DNA from: Amphiscolops sp. MND2022
Taxonomy: Eukaryota
Length of the DNA stretch: 64,000 nucleotides
Assembly (NCBI GenBank): GCA_964187785.1
Contig: OZ076409.1
Coordinates: forward strand, 10,170,001-10,234,000
Direction: 5' to 3'
Shown here: positions 1-64,000 of the stretch, piece after piece
Numbering within the stretch: the first letter of the stretch is position 1
Layout of the letters: each line of letters starts with the position of its first letter
Translations under genes and position numbers: made by a program
The notes under the pieces: generated by a model
What the model was told of the DNA's origin: nothing
The model's database searches: none
The model's input: the letters and a program-made list of their open reading frames with translations, nothing else

Positions 1-1
1 T

Positions 2-1975
2 GAAACGTCGGACGCGATGCTCCTCATTCCTACCCATTCCCTACAACTGGTCCAGACACAACCTGCAGACATCGAAGCCCCCGCCGTGCCTGCTATTTCG
101 TCAGACACATCTATGTTCGACTGCCTTCCGCAGTTATTCTCCGATCATGAGCATAGGCGCTCACCCTCACCACAGTTATCACCGTCAGATGATCCACCGG
201 AGCTATCCCCATCGGGTACCTCTGCTCCGCTGCTGACGCATCCTTCCTTTACCGACTACCTCAGTAAATACCCACTTTGGCCCAATCACGCCAAAGATAC
301 CAGCGCCCCCACTTCTCGTCCGCCTACACCCCCAGCGGACCAAGCCCCACCACCATTACCCAAACCACCCACCGCTCCTTCTGTTAAAAGGGGGAAGGGG
401 AGACCTCGGAAAAAGACAAGGGCGACAAGGGCACCCCGTTCACGTAAACCTTCGGCAAAGGCAGCGTCCAAGGTCCACGCGCCAATTTCAGACACGCAAA
501 CGGGATCCCAACATAGATACCAATTGAGGCATAAACGGCAGCCCAGATACAAATGTGGCACCTGTGGCTTGCGCGACTGCGCATGCGTGCTAGCTGTGCA
601 CGAGAACCGGGAGGTTCCCATTGGAGCCCGGGGAGTTCTCCCGGAGGGACGACACAATGCTGAACTGGTTCATCGTATCGTGGTGCGAGCGGAAAAGACC
701 TTCATTGGATTAGAGCGAACCGAGAATTATTCAGCAGAAACCATCTTGCAGCGAATCGGCGTACCGGGCGTTGCGAAGGCACCATGTCCTCAATTTAAGG
801 AATGGACAAATGACGGCAAAGGCCTAGAATTCACGCTGGCAATCGTGGTACCCCCAGTGCCCCCTAACGTCGTGTTTGGTCCGTTCAACTTTGAGCGGGA
901 GCCAGTGCAAATGGCCAGATGCACCACTGCTGATCTACGGTTGGACCGATACGGAGTCGAGGTAGAACCAGGAGGCGAGTATAGTCCAGCCCCGCACTGG
1001 TGGTTGTTGGTGACTGCACCGCGTGAAGTTGCGCTAGTGGAACCACGGCATTTGCTGCTTTGCCTGGAACGTTTGAGGACTTCCACAACGGAACACCTAC
1101 TCTTGTGCTTCCACCTTATTGACTGGTATCGTGGGAAAGTAAAATTTGGCTGGTGGTTGGAGCTGATCATAACGTGCTTCACCAACAACCACCGCATTCG
1201 TCTATTGGACGAATGGATCCACACTTTTGAGGAACCCCCGCTAGTGAGAGCAGCATTGAACACGCTGGACACATGGGTCCGAGCAAGTGTGGATAACAAA
1301 GCGTTGCCGCGCTCGGTGTGGCAGGATTTAGCTGCAATACAGGGTCGCACCGGGTCGCACCCCACGCGTATGCTTACCCCCTGATAATGGACCGGGTCGG
1401 GAAATAGTGTATCCCGGCAGCCTGAACATGGTGGAATACATTTCTTATGACACCACTGACTTTTTGCAAGTCGAAAGGCATGTAGCCCTGGCGTGCCCGG
1501 CGGATTTAGAAACCAGCTCGGCAGCACTGCGCTACGTGTTGCGGGATTGCGGCAAGGAGCAAGTATTTTCACTGCGCCCCCGGATAGGAGAATTTCTGAC
1601 CCTGACTCCTGCAATCACCAATAAACCCACCCAGACCATACACTTGCTAATCACCCGTGCGAATCAGCGCGCCCCGCTAATAGCAGATGATTTCCTATTA
1701 TGCATGCGACAATTGACGGCATGGTTAGAGGACAGGGGTATTGCCCGAGTCCATTTTCCGATACTGGACCCCGAAAGACCAGTATTCTCCCTGACCAACC
1801 TGTAAAAGGCACTAGTGGATTTGTTCGTGGACACGAACATTCACGTGTTGCTACACAATCGCGTGTACGTGTCTATACTCGGCATAGAGATAGGTGTTAA
1901 ACCACCTGAGTGCCATCTCTCAAGTTATTCTTGCTTGAGCGAAAACTCAAGTAAATTCGGTTTTAATTTCTGTTA
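2..1975 (+). pseudogene. C-terminal part of element A polyprotein: Pro/Ser-rich tail, AT-hook-like KRGKGRPRKK, CxxCxxxxCxC cluster, two TARG1/OARD1-like macro-domain repeats
   Basis: ORF 17-1384 is open from the window start. A 10-bp duplication (GGGTCGCACC x2, about 1342-1361) shifts the frame into ORF 1407-1805. After TAA 1803-1805 the frame continues KALVDLFVDTNIHVLLH. Motif spacing resembles TARG1 macro domains. Confidence 0.55.
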
Positions 1976-2198
1976 GAGTACGTCTTTTCTGTCATTAAAT
2001 TTTATTGAGATCTACGTTGAATAAGGACGCCTTCAGCGCCCTCTTAATTAACCTTTCTATATTTACAATTATGTTTTCCACTAACTAGTTCCCTAATGGA
2101 ACCGGTTTTAATGATGCACCAAAAGACATCAGTAACAAGGTTCTAATAGGCACCTATTTTAGAGCAGGATGGCTTAATATCACAATGCCCCTGCAGCA

Positions 2199-5100
2199 AT
2201 GCCTGCCTCGACTCAACCCAATCAGGACGTTGCCCGAACGCAACGTGTACGGCAAGTGCAGTCTATTGAAGAAAGGATGCGCAATGGCATATCGCCAGCT
2301 GCAATTGCAGGGATCACTGCTCTTTTAGCGCAACTGGAGACGCAGCCCACACTACCTAGCTTGGCAGTTTCTATAGTCGCCGATGTAGCTGGCTATAAGC
2401 GTACAATGACCTGTAGGAACGGCACTTGGGACGGCTACGATTTGACCCACTCCTTCCTTGATGATCGCTCCTCGGTGGTGCGATGTCCCAGCGTGCTCAC
2501 CACAATGGAGCAGGAAGCGTTGCTGTGGATCCCAATAGCCAACGTGCCGATGCCACAACCTCTCCCACCAGCACATCTGGTGATCCAGCCACAGATACCA
2601 TCAATGCAATTGACGAGTCAAGCAGCATACCTGCCCAATGAGCATTCCATGATGCCCCCTGCAGCTCAAATGGCACCTTATGCCAGTGCTCCAGCGACCA
2701 TTGCGTCGCACATGGTATTAAGCACAACACCCCAGCAGGAGCCAGAGGACTCCTCTCCAAGGTCTATCGCTAGAGTGCAATCAGTGCAGTCTTCTGCACT
2801 TTCATCTGCCCGCAGCAGTATCACTGCACCAGATATGTCACATAGAACGCCAATTGAGCAGGCAGTTATTCAAGCCCTCCAAGCAGTGGCGAACTATCCA
2901 GAATCAAGAGAGTTCGTCAAAACTATGTCCAAGCAACTTCCAGGCCTACAAAACCTACTCGAAGCACCTGGTCCAAGCACCAGTTCAAATACACCTGGCC
3001 CTAGCACTGCTAGGACTAGAGCCCCCTCACCCGTCTCAGGATTGTCACCCGTCTCCGATGAGGAGCTGGGTCGTAAACTAACCTCGCCGCATGGGCAATC
3101 ACCGACAGTCAGTACCACCGATAGTCCAACAAGTCGCCCTCCCCCGGATAAACGCCAGCATGCGCTGCGTTCAGTAGTTATACAAGAGCCAACGAAAGTG
3201 GGCTACCGTGGTGTACCCATGCCCCAAATGGCAATGGACGAAGCTATAGAACGATATACTCCAAGTCCTAGTTCTTCGGCAAATGCTGAGCGCTCGAGCA
3301 CTTCAGTGACATCCTCAGCTTCCAGATCTACGGAACCAACACCACCGCCTTATTGTCCCCAGTCTGATGACGTTGCGGCAACTGTGGTGACGCGCGATGC
3401 CAATCGCATATGGCAAGTTGCCCCAAGGCTATATGAGCGGCAATTTCGTGATCGACAGCGAGTTCCACCCTCGAGCGCTGACCAAGCTCAGCTGAAGAAG
3501 CTTTCCATTGTATCTCATGTGACGATGACCCTACGAGCCCATGACATTGACAAAGGTGGGACAGCATGGGAGCAACGGATAGTTCAGAGATCATCTGATT
3601 GACTACTCAATGATTGACTACTGCTCATGACAACTATTTGCGACCCATGATGAACGACTTGCATGCGCAATGCAGCGCCAGATACTCATTGCAACAAGGC
3701 GAAACCTGAGAGACCCACGGACAGTATCCTCGAAGTCTCAGAGCTATCCAACTCATTTTAAAGAATGCCCTACAGCGCACGCGCTACCGCGTGATGATGG
3801 ATTCTACGGTCCCATGCAACCTTCCGTTTGACAACTTGGTTCCGGATGTCCTGGTAGTAACCATGCACTTGTCGCAACTGCCAGAGATGGCCGAAGTAGC
3901 CATTGCCATGTTCGCTCCGGAATTGGAAGGATCTCAAAGGGAGCCACCACCGCGGAGGATTATTTTCTCCAATATAATGGACCATATGGCTTGTGAAGGC
4001 CAGTTGCAAGATCTGCCGCGTTTACTACGCGAGATGACCACCCGTGACGCCGCCAGAAATGAAGTTTTGAGATTGTTGCACCAAATTGCCACCTCGATGG
4101 AGCGTACGGCAGAGATGCTCCGCACTCAGTTGAGAGTGCCATCCCTGTTTGTTTCTCTTCCAGGCATGCTGTACTGGGGAGGTATGTTCCAACAGTGCGT
4201 ATACATGCTGAGTGAGGTGTGCAAAGCTCGTAGCATCGAGTTTTACTTGTGCGCGCCCAACTTACGCGTCAGCAAGACGGACTTGCGCCCCGCCGCACTG
4301 TCAGCGCACGCATACCTAGCACCGATCTCACGCCTATTGCAGCCAGTGGAAAAGGGAGGCAATGCACAGCTCACTTGGGATGATGCAGTCTACTATGATC
4401 ATGGAATGCGTCTAGGCACGCTAACTTTCGATGAGAATGGCAATCGGACTCGTCCAGAGGCCACACTCAAAGAGCGCGAGATCATGCGCCGGTACAACTG
4501 GTTGGTGCGGGAGGCCCACCCAAATACAATTAAGGCGGATCTAGCTGCAGTTTGGGATCAGATCGGCAGATGGGCACTCTACCGCGATATCGAGCGAACG
4601 ATTCCTCTGATCCAGTTTGCCAACAATACTGAAATTATCAAAATGCCACTGGGTGTGAGGCACCTGGTAGCGCAAGAAGCCGTTACCCTCGATGAACTGG
4701 TCCAGGAGCGTGAGGTCACGTATGGTGACTGGTATCAGGAACGATTGGCCACCGTTACCTTGGAAATGGCAGCCAGAGGATTGTCTGCGTCCTTTCCGGC
4801 GCTGCTAACAAGTTTTGGCTTAGGCTGGCATTTGGATGTGATTGCCGCCGAATTTTGTCTGACGGATGACCAGTTAAAAAAACTCACCGACTTGCTGCAG
4901 CGAACCACAGTCAATGAGGTACCTGCTCTTGCATTGGCCTTGGGCCCCACTAAATTTGTGGCTGGTCCCCTTGCCATTCTCGTAGATTTGACCACTACCG
5001 GAGGGATTCTAGAATTCTACACGTATCTGGTTCTCGCACAAGGAAAGATGACCAGCTTGATTGGTTTCGGAGAGTTGCTATTCTTGCAGAATGGGCGCAA

Positions 5101-6430
5101 CTACACCGACCAGCTATTCCGCATGAGAGCTTCGGTGCAACACTGGTTATACTCAACTCTGATCTATGCATCAGGTCTATTCGTAGGAGTTGACCAGGCT
5201 CAACCTCTTCATCACCCTGACGCGCAACTGCCGCGCGAGAATGCAGGCTTTCCACTGCCACAGCAGTTGGCAGACTTAACACTCGCTGAAGTGCAGGACC
5301 TGGTCCCTGTCATCGCCCCAGTACTGATTCCTATCTTTGGAGCTTTAGGTGTACTGCGCTATCCCATTAAACCCGTCTACATGGCAGTTCAAGTAGCAAC
5401 TGTCTCGATATTTACTTACCTGCAAGGAAGTCCACCCATGTCATATGAGTGCATGATTCAAGAAACCTTGAGCGGTGAGATGCCTCAAGCATACACGACC
5501 ATCATTCGTGCCCGCGCGCGCAAAGCCGCAGAGCTCCCTCGTGAATATGGACCAGTCAACGGGTACAACGCACCAATGGACCTTCATGGACAACCCTTTC
5601 GGTTCCCATGGACCGTGGACTTTATAAAGAAAACTATCAACTCTAGTCTGGATGCAAGTCCCACTGTTCGCTCGGATTTTAGGTTCAAGTTCATCAAGGT
5701 ACCCAACCGCTATTGGAAAGAGAACGTGGGATATCCCCGTGCCCGCCCAATCGCGCGCGGCCAGGAGCTTTTGAACCACCAGCATCGCCACACAGACTCT
5801 GCGAATGTGCCACAATGGATTAGCGTCGCTGCGCAGGTGCGTGACCGCAATCTTTCCCGCCGGATGGCCTCGATACAATATGAGCCGGTCTGGCGTCCGC
5901 AAGGCCGCATGACAATGTCGGGAGATACGCCACTGACGTTGTTGGATATTGTGAATCAAGTGCTGGGCGCAGAAATGCGCGCTGAGTGGGATGACGAATG
6001 TCTCCACTTAGAAGTGACGAATTTCGAAATGTGGAAGAAGGCGTGTACACTATGGAAGCAGAGCGGATGGATTTCAAAACGTGTGGCTCTAGCAGCTCAC
6101 GATCGCGCTGAAGAGGAGCGTGCTCAGCGCTATGCTCCCACACCATCTCAAAACACCGCTGCCCCTAATATGGCCATGTCCTTGGAGCAAACCCTCACCG
6201 TGGAAGCTGCATCCTTGGAAGATGAGGTTACAGTTGAGACAGCTATGCCTGTAGCCCCTAGTCCTTCCGGTGAGCACACGGCAGAGCTTACGCCCAATGC
6301 GGCACTAGCTGACCCCATTGGACAATTAACCATCGACACCGAGGCGTCTACCAGACGCGTATCCACGAGCGATGCCTCACCCCCTAAGGAAACTTCTCCT
6401 CGCAGCAGAAACAGGCCTGCCGCCCAATGA
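2199..6430 (+). pseudogene. Large extra ORF of element A (ORFs 2199-3602 and 3791-6430, probably one disrupted ORF): Ser/Pro-rich N-terminus, SGNH/GDSL-like region, hydrophobic helical C-terminal region
   Basis: A duplicated TGATTGACTACT at 3596/3611 and a TGA near 3707 separate the two long ORFs. VMMDST, RRIIFSNIMD, LFVSLPG and DLRPAALSAHAY fall at SGNH block-like spacing. Confidence 0.45.
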
Positions 6431-7238
6431 AGCACCTCTGCCAATACGAAGGTGAGCCCGAGGGCTCACACAAAACCAAATGAAGCTAAGCCTTCTCTTG
6501 CCGTATTCCTGCTACAAACTCATGATAAACATTTTAGCCTTACCTTGGTGCTGTATTAATTTCGGTGCAATTTCAGTTGATAGTTAGTAAATCAAATGTC
6601 TTCACTGCGTGCCTGGGGTGTACGGTCATTGAGTGCGCCTGCCCCTCCTGCTGATATTACGTTAACGAATTCAACAAAAAGATACAAACAATCATTGTTT
6701 TTCCTTGATGAATGCCTCCAGTGACGCTCGAAAAAAGAGATCCAGGTGCGCTAGCACAGCAGACTAGCAAAAAGATCTTTTAAAGTAGTCTGACATTCTT
6801 ACGTTGAGTCGTGTGTGTTCTATCAATTTTCTATTTTTGAGTTGAGCCGATGCGCTCTTACAAAAAGATATTTTTAGCGAAAAACTGAAAAAAAAACGAG
6901 TTTTGACTAAACTGAGAAAATTTTATTTAGCAGGCACTTGTCGCAAAAAAAAACGTTTTAGCCAGCCAAAGGTGCTTCAAACAGCTCTAGCCATTGAAAA
7001 TTTCTACTAGAAATTTCTGCTAGTAGCTCTCGCGCTGGTGCTATAAACGACTCGAAATTTTTTTTGTAAAATACTAGGTTTTGCAGTAAAATTGTCATAA
7101 GATCCAAAAGGCAATGTCCCAAGGTGGCTGTTATATCCAACGGTGATCCGACTTCCAGATGTATCCACAGCATGTACGGGACCCTACTCTCAGCGAAGAC
7201 CCCTACAATGCTTGCCAGGGACGACAAGCCAGGAGCCC

Positions 7239-7248
7239 GGGGAGTGGA
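7239..7248 (+). other. Polypurine tract of element A
   Basis: GGGGAGTGGA directly abuts the TG start of the LTR. Confidence 0.65.
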
Positions 7249-7963
7249 TGTAACGGCAGCCTGTGATCAAAGACGATTTTCGAAATTTTCGAGATTTGCT
7301 GAAAAATTCGTTCAAGGATGACGTGGCACTCGAACATGGTTTTCTTTCGAAGTACCTGCCCAGAGAAGCATAGGAAGCTGAAAGAGCAGACCCCGCGAAG
7401 CGGAGAGACCCGAAAAAGCGTAGGATGGACCTGTGAAACGGCCCGAGAGCCTAGCCTATGCGCTAAACTTCGAAAAAACCCACGGTGACAAGATGAAAAC
7501 GTGTTGTGCCAGACCACCCATATGTTGAGATATCTGCCATTCGCGGACCCAGGGTTGTGATCAGCCCACGAACCACCTAGACTCAACTGCTCGCCAAACA
7601 CTGGATTTAACTCTTTTATGAGGCTGTTTTAATGATTTGTTTGATTAATTTGTTATTCGAGAGCTTTTGATGCTATTTACGATTCTGGACGATTCAATTG
7701 AGTTCTATGCAACTAGCCCCGTTTCTATAGGCTGTTTAGGCGGTGGTTGTGAAGAGAAAAAGCATAATGCCCGTTATTCTCAGCAGTTAAAGACTGGAAC
7801 AGGTCAGAGAGCATCCCTTAGGACGGTTCCCCCTCCTCGGGACCGGCTACCCACAGGAGGACAAAGTGAGCTGGTGCTATGGTGGTTTGTCACGGACCAT
7901 ATCCATAGTGTCAGTTCCTCCACTCCAATGTTTCGTCCCAAACGCTTAGCGCTTGCCGTTACA
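7249..7963 (+). repeat. 3' LTR of element A
   Basis: 10-bp terminal inverted repeats TGTAACGGCA / TGCCGTTACA, PPT immediately upstream, AT-rich host DNA downstream. Confidence 0.8.
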
Positions 7964-8470
7964 TATATTGCTGTGAGCAATCAACAGTTGTTTACAAACA
8001 ACACATTTTTATGTGCGGCTATCCTGAGAAAAATCGAACTTAGGATCTCTTACCACATATTGCTGTCACTATCGAATCAATTTTTTTTCATTTGCTTTTT
8101 TGATTTAAAAAAATTCAAACTTCAATAAAATGTTTTTGGTGTTGTGAGGCTGTGAAGAAAGACTGCCATTTTCAAACAGAAGATTGATTAAGCTCACAAA
8201 CTGAAAACAAAACTGTTTTAAAGGTCACGGATGTCAATGAGAAATCATAAGTCAAATTTAGTCCCCACGGAAACAAATTTTTTTTTAGTACTTCTTTTTG
8301 AAACAATGTAAACAGTTATTAAAATTTAAAAAGCTCGAAGGACGAATGTCACTTTTGATTTCTTTATAAAGAAATCGGAACACCTGCTAGCAAGAAAAGT
8401 ACAAAGATTCCATTCATTTTTTTGAATATTCAATCTTAATCATTGTTTTGAACTTGTAAGAACTACAAAA

Positions 8471-9421
8471 ATGAACTTTTATTTCATGCTACATACTTTT
8501 ATCTCCTTCTCGTCATATCTTACAGATACAATAGTTGCGAAATCTTTTCCACAGAAAGTTCTCTCTTCATTTTACCAAGAAAATATAGAAGGAAAATGCT
8601 CGAATTCTTCACGTAGTTTGATCAATACGGAAGTAAAATCAGAGTCCAAATGTGCTGTTTTATGCAACAAAAACAGTAATTGCTTATCCTTTGGAATACG
8701 TATCGTTTTTGGAGGCAAAATATGTCAGTTGTACAGCCAGGATATCTATTCACGGGCACGGGGGGTGAAAATTTTACAGAAAGATACAGAGTGTAAATAT
8801 TTCGGAATGATAAAGGAAAGGAAGCCAATGTGCCAACAAGATGGTGTGTTCGCAGACATACAAAATGATGGCAAAACCAGTGAGAATTGTGCGATGATAC
8901 GTCGAAAGCGAGTTGACAGGGAATGGGGCGAATGGGGATGGAACGAAACCCTAGATGACGGCGGAGTTGATAGAAAAACAATCCAAAGACGACAAATTCT
9001 GATTGACGCAGCACATGGAGGAATAGAAGGCAATGGATCATCCGAGAAGATTGTCAGGTGGATCAAGATTGTGAAACATGAAATGACGTGGGATAAAGCG
9101 AATGAATCTTGTGAGCTTTTGGGTGGTGAACTGTTTCACAGAGTCAATGGAACTCAGCAGCAGTTAGATTTCTTTGTGGATAAAATGGGAAACAAATCAC
9201 ACTGGTTGGGAATCTACACAGACGATCACGTGGTGTGGAAGTCAGTGTTGAATGACGTCATCAAGCCGGAGCTTCTGCTTTGGAAAAGGGGTCAACCAAA
9301 TAATAATGGAGGCGATCAGAATCACGTTGCCAACACTGCACCATGGAATAATGTGCCCACAATTGGGTTGAGTGACAACAACAAGTCGGAGAAAAAGCGA
9401 TTCATTTGTGATATAATATGA
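8471..9421 (+). CDS. Secreted PAN/Apple + C-type lectin domain protein (intronless)
   Basis: Hydrophobic N-terminus; PAN-like CAVLCNKNSNCLSF...CQLY; WGEWGW segment; CTL motifs MTWDKANESCELLGG, HWLGI, WKRGQPNN, FICD. Paralogue at 58991-59911. Confidence 0.85.
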   Translation: MNFYFMLHTFISFSSYLTDTIVAKSFPQKVLSSFYQENIEGKCSNSSRSLINTEVKSESKCAVLCNKNSNCLSFGIRIVFGGKICQLYSQDIYSRARGVKILQKDTECKYFGMIKERKPMCQQDGVFADIQNDGKTSENCAMIRRKRVDREWGEWGWNETLDDGGVDRKTIQRRQILIDAAHGGIEGNGSSEKIVRWIKIVKHEMTWDKANESCELLGGELFHRVNGTQQQLDFFVDKMGNKSHWLGIYTDDHVVWKSVLNDVIKPELLLWKRGQPNNNGGDQNHVANTAPWNNVPTIGLSDNNKSEKKRFICDII

Positions 9422-10065
9422 AGCCGAAAACACGTTATTGCATTCTTAGTTTGAAGCTACGTTATAATGTAGAAACTGTATATCAATCAGCTGAATTAGA
9501 CCTCTCTTTTGTTTCAAATGTAACAAATTCATTTACATGGAACTCTAGTGGGCCCAAAATTTGTGCATTAGTGAAAAAATTTTAATCAATGGGGACGCTT
9601 TGAACCCTAATGAAGACAAGAATGAAAATATGATCAGAGTGATTTTCAAAATGTTAGATTTGAAAGGTTTTAAATACCATACACTATAGTGTATCGTATT
9701 CGACTATATTCGAAGCATAAATGTTATCAGAAAATATTCATTTTTTCAGCATACTGTTTGCGAAATTTTAATCTCATGACTTTGTAAAAGTAATAAAACT
9801 ATGAAACTGTTTCAATAAGCAAGCAAGTTAATTGAATCAACAAAACTAGGACGCATACTGAACACTGGGATAGATTTCGCCTTGAAATACATTCGAAACG
9901 AGCTAGTAGCTGCTCACGTCAGTGCCTAGCTCGAGTCGTTGAAAGAGCACAATTTTTTATAACGATTGTCGCGTTTTCAGGGGAATCAATGGCGGAATCA
10001 ATTGAAGCAATATAAAGAGAAAAACCAATAACTAAACATATGAGAAAATGCGATTGAGACGAAAA

Positions 10066-10183
10066 TACTCAATTAGTTTCTTGGCGCCCATAACACCTCG
10101 GAGAGGACTTTTTTAAACGGACCCAAACGGATTTTTGAACCAAACGGATCAAACGGACCCAAATAATTTTAGAGCAAAAAATG
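10066..10183 (+). repeat. 5' piece of unit 1 of a 1312-bp tandem duplication, split by element B
   Basis: Nearly identical to 28795-28912 and continues at 27601. Confidence 0.9.
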
Positions 10184-12444
10184 TGTCACGACCCGCTCCC
10201 GGTCGTAATTTTACTTGCTGCTCTGGAGTACCGGGATTCGGCAGAGGACATGGACAAAGGCAGAGTAAATACTTTTGAACTTTGTTAAACCAACCAAATC
10301 AAAATTCTACTTACAGTACAGTTAAATAAGTACGAATAATTTTCAAATACAGAATCCAACGTAAGCGTTACGGAAGATTTTTCAGAAATGACTTTAAACT
10401 AGCTGAAACTTCCGGTCTAATGTTTTCACACGCACACCGTTTTATTTACGGTTTTATCTTTTGAGTTTTCCATTCCAATCTAAACACTAAATAATTTTGC
10501 AAACAGGATCATTTTGGCGCTCCACACTAAAATGAAAACACAGAAACAACGTTTAACTCCGAGATCCCAACGGAATCCATAAGATCTAAAATGAAAGAGC
10601 ATACAAAAACAGAGCGGAAATGTGTTCCAATATTAAAGTAGTTGTTAAATATCCACTTAAAATCGCAGTCAAGTGATTTTAAGTAAATGTTTACAACGTT
10701 ATGACAGCGTCACTCAACTAGGCTAGTAACGGGTGTTTCTATTTTTACGGACCAATAGCGTCGCTTGCCGGCGGAATTATCTGAGCTCGTACCAATAGAA
10801 TTACGCTTTGTTGCCCCTAGCAACGCTTACCAGCTAAGAAAAGAGAATAGAATCGCGTACGCTCTCCGTTTTCACTCCGCTTGCTACTGCTGCTCAGCTA
10901 TAAGCAATCTTAATACGTACGGAGCACTTACGGAGCGGATTGTAAAATTGTATTCCGCTGTTCAGCTATAGATAATCTTAATATGTACGTAGCATCTACA
11001 GAGCGAATTGTAAAATCGCAAATGAGAAATACTGGTTCAAATGAAATCCAAATTAAGTTTTTTAAATCGATGCGTTTGAAAGATTCAGGAGTTATGATTC
11101 TTATATAAGGAAAATTGTACTGTAAGGAAGGATGATAGAAATTGCAATGGTATTTTTATGTTCTGGATTTGTATCATCATGATAAATCACTAGATCACGT
11201 TGACATTATGCTTTGTTTAGTACTTCCTTAATGGAACAAATCTACTTGGTTTACTATGGCACTTAAAATATCTTAATTATAATCCTGATGCAAGACGTAA
11301 GGTCAACGGTTATTGTGTAAAATGTTGAAGTTGCTTTCCACTTGATACTACAAACATGTTGCGCTCATCTAATTAGCAGTATAACCATTGTTACATTCCG
11401 TTAAAGTCCCGTTTGGACTTGATTTGTGTTCAATATGAATGATGTAGTATGCCATTAGCAGATAATTCATATGTTCGAATTTGGGATTACCGTTTCAGCA
11501 TCGTTTGTTCTTTTATACCAAACTTCCACATTTTTCTTCCGCTTCTAAGTTAACTCATTTCGTATCGATTCCGTCGCCATTTTTGAGTGTCATTCTTTTA
11601 CTTCGAACTTCAATTTCCTAACTTGATTGCTGACTAATTATTCATGCCGGCGTGCCTACGCTGATGAAAATGTCAGCTAGACTTCTATTTTGCCGCAATT
11701 GTGAAGCTCAAACAGGAAATGAATCGGCTGAACGAAAATGATTTCAACAAAGTTTTACGGAACACTGACGCAATTAGGAACTTTGATACCTGATTTTTTG
11801 ACGCGGGACTGAAATAATATAAATCATTAGCGCTTTTTGTTGAACAAAACCGATTTTTGTGATACCTAGGAATTTTTAGGTGAGGAACAAATGATGCTGG
11901 GAAGGTTTAAATATGTAAAACATACTTGTAAATCAGTTAGTTTTTTTGACCTGCTTTGTAATATTTAGTTCTGTTCCGTTATCATAACGTGTTCAAAAGA
12001 AAACCTAAATCTTTGAAGAATTCAACTTTTCCAAAGATACTTTCTCTCTCTCTCTCTCAACCGAAATGACAACTAGAAGCCAGAAAAGGAAAGCCGTAGC
12101 TGAGTTAGTCTCAGGTGATTTCGAAACCTCTATAACCGAAGACTTTCCGCCTGAAAACCTTGTAGCTAGTTCCAGCAAGATTCCTAGGATAGAACCAGAA
12201 GGCTTGGCTGAGATAAAAACGTCACTAAGAAAGGAGATTATGTCTGATCTGACTAAAATACTTGCGGAAAACCAAAAGGAAATGCTTAAACTGATAGCAC
12301 CTTTAAACAAGAAACAAACTGTCCACATGTATGTTCAAGACTCTGACTCTGAAACAGAGAATGTTTCCGTAGCAAGGACGTCTACCCCCGTTAAAACTCA
12401 TACTGCGACTAACTCTAAAACAACACCGATAAATAGTCGTGACA
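10184..12444 (+). repeat. 5' LTR of element B
   Basis: TGTCACGAC...GTCGTGACA. Near-identical to 25206-27595 apart from a deletion of about 120 bp near 11308 and scattered differences. Confidence 0.95.
10810..10824. promoter_or_regulatory. RFX X-box-like palindrome with nearby CCAAT boxes in LTR B
   Basis: GTTGCCCCTAGCAAC, with CCAAT at about 10752 and 10792. The diverged LTR B2 keeps GTTGCTAGTGGCAAC at 34974-34988. Confidence 0.5.
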
Positions 12445-13397
12445 TGGTGACAGGAGTCCTCAATGACTCTACCAATCAACCCACGAAAAGATCGAAACAA
12501 CAACGCGCATCCAACGAGCAAACAAAAGACCGTCCTTCAACATCTAAAATACTGTTCGCGCCACAACCGCAAACATTTCCAGCTACCAACCTACTTCCGA
12601 TGCCGAAAGCACTCACTGCTTCGCTTCCAGTCTTTGATGGTAAGTCCGAAAAGTTTGAACTTTTTGAGGACCTATTCCGAAATAATATCAAAATGTACTC
12701 TCACCTAACTGAGATACAAAAGATCAACTACTTTCATTCACTCCTACGAGGAAACGCGCTACAAGCGTATTGCAATCTAGATGACACTAAAAAAGACAAC
12801 CTAGAAGGAGTCATAACGGCATTTAAACGTCGCTTTGGCGATTTCCAATCATCAGCTAAAGCGAGATGCGAGTGGAACGCGCTGCATTTTGATCCCACCA
12901 AACAGAAACTCCATGAATTCCTTGACAACCTGCAAAAAACTGCAAAAGAAGCATTCGGCTCAGAAGCACAAAGTTTCATTGATAAAGCAAACTACGCCAA
13001 AATGCCGGATCACGTCAAGAAGATCCTCAACAGAGCATATTTGGAAGATAAGCCCTATAATGACATAGTTTTGCATCTTGAGAGGGAAATGAGACTAAAC
13101 GGACTAGGCGCGCCTGACGAAACAACCCTAGTCCCACTCAACATAGTGGACGCCGTAGTGACGGACGATAAAAAAGACCAACAACAACAAGGTCATTGCT
13201 TTCACTGTGGCAAATATGGCCACTACAAAGCACAGTGTTGCAGACTCCAACGAGAACGTTACAATATCGCCAAAACAACCACAAAAGACCCAGCCCAAAA
13301 CGAAGCACCCAAACCCAAGTGTGATACATGTGGCAAGATGCACAAAACTGAGAACTGCTGGAACGTACCCACACTGTTCCCCCAGCCAAAAAACTGA
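12066..13397 (+). CDS. gag: Gag of element B (starts inside the 5' LTR; capsid-like region and two zinc knuckles)
   Basis: LPVFDGKSEKFELFEDLF capsid-like motif; CFHCGKYGHYKAQC and CDTCGKMHKTENC knuckles. Confidence 0.9.
   Translation: MTTRSQKRKAVAELVSGDFETSITEDFPPENLVASSSKIPRIEPEGLAEIKTSLRKEIMSDLTKILAENQKEMLKLIAPLNKKQTVHMYVQDSDSETENVSVARTSTPVKTHTATNSKTTPINSRDMVTGVLNDSTNQPTKRSKQQRASNEQTKDRPSTSKILFAPQPQTFPATNLLPMPKALTASLPVFDGKSEKFELFEDLFRNNIKMYSHLTEIQKINYFHSLLRGNALQAYCNLDDTKKDNLEGVITAFKRRFGDFQSSAKARCEWNALHFDPTKQKLHEFLDNLQKTAKEAFGSEAQSFIDKANYAKMPDHVKKILNRAYLEDKPYNDIVLHLEREMRLNGLGAPDETTLVPLNIVDAVVTDDKKDQQQQGHCFHCGKYGHYKAQCCRLQRERYNIAKTTTKDPAQNEAPKPKCDTCGKMHKTENCWNVPTLFPQPKN
12445..12457 (+). other. 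Primer binding site (tRNA-Leu-like)
   Basis: TGGTGACAGGAGT directly after the LTR CA. The same 12-mer follows the 5' LTR of element C. The tRNA identity is from resemblance to TGGTGTCAGGAGT. Confidence 0.75.
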
Positions 13398-13464
13398 AAT
13401 CGCCGCGCCTACGATTTGGGGGAAAAGTAGAGGCGAGGGCGTACACGATAGAGGACCCCCCAAA
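13388..13464 (+). promoter_or_regulatory. -1 programmed ribosomal frameshift signal (A AAA AAC plus predicted H-type pseudoknot)
   Basis: Slippery heptamer 13388-13394 sits just before the gag TGA. A 6-nt spacer precedes a GC stem (13401-13412 with 13427-13441), and loop TTTGGGGG pairs with CCCCCAAA (13457-13464). The -1 frame is open into pol. Confidence 0.8.
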
Positions 13465-16400
13465 CAGGTATGAGGAAGATTTTTTAACCGAATGTAATGA
13501 AGAACCAACTCAAGACTGGCAACGCCGTTGGAACGTAGGCATGATACTCAGGCATAACGCCAGACACCCAGACGATCCAACGCCACTACCCCAGTGGATA
13601 ACGGAGTCACCCGATAACTATGCGACACTCAAAAGACCGTTGCCGGAATCAAAAACAGACCGAATTTATATATATGACAGAGACTACAGATGTGACCCTT
13701 GGGATGAACCAACTATCTACGATACAAATAAACTATCCTTCAAAATCCAAGTCTCAAACCCTCAAGCTCAACCCACAGGGATTACAAACCTACCATCACC
13801 GCCGTCACCGATCGTGAAAAGAACAACACCTTCCCCAACAGTACCCGTCACCATCACGTCCACACCAATAGACGCAGAGAACATCATCTGCATTGAAGAT
13901 AAAACAATATGGGCACACCAAGAAAGAAGAAAACGAGAGAATGCTGACCCTCCAGTAACACCTCCAAAAACCGCACCCGTCACAGCACTGACGAACGACG
14001 ACGTAGAAATCACGGAATGTCCCTCAAAACTGCCTGAAGACCTAGATGCCATCAAAGAATTCATCCAACATGACAAAGACGACGACTACATTCCGTTAAT
14101 GTCTGCCATCGCTCTCAAGAAGAAAAAACGAATGCTTTTCCTACCAATCGAATTCAACACAGTCAAAATCGACGCTTTAGTCGACTCAGGTGCGTACATT
14201 AACGCTATTAGTGAAAGGGACGCCGAAAAACTCCGACAGCAAGCAAGTCAGTGCATCGTCAATAAAGCACCCCCACCCCCTTTCAAAGTGCAGTATGCCA
14301 ATGCTGAATTAGAAAAACCACTCGCCACGTACACCCTACGTTTCAAAATAGGGGACTACACCTTTGAAGAAACATTCATCATCATGAATCAAACGTCATT
14401 CCCCATAATCGGATTAGCGTTCCTACGTAAACATGCCGCAATTCTCGACACTGCACAAGGAACCATCGACTTCCCTAAAATCCAAATCACGATGGCGCTC
14501 ACAGATGAAAGACAAAAGTGCAATCCCAAGCCCATCACAATAAAAACCGAAGCCAAGCATACAATTCCAGCGCACTCTACCCGAATCATCTACGCAACAA
14601 TCCCTGTGAGTATCGAACACTCAATAACTGGCACAATACAACCTTTACCACAATTTGACGAATGCGCGAAGGTAATAGTGGCCCCAGCAATTACCACAGC
14701 CAGAGAAAAAAAGGTACCAATTAAAATTGCCAATACCACGGATTTCCCATACACAATAGCTACTGACACCAAAATAGCCGAACTACAGATCCTAAAACCC
14801 GAAGAAACGAAGATGATCCGTCCAGTCGACATAGCCGCCCTCAACCTCCTCACTGACCATGACGATGTGGTCACGTACATTAATGCACTAATGCAAGTAG
14901 AGCGGCCCGAAGACAATGAAGAGAAATTCTGGTTTCCGACTCCAGAACACCCAGGCAACGAACAAGAACATTCGCCCATACAAAAGCGAATCTTGAAAGA
15001 ACTGCGAGACCTTGCCGAACTAGAAAAACTTGATCCAACCGAAAACGAAGAGTCTCGCAACAAATTCCTATCCATGTTCAAATGGACCGATTCACTGATT
15101 GCGGGCAAAGACCGTGAAAACCTTGAGGACACCATCGTGGAATTCAACGACATCTTCGCCCGACACCGGCTAGAGATCGGGATGAACACACAATTCAAAG
15201 TCAGCCTAACACCACAAGATGACAAACCAGTCTACACACAGAGCCTACCGGTTCCCATCAACCTCAAAGAAGACCTAACTGTGGAACTGGCCCTCATGCA
15301 CCGATACGGTATCATCACGACACTCCCCTTCTCCAAGTACGCCAGTCCTATATTTGCACAGCGGAAACCCAACGGCAAGCTGAGACTGCTGGTGGACCTG
15401 CGCAAAATCAACGCACTCATCGCAGATGACTACATCAACAACAACCACCCTGTAAGCACCCTCTCAGACGCGGCACAACACCTAGCAGGGAAAAAACTAT
15501 TTTGCAAGCTTGACTGCTCCCAGGCGTACCACTGCCTCCAAATGGCAGATCAAAGGTCAGTAGAATTACTTGCTTTCATATTTGCTAGTAGGACGTTCGC
15601 CTACCGTCGCCTGGCACAAAGACTCAGCAGAGCTCTATCAGCTTTTTCGAGCTTTATGCGTGAGTATCTGGATTCAGTCATCAAAGCAGACCAATGTGCA
15701 CAATATGTAGATGACATTGGTATCGCCGCAAACACAACGGAACAGCTCATAAAGAACATCAGAGCAGTCTTCAAGTGCATTAGAAAGGCAGGACTAAAAC
15801 TAACCATCGAAAAATGTCACTTTGGAGTAACCCAAATCGAATTTCTTGGCCGAACCATCACCCCCGACGGAGTAGCCCCGCAAGATCAAAAGGTCAAAAA
15901 TTTCCTCTCCAAAGTCCGCTTCCCCAAATCCAAAAAACAAGTTCAGAAATACATTGGCTTTGTAACTATTACCGCAATTACATACCGCGCTTGTCAGAAA
16001 AACTCATCGGCATGTACGAACTTCTCAAAGCAGACTCCAAGATCAGAATTTCAGAAGAACTTGTCGATAACTTTAAAGAAATTAACGCCAGTTTAGCGGA
16101 AGCTTGTGGACTCGCACTCCGACAGCCCATAGCAGGAAAACAGTACGTTCTAATGACGGATGCAAGCTTTCGTGCATCAGGCTACGACCTCATGATTGAG
16201 GAGAACGACGAACGCAAAATACTCTCCAAACGAAAAACCTTCGCACCAGTAGCGTTCGGATCACGAGTTTTTTCACCTGCACAACTGAAAATGTCCATCT
16301 ACTGCAAGGAATTCTTAGCAATCTACCATGCCTTCCTCGAATACAGCCACATACTATGGGAAACAACAATTCCAACGCTGGTCTTAACAGACAACCGCTC

Positions 16401-18684
16401 AGTAACTAGATTCTTCCAGACGAAAACGACACCCCCTGCACTCTGGAACGCCTGTGACTATGTATTACAATTCAAGTTCCGAATTATGCACGTAGCAGGC
16501 TCCCAAAACACGGCAGCAGATTTTCTCTCAAGACTTGAACTTACACCGAAAGAAAAGGTACAACTTAAACTACGAGACGTCATCCTAACGTCCCCAATTG
16601 AAGTTAATCTACAATCATCAGATGTAGCTGACGAGGAACAACTTTTCTTTCTACCAGACGAAGAAGATGAATCTGAACAAGAAATCTTTGCCCGAAAAGC
16701 ACTCAGCAAGCGGCGTGCCCTAGACGAACATGAGAGAGAACTATCAACAAAAGTAACCGAAGTCATCAAGATACCACTCAACTCCGCAGTCTACTCCTTC
16801 GGTGCAATTAAGGAAAATGCACGGATCAGAAACGAACAAGATGCAGACCCTCTCCTCAAAGCACTGAAACAACGGATCTCACACGAAAAATATGACAAAC
16901 ACCTTCTCAAAACTGAACCACGAGGACGAAACCTATTACGCCACGAAGAAAGAATCATAATGAAAGATGGAGTTCTGATACGAAAATACTACGGAGAAGA
17001 CGGATCAGTCACCCATAACCAAATTATAATTCCAAAACACCTAGTTCCAGAACTCTTGTCCACTCTACATGGAAAAACAAATAAACACCCATGAATCACC
17101 AAAATGATACAAGAATGCAGAGCGAAATACTACTTCCCGGGTCTTGCACGCAAAATCAGAGCTTGGGTAACCAGTTGTCAGGATTGCATTGCCAATAAAA
17201 GAATCGAAGCGAGACAGATACGTCCCAAAATGCTAAGCAACACTGAATTCACAATGGGACCAGAAGACTGCCTAGAAGTAGACATCCTACCAAATCTACC
17301 TTCCTCAAATGGATACCAACACATCATAACGATGATGGATGTTTTTTCGCGTTTCCTTTTCGGTTACCCGACTCAGGATATGACAGCAAAAACAGTCGCA
17401 CGATGCATAATAGACGTCATGACACGACACTGTTATCTACCGACCGTCATTCTAACGGATAAAGGATCACAATTCAGGTCAGAAGTAGTCAACCAAATAG
17501 CACAAACACTGGATATACGGATAAGCCACGCATCGACGAAACACGCCCAAACAATTGGCATCCTAGAAAGGACTCATGCCTCTTTGAAAACCTCCCAAAA
17601 GATATCAACGGGAGAACGACGCTCTATGTGGCACAAATACGTCCAGATTGCAGTCATGAATTACAATACAAGCTACTATGAAAACCTAGGCTGCGAACCT
17701 ACAACAGTGTTTCACGGACGCATTCCGTACAACATTTTGGACATAAAACTTGGATTGAAACCTAACTGGGAAAAAGATAGCAACGAAGAACTAACGGATC
17801 AATTACAGAAACAAATAGCCGAAATACACCACGCTGCCATAGAGAACCTAATGCAGTCTTACCTTAAATACAAACAGTACTATGACAAGAAAGCAACGGC
17901 TACCCCGCTCAAGGTCAACGACTACTGCTACGTCCTTAATCCGAAAGCAGACAACCAGTCGATGAAATTCGCCTTTAAAGATTGCATTTGGACTGGACCC
18001 TACAGAGTAGTCAAAGTACTCTCGAACAACAACTACGTCGTACGTCGCACGGGAATTAGGTATACTCAAACCCTCCATAGAATTCGCCTAAGGCTATATG
18101 CGCCCAATCAGCGAGTACCTGACGTAACAGTCAGAAGGGAAGATTACCTTCCAGACCCAGAGGTTAAAACAACCCTCAATGATTGGTACGCGCAAGCTTG
18201 GGAAACCGAATTCGGAGAAGTTCTGTTCGGAAATGCCACTGAAAACGCCCCTGAAGAAGCTACAGTTACAGAAATCGCGGACACAACAGGAAACGCCGAA
18301 AGCACAATGGAAAATGATGTGGTTAAAACAGCCACAAACGAAATTACAACGGAAATTGAAGTGGTTAAAACAACCACAGGCGAAACTACAATGGAAAATG
18401 ACGTGGTTCAAACAGCCACAAATGAAAACACTGAAGGAGATAGAACACCCTCTGACAACGTCACGTTATCCGACCTAGATATCATCAATAATTCATATAT
18501 TTTGACCCCACCACCGATACAAAGCCCTCCCAAAACTCCCGAATTGCCACCTATCGTCGTTGGATATAATCCTAGAAAAGTGGGAAGATACAACCTGAGA
18601 CCTAATCCTAAATCTAATGCGAATCCTGACTTTAGAATGCTTGACTCAGTTACTACGGAGAACTTACGGTCAACTCAGAACTAG
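13394..18684 (+). pseudogene. pol: Pol of element B: aspartic protease, dUTPase-like spacer, RT, RNase H, integrase with GPY motif; disrupted
   Basis: LVDSGA; KLDCSQAY and YVDD; TDAS and DFLSR; HHCC, EVD/TDKGSQF/LER and GPY. A 1-nt deletion near 15963 and an in-frame TGA at 17092-17094 (HP*ITKM) disrupt it. Confidence 0.95.
18304..18430 (+). repeat. Three in-frame 42-bp repeats in the integrase tail
   Basis: TMENDVVKTATNEI / TTEIEVVKTTTGET / TMENDVVQTATNE. Confidence 0.75.
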
Positions 18685-18900
18685 ATGAAAAATCAGCATA
18701 CCAAACCGAACCGGAATGGCTACGTCAAATTTTACTTGGATCTTCCAAACTACATAAATACTACGGATACTAGACGTACCTCGACAAAATACATATCAAT
18801 CATCAAGATCAAAAGTACATGAGGCTCTATCAATAAGCAGTCAGAATTTACAATTTAATGCTTGGTAGCTTTCTTCAGTTTATGAAGCACTTCAGGATCT

Positions 18901-21900
18901 TTATCTTGACGTTGAGAGTTTTTCTTCTTCCGAGACGTTTCCGACGTTTTTTCTTTTGAAGAACCTACTGTCCCTTTCTTCTGAATTACTGTACCCACGA
19001 CCAGACGCTTTACTCTCAGAGCGAACGCGAGGCAAACGATTAGCCACATTACAGGCACTGTACTCTGCATCGAAAGCCTTACGGCGTTCATTCAAAAATG
19101 TGTTGTACAGAGTCACAAACCGTGCAGCAAAGGCATCTTTATCGGTTTTACAGAAGTTCTTCCATAGATCGTACCCTGAAGTCACAAAGAAGACGCCAGA
19201 ATCAGCCACAGCCCGCCGAACAGCTCTAACGGTCTGATCACTAAACAAACGCTGAGGCGAATACCCCGCACACAAAACGTAGGACTGAACAAGGCGTAAA
19301 CAGTCCTGGAAACTTCGAGCCTCCAAGGCGCTGCCACTTAGATCAAATGTTACCACAGGATACTTGACTGCAGGCATCCTCACGAATAGACAACAAAGTT
19401 TGAACACCCGAAGCAACCGATGCCGCGCCTGGAAGCCAAACTCTAACAATAGATGCTGCACCACATCCGTCACTCCACTAGCAGACTGCCCAGAACTCAG
19501 ATGAGTCTTTCGCCTCCCCACAACGTAGCTAGTGTATTCCTCTACAGCGGCTTTAGAAACATCAGTTGGAATAACGCCACAAGTCTCCAACACTTTACAC
19601 AAACCAGCAAATAACGCAAACGCAGTAGTGTCGTCTCCCTCCAGCATCAACTCTGGACAAAAGCTGTATAAACCTTTACTGATGGCAGATGTCGCACTAG
19701 TAGTCTTCAACAGCAGCAAAATCAGACGGTCAATAAACTCACGACACCGCAAACGAAACGTCTCAAATTCACTCGTCTTCCCTTCTGACAAAAACTTCCC
19801 GAATTCATACTTCATCGAGAAATCGTTAATAGAGATATGGGGGAAGGCACTAACTGCAGTCACGTCCATATATTCTTCCACTCAACAATACCAGGAAGAA
19901 GTTTCGACACTCGTGTCTTTAATAGGAGGCAGTAGACGAAGTTACAAAGTTCATTGTACGCATGGAACGCGTAATCACTTCGACCCTGCTCCAAATTCTC
20001 AAAGTTGATATCGTCTAAAACAGCACAGAAGACTTACGAACACTACTATAAGAACCCCAACACAAGCGGACAATCACGGACAGAGCAGTCAAAGCAGAAC
20101 AAAATACAACAGTACACCCAGTCAAACACAGTCAACAAAACTCAAAACCCAAACCAAACTCACAGGTATCGAGAATGAAACGTAACAGTCTGAATCGATA
20201 CACAATCAAATTGTCGGCCACCAGCAACCAATCTGTCCCCTGCATCTAGAAATACAACGTAAAATGATAACAAAGAACAGCTAAACCGACATCCCGCCGC
20301 CAGACGAAGAGGAAAAAGAGAAAAGAAAAAAAGAAGAAAGAAGCAAAAGGAAGACAAAGAAATGAAAATTACAAACACTAACCCTGTCAGATAACTCCTT
20401 AGCTTCAGGTTTTCCGGTGCAGCGATTATAAGGCCGAATGGAAGGCAGAAAGATCTATCAAGTCCGTTAGTACAGCACACAAATCACAGAAGTCAACGTA
20501 ACTTTGCCGCACACACTTCCGCAGAACGACCTTGTTTTCCGTCCATGCCTCGTAAAGGGCACTTTTCAAACGATGCAGAGTATAGTCCACAAGTGTCGTT
20601 ATCTCAACCATACCAAAAACGTCTTGATGGGCTTGACGCACACATTGCAGAAGGATTCCGCTATTGAACGACTGACAGACCACAAATCGCTTGCCGTCAA
20701 CACGGCTGTCGCTCAACACACGCAACAAAGACGGACTGGCCCCGACTACTGACACAGGCAGTTTCTCATCCTCCATACAGCATACGAATCGGGACAAGGG
20801 TGTAAGCTCAGAGTAAGGCATAGGCTGCTCTAGTGGCTCACAGCCGATGCACACTTTTTTGAGATACCCATCCTCCCAGAAGACAACGAAGCAACTTTCT
20901 TCCTCCGTGTCCTTCTCGTACTGGATGGCGTAGGCACCGAAGGCAGATGCACCACTCAAGGTCGCACGCAACACTCGCGGAGCAACACCTTGACACACGA
21001 AGGCCTACAAAAATAAAAACAGATGCAAAGAAGATCCAAAGGACACCCCAACACCAATACACTACACTGACCCTATCCAAATACAATTACAAAACCAAGG
21101 AGGGAAATACAAAACAAGGAAGCATACTCACTGCAGTCTCAGAGCGACTCCACTTCAAAGTAAACTCTGGCTCCCGTTCGCCCAACGTAGCCAAGAAGTG
21201 ACCCCACAGTCGTTGAACCAGTCACAGAAGCATGAAACAAGAGTAATAAAAGGCACTTTTGAATCAACCTTTGCATGCTTGGGCAACAAATCTTCTGGGA
21301 AAGGAAACTCAGGGCCCAGATCAACAAAGGGGCGGGAACGGAAATCATCCTCCTGACGGCTAGAGAGAGTCATCGGTTCCATCAACTTATTATAGATCGG
21401 CAGACCCATATGCAGGCGGTAAACCACATCCTGTTCTCAATGTTTCTTGGATTCGTAACGACGAATGATCTCCGACGAGCCATGGGACCCCATCTTTACG
21501 TCGCGTTTACAGACCCGACAGAAGAAAAAGTCGCCACTACCACGCTTTGCACCAGTAACAAAATCTTTAAATAAGGGATTCAAAGACAACATCCGCCGGT
21601 GGAGTTGATTACGACTGCTGTACTTCTTTTTCGGCCGCTCCAACCGACTTCCCACTTTCTCCACAAGGTCATTGAACCCTACAACACGCAGAATGAAGTA
21701 CGCCCAAAAACAAACGTATAACACCCGGATAAACGCAGATATCAACTAGACCACACACAATTCCCGAAGTACCAACAGAGTTAGAAAGAAACCACTACAC
21801 AACTAACCTGACTGTAAATGGTATTTGGTCCGTGCCTCAACTTCAGCCATCAAGTGCTGTCCAAACCGTTTCATCTCAGGAGAAACTGAAAACTTCATCC

Positions 21901-22715
21901 CAGTCGACGGACCCGGCTCGTCATCCTGACCACTAACACCCTGCTGAACAGTCCCTGAACTGTCTTCTTTGCGTCGTTTACGAGGGGTTTCAAAACGCAC
22001 GTTTGTCTTCCGGAAAGGAAAGACAGTTGCACCTACAAAACCACACAAATATGGTAATTACCACGGTATCACGTATATACAACGCACCACAAGACCTTTA
22101 AACATTACCTCCTGCCTGTCTCTCGAAACCATCACTTTCTTCTCCTTCTGAGGAGGGGGCACCAGCCTCACCTACTTGAGGCTCCGAAGTTAATGCAAGA
22201 CCAGCCGAGAATATGCAGGATAACTCAGGGAGGACAGGACTCGAAGCCCCAATAACCGCAGGAGTAACGGTTTCTACCACAGAGAACCCAGGGAATGAAG
22301 TTGATTGTGCACTAGTAACAAGACAAAGAGAAGAAGTAGCATGATCAGCGGCATCAAGAACTGGAGCGGTGGAAGAGACCAAAGCTGGCATCTCAGCATT
22401 GACGAGGACAACCTCATCCCTTCGGAATTACGGCAGCAACAGCCAAAGAATTGTCAGGTTGAGTTACTGAAAATCAAGATCTGGATTCAGACGCGTCAGA
22501 GTTACGGGTAAGACTAAACTGGCTGATCACCAAAAACAATAGTCCTAATACCCATGGAAGTCAGAAAGATTTTACCAACCTGAGGAAGTAACTGCAACCT
22601 CCACCTCCGAATGGAAGACGTCATCGTCAGTAAAACAGAAGTTTGTTTCATTACCGCTAACAAACCCAGTTTTGGGAGCAGGAGTGAGAGGAGGGAGATC
22701 AGAATCTTCATCCAT
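18901..22715 (-). pseudogene. Spliced antisense cargo gene of element B: zinc finger + hAT-transposase-like region
   Basis: GT-AG introns at 22033-22108, 21679-21807, 21005-21131, 20246-20382 and 20015-20163 join the minus-strand ORF pieces. Zinc finger is CRVC...SKKH. Homologous along its length to the antisense gene of element C. A few stops and frameshifts are present, and the 5' exon is uncertain. Confidence 0.75.
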
Positions 22716-23000
22716 AACCAATACTTGTTCTCAAAAGAAATCTAAAACAAAAACAACAATCAGGAAAGGAAAGAATTACGCTATGCGAACGTAAATACCC
22801 TAAAGGAAAATTAACAACGTCATCCCTACGTAATTGGAAAAATCATCTAATCTTCAACTTCAGTGAAAGACTATTATGGCATTGATGGAAACAAAACGTC
22901 TCCGAAATATCCTACAGGTGAACAAAGTCACCAAGAAATCCTGAAGAAAGATGCCATTTTGAAAATTACGGAATATGAACGTAGAATATTCGAGAAGAAA

Positions 23001-23024
23001 TCAATGACGTCATGACGTCATTGA
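23001..23024. promoter_or_regulatory. Perfect 24-bp palindrome with two tandem CRE (TGACGTCA) sites; copy at 24147-24170
   Basis: TCAATGACGTCATGACGTCATTGA lies between the divergent antisense gene and ORF3. Confidence 0.65.
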
Positions 23025-23312
23025 CCGAGAAAGAAACGAAACGTAAAATTAGAAACTATTTCCTATAAGTTTCGACTAATCACAGCGCAGTTGGCAAAGC
23101 TTTCCTTTCCCAGCTCAAGACGCACCGAAACGAAGGCGGAAAAACCGACCAATAGAATTTCGACAAAAATTATGAAGGAAAGAACTCGAAACGTTCATTT
23201 GTCGTCCAAATCTTCAGCTTGACCAGCTCAACGCATAGAAATTTCAAATCTATTCAAGTTTTCCTGCAACTCAGAACCTGAAAATTGTCGCGAAAACTTT
23301 CCGATAAACAAA

Positions 23313-23891
23313 ATGAACAGCTACTCTTTAGTCATCGATATATCTTCTGATGAAGAAAACGCAAAAACGAGCACACCACTGAAAACTCTACCGCTCAACA
23401 TGATCGGCTCACTAAGTGATTCATCAATCGAAGTTTATCGCGGAAGCGATGTGGAACTGGTTTCCACTTCCGAGTCACCCGAAACGGCACCGACGCCTAA
23501 GAAGAAAAGAAAAACTGGGAGAGTCACGTTCAATCTACCAGCAGCTGACTCTGACACGGACTACTACGAAGAGCCAGACTCCCCGCAACGCTTACCTTCC
23601 CCAATAAAACGTACTCCTGTTCCAAAGGAGGCGGAAAATTTCCCTGTTCTGGGGAATGAAAGAATACCAAATGCGGCAAGATTGAACGACCTGAATGAGC
23701 CTTCCTTGGCGGAATTGGAAACCCTATACGGCTTGGATTTAGAGGACCGGAACTACCTCGCATCCTTAGGCCGTGGACGCGGACGCTACGCAACAAATAT
23801 AAATCAGCCGCACTTGAAAGAAAATCTGCGTCCTAACATCATAAATAGAATCTTCATCCATAACCAATTCTTGTCCTCAAAAGAAATCTAA
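23313..23891 (+). CDS. Accessory ORF3 of element B, first copy, truncated by the duplication junction
   Basis: VIDISSDEE, PKKKRK, GRGRGR; homologue at 63043-63917. Confidence 0.6.
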   Translation: MNSYSLVIDISSDEENAKTSTPLKTLPLNMIGSLSDSSIEVYRGSDVELVSTSESPETAPTPKKKRKTGRVTFNLPAADSDTDYYEEPDSPQRLPSPIKRTPVPKEAENFPVLGNERIPNAARLNDLNEPSLAELETLYGLDLEDRNYLASLGRGRGRYATNINQPHLKENLRPNIINRIFIHNQFLSSKEI

Positions 23892-24458
23892 AACAAAAAC
23901 AACAATCAGGAAAGGAAAGAATTACGCTATGCGAACGTAAATACCCTAAAGGAAAATTAACAACGTCATCCCTACGAAATTGGAAAAATCATCTAATCTT
24001 CAACTTCAGTGAAAGACTATTATGGCATTGATGGAAACAAAACGTCTCCGACATATCCTACAGGTGAACAAAGTCACCAAGAAATCCTGAAGAAAGATGC
24101 CATTTTGAAAATTACGGAATATGAACGTAGAATATTCGAGAAGAAATCAATGACGTCATGACGTCATTGACCGAGAAAGAAACGAAACGTAAAATTAGAA
24201 ACTATTTCCTATAAGTTTCGACTAATCACAGCGCAGTTGGCAAAGCTTTCCTTTCCCAGCTCAAGACGCACCGAAACGAAGGCGGAAAAACCGACCAATA
24301 GAATTTCGACGAAAATTATGAAGGAAAGAACTCGAAACGTTCATTTGTCGTCCAAATCTTCAGCTTGACCAGCTCAACGCATAGAAATTTCAAATCTATT
24401 CAAGTTTTCCTGCAAGTCAGAACCTGAAAATTGTCGCGAAAACTTTCCGATAAACAAA

Positions 24459-25299
24459 ATGAACAGCTACTCTTTAGTCATCGATATATCTTCTGATGAA
24501 GAAGTCGCAAAAACGAGCACACCACTGAAAACTCTACCACTCAACATGATTGGCTCACTAAGTGATTCATCAATCGAAGTTTATCGCGGAAGCGATGTGG
24601 AACTGGTTTCCACTTCCGATACACCCGAAACGGCACCGACGCCTAAGAAGAAAAGAAAAACTGGGAGAGTCACGTTCAATCTACCAGCAGCTGACTCTGA
24701 CACGGACTACTACGAAGAGCCAGACTCCCCGCAACGCTTACCTTCCCCAATAAAACGTACTCCTGTTCCAAAGGAGACGGAAAATTTCCCTGTTCTGGGG
24801 AATGAAAGAATACCAAATGCGGCAAGATTGAACGACCTGAATGAGCCTTCCTTGTCGGAATTGGAAACCCTATACGGCTTGGATTTAGAGGACCGGAACT
24901 ACCTCGCATCCTTAGGCCGTGGACGCGGACGCTACGCAACAAATATAAATCAGCCGCACTTAAATAAAATCTGCGTCCTAACATCATAAATAGACCCCCG
25001 AGTGCTGTCCGGAGGAAGTAGAGCGACTAGAGAAGGAAGTCCGTGAGCTGGACGAAGAAGAAAGGAAGATTAGAGACATGAAGTCGGGAAGAGGACGTGG
25101 CCCCCTCCAATCAAGAAAATACAATGGTCGCCCCCCCCGTGACAATAAAGAAAGAAATCCCGCACTGCCACGCTTTACCCCTGTCACTCTCATCAAGAGG
25201 GGCCCTGTCACGACCCGCTCCCGTCGTAATTTTACTTGCTGCTCTGGAGTACCGGGATTCGGCAGAGGACATGGACAAAGGCAGAATAAATACTTTTGA
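24459..25299 (+). pseudogene. Accessory ORF3 of element B, full-length copy running across the PPT into the 3' LTR; frameshifted
   Basis: ORFs 24459-24989 and 25078-25299 join if two 1-nt deletions (about 24962 and 24995) are corrected. Colinear with the element E homologue (PPECCPEEVERLEK vs PPEISPEEMQYLEK). Confidence 0.65.
25195..25205 (+). other. Polypurine tract of element B
   Basis: AAGAGGGGCCC abuts the LTR TG; the same sequence is in element E at 63138-63148. Confidence 0.65.
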
Positions 25300-27595
25300 A
25301 CTTTGTTAAACCAACCAAATCAAACTTCTACTTACAGTACAGTTAAATAAGTGCGAATAATTTTCAAATACAGAATCCAACGTAAGCGTTACGGAAGGTT
25401 TTTCAGAAGTGACTTTAAACTAGCTGAACCTTCCGGTCTAATGTTTTCACACGCAACACCGTTTTATTTCCGGTTTTATCTTCTGAGTTTTCCATTCCAA
25501 TCTAAACACTAAATAATTTTGCAAACGGGATCATTTTGGCGCTCCACACTAAAATGAAAACACAGAAACAACGTTTAACTCCGAGATCCCAACGGAGTCC
25601 ATAAGATCTAAAATGAAAGAGCATACAAAAACAGAGCGGAAATGTATTCCAATATTAAAGTAGTTGTTAAATATCCACTTAAAATCGCAGTCAAGTGATT
25701 TTAAGTAAGTGTTTACAACGTTATGACAGCGTCACTCAACTAGGCTAGTAACGGGTGTTTCTGTTTTTACGGACCAATAGCGTCGCTTGCCGGCGGAATT
25801 ATCTGATCTCGTACCAATAGAATTACGCTTGGTTGCCCCTAGCAACGCTTACCAGCTAAGTAAAGAGAATAGAATCGCCTACGCTCTCCGTTTTCACTCC
25901 GCTTGCTACTGCTGCTCAGCTATAAGCAATCTTAATACGTACGGAGCACTTACGGAGCGGATTGTAAAATTGTATTCCGCTGTTCAGCTATAGATAATCT
26001 TAATATGTACGTAGCATCTACAGAGCGAATTGTAAAATCGCAAATGAGAAATACTGGTTCAAATGAAATCCAAATGAAGTTTTTTAAATCGATGCGTTTG
26101 AAAGATTCAAGAGTTATGATTCTTATATAAGGAAAACTGTACTGTAAGGAAGGATGATAGAAATTGCAATGGTATTATTATGTTCTGGATTTGTATCATC
26201 ATGATAAATCACTAGATCACGTTGACATTATGCTTTGTTTAGTACTTCCTTAATGGAACAAATCTACTTGGTTTACTATGGCACTTAAAATATCTTAATA
26301 ATAATCCTAATGCAAGACGTAAGGTCAACGCTAATTCCTTATTTTCAAGTCAGTAATAACAGTTGTATTTTGTCATGACAACAATCAGGCTAATGACCAA
26401 ACTATGATTATGTTTTGACCCAAACTATGATTATGTTCTGACAAATTTCACGGTTATTGTGTAAAATGTTGAAGTTGCTTTCCACTTGATACTACAAATA
26501 TGTTGCGCTCATCTAATTAGCAGTATAACCATTGTTACATTCCGTTAAAGTCCCGTTTGGACTTAATTTGTATTCAATATGAATGATGTAGTATGCCATT
26601 AGCAGATAATTCATATGTTCGAATTTGGGATTACCGTTTCAGCATCGTTTGTTCTTTTATACCAAATTTCCACATTTTTCTTCCGCTTCTAAGTTAACTC
26701 ATTTCGTATCGATTCCGTCGCCATTTTTGAGTGTCATTCTTTTACTTCGAACTTCAATTTCCTAACTTGATTGCTGACTAATTATTCATGCCGGCGTGCC
26801 TACGCTGATGAAAATGTCAGCTAGACTTCTATTTTGCCGCAATTGTGAAGCTCAAACAGGAAATGAATCGCCTGAACGAAAATGATTTCAACAAAGTTTT
26901 ACGGAACACTGACGCAACTAGGAATTTTGATACCTGATTTTTTGACGCGGGGCTGAAATAATATAAATCATTAGCGCTTTTTGTTGAACAAAACCGATTT
27001 TTGTGATACCTAGGAATTTTTAGGTGAGGAACAAATGATGCTGGGAAGGTTTAAATATGTAAAACATACATGTAAATCAGTTAGTTTTTTTGACCTGCTT
27101 TGTAATATTTAGTTCTGTTCCGTTATCATAACGTGTTCAAAAGAAAACTTAAATCTTTGAAGAATTCAACTTTTCCAAAGATACTTTCTCTCTCTCTCTC
27201 AACCGAAATGACAACTAGAAGCCAGAAAAGGAAAGCCGTAGCTGAGTTAGTCTCAGGTGATTTCGAAACCTCTATAACCGAAAACTTTCCGCCTGAAAAC
27301 CTTGTAGCTAGTTCCAGCAAGATTCCTAGGATAGAACCAGAAGGCTTGGCTGAGATAAAAACGTCACTAAGAAAGGAGATTATGTCGATTATGTCTGATC
27401 TGACTAAAATACTTGCGGAAAACCAAAAGGAAATGCTTAAACTGATAGCACCTTTAAACAAGAAACAAACTGTCCACATGTATGTTCAAGACTCTGACTC
27501 TGAAACAGAGAATGTTTCCGTAGCAAGGACGTCTACCCCCGTTAAAACTCATACTGCGACTAACTCTAAAACAACACCGATAAATAGTCGTAACA
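25206..27595 (+). repeat. 3' LTR of element B
   Basis: TGTCACGAC...GTCGTAACA followed by TSD AAATG. Confidence 0.95.
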
Positions 27596-27606
27596 AAATG
27601 TTATAA
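27208..27606 (+). CDS. LTR-encoded Gag N-terminus reading out into flanking DNA
   Basis: Near-identical to Gag residues 1 to about 126 (plus a 3-residue duplication), ending ...SRNKML* in the flank. Confidence 0.55.
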   Translation: MTTRSQKRKAVAELVSGDFETSITENFPPENLVASSSKIPRIEPEGLAEIKTSLRKEIMSIMSDLTKILAENQKEMLKLIAPLNKKQTVHMYVQDSDSETENVSVARTSTPVKTHTATNSKTTPINSRNKML

Positions 27607-28416
27607 ACTGAAACACCAACAAAGTTGACATTTTTAGAAAGCACGTAACATTTAGTCTCACAGAACCAAAACAATATAAAAATGGGAATTTTATGGATTT
27701 TCCGAGCTTTTTTTGCTTTCAATTGCATTTTGTTTTGGTCCCAATTTTACGAGCAGGGACGAAGCATGAGTGAATGATTTCATTGAAACCTGTGAAAACA
27801 ATAAAAAAGATATTCCCATGTGTCTCCAGATGTATACTGGCAACAATGCAGTCGTTATTCGTTTTAATCAGGACCAAAACCGAAAAAAGCGCAAACAATC
27901 GAATGCTGCATTTCCAGATTACATCAACATTATACCCAGAAATTTTATTAATTTCAAAACTTGGATATTTGACAACGAGAAACCAGTAGACTGCTCCGAA
28001 TTCTTTTGTAGTGCGGGGTGTTTGGGTTGGGGTTGCACAGTTAAGATGTAGTCAAAACTAGTAGAAAAAGCAGAAATGAAAACATTCAGCTCAGGTATCA
28101 AGTTAGTATTTCATACAATCGTTTTGTAATAAATTTTTACTATAAAAAATTAGCAAAACTATACTAAAAAAGGGACGAGTCTTCAAAGGGTGTCTCAATC
28201 GAATACATCTGCACTTTGAAAAAACAATGGGAAAGACTTTCACCATGTAGGCCTGAATTTTGGTTTTGAATCAACTGAATAAACTCAAAAACATAACAGC
28301 GCGCTAGATTAGATCACTTTCTATCTTGAATAAAAAAATTCTTCAATGGCATGTTTTCCAAAGAAATCGAACTCAACAAAAAACACCTGCTGAAAAATGA
28401 AGACGTTGCAAAGCTG

Positions 28417-28793
28417 AACAAGCCAGGAACGGCCCACGTCGGCGCCATATCTAAGGCTCAAAAACAGGAAAAGGAATTCAAAGTGTCAAGTATTCTCTTC
28501 TACTGTACTCCCATGAGGAAAAATTTTTTGAAAAAATCCTAAAAATTTTTTTTCGAAATTTTTTTCAAAAAAAATTGATCTCCGGTAAGTCGCATAGTGC
28601 CAAAAAATGTAAAAGGGGACCACAAAAAAGTCTAATTAACCTCTATCTCAATTGCAAGTAGAAGTAGTGTGGCAGTTAGTGTTAGTGAAAGTCAGCTTAT
28701 AAAATTTATAAAATCTGTCGATTTGCTGGTCTTAAAAACGAAAAGTCAATGCTAGAGTCTGCGTTTTCTACGAAAAGCGCCGACTTAAAAAAA
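28417..28793 (+). mobile_element. Short non-autonomous repeat with subterminal inverted repeats and 3' hairpin (HINE/Helentron-like)
   Basis: GTCGGCGC near the 5' end and GCGCCGAC at the 3' end; internal GTCGCATAGTGCC; A-rich end. Related copies at 29729-30106 and 34209-34580. Confidence 0.5.
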
Positions 28794-29728
28794 CTACTCA
28801 ATTAGTTTCTTGGCGCCCATAACACCTCGAAGAGGACTTTTTTAAACGGACCCAAACGGATTTTTGAACCAAACAGATCAAACGGACCCAAATAATTTTA
28901 GAGCAAAAAATGTTATAAACTGAAACACCAACAAAGTTGACATTTTTAGAAAGCACGTAACATTTAGTCTCACAGAACCAAAACAATATAAAAATGGGAA
29001 TTTTATGGATTTTCCGAGCTTTTTTTGCTTTCAATTGCATTTTGTTTTGGTCCCAATTTTACGAGCAGGGACGAAGCATGAGTGAACGATTTCATTGAAA
29101 CCTGTGAAAACAATAAAAAAGATATTCGCATGTGTCTCCAGATGTATACTGGCCACAATGCAGTCGTTATTCGTTTTAATCAGGACCAAAACCGAAAAAA
29201 GCGCAAACAATCGAATGCTGCATTTCCGGATTATATCAACATTATACCCAGAAATTTTATCAATTTCAAAACTTGGATATTTGACAACGGGAAACCAGTA
29301 GACTGCTCCGAATTCTTTTGTAGTGCGGGGTGTTTGGGTTGGGGTTGCACAGTTAAGATGTAGTCAAAACTAGTAGAAAAAGCAGAATTGAAAACATTCA
29401 GCTCAGGTATCAAGTTAGTATTTCATACAATCGTTTTGTAATAAATTTTTACCATAAAAAGTTAGCAAAACTATACTAAAAAAGGGACGAGTCTTCAAAG
29501 GGTGTCTCAATCGAATACATCTGCACTTTGAAAAAACAATGGGAAAGACTTTCACCATGTAGGCCTGAATTTTGGTTTTGAATCAACTGAATAAACTCAA
29601 AAACATAACAGCGCGCTAGATTAGATCACTTTCTATCTTGAATAAAAAAATTCTTCAATGGCATGGTTTCCAAAGAAATCGAACTCAACAAAAAACACCT
29701 GCTGAAAAATGAAGACGTTGCAAAGCTG

Positions 29729-30106
29729 AACAAGCCAGGAACGGCCCACGTCGGCGCCATATCTAAGGCTCAAAAACAGGAAAAGGAATTCAAAGTGTCA
29801 AGTATTCTCTTCTACTGTACTCGCATTAAGGAAAAATTTTTTGAAAAAATCCTAAAAATTTTTTTTCGAAATTTTTTTCAAAAAAAATTGATCTCCGGTA
29901 AGTCGCATAGTGCCAAAAAATGTAAAAGGGGACCACAAAAAAGTCTAATTAACCTCTATCTCAATTGCCAGTAGAAGTAGTGTGGCAGTTAGTGTTAGTG
30001 AAAGTCAGCTTATAAAATTTATAAAATCTGTCGCTTTGTTGGTCTTAAAAACGAAAAGTCAATGCTATAGTCTGCGTTTTCTACGAAAAGCCCCGACTTA
30101 AAAAAA
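29729..30106 (+). mobile_element. Second copy of the HINE-like short repeat
   Basis: Duplicate of 28417-28793. Confidence 0.5.
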
Positions 30107-30630
30107 GTATTTGCACCAGGTGAAAGGATCCTGGATCCGACCAGCAAGAACCCATCCTTATACAGAAACAAGATTCATGATTGACCATTTGTCCGGCAGT
30201 CGTATTAGGCCATTTTGATGCTAGCCTGATAACATGAAATATAAATAGCCCAATATGTTTATGTAACCCTTTGAGTCATTCGTGTATGCACGTGCCTAAG
30301 TGCAGTAGATGCATATTTGAAGTTTTTTGAACATCACCGACGCTTTGAACTGAGACTGATGACTGTAGTCAGGTGTTATTTTTAGCAATAATATTATTGA
30401 AAAACTCTGTTTTTAGTGATTTGTCGAACAAAAACGTGAGTGCCAGGTCAAAAAGAGTATAAATACTCGAAACGCTTCCTGAGACACACAAGATTGTAAA
30501 ACTTTTGTTGAGTTCAAACCATTTATGAAATCGTCACTTTCCGATTTATTTAAAATATTGCAAATCGATTCATCTTTGATGCTTCCTACAAGAAAACAAG
30601 AATAAAGGTAGAAGATCAATAGATGCATAT

Positions 30631-31070
30631 ATGTTTTCTGATCGGCAGAGATCAGTGAGAGAGAAGAAAATGTTTGGTAATTTTGCTAGAAGACCAGAAA
30701 GCTTAAATAATCAATCCCTGATTGATCACAACTTGAACAGTAATTCAAACTCTAAAGAAAACGAGATTAGGAGATTTGCCGAAAATGGGCAACCAGCTAG
30801 TGAAATCAGCTCAGACAACAATTTGAATCGTTTGTCAGGAGAGTTTAATAAACGAATAACAGAAAAACTGAATGGGTTGTTTGACAATGGTAATGTGCAA
30901 ATCCAAAGAGCCAATTAGTGAAGCCGTAAATGGACAAGTTTTGCCTCAATTGCAGCCTTCGCCTAGGTCCTTGATCGGGCAAAGTGCCCAATAGGAACGG
31001 AACGTGCCCTTTGAGAGATCGGAACGGAAATCCGAAAATGCCTTTAACCGTAAGAAAACAGACTTCAGAC
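30631..31070 (+). pseudogene. Degraded retroelement gag-N-terminus-like fragment
   Basis: Low-complexity then coiled-coil-like LNRLSGEFNKRITEKLNGLF...QIQRA, broken by frameshifts. No termini found. Confidence 0.3.
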
Positions 31071-33048
31071 ACCAAAGAAGAAGGCGCTGATGATGATGAA
31101 GAAATGCCGGAGAATGCAGGAAGTTTGCGATGCCTCCGAGTGGTTCCATTACGATACATATACCGCAAAAGTGGAATTTATCATCAAGTGTAAAGTGTTT
31201 TTTATCAAGTGTAGAGTCTAGATTTGCACCCATGGAACCTATCGTGAAAATGATGGAAGAGAAATCTGAGATGACAGTTTTGTAACGGTCCAAAAGTACG
31301 TATCCAATTGGACCCAACAGTTCTTGTTTGCTTTTTTGAGTTGAAGAAAAATTTTTTGTCTTTTCCAGTGAAATCTGCAGTTTCAAGTTTGTACATTTTT
31401 TTCGGAACTAATGCGAGAACATTTGCTGGAGTTATGTTTCAATCGCAGCCAAAAACCGCCCCAAAAAGAGAAAAAATCCAAGAAACTCACATTTTCGTTT
31501 CAAGGTATCGTTTCATTGGGAAAAGCACATCAAAATTGTCGATACAAAATTTAACTAGGGGCTTTGTGATTTTTGTTGATTACTGCGCACGCTTATACCC
31601 ACAGAATTTCACACACTTTCTGAAACATGAAATAACATGTTCAAGTATATAACATCAAACTTTGTAATGGATTAGTGTGGTTACTCATATTTTCAAAAAC
31701 ATTCCAATTAAAGAGAAAAATGTTTGCATGAAACCACTCGGAAACTGAGGCGGCAGAAGAGAAAAGTGAAATTAACCATTGCGGTTGGTATTTGGGTATT
31801 CCAGTTGAAATCTATTCACATCAAGCTACCGTTCCATCGTTGCAATCAATTGATATGGAGTTGTGATATCGGTATGACTTTCTCGAGGCCAAAAAGTCAC
31901 GAAGTAGGCGCTTGATTTCATTTCGAAAGTCCTAAATAATTAAATCTAAAAGAAGTAGCAAAATTTATTTTTCAATGTTCGAGGTTTCATACCCGCAAAA
32001 ACCGACAATGTTACTTATTTTGCTCAGACCAACTTAAAGTATACTGAGAAGTTATTTGTTTTGTCTCAGCATGTGATCTTTCATACGAACTAAAATGGAA
32101 GCAAAACTTGAAGCAGCTGCCTAACACAGGCAAAACTGGAGAAAAATTAAAAAATTTTCGATAGTCTTTTGAGCTTTTTTCATCAGAGAACTCAGATTTT
32201 TTTCATTGTTGGAATATTCATTTTAGATTTTTCCCGTTTTGGGCTATTTTGGTCATCACCAAGAAATCCAAAACATCTCTACAATTCCATACCGCACGAA
32301 ACGACGTTTATGGTGTTTGGATTTCCAGAAAAACATCTAACATTTTGTTACAGACTTGGAACGGGAAACTTAGAAAAACGCTGCTTTGTTCTCAATTTTC
32401 TATTTCTCATACAGAAAAATGGGCTGGAAAACATACCGGGTGTAACTCAACATAGTGTGGAAAAAAGAAACTGTATTTATACTCTTTCTTCACACTGAGT
32501 TTTGTCTATTATAATTCCGATTTAATTTTTCCCTTCCACACCAAGTTTGCAAAAATTCCATTCTTGTACAAAATTGTTCACATAACTTTCTGAAACGCAA
32601 AAAGGCCTGAAAGATATTCGATTCGACTGACTTTTGTATTTTGTTTCTAGAGTCGAGAAACGAAGATCAAAAACCTACCTAACACTTTGGCGAACATTAA
32701 CACTGACGATCAAAAAAATAATTTATTGGAAGACACTCGAGCCGTGATCAAAATGGTCCAAACGCGACGAAAATGGTAACTTAAAATGTGACTTTTCAAG
32801 CAACAAGAAAGGGCAAACGGACAGGAGTTCCATTCACGTTAGATAGTTCGGATCTAGAATTGAAAGAGCAGTAATCAGTACAAGCTTCGAACTGGGTCTT
32901 AATTAGAATATGGAATCCAGAGCAAAAGCAAAGACCCGTACATAAGAACGACGAACGAAAACTAATCCAATTCAATGATATATTGTTATATATGTATATT
33001 CAAGGTCCAATATTGTTATTACATGAAATACCATAGTAAAAAAATGAA

Positions 33049-33549
33049 TCAACTATTAGTATTGAACTCGTGTTCTTGCCTTCTGAAAATCGTGCAACTG
33101 ATATGCAATAAAGCCGAAACTGTTTGCCACAAATCAATTTTCCTCAAAAGTTCCTCCAAAACCTTGTTGTTACAACTATTTACCGGAGTTGTTTTATGAG
33201 TAGTTGTAGTAGTTTTAGACCTTTTAGGTGCTGAAGTTGCAGATGCCGGGACATATTCGGTTTCAGAATCAGTTTCATCTGGGATGGCTAACGAAGTTTG
33301 TTTCTCCGTTACAGGAGCTATCATTTTCAGCATTTCTTTTTGATTCTCACCTAACATCTTTGCGAGGTCAGACATTATCTCTTTTCTAAGAGTAGATTTC
33401 ATTTCCTCTAGGTTTTCAGTATGTACCTTAGGAGGCTTGCTCGTTCCCGCTACGGGCTTTGTATTTTGGCTATGCCCATCTAGAGGGGTCTCAATCTCAG
33501 CAGAAACTACTTCTTTTACAGCTTTCCTTTTCTGGCTTTTAGTAGTCAT
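33049..33549 (-). CDS. Gag N-terminus encoded by solo LTR B2, reading out into the flank
   Basis: MTTKSQKRKAV...LRKEIMSDLAKMLGENQKEMLKMIAP...TTPVNSCN is homologous to B Gag; the LTR end is at 33168. Confidence 0.55.
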   Translation of the reverse strand: MTTKSQKRKAVKEVVSAEIETPLDGHSQNTKPVAGTSKPPKVHTENLEEMKSTLRKEIMSDLAKMLGENQKEMLKMIAPVTEKQTSLAIPDETDSETEYVPASATSAPKRSKTTTTTHKTTPVNSCNNKVLEELLRKIDLWQTVSALLHISCTIFRRQEHEFNTNS

Positions 33550-34208
33550 TTTAGAAAGAGAGAAAGGGTTCTTTGGAAATTTGAAATTCTTCAACGAAAA
33601 ATCAGGTTTTATCAAACGGAGTATTATCGCAACGAAATTGAATGACCGAATTTACAAAACTCTTAAGTATATATACCTTCTCAGCATCGTTTGTTCCTCA
33701 CCTAAAAATTCCTAGCAATTTTAAAAATCGGTTTTGTTCATTAAACGCCTAATCATCCTTATCATTTCTTACCTTCAGTCATTAGTTCACACTTTAAAAT
33801 TCCTAGATACGACTTCTTTACGGAGCACTTCTTGAAATCATTTTTGTTCAAGGACTTCATTTCCGGTTCAGTTGCGGAAAAGGCGGCAAAACAAAAGTCT
33901 AGTTAAACTTCTACCGAAGAAAGCACGCTGGCGTGAACAATGATTCAGTGCAGGACCAGTAAAAATCACATTTTCGCGGCAAAAGAATGACAAGCAAAAA
34001 ATAACTCCGAAGATATTACGGAGAGTTTTAAGCTAATGTACTGAAAAAACCTGAGCCACATAATAGAAGGAACAAACGATGCTGGAAAATGATGAACCCG
34101 GATTATTAATTGAATTTATTGAATTAATTGAATAGCCAGATTCTTTAAAGAAACAATTATCACAATATAGTAAAAGTAGCAAAGTTCCGAACACCTTTCC
34201 AAGAGTAG

Positions 34209-34580
34209 ACAAGCCGGGAACGGCCCAAGTCGGCGCCATATCTAGGGCTCAAAAAGACTCGAAAACCACTTTTTCTACAACTGGAGACAACAAAAGCTCT
34301 CAAAAAACTGAAAATTGAGAAAAAAAATATCCGAATTTTTTTGAATTTTTTTTTCGAAGTTTCCGGTAAGTCGCATAGTGCCGAAAATGTAAAAGGGGGG
34401 ACGCTTTTTCTCATGTTAGACGCTTTGGATGCGTTGAAAATGAAGTATTAAGTACATATGGTAAAGTTGGTAAATGTGCATTATAATGCAAAAAAAAGTG
34501 GACGTTACGTGTTGAACTGACGACAAAAAAAACTAGCCACTGTAAGAGTCGGGATTTTCTTCGAAAACGCCGACTAAAAA
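34209..34580 (+). mobile_element. Diverged HINE-like short repeat inserted in LTR B2
   Basis: Shares the 5' ACAAGCCGGGAACGGCCCAAGTCGGCGCCATATCT, the core and the 3' hairpin AGTCGG...CCGACT with 28417-28793. Confidence 0.55.
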
Positions 34581-35291
34581 GAGCATCTTTTTAGCATCAT
34601 CACATTGCACCTATACGACTGTCCTCCTTGTCTTAACCTGCATCACGACTTTTCTAATCATATCTAGCAAGACAGAAAATATACGGTACGATATGACTTT
34701 ATTGCTGTAAGATTCTAATTATTCCGAAATGATTCCGTGCAAATCAAAATTTATCATAGCGAACTAGAGTAACCCCGACCTTACAATCTGCCCCGTAAGC
34801 ACTCCGTACAAATGAAGATTGGCCATAGCTGAGCAGCGGAGCACAATTTTAATAACTGCTCCGAACCTGCTCGGTACGTATTAAGATTGACTATAGCTGA
34901 GCGGCAGAGGCTGACGGAGAGAAAAAGCGGAGAACGTAGGCGAATTCATTCTCTTCTCTGTTACTTAGCTGGTGTTGCTAGTGGCAACTGAGTATGATTT
35001 TATTGGTTTGAGTTCAAAAGGGACAACTCTATTGGTCCGTAAGAATAGAAACACCAGTTACTTGCTTAGTTAAGTGACGCTGTGAATGCTCGCTTAAATC
35101 ACTTGGCTAATATTCGAGTGGGTTTTGACAGCTACTCCAGTAATGGAAGACAATTCCACTATACTATATTCTATGTTGCTTTCATTTGAGATTGTATTAA
35201 TTCCGTTGGGACCGGGGAGTTAAATATCATTTTTAATGTTTCGTTTTAGTGTGGAGAAGAAAAGAATGGTCCCAATATTAAAATTATTCTC

Positions 35292-36219
35292 TGTAACGGC
35301 TGCTTGCCCTTATCCTGCGCTGAGGCTTGACAAACATTACGCCGCCCTGATCCGTTGCATAAGACTGTGGACAGTTACTGAACAAATCCTGGTTTTTTTT
35401 GTTCAAAGGACTGTATCTTGTGGCTGGTGGGTCCGATGTGACCCGTAGGAGTCTCATGCGAACCCTCTTTCCACTCGTTTGGATCCGATGTGGTCCGTAA
35501 CACACTTCCCTAACTGTATCTTCACGCGCTGCGGCTGTCTAACTATGAGAGTAGCTACTTAGTCGCTCTGATTCTAGCGAAAAGTTGTGAAGATTGAGAA
35601 GTTGGTTAATTAGTCTCTTGGTCCTAAGAGCCAACTTGACTATAGCTACTCAGTAGAGAAAATCTCTATATAATAATGGTATACATATCGTTTACAATTC
35701 TACAGTAAATATAAGCAATTACAGGTAAGTATAAATAAATGACATTCAAGTGAATTATTGGCTATGTAATCAAACTATGTGGTGGTTTTGGCATGTTGGT
35801 TAGGTGGGCTAGAAAGTATGTTTACACAATGTAAATATCATTAATTTCAACAGAGTTGCTTTCCCTTCAAGGTCATATGAGAAAATCACATAATAATTAG
35901 TACATCAAAATTGGGTTTTCATGGGTTCCGACATAGGTCACTTTGGGTGGTAATTGCTCGGAACCCAGGGGTGATACGAGGTAGGGTGGTTCGAGTGGAA
36001 AGTTGAGTTAGCAACTCTAGTATATACATTCTAAGTTTCAGGATGACTGCATTAGCTTCTCAAAAAGGGGGGTGGTGTTTTTGCCTGCATCACCTATTTT
36101 GGTTAAAATCGTAATTTTCCAACTAGAATCCTGATGAGATTTCTAAGTGTTTTGAGTTATAAGTTTCATCAGTCACGTTCAAATTTAGTTTCTGATCTCG
36201 CAATTGACTGGCGCCAACA
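35292..36219 (-). repeat. Bel/Pao 3' LTR, outer copy
   Basis: TGTAAC...CCAACA on the plus strand; matches 36424-37350 and the split 5' LTR. Confidence 0.9.
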
Positions 36220-36423
36220 TTGCCGGTACTGTTTTTCTCCCGAAAAACACTTTCATAGAACATGGGTGCCAGCTTCACTACTGGTCTTTTGAGTTTTCTA
36301 TTAATTGTATTAATTGTATCTCATTGTATTAATTCCGTTGGGACCGGGGAGTTAAATATCATTTTTAATGTTTCGTTTTAGTGTGGAGAAGAAAAGAATG
36401 GTCCCAATATTAAAATTATTCTC

Positions 36424-37350
36424 TGTAACGGCTGCTTGCCCTTATCCTGCGCTGAGGCTTGACAAACATTACGCCGCCCTGATCCGTTGCATAAGACTGT
36501 GGACAGTTACTGAACAAATCCTGGTTTTTTTTGTTCAAAGGACTGTATCTTGTGGCTGGTGGGTCCGATGTGACCCGTAGGAGTCTCATGCGATCCCTCT
36601 TTCCACTCGTTTGGATCCGATGTGGTCCGTAACACACTTCCCTAACTGTATCTTCACGCGCTGCGGCTGTCTAATTATGAGAGTAGCTACTTAGTCGCTC
36701 TGATTCTAGCGAAAAGTTGTGAAGATTGAGAAGTTGGTTAATTAGTCTCTTGGTCCTAAGAGCCAACTTGACTATAGCTACTCAGTAGAGAAAATCTCTA
36801 TATAATAATGGTATACATATCGTTTACAATTCTACAGTAAATATAAGCAATTACAGGTAAGTATAAATAAATGACATTCAAGTGAATTATTGGCTATGTA
36901 AGCAAACTATGTGGTGGTTTTGGCATGTTGGTTAGGTGGGCTAGAAAGTATGTTTACACAATGTAAATATCATTAATTTCAACAGAGTTGCTTTCCCTTC
37001 AAGGTCATATGAGAAAATCACATAATAATTAGTACATCAAAATTGGGTTTTCATGGGTTCCGACATAGGTCACTTTGGGTGTTAATTGCTCGGAACCCAG
37101 GGGTGATACGAGGTAGGGTGGTTCGAGTGGAAAGTTGAGTTAGCAACTCTAGTATATACATTCTAAGTTTCAGGATGACTGCATTAGCTTCTCAAAAAGG
37201 GGGTGGTGTTTTTGCCTGCATCACCTATTTTGGTTAAAATCGTAATTTTCCAACTAGAATCCTGATGAGATTTCTAAGTGTTTTGAGTTATAAGTTTCAT
37301 CAGTCACGTTCAAATTTAGTTTCTGATCTCGCAATTGACTGGCGCCAACA
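36424..37350 (-). repeat. Bel/Pao 3' LTR, inner copy
   Basis: Duplicate of 35292-36219, adjoining the integrase 3' end. Confidence 0.9.
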
Positions 37351-37399
37351 TTGCCGGTACTGTTTTTCTCCCGAAAAACACTTTCATAGAACATGGGTG

Positions 37400-40300
37400 C
37401 CAGCTTCACTACTGGTCTTTTGAGTTTTCTATCTTAAGTTTTCACCAGCGCTGATCTCACTCGCCCATCGCTTCCATGGTAGACTTCCAACACTCTACCC
37501 ATCTTGTAGCGTGCTCTTTTTACATTCTCATCTACTATCCATACCAAATCTTTGACTTCCAATTGTCGAACTTTTTCTTTATTCCATTTGGGTCTCTCAT
37601 TCTATTGTGGTAAATATTCTCTGTTTCATCTGTCCCAAATCATATCTGCGTATGCTTGTGAAACTCTGAATACTTTTCGCAGATCCGTATATTGCTGAGC
37701 GTTAGGAATGAATGGGGTTGTAGGACTCGCACGTCCTAGTAGGAAATGATTCGGAGTCAAAGCTTCCAAATCTTCGGGATCATCACTGACACTAGTCAGA
37801 GGTCTCGAATTCAATATCTGCTCAACTAGACACATTGTTGTGGATAATATATCATCTGTCAATGTTCTGGTTCCCACAATCGCCAATATGGCCTTCTTGC
37901 AGCTTCTAACCATGCGCTCCCAAACACCTCCAAAATGCGGGGCACCTGGAGGGTTGAACCTCCATTTTTATTGCTTTCGAGCCATAGACTGCTCAATATC
38001 TGATTGATTCCAAGCTTGTATCCATTCGCACATTGCTCCAGCTACGCCCACAATATTTTTTCCATTATCACTTAAAATGATATTAGGTTTTCCTCCTCCT
38101 GCGATGCATCTCGTAATTGCAGCAAGACGTGCGTCGGCTTCCGGGCTGGGCACGACTTCAGTATGCACAGCTCTCATTGTTAAACATGTGAAAAAACAAC
38201 GCCATCGTTTCATTGATTTCCTCATGAATCTCTCTTCGAATGGTCCAAAATTGTCTACTCCAGTATTGGCAATGGGGAACTCTTTCTTCCAATCATTCTT
38301 TAGGTAAGTCTGCCATGAAAGGTTGAACTCCTCCAACATGTTGCATTCCGCACTTAACACACTTCAACTTCACATTTCTGAGCGCGTTTCGGAGTCCAAA
38401 TATCCGGTATTTTTGCTGCAAAATGCTGCGGACTTAATCCGTTCCTTCATGGTAGTTACTTGCATGCGCATCTTCAATCAATTTCCTCACTATCGTAAGC
38501 TTAGCTGATAGCAAAATTGGATGTTTCATTTCATAACTCGCATCATCAACACAAAGTCGCTTCTCAATCGCATTAGGTTCTGATCGTCCATAAATGGTGA
38601 CAGTTTGTTCAAGTGATCAGATGCTGTCATGGGTTTATCTGCTGCCAATGCTTGATAAGTTTGACCGAAGCATTCCATCTGGCTCTTCCTCAGTAACAGT
38701 CGGACAACTTGTTGCAACTCTTCTGTTATTACCACTTTTTCTTTGATTTTTGATTTGAACCGAAAGCAATAGGCGAAGATCCGTGTCATTCTTCTGAAAG
38801 AACCGATCTTATCCCAATCGATGTCCTTTTCTTCTGACACGACTTCAAAGACTTGTTCTATGTCTTCGTTTTGCTGAAATAGCTGTGGTGATGTTTGTGG
38901 CCAAGCACTTTAATTCTCTGGATGCCATGCCGGCACTGTGAACCACTCAATCTTTTCTAGTTCAAGAACAGATTTTCCTCTTGTTCCAATGTCCGCAGGG
39001 TTTAAAGATTTTTCGACATGTCTCCATTGATCAATGATTGAACAGTCAAGGACCTCGGCGACTCTGTTTGCCACAAACACTGGTTGTTTCTTGTCAGCCC
39101 CATGCAACCATTGCAAAACAGTTGTCGAGTCCGTCAAAAAGAAGGTTCATTCAATTTCAATGTCGTGTTCGTCTACGATCAGATGTTTCATTCGGGTTCC
39201 ATACACAGCTGCTTGTAGCTCTAGTCGGGTAATTGATTGTTGTTTCATTGGCTCTACTCGGCATTTCCCTACCACTTAGGCAAGCTCTCCAGTTTGTTGA
39301 TCTCGAAAGTACTAGACTAGATGCATAGTATGCACAAGGCGACCAGGGATGCATCGTCGAAAACATGCAAGTCCACTACTTCAGCATTTTTCGACAAATA
39401 CTTCCTTTTGATAGCCATCTCATTCATGTGATTCAACTCCGATGCCCAATCCTTGAATGCTATCTCGTCTTCTGGAGATAATTCTTCGTCCCACGACTGC
39501 CCATGTTTCGTCCAATTTCCTTTGCGCAACAATCTCATCCTGACAGTGAAAGGGGAAAACAGTCCCAACGGGTCAAACAGTAACCTTGGCTGGCACCTCT
39601 TCTCCTGTACCGCGGCAAATCTCAAGACAGTCTGACTCCACAATCCCCTGGAGTCCTAATATAGAGGTACCAAGGGTTCAGCGTCGAATGTTTTGCTTAG
39701 CGCGACTGATCTATCTTCCGGGGATACCAACTCCATCACTTTCTCTGAGTTGCAAATCCATTTCGTTAGTTGAAGCCATGGTCCGCTAAGGACTTTCGCA
39801 AGCTCCTGTACACTTCCACAGCTTCTTCCTCTGAAGCTACTGACTTCACAAAGTCATCCATATAGAAATTTCTAATAATCAAACTTGCGACCATCTCCTT
39901 GTCGCCTCCGCAATCTCTTCCGACTTGTAGCAAAGCATAGTTGACACATGTTGGCGAACTCTTAGCTCCGAAAATGTGCCTTCCTTATTAATACACAGCG
40001 ATAAGTTCCGTGTTGCTTTCTTCTCTCCACTAAAATCTGAGCACTTTGCAATCAGCAGGGGGTACTTTCACTTTGAGAAACATCGCTTCGACATCTGCTG
40101 TCAAGGCAATTTGTTATTCCCTGAATCTGAAAAAAAATCCTATCAGCGATTGAAGGAGGTTTGGTCCGGCCATCAAGTTATCATTTAGTGAAACAACTCC
40201 GAACTTTGAGAGGCAGCGTTGCAGACTCGTCTCACTTTGTCTGGCTTGTTCGGGTTCAGTACTGGAAGATGCGGAACGTACCACTGGAGGTCTGTCTTAG

Positions 40301-43300
40301 TGCTTTCAGGCTCTTCTTCATCCAGAATTTTCACAAATCCCTTTTGCACGTCCACATCAATTGTTTCTTTGTAGCGTTATTTCAGGTTCTCATCCTACTC
40401 CAGTCGGCGCTCCAGAGGCTTCAATTGACACACTGCTGATTTGTGGTTGTTTGGCAAATGCGGCTTTGCATTATTCCAAAGTATTCCGACCTCATAACTC
40501 TCTCCATCGAACTTTGTGGTTGCCTTGAGCATTTCGAGGGCCTTGTCTTCCTCCTCGGACATTCCGGATACGCTGCAGTTGGAAGCATACAATTTTATGC
40601 TCCACCAAGACTCACGTGATCCGCTAATGGGTCCACTTCTGCTGAAACTAGACTTTCAGTTGCAAGTTTTGCAGTCTCTTGTCGAGGCAATGGTTCACTG
40701 AGCATCCATCCCAGCTTCGTTCGCACTGCCCAGGGCTTTGCGTTTCTACATACTCTATATATGGTAGCTCTATGCAAGTGATAACAATCATGGCCCAAGA
40801 TGACTTTACATCTTTCAGGTTGATGATAGAGTCTTTCAAAACTGACAAGTGAGGGTATGTTTCTTTCAATTTCTTGAGATCGTACAATCGATTTCCCGCA
40901 TTTACGCCATGATGACTATATACCATGATATCTTCATTAGCCTTTCCGTCTTGATCTCCAATCCTTACTCGAAGTCGTTTGCTACTAATATCTGACGTAC
41001 CATGAATCCCTGCATCATTCAAATCCACTGGCTGTTCGGTCAGATTCAGCGCTTTCATCAGGCTCTCGTCCACAAAGAACAGACTTTCTCCAGAGTCGCA
41101 CAAAGCGAACGTTTCCAGAGTTTTGCTCCCACTCCCTATCGTTACTGGAATGACTGGAAGCACTCCACTGCTTTTCATTGATGACAAGTTGGAGACCTCA
41201 TCGACATTTTCAGCATTTTTCTTTTGTTCAACGTTCATGTATGGTCTGTGTAGCAATATGTGATGGAGTTTTCCGCAACCATTGACGTCACAGAGTCTAC
41301 CAGAGCAATTTCTCATCTGATGTGCGTCTGACAAGCATTTGAATCACAGTTTCAATTCTTCAGCTTCTTGTCCTCTTTCTTCAACGTTCATCATCTTGAA
41401 TTTTTCAAAATTCCATATCGGATGTTTGCCATAATTTCAGCCCACACTCACGCTGGTATTTCGAGTTGTCACTCGCAGTGTTTGTTGCTGATGTTGCAAA
41501 TGTGGAGTTTTTTGCCTTTCCTTTGTAGCTCGACTTCGCGCGATCAGCATTCGGGTTTGAAGACAAAAGCAATTCATCTTGAACATCTGCTATATCATTG
41601 AGCCATTCACTGAACACAGCGAGTCCAATTTGATACAGGTTCTTTTGCTTCACATGAGTGAGCCACTTCGTATTCATACCCATTGTTAATTTCCTTGTGG
41701 CACTGCCCAGAACTCCTTCTGAATTTATGTCTCCCACGTAGTTGAATTGTGTCAAAACATTCACGCAACTCGGCACTATTCTCGCAAACTTGATCAATGC
41801 GGCACCATCATAAGTTTTCATCGGAGGAAAGGAGTATATTCGCTTCAGCTGAGCGTTCACAACCATTTGAGGTTTTCCAAAGTTTCGAACTAGAACGTTC
41901 CACGCCACATTGTACATCTCAGCAGTGTACCCAAGGCCAGCAATCGCCTCTTTGCCCACTTTGCCCGTTACCATTGTTTTCAAGTGATTCATCTTTACAC
42001 TGTCGTTCATATTTGCTGCGTGGACGGTTGCTCGAAATAGTTGTAACCACTCTGGCCACTCAAATGGGTCACCTGAAAACTCTGCCATCTCCAGTTTTGG
42101 CACTCTAGACCTGATGAAGTAGTCGTCTCTAGCACTTGACGCTATGTTCGGCCCTTGACTTGGAATATTCCGCTTTTGTTCTTACAAACTGTGGTACTTG
42201 AAATGCACCACTCGGGATGCCTCCAAACGTAGGGATTAACCGATTCTGGTCTGCACTGAGGGTCATCGACGGCTTCGATGAGGCGATTTTCACTTCTGGT
42301 TGTGCTGTTGCTCTTCGACTGCCAACTCCGGAGACAGTCCTTGTTCTATCCCTTCCAATAACTCGCATAGCGGTTTCTGTGGATATGATCGGTTTGACTG
42401 AGGGTTTCAAGTCTCTCATTAGCGCGGAGAAATGTCCTCCATGCACTGTATCCTCCGATTGAACTGAAATCAATGGTGCTGAGACGTACGTTTGCTAGTA
42501 TACAGGTAGCACGTTAATCGACGATGCCACATTTTCAGCTTCTTCTGTCTTGTCCATTCATTCTGAAACTTTCGTCAGATTGTCATCTAGAGTCCCGATT
42601 GGTGAGATACTTTTGAAGCTAGACCCACAACTACTCGAAACTTTGGCCAGCTCTATTTACCTTTCAGCAATTCTGGCTTTGCGGGCCACCTATTCTTGTG
42701 AATCTGCTATCTCCTTTTCTTTTGCTTCTCGCTCCAGTTGTTTTGCTTCTCGTTCCAGTTTCTCCAGGCGCGTTTGCAGTTCTTCGTACTCTTTCAAAGC
42801 TTTCAACTCAACTCCAAATCGAGAACTCGTCTCACACTTGATGTTTATGAAACCACGGAGGTTTTGTTGCTTTTGGTTCTGTCACCTCGCGAATGTATGC
42901 TCAATTCTTCTATTGGCTCTGATCTAGCCCCATTTTGTCGCTCTTGGCTGTCATCCGCGTTATGACCATCGTGTTCTTTTTGCTCATCGTCTGGTTGTGG
43001 TTCCATTTGTGGTGAGGTACCATTTTTACTGGATTTGTCTGCTGCCACGCTTGCACGAACGTCTGTTAGTCTTTGCTTAGTTCAGCGTCTTCAAGACTTC
43101 ACAAATTGGCCCCAGCTTCTCCTGACTTCAGGAGAGCTTCATCTTTCATTTGGAAGTCAGACCGCTCTTGAAGCAACTCTTGATATGCTGTTGCATGACC
43201 TTCTTTGACGTCCTCGCCGTTTTCAATTCGTTTGTCGCGCAACTTTCGCTGTGGACGATTCTTTCATCAAAAGCACGTTTTTTTTCTTCAAGATCCAAAT

Positions 43301-43700
43301 AATTTAGTGTCTGATTTGCATCGTGCAATGCTGACATCAGTATTATCAACCTTCCAATGCTAAAGTTTTGTTGCTGCAAATTGTCTCTTTATTGCTTTGT
43401 TCATTGCTGAGAATATTTCGGGTATCTGCGGTTGATACTTGAGTTATATTGCATTTTCGACTGCTTAAATGAGTCGTTCTCGCCTGTTAATGGCATCGGT
43501 TCGTCGTAACAGTAGCTCTGCTATCTGTTTGTTGTCATCATTGCTAGCTAGATTTTCATCAATTTCTTTGAGATCCTTGCGTGCTCGACAGCTGCATTCC
43601 AATAACTCCGCGTTTGCGCGTTGTCTGCAGAGTTTTTCAGAAAGTTCTCAACTTTGTTGATATCAAACCATTTTTGTTGAGCAATCTCTTCACTTTTCGA
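37400..43700 (-). pseudogene. Bel/Pao gag-pol polyprotein remnants
   Basis: Gag MPKLEMAEFSGDPFEWPEW (41405-42103); protease LCDSG (40648-41334); RT FYMDDF (about 39850-39870); RNase H HVFDDAS/TDSTTVLQW/NPADIGTRG; integrase GVDNFGPF/SDNGKN/LTPNHFLLG. Many stops and frameshifts. Boundaries approximate. Confidence 0.9.
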
Positions 43701-43719
43701 TGGAATTTAGTTCCCAAAG

Positions 43720-43845
43720 TCACAATAGCCCAAACTCCAAGAGACACAGTAGCCCAATCTCCCAGAGACACAGTAGCCCGATCTCCCAGAAACACAGTAG
43801 CCCCAATGTCCCAGATATACAGTAGCCAATGCTCCCAGAGACACA
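43720..43845. repeat. About 22-bp minisatellite in the Bel/Pao 5' region
   Basis: CACAGTAGCCCAATCTCCCAGA-like unit, about five copies. Confidence 0.75.
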
Positions 43846-43927
43846 AAATCAGAGAGTCCATGATCCAGGCACTTGTTCTTGGCTGTCCACCAACGAGACG
43901 TCCTCGTCCTCGTCTCCTTCTTGTAGT

Positions 43928-43943
43928 CCGGGTCGGTGGACCA
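43928..43943 (-). other. Bel/Pao primer binding site (tRNA-Tyr-like)
   Basis: TGGTCCACCGACCCGG two bases after the LTR end on the minus strand. Confidence 0.6.
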
Positions 43944-44329
43944 AATGTAACAGCTGCTTGCCCTTATCCTGCTCTGAGGCTTGACAAACTTTACGCCACC
44001 CTGATCCGTTGCTTAGGTCTGTGGACCGTTACTAAACAAATCCTGGTTTTTTTGTTTAAAGGACTGTATCTTGTGGCTGGTGGGTCCAATTTCACCCGTA
44101 GGAATCTCCTGCGATCCCTCTTTGCACTCGTTACGATCCGATGTGATCCGTAACACACTTCCCTCACTGTAACTTCACGCGCTCCGGCTCTCCAACTATG
44201 AGAGTAGCTACTTAGTCGCTCTGACTCTAGCGAAAAGTTGTGAAGACTGAGAAGTTGAATATTCAGTCTCTTGGTCCTAAGACCCAACTTGACTATAGCT
44301 ATTCAGTAGCGAAAATCTCTATATAATAA

Positions 44330-45825
44330 TGTGGCGCAGCCTAGAGCTTGCGTTGGATCCGCGGTGCAGCATTGAAGGCAAATGACTCACGCATCTGCAA
44401 TAAATCCAGAGAAAACTCATCGCTTCATGGATTTTATATTGTATGGATTCATACATAACTTTTAATTATCAGCTATGTCTGAATTTGTTTGCTATTGTTA
44501 CTAGCCATATTTATAAAACATTACTCATTCATAAGTGATTTACCAGATGTTACATGGTGTTAACTTATTTGACGCATAACACTGTTTATCACGAATTCTT
44601 GTGAAAAGAATAAATTATACGTGGCTTCTATGTAACATTAAAGCATGCTGACTTAAGTATTTGAATTGAATTGCTGTACTAAGTTTGCAGCATATTGCAG
44701 TACAATTTCACATTTTTAATTTTCCTAACCATGGCATTTGAGAGTATGATTCATCATAACAATTTGATCACGCATGCAGTAATATGTTGAAATTAATACT
44801 TGCACTACATGAGTCATACTACGTGTTGCCACATTTTTCTCGTTAACGATGAACTGATTGGTACAGTTAGTGTTATGACCAATCAAAATGCAGGAAAATA
44901 TTCGTCATGCGGGAATCTATTTATAGAAGTGATGTAATTTACAAACGTATTTTTATATCAAATTGGGTACTATTTATTGTGATTGCATAATCATGATGTA
45001 ACCGTGACATTCCAAAAATTGGTTGTCATGCTGCTAAATTTAGCCCAAACCAAAAAGGAGAGTAAGAAATCCGATAATATCCATTCAACAGAAACCTTTC
45101 AGACTGATTAGACCTTTCTTTTCATCCTCACAAACTTTGTTTCAACCTTGATAACTTAATATTATGCGCATTTTCTTCAACTTTATTTCAACCTAATTTT
45201 ACTTTGCTCATCATTCTAATTGATTTTCTTCTCTCCAAAACAGCATTTTAACCTGACTAAAATGGGTAACAAGAGAAATAGAAGATCTAGACGAGGACAA
45301 TCACCCTCGCTTGAGAGAGAGTTGAGCACATCCGAAATAGAAACATCACAAGGTAATGAAACTGTTATCGGAACTTTAAATAACATTGAAAATGTTAGTT
45401 CAGTTAGGTAAGAAGAAATATCTTTAGACAGTGGGACACAAAATGAAGATGAAATGCAAATTTGGACTCAGAGAACATCAGATAAAACGAACAAAGCAGT
45501 AGCAAACTTAAGGAAAGAAATGGATGATAAACTAGAGAAAATACTGAAAGAGATGAAAAATAACAGAAGAACACAATCCGTACCAAACAGACGATATCGA
45601 GAACAAAACACCCCCAGAGCAGGAACTCAAAATACGCAAGTAATGAGGACGGTGAAGAAAACGCATCTGAGCCAGAAAATCAATATTGTGAAATACAGGA
45701 TAATCCTTTCAGGCCATTTAATTTAAACGAACATAGAACGCCAATGCAACCTTTGAGCATGCAAAACATTGATCTAAATGACTCTGTGGTCAAAAATGAG
45801 GACCGCACAGGAGAGGAGTATCACA
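44330..45825 (+). repeat. 5' LTR of element C
   Basis: Highly similar to 54788-56295; ends ...TCACA before the PBS. Confidence 0.88.
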
Positions 45826-46435
45826 TGGTGACAGGAGCTACCAAACCGCTTCATCGTCAAAGCTCAAACAATACAACAACAACACACAATGAACATCTGA
45901 TTGCTGAACCACTCAACATTCAGCTAGACCCCGTTAACCAAATAGCAATAGCTATTGAGAAATTAGCGAGTCGTAATTCACAACCATCACTCTTTCATCC
46001 AGAAAATACACTCACATTCAATGGTAAATTGGAAAAGAACGAGAAATTTGAATATTTTGAAGATCTTTTCCACACAACACTCCGAATGCAACCCGCATTA
46101 ACTGAGGAAATGAAAATAAGTCATTTTCACGCACATTTGCGTGGACTCGCATTGAAAACTTTCAAAAACATCCAACGAACACCAACAACGACGCTTGAAG
46201 ACATACTGGTAGTGTTCCGGAGAAAATATGTCAAGCCCGAATCTAGTGCGTCTGCAAAACATAAATTCCATCGCTTGATTTTTGACCCGGAACGCCAGAA
46301 ACTACTGGATTTCCTAGAAGAATTACAAGAAAGCGCCGAAAAAGTCTTCGGTGATACTGCATCACAAATGATAGAAAGTCTATTATATGCAAAAATGCCA
46401 CCACACTTGAACGGTTTTATTAATCAAGCCTATCA
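45262..46435 (+). pseudogene. gag: Gag of element C, starting inside the LTR; disrupted and truncated
   Basis: MGNKRNRRSRR start; stop at 45409 and a frameshift near 45630; FNGKLEKNEKFEYFEDLF...YAKMPPHL is homologous to B Gag. Confidence 0.85.
45826..45837 (+). other. Primer binding site of element C
   Basis: TGGTGACAGGAG, identical to that of B. Confidence 0.75.
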
Positions 46436-46439
46436 AGCC

Positions 46440-48489
46440 GTCGCGAACGGAAATCAACCCGACAGAAAAACTAGAAATGAATTTACGCAACGACATACAT
46501 GCAAAAGCTATCGAGGTTAATATCCAATGCTCTGGCATAGCCGAAGAAGGACAAATTTACATCCACACAGACAATGAAAACGATGAAAAAACACTTTGGG
46601 AACAAAAAGACATTATCAGAAATCAAGCACAAACAGAAACACACAATGAACCGGAAAATGAAATAACTGAATTACAAAATTTCCATAAACCAACTGCCGG
46701 AACAATAGATTATCGGGAAAGACACTTTCGAGACAACGCAAAAATTCGACTCGAACAAAATAATAACCCAGTCCTTCGCAATCTCAGAGCAAAAATAGAG
46801 GGTGAACTTTTTGATGAATCAGCGTTCACACAAGACAATCGCTACCAACATTACCTACAAAACATACCCCGTATCGAAATTCACCAAGATATTCTTGTAC
46901 GAAAATACTACAATGATATTGCACAAATCTCACACTACCAAAAACTCTTACCGAAACAGCTTCTCGAAGAGTTTCTACAGGCATTGCATGGACACATTGC
47001 GAACAACCCAGGAATAACGAAAATGATACAAGAAGCGCGACAGAAATACTATTTTCCATGCTTAGCAAAGCATCTCAAAATATGGGTACAAAACTGCCAA
47101 ATGTGCATTCAAAACAAAAGAATCCATAACGATTTACTGAAAACAGAACTTCTAAATTGTCCAGAATGGGACCTCGGTCCAGAAGTTATTCTTCAGATGG
47201 ACACCTTACCTAATCTCCCACCAAGTGGAGGTTTTGATAACATCATAACAGCAATTGATGTCTTCTCAAGATAATTATTTGCTCATCCAACAATCCGAAT
47301 CACAGCCCCTACAGTCGCGAGACTCATTGTGGACATTCTGTGCAAACGCACAGTTTTACCAACGACCATAATAACTGACATGGGCACACAAATCACCCGA
47401 GAAGTAGCAGCAGTGCTTGTAGTTGAACTAAAACATGCTTCAAAAACACATGCACAAACAATCGGCATGCTAGAACGCACTCATGCTACAATAAAAACAC
47501 ATTTGAAAGCAGCTACAGGTGATTTTCGCAATAATTGGCACAAATTCTTACCACTGGCTGTCTTAAATCACAACACAACGTATCATGCCAGCTTAGGATG
47601 TGAACCCACCCGTGTTTTCCACGGCAGGATACCACATAACATCCTAGACTACAAGCTAGGCTATAATCCTAACCCACGGTATACTCCACAGACTGACATT
47701 GCAGAAGAAGTACAACGCAGAATGGAGATACTCAATGACCAAACCAAAAAGAATATCATGCAGTCATACTTAAAATATAAAGCATACTATGACCGCAAGG
47801 CAAAAGCAGCACCGCTTACTACAACAGACTATTGGTACATACTGAACCCGAAGGCAGACACACAAGCAACAAAAATTCCGTTCCGAGAATTCCGTTGGAT
47901 AGGTCCCTACAAAGTCAAAAAAGACCTACCTAACAATACTTACTTTGTACGAAGGCTAGGGACAAACAAAACACAACTGTTACACCGAATACGTTTGAGA
48001 AAATTTACACCTAGTGAACCACTAGCCAATAATTTTGTCAGAGAAACAGATTGGCAAAAAGATGACAACATAATAGTAACACACGATGATGTGTATGCCC
48101 ATACATGGGATACAAACTTTGGTACAGATCCATTTGACACAGAACTCCCAGATAACGAACAGGATGACATACAAGAATATGTACCGATAAGCCGCCCATC
48201 CTCCCTCGAAATTTCAAAAAACAGTGGGGGAGCCCCGGTAGAACAATCTACCGTTCCTAATGTAGAAACCCCAACCGAAAATGCAGAAAATGAAATTGAT
48301 GTAATTGATAATCAACAAGACTCACTACCTAACCCTACTATTGATGCAAGAAAATCCCTCGAAAATACAACTGAAAATCAAGAAAACGATGAGGTTCAAA
48401 AAGAAAAACCCCCTGCCAATACACGTGGTGAAAAATATAATTTACGACCTAACCCAAACCCCAATTTCTCAGATTCATACACATACTAA
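46440..48489 (+). pseudogene. Integrase of element C with RNase H C-terminal stub
   Basis: CQMC, QMDTLPNLP, TDMGTQ, MLERTH, GPY, YNLRPNPNPN; in-frame TAA at 47272-47274. Confidence 0.9.
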
Positions 48490-48626
48490 AAACAGAAGAC
48501 TACTGAGACTCAACTTTCTCTCACTAGCATCCAATTCAAAATTCAGTAAGCAGAATTAAATATGGAAACAAAAAGGTCTGAAGATAGAAGTAATTGATAT
48601 CAGACATTAGTTTAAAAGAAACAAGT

Positions 48627-51600
48627 CTAATTGTTCTTAACGGGCGACCCTGACTTAGAAGTCATTTTTTTCTTCTTACCGCAGGCATCAGGGGCAGTAG
48701 AATCTGGGAACAATGGACAGTCGATTAGTCGACGAACCACAGGGCTAGGCATATGAGGCTGATTATTCTTCTCAGGAGATTTGCTTGGAGTGCTAGCCGC
48801 ACTGGAACCCCGACTCGAATCAGACTTAGCTTTATCCTCAGTGGGCATCCAGGGTTTTCCCTCTTCCGGAGCGCTCTTACTATAATATGCCTCCAATGAT
48901 GAACGAATCTCAAGGCGTTTGAATTACCTGGAAGACAGCAAATGCCAGACAGAGAATTTACGCCTGAGAAGGAGTCCTGGCCCATGAGAAAGCAAATCCA
49001 AAATACGAGGCAGCGAATTTGGGGACAAGACTCTTGACGGCAGAAGAGAACTCATTGGCATCGGATTTGAGTCCAGGCATGGGAACAACAAATAAAGGAG
49101 GAGAGACACTGGGGTTTCGCATTAAATGCGGATCAGACGAAACAACTCGATACGACTTTGTAGTTCGTAATGGCAAGAGAAGAAGCTCACCCATTCCTTG
49201 TTGTTACAAATCTTGTCAGATCGGAATTTTGTAATTAGAGAACAATACTCGCTAACAGCCACAGGCTTGTTGTGAGGCGCAATCCATTTCTGTTGGACGA
49301 AATATCCACATAAGAGTTGAATAGAGTCCACATAATGGACTTCACTACCGCCCAGCACCACAGCTTCATCGAATGATGATAATCTTCTGGAAAATGAAGA
49401 GGTAGTCAATTCGCTAGTCAGCAGAACCTTTAGGAAACAATGGTAGAAGGAGATAACTTGGGCACTGAAACGTCTCGGAGTAGTAATCTTGCTGTCGTTG
49501 ATGAGGTTAGATAAGTCAGGATCCAGCAAGAACTCATCAACAGTCTCATAAGGCAAGGTTTCGTCGTCCATGTTGAGAAAAAGGTAATTATCCCAATCTG
49601 CAACATTCCCAAGGTGAGTGGTTGAGAAATTTGCTTGTAATTGGGAATACACGAAGACACAGAACTGATTATACAAGCGGGAGCCCCCAGAGTTTGTCTC
49701 ATGTACTTCTTTGAAGGTCGAGTTGTATTGGCTGAGGATGTTTCGCGTGACGAATAGGCGAATGACAAAGACTCGGTCCTTGATAATCAAGTCATCCATC
49801 CCAGCGGCTGAAAAAAAAACAAACGTTCAAACTATGATCAGGAGCTCGGGTGGGAGTTGAAGCCAAAAATACAAACCTCTTGCATATGAAACCGGTAAGC
49901 CGGTACACGTCTGCTGTCACGAAGATGAACAACTACTCGGTCCTAATTCGTGATCACATGGTCCAGTATGACGACAGCTTGATTCAGATCATAGTCCAGA
50001 CTAGTGATTGCCTAAAGCAAGACAATGAGAGTAGAATACAACCAATTATGAATTTCAGACACAAAGGCACGTGTGAAATATGATGAGTAAACATTATGCA
50101 ATAATGAGTAATCTTTGCACGTGTGAAAATGAAGAAACTGAGTACAAATGCAAAACAACATATCTGATGACTCAGAATGCCTAGCGATGATGATTCAGAC
50201 TTAATAATCGAGATAAAAATTTTTTCTGAGAAGACAATTATGCCGCATCATGCTGCAATTTCAAGAAGTATAACGAACAATCTGCAACGGAAAAGCAGAG
50301 ACAAAAGTCAAAAAGCACTACATTGGCGTACAAATTGGCGGAAAGAAAACGAGGATGGTCAAAAATACAAAAATCACCAAGTTCAAAAGACTGAGAAAAT
50401 TTTAGTGTAGAAATGTGAAACCCCCTGGAATCGATAAATTGGTGGTGATCTTGGAAATAAATCGGAAAAGCTCCACTTAGAAATCTAAGACATACAATAA
50501 ACACCAAATGGAAATAAAATACAAAGGATATTAACCTTCTGGAAGTCGGGCGAAGCTGTCAGCCATGTGCTCCCAATGGCATAGCGCAATCTCACTATCA
50601 GGAAATCCAGAACGCTGCGGAAATCAAAACGGTCGAAAATTTGCCCAGATGGGACTAAGAGGGCACTCTCCAAGTCTTCCGCGTCAAATTTAGGAACTGA
50701 GCAGATCTGCTGGTGCTGAGGGAGGATTCGGGAGAGTGAACAAGTAAAGCGTCGAGTGAAGCCTGTCAGAAACCGCAAATGAACATCTTTATCAAGTAGG
50801 GCCAAAAAACCACTAATTGGAGGGATGAAGACTGCGGGAGAACTCGTCCGACTCGGTTATACTGCAATGCACATACTGTGTAGTGAGTTGCCTGCCCAGA
50901 AGTGCACAGAAAGCTTCGTCTCATTTGAACATGACGCAATCCGAAGGGAATAACTCTTGGACGTCTCGATCGAATTACCACAATAAGGAAGCAGTTCACG
51001 GAACATGTGTGTTAGCATTCCCTAAACAGAAGATACATTATTTAACACGAAAATTAATTCACGGATTGGCTAACTGATGGAAGAAACTTTACTCACCAAG
51101 ACTCGATGCGGTTGCCAATCATACTGTGATATGGGTTCTGTAGTTTTAGTTTCTTGGACCAGAGTGCTACCAAAACATCTAAAGTGCCTCCATGGATGAG
51201 TCCGGTTTTGAGGAGAGTGAGTTGTGAGAGTGTCTCTTTGTCCGGTTGGTTTGTGCTTGACTCCTGCGGGGCATCCAGTTGTCCAACACGGAGGTAAAAT
51301 CACCCAGCTTGGGTGCAATGGGGTACTCTCCCTTTGCTCTCTCCTTTGCATTTTTCAAAGCCATACCGGTTAACTCGTTGCGATACTTGTCATATAGTGG
51401 CAACCCAGGAGTTTCCATCCTTATTCGATGCTCTGTCACAAGGTGGGCATCGGTTCGGTAATGGCTAAGATTTCTAGTGGTCCTTTTGTCATGAGGGAGA
51501 GCTCCACAAGACACACACGACAACGATATTTGTGAGGATACCGTGCGGCATCCGCCGGGGCAGTGACGAAATACTTGAGGATGGGGTATTTGTGGTTCAT

Positions 51601-52640
51601 CCATCCTGCCAAGGTGTGCCTCGGTTTAGCACGTTTTCCTACTTTCTTGGGGAGTAGCGTCGTTTGTCTCAAGACCTTTTTAAGCATTGTACTGGCTATC
51701 GGAGTTGGAGGGTCGCCATATCCTGATAGAATGCTCTTCGCTCGAACCCGAGCTCTAGCTTCTTCGGCTGCTTCTGATAGAAGTCGCTCTAGTCTATCTT
51801 CCCCAGTATCTTTGAGACTTTCCTGACTATGTGGAAGCGAATGAAATGGACTGACTTTGTTTTTGTCCTTGTCTTGAGGTTTATCTTTGCCGAGATTTGC
51901 CGCTGAAATGAAGCGAATGAAAGGTGACCCTTTGTTGGCCAGCAGTCCTCTCCGTAGGGGTGACTCTAGGTTTAACCTCAACCTTCTCACTTGGGGAAGC
52001 AACTGGTGCAGATCCTGAAGAACATGGTAGAACTCCGCTCACAGGTGCATTAACCAAAGGAACTATCACTTGTTGGACGCAGTCTCTAACAGACTTGCAT
52101 GATTGCTGTTCTGGTTGGCTGACTTCCGCTACAATTTCGACAAGTTCGGAGAAATTGTCTTTGATTAGAACTTGAGGGTTCAAATCAGGAGGAATGTGAC
52201 ATTCAGCCAACGCTGATCTTTGAGAATGATCCGGCAACGAGACTGATTGCTGAGTCACAGGCCCATTGTTGGTCTTCGTAAATCTTTGAAAACTGACTTG
52301 CAGTTGAGCTGGGGAAGATTTTGAAACAAATTGAACTTGAGCTGAAATCAGCAAACAAGAAGTTGATATTTCCGCCCAAAAAATTGAAAACCGGAAGTTG
52401 ACAAATCAGAAGATAGTCGGCATAAATGCAAGTCTGGCCAACTCGCATTAGAAAATCCGTGATATCACAAAAAAAAAAAACAAAATACAGTCTGACTTAG
52501 TCAGAAGAACAATCAAAAATTCAAGCTTACCGCGTAGTACTGCAGTAAAAGATGAGCGAAGATTCATCGTTGGCCTCGTCCTTTTCTTCGGGGGGGGGGG
52601 TGGTTTTCCGCCGGGAATTGGAAGATCGTGGTGCCACCAT
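48627..52640 (-). pseudogene. Spliced antisense cargo gene of element C, homologous to that of B
   Basis: Introns 51022-51096, 50012-50535, 49808-49876 and probably 52342-52530. YRCRVCLVEL...SHYRTDAH zinc finger; colinear similarity with the B gene. Ends approximate. Confidence 0.72.
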
Positions 52641-53010
52641 TTCCAATTGACCAGGTGAATTAGAAATTCTTCATGGATAATAAAAACAAACTGAAGCGTG
52701 AATAGACGGAAATTAGTTTGAATTTTACCTATGAACTACAAATTCGAAAAGTAAAGCTGAGAAGAATTGGATGGTAAAAAATGGGAGAAATTTACGACAA
52801 AATTGACTCACAAACAGATTCCACTTGACTACAAAAACAAACAAAATTGCGGCGTGGCTTACGGCTGAACAAATTCTGAGCATGACAAATTAACATATTT
52901 GCGCAAATGCCGTGCGCTGATTGGATGAGCTTGTACGGACCAATCGATTCTACCAGAATGATTGGCGTCGTAGGCGGCAGTGCTGAAACGAATTACGCAT
53001 ACATGATGCT

Positions 53011-53024
53011 CCGCCCCCTAGTGG
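53011..53024 (-). promoter_or_regulatory. CTCF-consensus motif in the divergent promoter region of element C
   Basis: CCACTAGGGGGCGG on the minus strand, with three CCAAT/ATTGG boxes at about 52920-52965. Confidence 0.45.
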
Positions 53025-53706
53025 CAGATTAGTGTCATTTGCGGAAACAGACAACATCATGCAATACGGAATTAACTGAGATTGACCTAAAACAAATCAA
53101 CACTATGTGACTACATGTTTCATTGTTATTGATTCTGACCATCATGCATCAAACATCCGACATAAATGTGCTGAAATAGAAATTATTAGGCAGTATGTAC
53201 ATGATTTAGGGAAGTGAACCAAATTAATTTCGGATTTTATCATGTGTTTTAATAAAATGTCATGTAGCTTGGTTTTATTTTATACTTTTAATGATGACAT
53301 TAGTTAGTTTGCACGTTTTGTTTTCCATAATAGGAACTGAAAAATCCCAAAAATAAGATTAGTATCTGACAGAGTTTGTTGTTCAAAGTCCCATTCATAA
53401 AATTGTTTACAATTATTTTCCAACGTTGAAACCCTGTGAAGTGTGAAGACCGAAGAAATGGACCTCAAATGGAAATCATAAGATGAATTACATTTTGTTA
53501 TGGAGCTATTAAAATGAAGAAGTAAGAATATAATCCTACGCCTCTTACGGAATTGCCGGGAAAACCACAAACTAGAAGAAAGATGACACCGAGAATTGTT
53601 TACAACACCCCTAAAACCCGGGAAAACACTCACCAACTGAAAAGGAGCGAAAAATTTTTTCTACGACTTTTCACGAAAAGGATCAGTTGCTAATTTCGAG
53701 CTCAAA

Positions 53707-54825
53707 TGGACAATAGATATCCAAAAACTTCCCATCTCTTCACAATTTTTCTACAAATTTTCCCGGGCTGATAAATATTTCGAGCGATTCTGGGGAGGAG
53801 TTTCTCACGGAGCAACCCAACTCAGAACCCATGGACCTGAGATTCAGAATCGGGGGACCACTTAATGATCCCATGACCGCATTCGTAAATGAAGATGCTG
53901 CAAGATTGTTCGCAGTAAGTGAACCTGAATTGAGAGAAGATTCTGTGATCGATATCATAGGTACCGATATCGAAAGAGAATTGCTGAGCATGATCTCAGA
54001 GGATACTGAATTGCCTAACATTTCACCGATTTCATTCTTCGAATCGAACGGAAGCAATAGTGAAGAATTGCTCTTAAATGCCAACTTCGCGAATGTCCCG
54101 AAAAACAACTATGGTAGACCTGTGTTGGCTGTTCCACCTGTAAGAGCCGAAAGACCGGCAAATACCTATACGGTCTGATGCTGACAGTAATATCCCTCCA
54201 ACTGTCGTCCAAGGAAATGGGCCGATCAGACCCATACCTATTACGTCCGTGGTAATTCCACATGAGATTCCCCAACCGAACTATACTCGCCCGTATAACG
54301 GGGGAGGAATACTGCAAACACCTATGGTAAACCAGTTCGGTGCACTGGCCGCTCAATTCTAGTTACCAAATTTAGCTGCCCAAAACATGGTACAACCCCC
54401 ATACAACCCAAGTACAGAGATACTACAACCAGATGGGCCTGTTAATGTTGCATAATATTATAATGCCAATGGTCAGTTGTACCTCAGATACCCAAGGCAC
54501 TCATAGCAATATGGAGACGGCTGATGTGGGTCCTGCTCGGAGTGACAACAATGCACAACAACAGAGGAACCCCTTACGAAGGCAACTTAACCCTCCTGTT
54601 ATGTCTCATTTTTAGGGGAATTGTCACTGGAGCGGAAGGACTTACGACGAAGTTGCTCTTGATGCTCTGGCGGCCTATACAGCTACGACTGAATATCCAG
54701 GCGAAACAGTGAGAGTTAGAAACCTCAGATCACGGGCCTATCTAGATGGGTTCGAGGCTGCACTCATTTGCTTCAAGAATGCTGGCCTGTCGCAACCTAG
54801 AATTCAACCCTGTCGCTTGCGTTGA
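53707..54825 (+). pseudogene. Degraded sense accessory ORF of element C, positional equivalent of ORF3
   Basis: INISSDSGEE precedes ORF 53831-54178; acidic/Pro-rich fragments with stops; the last piece AYLDGFEAALICFKNAGLSQPRIQPCRLR crosses the LTR boundary. Confidence 0.4.
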
Positions 54826-56295
54826 ATCCGCGGTGCAGCATTGAAGGCAAATGACTCACCCATCTGCAATAAATCCAGAGAAAACTCATGGCTTCATGGA
54901 ACTTATATAGTATGGACTCATACTTAACTTTTAATCATCAGCTATGTCTGAATTTGTTTGCTATTGTTACTAGCCATATTTATAAAACATTACTCATTCA
55001 TAAGTGATTTACCAGATGTTACATGGTGTTAACTTATTTGACGCATAACACTGTTTATCACGAATTCTTGTGAAAAGAATAAATTATACGTGGCTTTAAT
55101 GTAACATTGACGCATGCTGACTTAAGTATTTGAATTGAATTGCTGTACTAAGTTTGCAGCATATTGCAGTACAATTTCACATTTTCAATATTCCTTATCA
55201 TGACATTTGAGAGTATGATTCATCAGAACAATTTGATCACGCATGCAGTAATGTTGGAATTATCATTTGCACTATCTATGAGTCATACTACGTGTTGCCA
55301 CATTTTTCTCGTTAACGATGAACTGATTGGTACAGTTAGTGTTATGACCAATCAAAATGCAGGAAAATATTCGTCATGAGGGAATCTATTTATAGAAGTG
55401 ATGTAATTTACAAACCTATTTTTATATCAAATTGGGTACTATTTTTAGTGATTGCATAATCATGATGTAACCGTGACATTCCAAAAATTGGTGGTCATGC
55501 TGCTAAATTTAGCCCAAATCAAAAAGGAGAGTAAGAAACCCCATAATATCCATTCAACAGAAAATTTTCAGACTGATTAGACATTTCTTTCCATCCTCAC
55601 AACCTCTGTTTCAACCTTGATAACTTAACATTATGCGCATTTTCTTCAACTTTATTTCAATCTAATTTTACTTTGCTCATCATTCTAATTGAAATTCTTC
55701 CCTCTAAAACAGCATTTTACCCTGACTAAAATGGGTAACAAGAGGAATAGAAGACCTAGACGCGGACAATCACCCTCGCTTGAGAGAGAGATGAGCACAT
55801 CGGAAATAGAAACATCACAAGGTAATGAAACTGTTATCGAAACTTTGAGTAACTTTGAAAATGTTAGTTCAGTTAGGGATGAAGAAATAGCTCTAGACAG
55901 TGGAACACAAAATGAAGATGAAATGCAAATTTGGACTCAAAGAATATCAGATAAAAGGAACAAAGAAGTAGCAAACTTAAGGAAAGAAATGGATGAGAAA
56001 CTAGAGAAAATACTGAAAGAGATAAAAAATAACAGAAGAACACAATCCGTAACAAACAGACGATATCGAGAACAAAACACCCCCAGAGCAGGAACCTCAA
56101 AATACGCAAGTAATGAGGACGGTGAAGAAAACGCATCTGAGCCAGAAAATCAAGAATGTGAAATACAGGATAATCCTTTCAGGCCATCTAATTTAAACGA
56201 ACTTAGAACGCCAATGCAACCTTTGAGCATGCAAAATATTGATCTAAATGACTCTGTGGTCACAAATGAGGACCGCACAGGAGATGATTTTCACA
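54788..56295 (+). repeat. 3' LTR of element C
   Basis: Matches the 5' LTR and ends ...TTTCACA; the start is approximate. Confidence 0.85.
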
Positions 56296-56330
56296 TAATT
56301 ATATACCTATCGTTTACAATTCTACAGTAA
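55731..56330 (+). CDS. Intact LTR-encoded Gag N-terminus of element C (about 188 codons) reading out into the flank
   Basis: Open copy of the frame that is disrupted in the 5' LTR. Confidence 0.55.
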   Translation: MGNKRNRRPRRGQSPSLEREMSTSEIETSQGNETVIETLSNFENVSSVRDEEIALDSGTQNEDEMQIWTQRISDKRNKEVANLRKEMDEKLEKILKEIKNNRRTQSVTNRRYREQNTPRAGTSKYASNEDGEENASEPENQECEIQDNPFRPSNLNELRTPMQPLSMQNIDLNDSVVTNEDRTGDDFHIIIYLSFTILQ

Positions 56331-58990
56331 ATATAAGCAAATATAAGTAAGTATAAATAAATGACATTTAAATGAATATTTTAAGTTATTGGCCATGTAA
56401 TTAAACTACGTGGTGATTTTGGCATGTTGGTTAGGTGGGCTATAAAGCATGTTTACACAATGTAAATATCATTAATTTCAACAGAGTTGCTTTTCGTTCA
56501 AGGTCATATGAGAAAATCACATTATAATTAATACATCAAAATTGGGTTTTCATGGGGTCCGACATAGGTCACATTGGGTGTTAATTGCTCGGAACCCAGG
56601 GGTGATACGAGGTAGTGTGGTTCGAGTGGAAAGTTGAGTTAGCATCTCTAGTATATACATTCTAAGTTTCGGGGTGACTGCATGAGTCCTTCTGAAAAAA
56701 GGGGGTGTATTTGCCTGCATCATTTATTTTGGTTTAAATTGTAATTTTCCAACTAGAATCCTGATGAGATTTCTGAGTGTTTTGAGTTATAAGTTTCATC
56801 AGTCACGTTCGAATTTGAGTTTCTGATCTCGCAATTGACTGGCGCCAACATTCTCGTTTTGTTATTTAGATCAGTATGGAAATTTCAGAAGCCGAAACCG
56901 GAAGTTAGAAAAATGGTCGCGTGTGAAAACATTGAACCGGAAGTTTTATTTTGCCTAAAAATCACTTTGAATATCTTACGTTGTGCTTACGTTCATTGAA
57001 AATTCTTCCGCCTTAATACATTGTCGCGGTACAGTTTAAGAGAACAAGGTAAGGTGTTTACTTTTTAAAGGCTCCATGGCCGAGACCAGAGGCGAGTTTG
57101 TGCAACCCTTCGTGACAGTTGCCACACCGACCGGGAGCGGGTCGTGACACTTGTTGATGTCAAGAATCAAGCCCGTTCAGTGCTGCTCAGAAATCGAGCT
57201 TCTCGACCACTCAGCTATCTTGCTTCGAAAACAAGATTTGGTTTATGAACTATCATGTGTCTAGAGCATCCTCCATCAACCACCAACGCTCTAATCACTG
57301 TTCCTACAACCTGCTGACACCACAACCTCAACAAGGGATTTTCATAAAAGATCGTATAAAATTGCGTCGTAATTGGAATCACGAGATGGAATATTGAAAA
57401 GTTAACATTTTGAAAAGCCTGTCGATGCAAAGCGAAAGCAAATCAAGCACAATTGAGTCTGTCTGGCAAGAAAGTTGATTGCTACATATACATGCTGATA
57501 AGTTTCTGCTTTGCCAAGAATATCGAACGAAGCACGATGTTAAGCTAGTAAACAGTTGCGTGCGTTCTGTTGTAAGTAGTGTGTAATCGACTGAACGTTT
57601 GAAGCATTGAAGCTACGATACCGTTTCGAAACTTACCGTTAATGCAGAAACACCAGAGAAATATGTCATCGATTGACACAACGATTTCGTTCCAAAAGAA
57701 GGAAGGTCAATTTACCGAGACTTTGTAACTCCAGGTCGCAAAAATTCACCTTGCGAATCCGCAAAAAACTAATTTGCAATGGTTTTTCTAACTTTTATTC
57801 AATAATCTACTCATCAACTCTCCAGAGAGCTGTCTAATTACTGTTGATATCGTTTGCGTTTCTAGGAGTTGCAAACAGATTATAAAAACTGAGAAACAAA
57901 TTACGTACTTTGTCATTTAGTCATATCTCGACCAATCTCGCTAAGTTTCTCAGATCCCAAACATACGAATTTTGAGGTCATTGCACACATAGGACCCTAA
58001 CATGGCGTTCAATGATTGTTGAAACTTTCGTTCGATTCGCATTGACAGTTTCTGAAAATTGAAAAAAGTCCGAAAATGACAGTATTTTTATCATTTTTGG
58101 ACTGGTTTTGGCTGTTCCTCATATCCCAGTCATTCGATTTTGATGCCATTGCACAAACAGGACCCTAATAAAGAGTAGCATGAATGCTTAGAAATCCGTT
58201 CGAATTGTGAGGACAGCGAAAATCGAAAAAAAAATTTGAAACGTGTGTTTTTTGGTCTTTATAGGACTATTTTCGGCTATATTTCTCAAATCCCAGCCAT
58301 GCGATGTTGGTGTCATTGTGCAGACAGGAACAATTTTCGGAACAAAAGAATGGCCCTGCTAAGTTTTTTTAAAAATCGTTCAGACAGTTTCCTGAAACTT
58401 TCATTGGAAAGTCGTGAGAAAAAGGTACGATTAAATATGTAATAAATGGAGACTAAGCATTGAATTGAAGTGGATAAAATAGTAGCTAAATATTTAATGA
58501 AATTTGAGTTGCCTCTTTTAGCAGCTGCTACAACATTATCAAACGTCATCTTTGAGTACTTTAAATTGTTGCTTGTTGCTTCTTTCAGAAATTAATTATT
58601 TATATTTGTTCGAAGTCATCGAAATCGATGTTTCTGTTCACTTTAATAGCTGTATTTTCTGTTGTGGTTTCGCAAACTTCCATTCTGATTCTGTTTGTTA
58701 CTATCAAATGAGGGAATCAACCGCTTGAATGCTTCTGTTGTTTTGAGCTTCTGTTGTTTCAAAGATGATATCTGTGAAACGAATTTCCAGCGCACAGTTG
58801 GCTCATTGTTTTATACAGACAAAAAGCTTTTGCTTCTGCAACTGCTCCATCATTTGTTCGTTCACGACATTCACCAACAAAGGCGAACTTCATGCTCAGT
58901 TCAATTGATCGTTATACCCTCTTCTGTTACCGTCGAAAAATGTTCGACTTAATAGACAATAAGCCCATTGTTTCTCAGAAGACAGGAGTT

Positions 58991-59911
58991 ATGTTTTGGA
59001 TCATCAGCGTTTGTGTAACATTTACTCTTGTTGCAAAAACAGTGACAGGAGATACCAATACCTTTCGTTCCACGGCATTCGAAGACCCAATAAATGGGAA
59101 ACGTTTGGACGCAGGAAAAGTTATTGAAACACGACAAGAAGCATCGAGTACAAAATGCGCTCTAGCTTGTTCTAAAAACGATGACTGCCTTTCGTTCGGT
59201 TTTTGTGGAGAAACCTCTTGCGAATTATACAATGAAGACATTTTTTCAACAGAGCATGGAGAGAACATTCTAGAAGAAGATGCAAACTGTAAATATTCTG
59301 GGATGAAGAAGGAATCTAAGCCAATATGCCAGCAAGATGGTGTGTTTGCAGACATACAGGGTGACGATGGAAAAAGTGAGTTTTGTCTAATAAGTGGTAA
59401 GCGAGTTGATACAGTGTGGGGCCAATGGGGAGGGGAAGAAACAGTATACGACCCTCCTGATTGGAAGTTAGTAAACAGGAGAGAGACTGTTATTGAAGCA
59501 GCCCATGAGGGACTTCTTGACTTGGGAGATTCTGAGCGAGCTTTAGTTTGGATCAAGTTTGTAGATCAAGAGATGACATGGGAGGATGCAAAAGCAAATT
59601 GCGAAACTTTGGGTGGAACATTGTTCTCCAGAGTAGATGGAACTGAGGAGCAATTAGAGTTCTTGCTACAGAAAATGAATGGAAAGAGACACTGGTTAGG
59701 GATCTACACTGAGGATCACATACTCTGGAAATCGGTGAAGGATGATATCGTCAGCTCAACGTTACTGCATTGGAAAACTGGGCAGCCAAACAATGTAGGA
59801 AATCAACAAAGATACGTCGCTAACCACCCTGCGTGGGAAAGAGTTCCTTTCATTGGTTTGGCTGATGACGAAAACTCAAATGTCAAGAGGTCAGTTTGCG
59901 ACATGTTGTGA
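58991..59911 (+). CDS. Secreted PAN/Apple + C-type lectin domain protein, paralogue of 8471-9421
   Basis: Signal-like MFWIISVCVTFTLVAKTVTG (the ORF is open from 58892); CALACSKNDDCLSFGFC; CQQDGVFADIQ shared with the paralogue; MTWEDAKANCETLGG, HWLGI, WKTGQPNN, VCD. Confidence 0.85.
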   Translation: MFWIISVCVTFTLVAKTVTGDTNTFRSTAFEDPINGKRLDAGKVIETRQEASSTKCALACSKNDDCLSFGFCGETSCELYNEDIFSTEHGENILEEDANCKYSGMKKESKPICQQDGVFADIQGDDGKSEFCLISGKRVDTVWGQWGGEETVYDPPDWKLVNRRETVIEAAHEGLLDLGDSERALVWIKFVDQEMTWEDAKANCETLGGTLFSRVDGTEEQLEFLLQKMNGKRHWLGIYTEDHILWKSVKDDIVSSTLLHWKTGQPNNVGNQQRYVANHPAWERVPFIGLADDENSNVKRSVCDML

Positions 59912-60696
59912 TGTCTGCAGGAACTGGCCGAGGTGTGACAGTTGTAAGATATAGAAAAAAAACTGATCAAAATGTTGATTTCATTCCCAATTTTCCTATT
60001 TATAGCCGGTACTACTGATTTCTACTAATGATTTGATGGAACCTAGAAAACTGGAAATACCTTCATTTAAAATGTTTGTCCCTTATACTGTTTTTCGAAG
60101 CAAGTCATGAACGACAAAAAGCGGCGGCCCGCTTAAGGGTTAAAAAAACAGTATCGGCAGGTGCTATGGTCTAAACCCCAATATCTGCTTGGCATGATAA
60201 AGCTCAAAATCTGAAATCTTCAACGTTATATCCGCCTATTGTAAATATACACTCTACATATCGGAGAAGAGTAAGAGCAACTGAGATGAATGAACATCTT
60301 GGTATTAGCTAGGTTCTAAACCCAATCTCTGCTTAGCAGCAAGAGACAAAACTAACCTGAAAAAGCACAAAATTCGAACATTTTTAGCTCCGTTTTGCAT
60401 TCACCCCTTTAAAATCTTTCAGCGAACTATTTTTTAGAGGAAACCGAACACTCGATTACTTTCAGTCAATTTAGTTCCTAGGGAGTTAGAGAAATAACAT
60501 CCGGCGCTGTTAGGTGAGATTTATAAATTTTATAGAAGTGGACATTTCAGGGCGACTGATCAAAAAATTTATCATTTTAAGAGTCATTATCATTTTTGCT
60601 AAAAAGCGCCGACGACAAACACTTAAAATGGAAAGACTTCTTGATCGTACTCCGGAAGTACTTGAAACAAAATTTTCCAAGAGTACAGGAAAAACA

Positions 60697-61134
60697 TCAC
60701 AGAGTTAGAAGAGATGTACATGAACTTCTAGTTTTTGAGTTTACGTAAAGGTACCTGTTACGACTATTTATCGGTGTTGTTTTAGAGTTAGCCGCATTGT
60801 GAGTTTTGACTGGGGTAGACGTCCTTGGTACGGAAACATTCTCCGTTTCAGAGTCAGAGTCTTGAACATTCACGTGGCCAGTTTGTTTCTTGTTTAAAGG
60901 CGCTATCAGTTTAAGCATTTCCTTTTGATTTTCCGCAAGTATTTTAGTCAGATCAGACATAATCTCCTTTCTTAGTGACGTTTTTATCTCAGCCAAGCCC
61001 TCTGGTTCTATCCTAGGAATCTTGCTGGAACTTGCTACAAGGGTATCAGGCGGAAAGTTTTCGGTTACAGAGGTTTCGAAATCACCAGAGACTAACTCAG
61101 CTACGATTTTCCTTTTCTGGCTTCTAGTTGTCAT
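60697..61134 (-). CDS. LTR-encoded Gag N-terminus of element E reading out into the flank
   Basis: MTTRSQKRKIVAELVSG...TTPINSRN then flank-derived RYLYV. Confidence 0.55.
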   Translation of the reverse strand: MTTRSQKRKIVAELVSGDFETSVTENFPPDTLVASSSKIPRIEPEGLAEIKTSLRKEIMSDLTKILAENQKEMLKLIAPLNKKQTGHVNVQDSDSETENVSVPRTSTPVKTHNAANSKTTPINSRNRYLYVNSKTRSSCTSLLTL

Positions 61135-63137
61135 TTCGGTTGAGAGAGAGAGAGAAAGTATCTTTGGAAAAGTTGAATTCTTCAAAGTTTAGGTTTCCTC
61201 TCAAACACGTTATGATAACGGAACAGAACTAATTATTACAAAGCAGGTCAAAAACTAACTGATTTACATGTGTGTTTTACATATTTATACCTTCCCACCA
61301 TCATTTGTTCCTCACCTAAAAATTCCTAGGTATCACAAAAATCGGGTTTGTTCAACAAAAAGCGCTAATGATTCATATTATTTCAGTCCCGCGTCATAAA
61401 ATCAGGTATCAAAATTCCTAGTTGCGTCAGCGTTCCGTAAAACTTTGTTGAAATCATTTTTGTTCAGGCGATTCATTTCCTGTTTGAGTTTCAAAATTGC
61501 GGCAAAATAGAAGTCTAGCTGACATTTTCATCAGCGTAGGCACCCCGGCGTGATCAATTAGTCAGCAATCAGGTTGGGAAACTGAAGTTCGAAGCAAAAG
61601 AATGACACTCAAAAATGGCGACGGAATCGAGACGGAATGAGTTAACTTGGAAGCGGAAGGAAAATATGGAAATTTGGTATAAAAGAACAAACGATGCTGA
61701 AACGATAATCCCAAACTCAAACATATGAATTACCTGCTAATGGCATACTACATCATTTATACTGAACACAAATTAAGTCCAAACGGGACTTTAACGGAAT
61801 GCAACAATGATTATACTGCTAATTAGATGAGCGCAACATATTCGTAGTATTAAGTGGAAAGCAACTTCAACATTTTACACAATAATCGTGAAATTTGTCA
61901 GAACATAATCATAGTTTGGGTCAAAACATAATCAAAGTTTGGTCATTAGCCTGATTGTTGTTATCACAAAATACAACTGTTATTACTGACTTGAAAACGA
62001 GGAATTAGCGTTGACCTTACGTCTTGCTTTAGGATTTTTATTAGGATATTTTAGGTGCCATAGTAAACCAAGTAGATTTGTTCCATTAAGGAAGTACTAA
62101 ACAAAGCATAATGTCAACGCGATCTAGTGATTTACCATGATGATATAAATCCAGAACATAAAAATACCATTGCCATTTCTATCATCCTTCCTTACAGTAC
62201 AGTTTTCCTTATATAAGAATCATGACTCTTACATCTTTTAAACGCATCGATATAAAAAACTTCATTTGGTTTTCGTTTGAACCAGTATTTCTCGTTTGCG
62301 ATTTTACAATTCGCTCCGTAGATGCTACGTATTAAGATTACCTATAGTTGGACAGCGGAATACAATTTTACAATCCGCTCCGTGAGTGCTCCGTACGTAT
62401 TAGGATTGCTTATAGCTGAGCAGCAGTAGCAAGCGGAGTGAAAACGAAGAGCGTAGGCGATTCTATTCTCTTTTCATAGCTAGTAAGCGTTGCTAGGGGC
62501 AACCAAGCGTAATTCTACTGGTACGAGCTCAGATAATTCCGCCGGCAAGTGACGCTATTGGTCCGTAAAAATAGAAACGCATGTTACTAAACCTAGTTGA
62601 GTGACGCTGTCATAACGTTGTAAACATTTACTTAAAATCACTTGACTGCGATTTTAAGTGGATATTTAACAACTACTTTAATATTCGAATACATTTCCAC
62701 TCTGTTTTTGTGTGTTCTTTCATTTTAGATCTCATGGACGCCGTTGGGATCTCGGAGTTAAACGTTGTTTTTGTGTTTTCATTTTAGTGTGGAGCGCCAA
62801 AATGATCCCGTTTGCAAAATTATTTAGTGCTTAGATTGGAATGGAAAACTCAGAAGATAAAACCGGAAATAAAACGGTGTTGCGTGTGAAAACATTAGAC
62901 CGGAAATTTTAGCTAGTTTAAAGTCATTTCTGAAAATCTTCAGTAACGCTTACGTTGAATTCTGTATCTGAAAATTATTCGCACTTATTTAACTGTACTG
63001 TAAGTAGAATTTTTGGTTTGGGTTTGACTAGTTTAACAAAGTTTAAAGGTATTTACTCTGTCCTTGTCCATGTCCTCGGCCGAATCCCGGTATTCCAGAG
63101 CAGCAAGTAAAATTACGACCGGGAGCGGGTCGTGACA
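60756..63137 (-). repeat. 3' LTR of element E
   Basis: Minus strand TGTCACGAC...GTCGTAACA; includes the segment deleted from the 5' LTR of B. Confidence 0.93.
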
Positions 63138-63917
63138 GGGCCCCTCTTGAAGCAAGAGACAAGGGTAGACCGTGGCAATGCGGGATTTCTTTTTTCATTA
63201 AAACTGAAGGGCGGCTGATGTATTTTCGTACTTGGTGGGGACCACGTCCTCTTCCCGCTTTCATGTATTCAATTTTCTTCTCCTCTTCTTCTAAGTCGAG
63301 TACCATTTTTTCCAGATATTGCATTTCTTCAGGAGAAATCTCGGGCGGCTTGCTTTTCTCGTTCAGGTCATTCAGGGGACTATCAGGACAACGGTTTTTT
63401 TTCGGTAGGGCAGCTACTCTCGGTGCGTAACTACCACGTCCCACAGCCGCAAAGTAATTGCGGTCTTCTATATCTAGGTTGTATGTAGCTTCCAGCTCCA
63501 TTATTGATGGCTCGTTTTTATTCCCCGGCTTGATTGTCTCCGGCGCTCTCTCATTTCCTAGCTGAGGGATGTTGAATTTCTCTTTTAGCGGCATTGTAGG
63601 TTTCAACGTGGAGGTCTGGCATATTGGTGAGTCTGGCTCCTCATAGTAGCTATCGGAGTCCGATATTGAACCTCTTGCGGGGGGCAGATCAAACGAAACT
63701 TTAGGAGCTTTTTCTTTTTGGGAGTAGGTTCCGTTTTCTTTACGTCGCAGTCTGTTTCAAAAGTTGAATCCAGTTCGGCGTCAGTGGATCGCCAAGCCTC
63801 TAGTGATGAGTCGCTTATATTCAATTTTCCGACCATGTTCACGGGCACTGTTTTAATTGGCGTGCTGGTCATTCCTTCATCCGATGAGATGTTAATGTCT
63901 AAGGAGTAGCCGTTCAT
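63043..63917 (-). pseudogene. Accessory ORF3 of element E, frameshifted, ending inside the LTR
   Basis: INISSDE, PKKKK, NEPSIMELEATYNLDIEDRNY, GRGRG; ORFs 63603-63917 and 63043-63606 are in different frames. Confidence 0.65.
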
Positions 63918-64000
63918 TTTCGTAATCGTGCCTAGAGAATTTCTTAAGATTACTTCTTGTTGATGAAAGATCGCGCGTTGAGAATATTCAGAATTTTAGG

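Follow-up and report, generated by a model that had tools for sequence, protein, structure and literature searches.

A putative hAT-derived, nuclease-dead protein encoded antisense in a clade of Ty3/Gypsy retrotransposons

The aORF-3R genes of LTR retrotransposons, including maize Grande gene23, rice RIRE2 and Retand TRP28, have the same position and reverse orientation as the gene described here and occur in nearly all copies; they are also credited with an own promoter and a proposed DNA-binding regulatory role (PMC7264820, PMC11963269). They are either of unknown origin or carry a short TRP28 (PF04195) domain (PMC7264820, PMC11963269), and a 2020 review called both the origin and the function of antisense accessory ORFs unknown (PMC7264820). 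TnpA of Spm, MUG and FAR1 are non-cutting regulators derived from transposases, and VANC is an accessory protein of VANDAL elements; TnpA and VANC are kept by the element and activate its own copies, and transposases and their non-catalytic derivatives can activate cognate elements, as described in a recent preprint (bioRxiv 10.64898/2026.08.24.746577). These proteins serve DNA transposons or the host, and the words 'retrotransposon' and 'LTR' are absent from that preprint. The hAT architecture is reused for regulation in the ZBED genes, which are host loci that keep the DDE triad (PMC3606216). Bdelloid LTR retrotransposons have captured accessory genes after pol and carry a dUTPase, rare among retrotransposons, within pol; their ORF3s encode env-like, GDSL or DEDDy proteins, and 'transposase' does not occur in that paper (PMC5408684). 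Among active hAT enzymes, Hermes has the essential residues D180, D248, R318, W319 and E572 (PMC6027215), the His of the CxxH motif is essential, and the zinc finger gives DNA specificity in Kat1 (PMC4763223).

We analysed a window of 64,000 nucleotides, the whole stretch of DNA under study, from a eukaryotic genome of 1.07 Gb. It harbours a 17.4-kb Ty3/Gypsy retrotransposon (element A, 10184-27595) with the following sense-strand parts.

10184-12444, plus strand: 5′ LTR of element A (TG...CA), 98% identical to the 3′ LTR
12009-13397, plus strand: gag ORF, stop to stop (Pfam DUF1759, E 4e-9; Retrotrans_gag, E 0.008)
13352-18684, plus strand: pol, with protease, dUTPase-like segment, RT, RNase H and integrase (Pfam)
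22716-23312, no strand: gap between head-to-head genes, likely internal promoter
23313-23891, plus strand: second accessory ORF, 192 aa, acidic, with VIDISSDEE near the N-terminus
25206-27595, plus strand: 3′ LTR of element A, from the LTR pair comparison

The LTRs, the PBS TGGTGACAGGAG directly after the 5′ LTR, gag, the PR-RT-RH-IN order and a short target duplication (AAATG, 5 bp, at 10179-10183 and 27596-27600) identify the carrier as Ty3/Gypsy; pol of the window copy is split across three frames. Whole elements show 5-bp target duplications of the integrase type, and hAT transposons make 8-bp target duplications. The dUTPase-like segment lies at ~14550-14790, between protease and RT (Pfam E 0.035). 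Elsewhere in the window, an inverted copy of the LTR of element A (93% identical) is found at 60756-63291, and two related, intronless PAN and C-type lectin ORFs at 8426-9421 and 58778-59911 are 68% alike across a stretch of 544 bp. GC-richer DNA at 2178-6430 contains two long plus-strand ORFs, of 474 and 906 aa, that have no Pfam match. The region 35191-44331, with tandem 1.1-kb repeats and a minus-strand DUF1759 ORF (41405-42181), is probably another LTR element.

Between integrase and the 3′ LTR, element A carries an antisense gene of seven predicted coding exons that runs from ~22715 to 18901 on the minus strand, and the limits of 19300 to 21540 given in the sequence-only reading are too short.

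22580-22715, minus strand: predicted exon 1, ATG at 22715, with a putative splice end
22109-22466, minus strand: predicted exon 2, low-complexity N-terminal region, acceptor at 22466 or 22513
21808-22032, minus strand: predicted exon 3, basic cluster PRKRRK, from conserved blocks of aligned copies
21132-21678, minus strand: predicted exon 4, broken in the window; encodes the CCHH zinc finger (21440-21520) and a helical stretch ahead of the core
20383-21004, minus strand: predicted exon 5, RNase H-like core, from the model of a relative and motifs
20164-20245, minus strand: predicted exon 6, 82 nt, part of a helical insertion domain, from aligned copies
18901-20014, minus strand: predicted exon 7, insertion domain, C-terminal helix and basic tail, from aligned copies and motifs

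These exons and introns are predicted from splice signals. Among the 23 copies that could be aligned out of 30 fetched (7 fragmentary loci were dropped), conserved blocks alternate with variable ones, and the GT/AG dinucleotides at nine junctions are kept in 21-23 of the 23. A stretch homologous to exon 1 is present in all nine family-1 elements examined, at 37-69% identity, and the PRKRRK cluster of exon 3 is a possible nuclear signal. Because the splice dinucleotides are kept, the exon phases are mutually compatible and dN/dS is 0.07-0.16, the antisense gene is taken to be more than a chance product. The window copy itself is a pseudogene, in which a stop falls in frame just past the finger, one finger His is substituted and four exons contain frameshifts; many of its relatives have open exons.

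The protein motifs named in the sequence-only reading are found on the minus strand in the order it gave, except that (W)P.I..Y falls in another frame in the window copy.

20915-20932, minus strand: YAIQYE
20876-20893, minus strand: CFVVFW
20843-20857, minus strand: KVCIG
20450-20470, minus strand: LTDLIDL
19708-19746, minus strand: CREFIDRLILLLL
19654-19665, minus strand: SFCP
19525-19542, minus strand: EEYTSY
19387-19416, minus strand: LLRVFKLCCL

DE[ST]TD and ERxFS, which the same reading had reported missing, are indeed absent from the minus strand of the window and from all 95 family rows; in the comparison set of true hAT rows they occur in 39/69 and 63/69, respectively. The place of the hAT ERxFS is occupied by the C-terminal helix of exon 7 (19276-19320).

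An AlphaFold model of a natural single-frame relative from family 4 (L161, 719 aa), built on 95 aligned rows of natural frames and exons, reached pLDDT 84.2 and pTM 0.72; window exons match the modelled protein directly, with E-values of 8e-13 and 1e-11 (22% and 28% identity). The predicted fold, tied in this way to the window exons, is an RNase H-like core with a large helical insertion, as in Hermes. The Foldseek comparison returned the Hermes hAT transposase in all top ten PDB rows, the best with E 1.2e-4 (prob 1.00, TM 0.35 by query, rmsd 12.5) and the next unrelated row with E 0.12; TM-scores of the model to Hermes were 0.30-0.36 by query. VIA, run on 48,161 chains, gave Hermes a Z of 13.3 (462 residues aligned, rmsd 10.3, model residues 3-654 on chain residues 23-609), followed by the ISCth4 transposase at Z 6.2. 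The sole BFVD match below 0.001 is a hAT protein, and ESM Atlas neighbours bear hAT Pfams with scores of 0.80-0.85, which have the value of leads only.

The proposed match to hAT transposases thus holds for structure, where Hermes is the sole clear match, but not for sequence profiles. Pfam assigned no family to the antisense protein, and no PF05699, in the window ORFs and intact exons, and PDB sequence and HMM searches with the protein gave nothing relevant. HMMER searches of family profiles against the hAT ORFs of the window's genome were not significant, and HHalign against 17 in-genome hAT rows (Ac-type) and 69 DUF4371-type hATs gave probabilities below 2%. A PF14291 search of the genome gave no signal anywhere, with its controls silent as well, and is uninformative; a model of the last exon alone from the window's own family had no Foldseek match and no useful ESM Atlas lead. 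Judged by the predicted structure, the antisense protein is very probably derived from a hAT transposase. The particular ZNF862 affinity suggested in the sequence-only reading stays a conjecture, the hAT alignments compared by HHalign being of Ac and DUF4371 type.

The antisense protein shares with Hermes (PDB 4d1q, 8edg) the predicted whole-length fold, the N-terminal CCHH finger, a core split by a helical insertion, and LKS-x5-W and ILDNW-like segments. It differs in having only ~10-11% identity and in missing D-D-E, CxxH, the RW Arg, ERxFS and PF05699, and its gene lies inside a retrotransposon, where a simple scan of the flanks found no terminal repeats. It is built like a hAT transposase but lacks the marks of an active one. 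The finger motif, C-x2-C-x15-17-H-x4-6-H, is present in 86/100 loci and its CCHH ligands are invariant in the family alignment; as for its assignment to the BED/TTF class, Pfam gave no match and the VIA end points start at Hermes residue 23. By position the gene belongs to the class of antisense extra ORFs, and it is set apart from aORF-3R by its predicted full-length hAT fold, its predicted introns and the absence of a TRP28/PF04195 Pfam match. Unlike the ZBED genes, it is mobile, present in hundreds of copies and, by the mapping given below, devoid of the triad.

The catalytic positions were mapped from the strands of the model, the Hermes sequence and a colinear HHalign alignment whose E of 0.22 makes it a guide to register only. 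In the window this mapping places them as follows.

20915-20917, minus strand: D180 equivalent, Glu
20741-20743, minus strand: D248 equivalent, Gly
20657-20668, minus strand: CxxH equivalent, replaced
20543-20548, minus strand: R318/W319 equivalents, Ala/Trp

Across the families, the D180 equivalent at the end of strand 1 is Glu, Gln, Asn or a small residue, with Asp in a single read of 129, and the family of that read has Gly at the D248 equivalent. The latter, at the end of strand 4, is mostly Gly, with Asp in 14/135 reads: families 1, 2, 3 and 6 have Gly in every read, and families 4 and 5 have Asp or Asn. No family keeps both aspartates. In the RW motif the Trp is invariant (45/45 rows) and the Arg is never found (0/127 reads); as the counterpart of Hermes W319, this invariant Trp325 replaced a Phe near residue 343 that was considered first. 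The putative CxxH position reads F/Y-x-x-E/D in most rows, with an acidic residue in place of the His in 37/45. Three registers are possible for E572, and five candidate columns hold no invariant Glu; a nearby Glu is found in family 2 at one column (10/10) and in family 5 at another (11/20). The earlier suggestion that the triad is dead thus agrees with the inspected positions, no family examined having an intact triad under a mapping made without superposition, and the antisense protein is in all likelihood nuclease-dead.

The window contains a second member of the family, in a Gypsy element at ~44330-56295 (element B).

48627-52405, minus strand: family 2 homolog, ~20% identity, broken (finger 51496-51525, core to 50563, last exon 49122-49826)

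Genome searches, in which the best candidates were scored and all counts are lower bounds, revealed at least seven lineages of the antisense gene that are mutually ~20% identical. When loci of 10 kb are chosen by the antisense gene, 96 of 100 show integrase or RT downstream on the other strand, none has pol on the same strand, and four have neither integrase nor RT within the stretch. When the choice is made by integrase instead, three exons of the antisense gene are present in 19 of 20 loci; the remaining element, L259, has no trace of it within 5.5 kb. From the finger to the end, family 4 has a single open frame and the other lineages bear introns; this frame (L143-L162) would reflect loss or gain of introns within the gene. 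Parts of the gene are internally repeated in tandem in L067, L096, L155 and L166, and head-to-tail arrays of at least three elements, ~14-16 kb apart, occur at C9:54.62-54.66 Mb, C13:16.51-16.55 Mb and C10:2.57-2.60 Mb. Database matches to the antisense protein (43 and 118) all lie in ENA assemblies and are without names or Pfam domains. A search with representatives gave 2134 matches at E 0.001 or better; one of them matches the window's genome at just 28-37%, and related elements are therefore likely to exist in other species.

Codon-level comparisons indicate purifying selection, with dN/dS of 0.07-0.16 for the antisense gene and 0.03-0.04 for integrase; these values rest on 2-8 unsaturated pairs per set, with none for one set, the saturated majority having been dropped. 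The finger is the most conserved region and the RNase H-like core among the least: core versus finger conservation is 0.67 versus 0.88 in family 4, 0.62 versus 0.83 in family 5, and 0.18 versus 0.29 between families. Family 1 is the exception, with 0.62 for the finger and 0.53-0.65 for the remainder. Distances in the integrase and antisense-protein trees correlate (Mantel rho 0.73, 56 of the 100 loci having both), all seven lineages are clades in both trees, and so are the groupings 1+4, 6a+6b and 2+3+5 (SH-aLRT at least 94). Of the 35 supported splits, 15 conflict with the integrase tree, and every listed conflict falls within a lineage. The data fit a single ancient capture, vertical descent, and faster change or swapping of the cassette. 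The co-option by a retrotransposon proposed from the letters is supported by this co-divergence, together with the strict linkage (96/100 and 19/20) and the purifying selection.

We propose that a complete hAT transposase gene was captured, in reverse orientation, by an ancestor of the Gypsy clade and has been kept since then as an accessory gene; its product is predicted to preserve the hAT fold and the finger but not the cutting residues. The reverse orientation would let the introns outlast reverse transcription. It would also require the gene to have its own promoter, which may lie between 22716 and 23312 and is probably shared with the small acidic ORF on the sense strand. The protein would be nuclear and bind DNA through its finger. 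Acting in trans, it would activate cognate copies or relieve their silencing, in the manner of TnpA or VANC; it likely binds the element's own DNA, sustaining transcription. DNA binding is the likeliest retained activity because the finger is the best-kept module and the Kat1 finger gives DNA specificity (PMC4763223), and a positive role is favoured because transposase derivatives can activate cognate elements and because a positive factor is what a selfish element would profit from most. Against this stands the source of the precedent, plants and DNA transposons; the carrier here is a Gypsy element, of class I, whose integrase is unrelated. A scan of 12 LTR sequences gave no 7-mer above simulation and no candidate binding site. 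Taken together, our analysis leans towards a positive DNA-binding regulator.

The small acidic ORF bears on a different route to the same end. In 10/10 other elements (L223-L241) it directly precedes the 3′ LTR, head-to-head with the antisense gene, and encodes 166-365 aa; a hydrophobic-then-acidic motif is found near its N-terminus in seven of the ten. This motif resembles a SUMO-interacting motif (SIM). In element A the ORF is duplicated at 24459-24989, within a 1146-bp tandem duplication (98.6%; 22701-24994) that doubles the putative promoter together with the ORF. Two overlapping TGACGTCA palindromes (starts 23005 and 23013, within 23005-23020) lie in the head-to-head gap; they recur in 4/12 regions, of families 1 and 3 (L223, L233 and L235 besides the window), and were rejected as a general family signal, being absent from the sampled families 2, 4, 5 and 6. 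The antisense protein might counter silencing mainly through protein contacts rather than DNA binding, as a decoy or scaffold and possibly with the acidic ORF product. Its evolution at ~3.7 times the rate of integrase, the well-conserved helical insertion domain and the SIM-like head-to-head partner would all suit such a role, but the finger is the part best kept between families, and we regard contacts of this kind as an unlikely main function.

A dead transposase could instead assist integration or nuclear import by tethering the integrase complex to host DNA or chromatin. The antisense gene accompanies integrase in all lineages, its protein has a conserved finger and basic clusters, and antisense ORFs have been suggested to act in nuclear import (PMC7264820). 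Integrases that are 94-97% identical nevertheless go with antisense proteins that are only 47-75% identical, and this mismatch, with the 15/35 conflicting splits, is better explained by cassette swapping than by a tight integrase interface, which leaves a tether rather improbable.

A negative role, in which the protein or a convergent antisense transcript limits copy number, draws on the convergence of the antisense gene with pol and on the regulation by antisense dsRNA discussed for such ORFs (PMC7264820). The selection at codon level and the fold point to a protein that matters, and the carriers are young and numerous (LTR pairs 96-100% identical); copy-number control is accordingly judged quite improbable.

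The active site might instead have been rearranged, the protein still being a nuclease or an enzyme that binds RNA or metal. The first position has the isosteric residues Glu, Gln or Asn, families 4 and 5 show Asp or Asn at the second, an acidic residue stands at the CxxH His and the Trp is invariant. These features are compatible with an altered enzyme, but both aspartates coincide in no family, four families have Gly at the second position and the core is the fastest-changing part, all of which makes retained catalysis very improbable. The broken window copy and the commonness of nested insertions could suggest a passenger, a nested hAT insertion decaying inside the retrotransposon, but this has next to no probability. 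Selection (dN/dS 0.07-0.16), linkage to integrase (19/20 integrase-picked elements) and the shared clades contradict it, and many copies have open frames at ~20% between-family identity. Scanned in a simple way, the flanks of the window copy gave one 10-mer only and no terminal repeats.

The preferred reading, a positive DNA-binding regulator derived from a hAT transposase, would give an antisense accessory ORF a traceable origin. Hosts and DNA transposons are both known to domesticate transposases; in this case an element of one class seems to have recruited the enzyme of the other and to have retained it for a long time. A survey of the literature on antisense and extra ORFs of LTR elements, covering the titles and abstract openings of mainly open-access papers, yielded no LTR element with a gene derived from a hAT transposase. 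Comparable cases elsewhere could escape notice because the family is invisible to Pfam and no named protein was among the database matches checked. The many young, intact and divergent versions in this genome allow a direct trial of a dead transposase as a self-activator or anti-silencer. A bolder and more doubtful possibility is that the clade turned a hAT enzyme into a sequence-specific anti-silencer, paired it head-to-head with a small SUMO-binding-like acidic protein and swapped the cassette between lineages in an arms race; if this were true, the anti-silencing cassette and the arms race with host silencing would explain the expansion of the clade.

Follow-up and report, generated by a model that had tools for sequence, protein, structure and literature searches.

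Two LTR retrotransposons of the Ty3/gypsy type, B and C, lie in the window (the whole stretch of Amphiscolops DNA that was analysed, 64,000 nucleotides), and each carries one multi-exon gene on the minus strand, placed between the integrase and the 3′ LTR and tail-to-tail with the integrase. As a whole, our explanation, which we hold to be probable, is that B and C carry a homologous, selected and spliced antisense accessory gene that would encode a trans-acting nucleic-acid-binding factor. Both elements are members of a very large Ty3/gypsy group in the Amphiscolops genome, and by their sequences they can be assigned to this type, with LTRs around a gag-pol in the order protease, reverse transcriptase, RNase H and integrase. 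Their parts are as follows.

10184-27595: element B, LTR retrotransposon of Ty3/gypsy type
10184-12444 and 25206-27595: LTRs of element B, ~98% identical to each other
12009..18684, plus strand: gag-pol of element B in four ORFs (DUF1759 gag, protease, RVT_1, RT_RNaseH, integrase)
44346-56296: element C, LTR retrotransposon of Ty3/gypsy type
44346..45826, plus strand: 5′ LTR of element C, 94.6% identity to 54815-56296 over 1484 columns
45220..46520, plus strand: gag region of element C, several broken frames, with the ORF start falling within the LTR
46411..48489, plus strand: integrase of element C in two ORFs, Integrase_H2C2 at E 2.3e-12 in 46411-47274
53717..54178, plus strand: sense-strand ORF of 153 aa in the interval between antisense gene and 3′ LTR, possibly a third ORF of element C
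54815..56296, plus strand: 3′ LTR of element C, from the repeat alignment to the 5′ LTR

The Pfam order in B pol was Asp_protease, RVT_1 (E 7.2e-21) and RT_RNaseH (E 2.4e-13), then Integrase_H2C2 and rve. In contrast to B, the Pfam scan of the element C ORFs gave no RVT_1 and no protease match, and the window copy of C has kept only gag and integrase, with protease, reverse transcriptase and RNase H lost in between; open frames of 1650-1680 aa are found in relatives of element C. After its 5′ LTR, which ends in CA, comes TGGTGACAGGAG, a run resembling a primer-binding site, and the gag ORFs of C are 45220-45411, 45412-45726 and 45564-46520, the last of which had no match in the Pfam scan, nor had the 153-aa ORF. 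The C and B integrases are 50% identical over residues 1-378 of the comparison.

The antisense gene of B was resolved into the following parts.

18855..22715, minus strand: antisense gene of B, ATG at 22715 and stop codon 18855-18857, decayed copy
22579-22467, minus strand: first intron
21131-21005, minus strand: intron with GTGAGT donor
21004-20383, minus strand: exon
ending at 20246, minus strand: next intron
20245-20164, minus strand: 82-nt exon
from ~20020, minus strand: last exon

The exon upstream of the intron at 21131-21005 ends at 21132 (ACTGCA/GTGAGT) and the next one starts at 21004. The conserved first intron had no Rfam match, and on neither strand was its folding energy better than in shuffled sequences (z −0.49 and −0.38). 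At 21437-21439, a Trp position in relatives, the copy has an in-frame stop, and its frame changes within the first conserved exon as well as close to 20445, 19875 and 18990.

The antisense gene of C comprises the parts below.

48627-52735, minus strand: antisense gene of C, whole
52451..52735, minus strand: probable first coding exon with the 5′ region
51097..52341, minus strand: long exon with a low-complexity N-terminal part, a zinc finger (51528-51443) and a helical stretch
51022..51096, minus strand: intron 1, phase 0, GTGAGT donor, equivalent to 21131-21005 of B
50536..51021, minus strand: exon E2+E3, region of the putative RNase H-like fold, frame broken in the window copy
50012..50535, minus strand: C-family-specific intron, phase 0, not in B
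49877..50011, minus strand: exon E4, 45 codons, with an in-frame stop between ITN and DRVV
48627..49807, minus strand: last exon with the 82-nt exon joined in frame, decayed, stop codon 48627-48629

The ORF 52448-52735 terminates in GKLEF, the same as the Met-initiated ORFs of the relatives L019, L021 and L024. The long exon probably starts near 52341, at the acceptor CTGATTTCAG, and has at least three frame changes in the window copy (tblastn frames 3, 2, 1, 3), while it is a single open frame of 496 aa in L024. It ends at 51097 (GTCTTG/GTGAGT), and the next exon runs from 51021, preceded by TCTGTTTAG; this E2+E3 is a single open exon in six relatives (L019, L021, L022, L023, L026 and L028), and the HMM of the corresponding B exon matches C-type exons at E 4e-10 and 6.5e-9. 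The acceptor TTGCTTTAG stands before 50011, and E4 ends at 49877 with the donor CAAGAG/GTTTGT. The last exon follows the acceptor TTTTTTTTTCAG before 49807, its junction with the 82-nt exon (RNILSQ/YNS) is uninterrupted, same as in L019 and L020, and a TAG stop comes after SPVKNN; its ORF has 234 aa (49122-49826) versus 415-441 aa in relatives, although tblastn could read 49805-48639 through stops. Both window copies of the antisense gene are pseudogenes, dead relics with stops and frameshifts, so some of their frame breaks are lesions and not introns; taking these breaks as additional introns was rejected, since the relatives run continuous there.

The antisense genes of B and C are homologues of the same architecture, as judged from several lines of sequence comparison. 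The colinear motifs quoted in the initial annotation were all located on the minus strand where it had placed them (FCRVCKRDV 21523-21497, GLPIYNK 21406-21386 and AYNELCNFVY 19961-19932 in B; YRCRVCLVEL 51528-51499, GLPLYDK 51406-51386 and LYNQFCVFVY 49676-49647 in C), and the similarity of the two genes proved to be above chance. The protein alignment with a shuffle test, which it had proposed as a check, was significant both for the window copies, read through with X at the breaks (Smith-Waterman 170 versus 39.8 ± 4.9, maximum 66 in 300 shuffles, z 26.5) and for the open-framed relatives L031 and L023 (364 versus 42.4 ± 5.4, z 59.6), of which the spliced proteins are 23% identical over 822 columns. 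By blastp, ORF by ORF, the window copies gave only weak matches (best E 0.001). Profile-profile comparison yielded E 2.4e-9, 1.7e-6, 2.6e-5 and 1.1e-21 for the four colinear exon pairs, with 1.7e-6 and 2.6e-5 both belonging to C exon E2+E3 against the B exon profile, whereas the remaining 16 of the 20 exon pairs, serving as off-diagonal controls, all had E ≥ 0.0095.

The introns conform to this homology in position and phase. In the alignment, the B introns occupy columns 216 (phase 0), 424 (phase 0) and 451 (phase 1), matching three of the four C introns in both column and phase; the C family has one intron more, a phase-0 intron at column 379 without B counterpart, which is also present in L019, L021, L022, L023, L025, L026 and L028. 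The splice consensus, GT..AG with the phases, is kept in 3 B and 7 C copies. The phase-0 GTGAGT intron that had been reported as common to B and C is real, with 51096 and 21131 being the first intron bases. As to the second intron, before MQGTDW / AGMDD, its sharing is exact, namely phase 0 with an exon of exactly 82 nt after it in the open-framed copies of both families, and the 1-nt discrepancy that was noticed along with it is a lesion of the window C copy, which has five bases, not six, from the acceptor to the GGG ATG of the 82-nt exon. In addition, the subfamily of the window C copy, L019 and L020 has lost intron 3 exactly at the predicted junction, and the single-ORF homologues P0155 and P0153 from other assemblies show no indels across the junctions of introns 2 and 3. 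The precision of this loss in a single subfamily serves as a natural record of splicing of the antisense gene. Antisense introns persist through retrotransposition because, lying antisense on the genomic RNA of the element, they cannot be spliced from it, a logic established with antisense-intron reporters.

Purifying selection on the antisense gene is evident from the substitution patterns estimated, and the earlier claim that the gene was kept under selection holds: dN/dS was 0.03-0.27 in 17 of 18 exon comparisons (6 unsaturated pairs), the remaining value of 0.50 coming from the last exon compared with the decayed window B copy. Deeper pairs have a saturated pS and a pN of 0.12-0.35. The gene is also tightly linked to the integrase. 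At all 22 places chosen by the antisense gene the integrase lies just downstream on the other strand, and at all 6 chosen by the integrase, outside the match list of the gene, the gene exons follow in order on the opposite strand; the tail-to-tail arrangement was thus found in 28 of 28 places, a sample with 20 loci hand-picked from ranked lists and six integrase-selected ones. The initial annotation had placed B and C among ‘complex’ retrotransposons, and this constant adjacency bears it out. Location between pol and the 3′ LTR, opposite strand, family-wide presence and conservation between families, the marks that set an antisense ORF (aORF) apart from a one-off transduction, all apply to the gene.

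First-look candidates in the genome numbered 6910 for the B last exon, 3365 for the C last exon and 18856 for the C integrase; most frames among the candidates listed are open, and many diverged copies retain open frames of 400-500 codons. Outside this genome, a word-indexed protein search with the antisense gene retrieved 27 ENA proteins only, all unnamed, and a representative protein library gave 959 clusters at E ≤ 0.001, none of the 10 looked up having a protein name. Longer protein searches with L031 and P0155 found nothing, which is weak evidence, and a search of metagenome contigs with P0226 found no relative.

The antisense accessory protein is encoded by ~1000 codons and has a zinc finger of the pattern C-x2-C-x16-H-x5-H, in which Cys60, His80 and His86 are invariant and Cys63 nearly so among 16 sequences, a pattern which we take to resemble BED fingers. 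Pfam searches of single exons and alignment members (10 + 8 + 16 sequences) gave nothing above cut-off, PF04195 included; zf-BED had no match in the protein, and the hints among the 16 members were sub-threshold (zf-C2H2_ZN292 in two, zf-C2H2_jaz in two, zf-met in one and SF3a60_Prp9_C in one). Profile searches of PDB sequences with three exon alignments returned rows at chance level only (ApcE E 0.032, HINT1 E 0.58), and the best score in the ESM Atlas, 0.80, was at chance level as well.

The middle exon may form an RNase H-like domain, as suggested by a weak, low-confidence model of the order beta1-3, alpha, beta4, alpha, beta5, alpha (mean pLDDT 60.1). Its top Foldseek rows were the hAT transposase Hermes (4d1q_G, E 4.4e-3, probability 0.89), with eight Hermes rows among ranks 1-22, and VIA-align to Hermes gave Z 4.1-4.5 and rmsd 4.5-6.4 with 104-155 residues aligned; other RNase H-like folds scored equal or better, i.e. 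the ISCth4 transposase (Z 5.7), an INO80-complex chain (6hts_H, Z 5.7) and glucokinase (Z 5.3). In the alignment of this exon (15 sequences) only one Trp and one Val are invariant columns. As for a D, D, E triad, B and C have no conserved acidic column in common, and the third residue would lie outside the exon; an enzymatic role therefore seems unlikely, and the assignment of the RNase H-like fold is weakened as well. The last exon is long and helical, with a basic Ser/Lys-rich tail at its end. Its model, the other structure model made, has a likewise low mean pLDDT of 61.4 and averages 65-94 per 10-residue block across residues 11-210, and parts of this model are confident as a helical domain. 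The hAT dimerisation domain PF05699 had no Pfam match in this exon by sequence-to-profile search, and fold searches gave no convincing match; the best rows by Foldseek against PDB (E 1.1), wide VIA-align (Fel d 1, Z 5.1) and Foldseek against viral models (E 0.036) were taken as meaningless. A transposase origin of the gene is a lead only, and capture from a free DNA transposon may or may not have taken place, because the sole transposase link is a weak resemblance at the fold level.

As for the history of the gene, the initial annotation had it predating the split of the two families and had proposed comparing the gene and integrase trees. The separation of B and C is clean in the integrase (SH-aLRT 100) as well as in the gene, but the divergences within families are discordant, which bars reading the age of the gene off the trees; that it is older than the B/C split is plausible. 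A young integrase combined with a saturated gene was observed in 24 of 107 within-family pairs (integrase pS < 0.35 with last-exon pS > 0.7, 10 of 53 pairs in B and 14 of 54 in C), and the reverse in 3. This was exemplified by L031 and L037, of which the integrases are 95% identical, the LTRs 75-77% and the antisense genes at most 65%, with a diverged block that starts where pol ends, spans the gene, reaches into the LTR and shows no second boundary. Such discordant histories show that the pol module and the 3′ module have been exchanged by recombination, with the breakpoint sitting between pol and the antisense gene, and as the modules recombine, the comparison of gene and integrase trees cannot part vertical descent from lateral exchange.

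This frequent exchange is also what lends weight to an unlikely alternative to vertical descent, namely that B and C came to share the gene through recombination between lineages or through double capture from paralogous sources, which would likewise give shared introns. The position, orientation and tail-to-tail spacing to the integrase are, however, the same in both families; between families, the amino acid identity of the antisense protein (0.19-0.27) is below that of the integrase (0.44-0.56) in all 121 pairs; a B-type gene with a C-type integrase, or the reverse, occurs in none of the 28 places; and no free-standing copy of the gene was seen. The same discordance, together with a zinc finger, a putative RNase H-like fold and Hermes in the best Foldseek rows, could be read as an independent mobile unit, such as a hAT-like DNA transposon, with site-specific insertion behind the gypsy integrase. 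We regard this as very improbable, as the orientation is constant in 28 of 28 places, the acidic triad is not conserved, the fold scores are all weak (Z ≤ 5.7), and the L031/L037 block without second boundary fits a single crossover between two elements, not an inserted cassette.

That there is no gene at all, with the open frames and similarities arising from composition or from non-coding functions conserved in the 3′ region, is scarcely credible. The window copies are indeed full of stops and no known protein family was matched, but synonymous sites are saturated while non-synonymous change is low, the long frames stay open in diverged copies, GT..AG boundaries and phases are conserved, natural intron-less homologues exist, and confident stretches of the last-exon model form a helical domain.

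In the preferred reading, that of a homologous accessory gene under selection in both families, the exon with the zinc finger is separated by a phase-0 intron from the one with the putative RNase H-like fold, which a second phase-0 intron separates from the 82-nt exon; after a phase-1 intron comes the helical last exon. Sequence conservation suggests that a promoter of the gene's own, located in the 3′ part of the element, would drive its transcription, and that the transcript would be spliced. With its zinc finger and a degenerate RNase H-like domain, the product may be a non-catalytic nucleic-acid-binding factor, and by analogy with retroviral accessory proteins its function for the element could be regulation or targeting in trans. 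A more far-reaching scenario, which we consider doubtful, is that a huge animal gypsy clade anciently took in a BED-finger/RNase H-fold transposase gene together with its introns, which now serves, catalytically dead, as a reverse-strand accessory, with the 3′ module shuffled against few gag-pol backbones. If true, this would be a stable chimera of both great classes of mobile DNA and a retrovirus-like accessory gene outside the retroviruses.

Several consequences are more general. Intron-rich genes can persist long inside a retroelement if they face backwards, and the sharp mosaic of pol and 3′ modules points to an evolution by module recombination, which matters for classifying and dating elements. 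With copies in the thousands and many deeply diverged alleles, there is ample comparative material on the role of antisense genes.

Additional antisense genes of LTR retrotransposons are known in plants and fungi, none with an established function. Among plant Ty3/gypsy elements, Retand, Grande (gene23) and RIRE2 have antisense ORFs in the interval from pol to the 3′ LTR, mostly with the TRP28 / PF04195 domain, and a regulatory, nucleic-acid-binding role was proposed for them (PMC11963269, PMC7264820). B and C resemble these in the long pol-to-3′LTR region, the antisense orientation and the family-wide conservation, and the tandem duplication at 22701-24146 within this region of element B recalls those of many Retand elements; they differ in the animal host, in an unrelated protein without PF04195, and in a much larger gene (~1000 codons) with 3-6 conserved spliceosomal introns, the word ‘intron’ having no occurrence in the main text of PMC11963269 or PMC7264820. 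An additional antisense gene borne by a gypsy lineage is likewise represented by brtn of the Boty-like elements of Botrytis cinerea (Zhao et al. 2011, Virology 417:248, as cited in PMC7264820).

HBZ of HTLV-1 and APH-2 of HTLV-2, regulators made as minus-strand proteins from a spliced antisense transcript according to PMC11963269, similarly have their coding on the minus strand in the 3′ part of a retroelement, and a spliced antisense transcript and a regulatory role would be further parallels to the B/C gene; this gene shows no sequence or fold relation to them, Foldseek of viral models giving nothing at E ≤ 0.001. With hAT transposases such as Hermes, which have a BED finger, an RNase H-like DDE core and a helical insertion domain, the protein may share the order of parts, with a C2H2/BED-like finger at the N-terminus, then a modelled RNase H-like fold and a large helical region, but it has no significant match, no Pfam match to zf-BED or the dimerisation domain and no conserved acidic triad, and its gene travels as part of a retrotransposon. 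A word search of the open-access literature found no comparable gene of an animal gypsy element in titles and abstract starts, which is not proof of absence. To the known antisense genes the B/C gene adds an animal variant, large, with conserved introns, under strong selection and present in thousands of copies.

The window, from a genome of 1.07 Gb, holds one copy each of two Ty3/gypsy families, B (10184-27595) and C (44346-56296), and each carries between pol and its 3′ LTR an antisense gene on the minus strand, tail-to-tail with the integrase. The initial annotation had proposed that the two genes are homologous, share intron positions and arose before the families split. All the motifs it quoted were located on the minus strand, as were the GTGAGT donors six codons past a Trp, after the exon ends 51097 (C) and 21132 (B).

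Features of elements B and C and related ORFs in the window
10184-12444 and 25206-27595: LTRs of element B, ~98% identical
12009-18684: gag-pol of element B (DUF1759 gag, protease, RVT_1, RT_RNaseH, integrase)
44346-45826 and 54815-56296: LTRs of element C, 94.6% identical
46411-48489: integrase of element C, the gag of which is broken
50535-50012, minus strand: intron of the antisense gene found in C only
23223-23891, 24369-24989 and 53717-54178, plus strand: extra sense-side ORFs
63043-63756, minus strand: a further such ORF

A Pfam scan of the ORFs of the window C copy detected neither protease nor reverse transcriptase nor RNase H, and given its less similar LTRs this copy is an older insertion with an internal deletion. 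Both window copies of the antisense gene are pseudogenes: that of B has an in-frame stop at 21437-21439, where relatives have Trp, and at least four frame changes, and that of C has three frame changes inside the first main conserved exon (finger exon), an in-frame stop in a 45-codon exon, and a last exon open for only 234 codons versus 415-441 in relatives.

Comparing the two window regions ORF by ORF with blastp gave weak matches (best E 0.001 and 0.027), so the original alignment by eye required a proper test. With the window copies translated across each stop or frame break as X, the local score was 170, far above the 39.8 ± 4.9 (maximum 66) of 300 shuffles. Exon alignments were then built from 10 relatives per gene (20 loci), a small and partly hand-picked sample taken from ranked lists of the same genome and spanning 40-90% identity. 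Profile comparison of B with C by hhalign gave E 2.4e-9 for the finger exon, 1.7e-6 and 2.6e-5 for the middle exon (two values because the C segments E2 and E3 are a single exon) and 1.1e-21 over 310 columns for the last exon; these matches are colinear, and the 16 non-colinear pairs had E of at least 0.0095. Spliced models of two copies with open exons, L031 (B type) and L023 (C type), scored 364 versus 42.4 ± 5.4 shuffled and are 23% identical across 822 aligned columns. The three tests, on window copies, exon profiles and spliced relatives, agree on the B/C similarity.

By best splice sites, three B-type copies (L031, L035, L037) have three introns 3′ of the finger exon in phases 0, 0 and 1, and five C-type copies (L021, L023, L025, L026, L028) have four in phases 0, 0, 0 and 1; two others, L022 and L019, have the first three in common with the other C copies and yielded no convincing fourth junction. 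Aligned pairwise, the genes have B introns at columns 216, 424 and 451 and C introns at 216, 379, 424 and 451, with the phases of B at the common columns, and in each family an 82-nt exon separates the last two introns. Therefore, three introns are exactly common and C has one extra. The proposed sharing of introns thus stands, and the 1-nt discrepancy noted with it turned out to be a peculiarity of the window C copy, which is one base short from the acceptor to the start of the 82-nt exon relative to open copies. In the subfamily of this copy (with L019 and L020) intron 3, the last of the antisense gene, is absent: the exons are fused at 49742-49719 and the frame runs on precisely as predicted from the spliced junction in the other subfamilies, the trace to be expected if an element recombined with cDNA of the spliced antisense transcript. 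P0155 and P0153, homologues encoded as single ORFs in other assemblies, are colinear and indel-free across the junctions of introns 2 and 3; together with the precise intron loss, they give the predicted joins two independent supports.

As 5′ parts of the gene we infer, in B-type copies, more conserved coding segments 5′ of the finger exon, one of which begins with ATG (window 22715), and in C-type copies a single long exon in their place, with a 496-aa open frame in L024. The first B intron (~110 nt; window about 22579-22467, minus strand; L031 1188-1313) is much better conserved than its flanking exons, being 92.9% identical between L031 and L037, the exons of which are ~65% identical, and having long invariant runs in seven copies. 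It matches nothing in Rfam, its folding energy is not unusual, and it may serve as a cis element on one strand or the other.

Selection on the gene, also proposed at the outset, was borne out by dN/dS of 0.03-0.27 in 17 of 18 exon comparisons (six pairs with unsaturated synonymous sites), the exception (0.50) being the last exon of L029 versus the decayed window B copy; in deeper pairs pS was saturated, and pN within subgroups lay at 0.12-0.35. In every one of the 22 places selected through the gene, namely 20 loci and both window copies, a gypsy integrase lies on the opposite strand just past the gene stop. Conversely, all six loci chosen by integrase matches outside the gene's match list have the finger, middle and last exons in order on the strand opposite the integrase. 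A first look gave 6910 candidates for the last exon of B, 3365 for that of C and 18856 for the C integrase, counts that are lower bounds of matches rather than copy numbers.

The comparison of gene and integrase trees proposed earlier gave a clear family split in the integrase, where a branch with SH-aLRT 100 separates B from C, and discordant histories within families. An integrase pS below 0.35 was accompanied by a last-exon pS above 0.7 in 10/53 B pairs and 14/54 C pairs, and the reverse, with the gene as the younger part, was seen in three pairs. L031 and L037 are 95% identical in nucleotide sequence across 2.1 kb at the end of pol and 75-77% identical in the 3′ LTR, and their genes reach no more than 65%; thus a single breakpoint lies between pol and gene, and the entire 3′ part travels with the gene. 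This pattern is recombination between elements; a cassette inserting independently does not fit one breakpoint and a 3′ part, LTR included, that moves as a whole. Such pol/3′ recombination makes the tree comparison indecisive between vertical descent and lateral exchange. Over 121 B/C pairs, identity is 0.44-0.56 in the integrase and 0.19-0.27 in the last exon, and mixed B/C combinations of gene and integrase occurred in 0 of 28 places. This deep divergence of the genes, their identical placement and the lack of mixed combinations favour an old common origin.

As to the protein, no exon scored above a Pfam cut-off and no profile matched PDB sequences. The finger exon, with sub-threshold C2H2-type hints in Pfam, contains C-x2-C-x16-H-x5-H, invariant or nearly so. 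The low-confidence model of the middle exon (15-row alignment, pLDDT 60.1) arranges its strands and helices in the order typical of an RNase H-like fold; in Foldseek, where no row had E ≤0.001, Hermes, a hAT transposase, came first (E 4.4e-3), and VIA-align gave a best Z of 5.7 for the ISCth4 transposase (rmsd 3.5, 95 aligned) and INO80-complex chain 6hts_H, with Hermes at 4.1-4.5 and integrases, P-element transposase and sugar kinases in the same range, values that do not count as evidence of kinship. No acidic residue of this exon is conserved between B and C, which makes a working DDE enzyme unlikely. The last exon, modelled at low confidence as all-helical (10-residue block mean pLDDT 65-94 over residues 11-210) with no convincing match in PDB or viral models, terminates in a Ser/Lys-rich basic tail. 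We infer a non-catalytic nucleic-acid-binding accessory factor; ancestry from a BED-finger transposase counts as a lead and not as a finding.

The LTR of each element terminates in ..CA, directly followed by TGGTGACAGGAG, a primer-binding-site-like run (window 12009-12456 and 45220-45838), and the gag frame opens several hundred bases within the LTR and passes through this run (..MVTG..). Each 3′ LTR also has the LTR-borne N-terminal ORF (27106-27606, 55689-56330), as do LTR-like minus-strand fragments (33049-33651, 60697-61188). The extra sense-strand ORF between antisense gene and 3′ LTR, duplicated in tandem in B (period 1146 nt, 22701-24146), has no Pfam match and could represent a third gene in these elements. 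Elsewhere, a G+C-rich block at 1-7000 (51-53% versus 35-45%) contains long ORFs on the plus strand, reaching 906 aa (2-1384, 2178-3602, 3710-6430), that lack Pfam matches, and may be another mobile or virus-like element; 40648-42181 (minus strand) is a remnant of another retroelement (DUF1759 gag, E 1.3e-15). A tandem repeat pair lies at 35191-37432 (period about 1132), and copies at 43946-44331 and 56295-56816 flank element C. The retroelements lie between two paralogous single-exon PAN and C-type lectin ORFs 50 kb apart (8426-9421 and 58778-59911, plus strand), cellular ORFs that mark the host as an animal.

Boty-like elements of Botrytis reportedly carry an antisense additional gene, brtn. 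In two papers (PMC11963269, PMC7264820), the plant elements Retand, Grande and RIRE2 are described as carrying additional ORFs in antisense between pol and the 3′ LTR, most of which encode TRP28 proteins without known function, in a region often bearing tandem repeats, and retroviral antisense proteins such as HBZ are drawn on as a functional analogy. The B/C gene resembles such described antisense ORFs in place, orientation and family-wide conservation, but its host kingdom, protein family, size and conserved intron set are different, and it is therefore a variant of a described type of antisense ORF.
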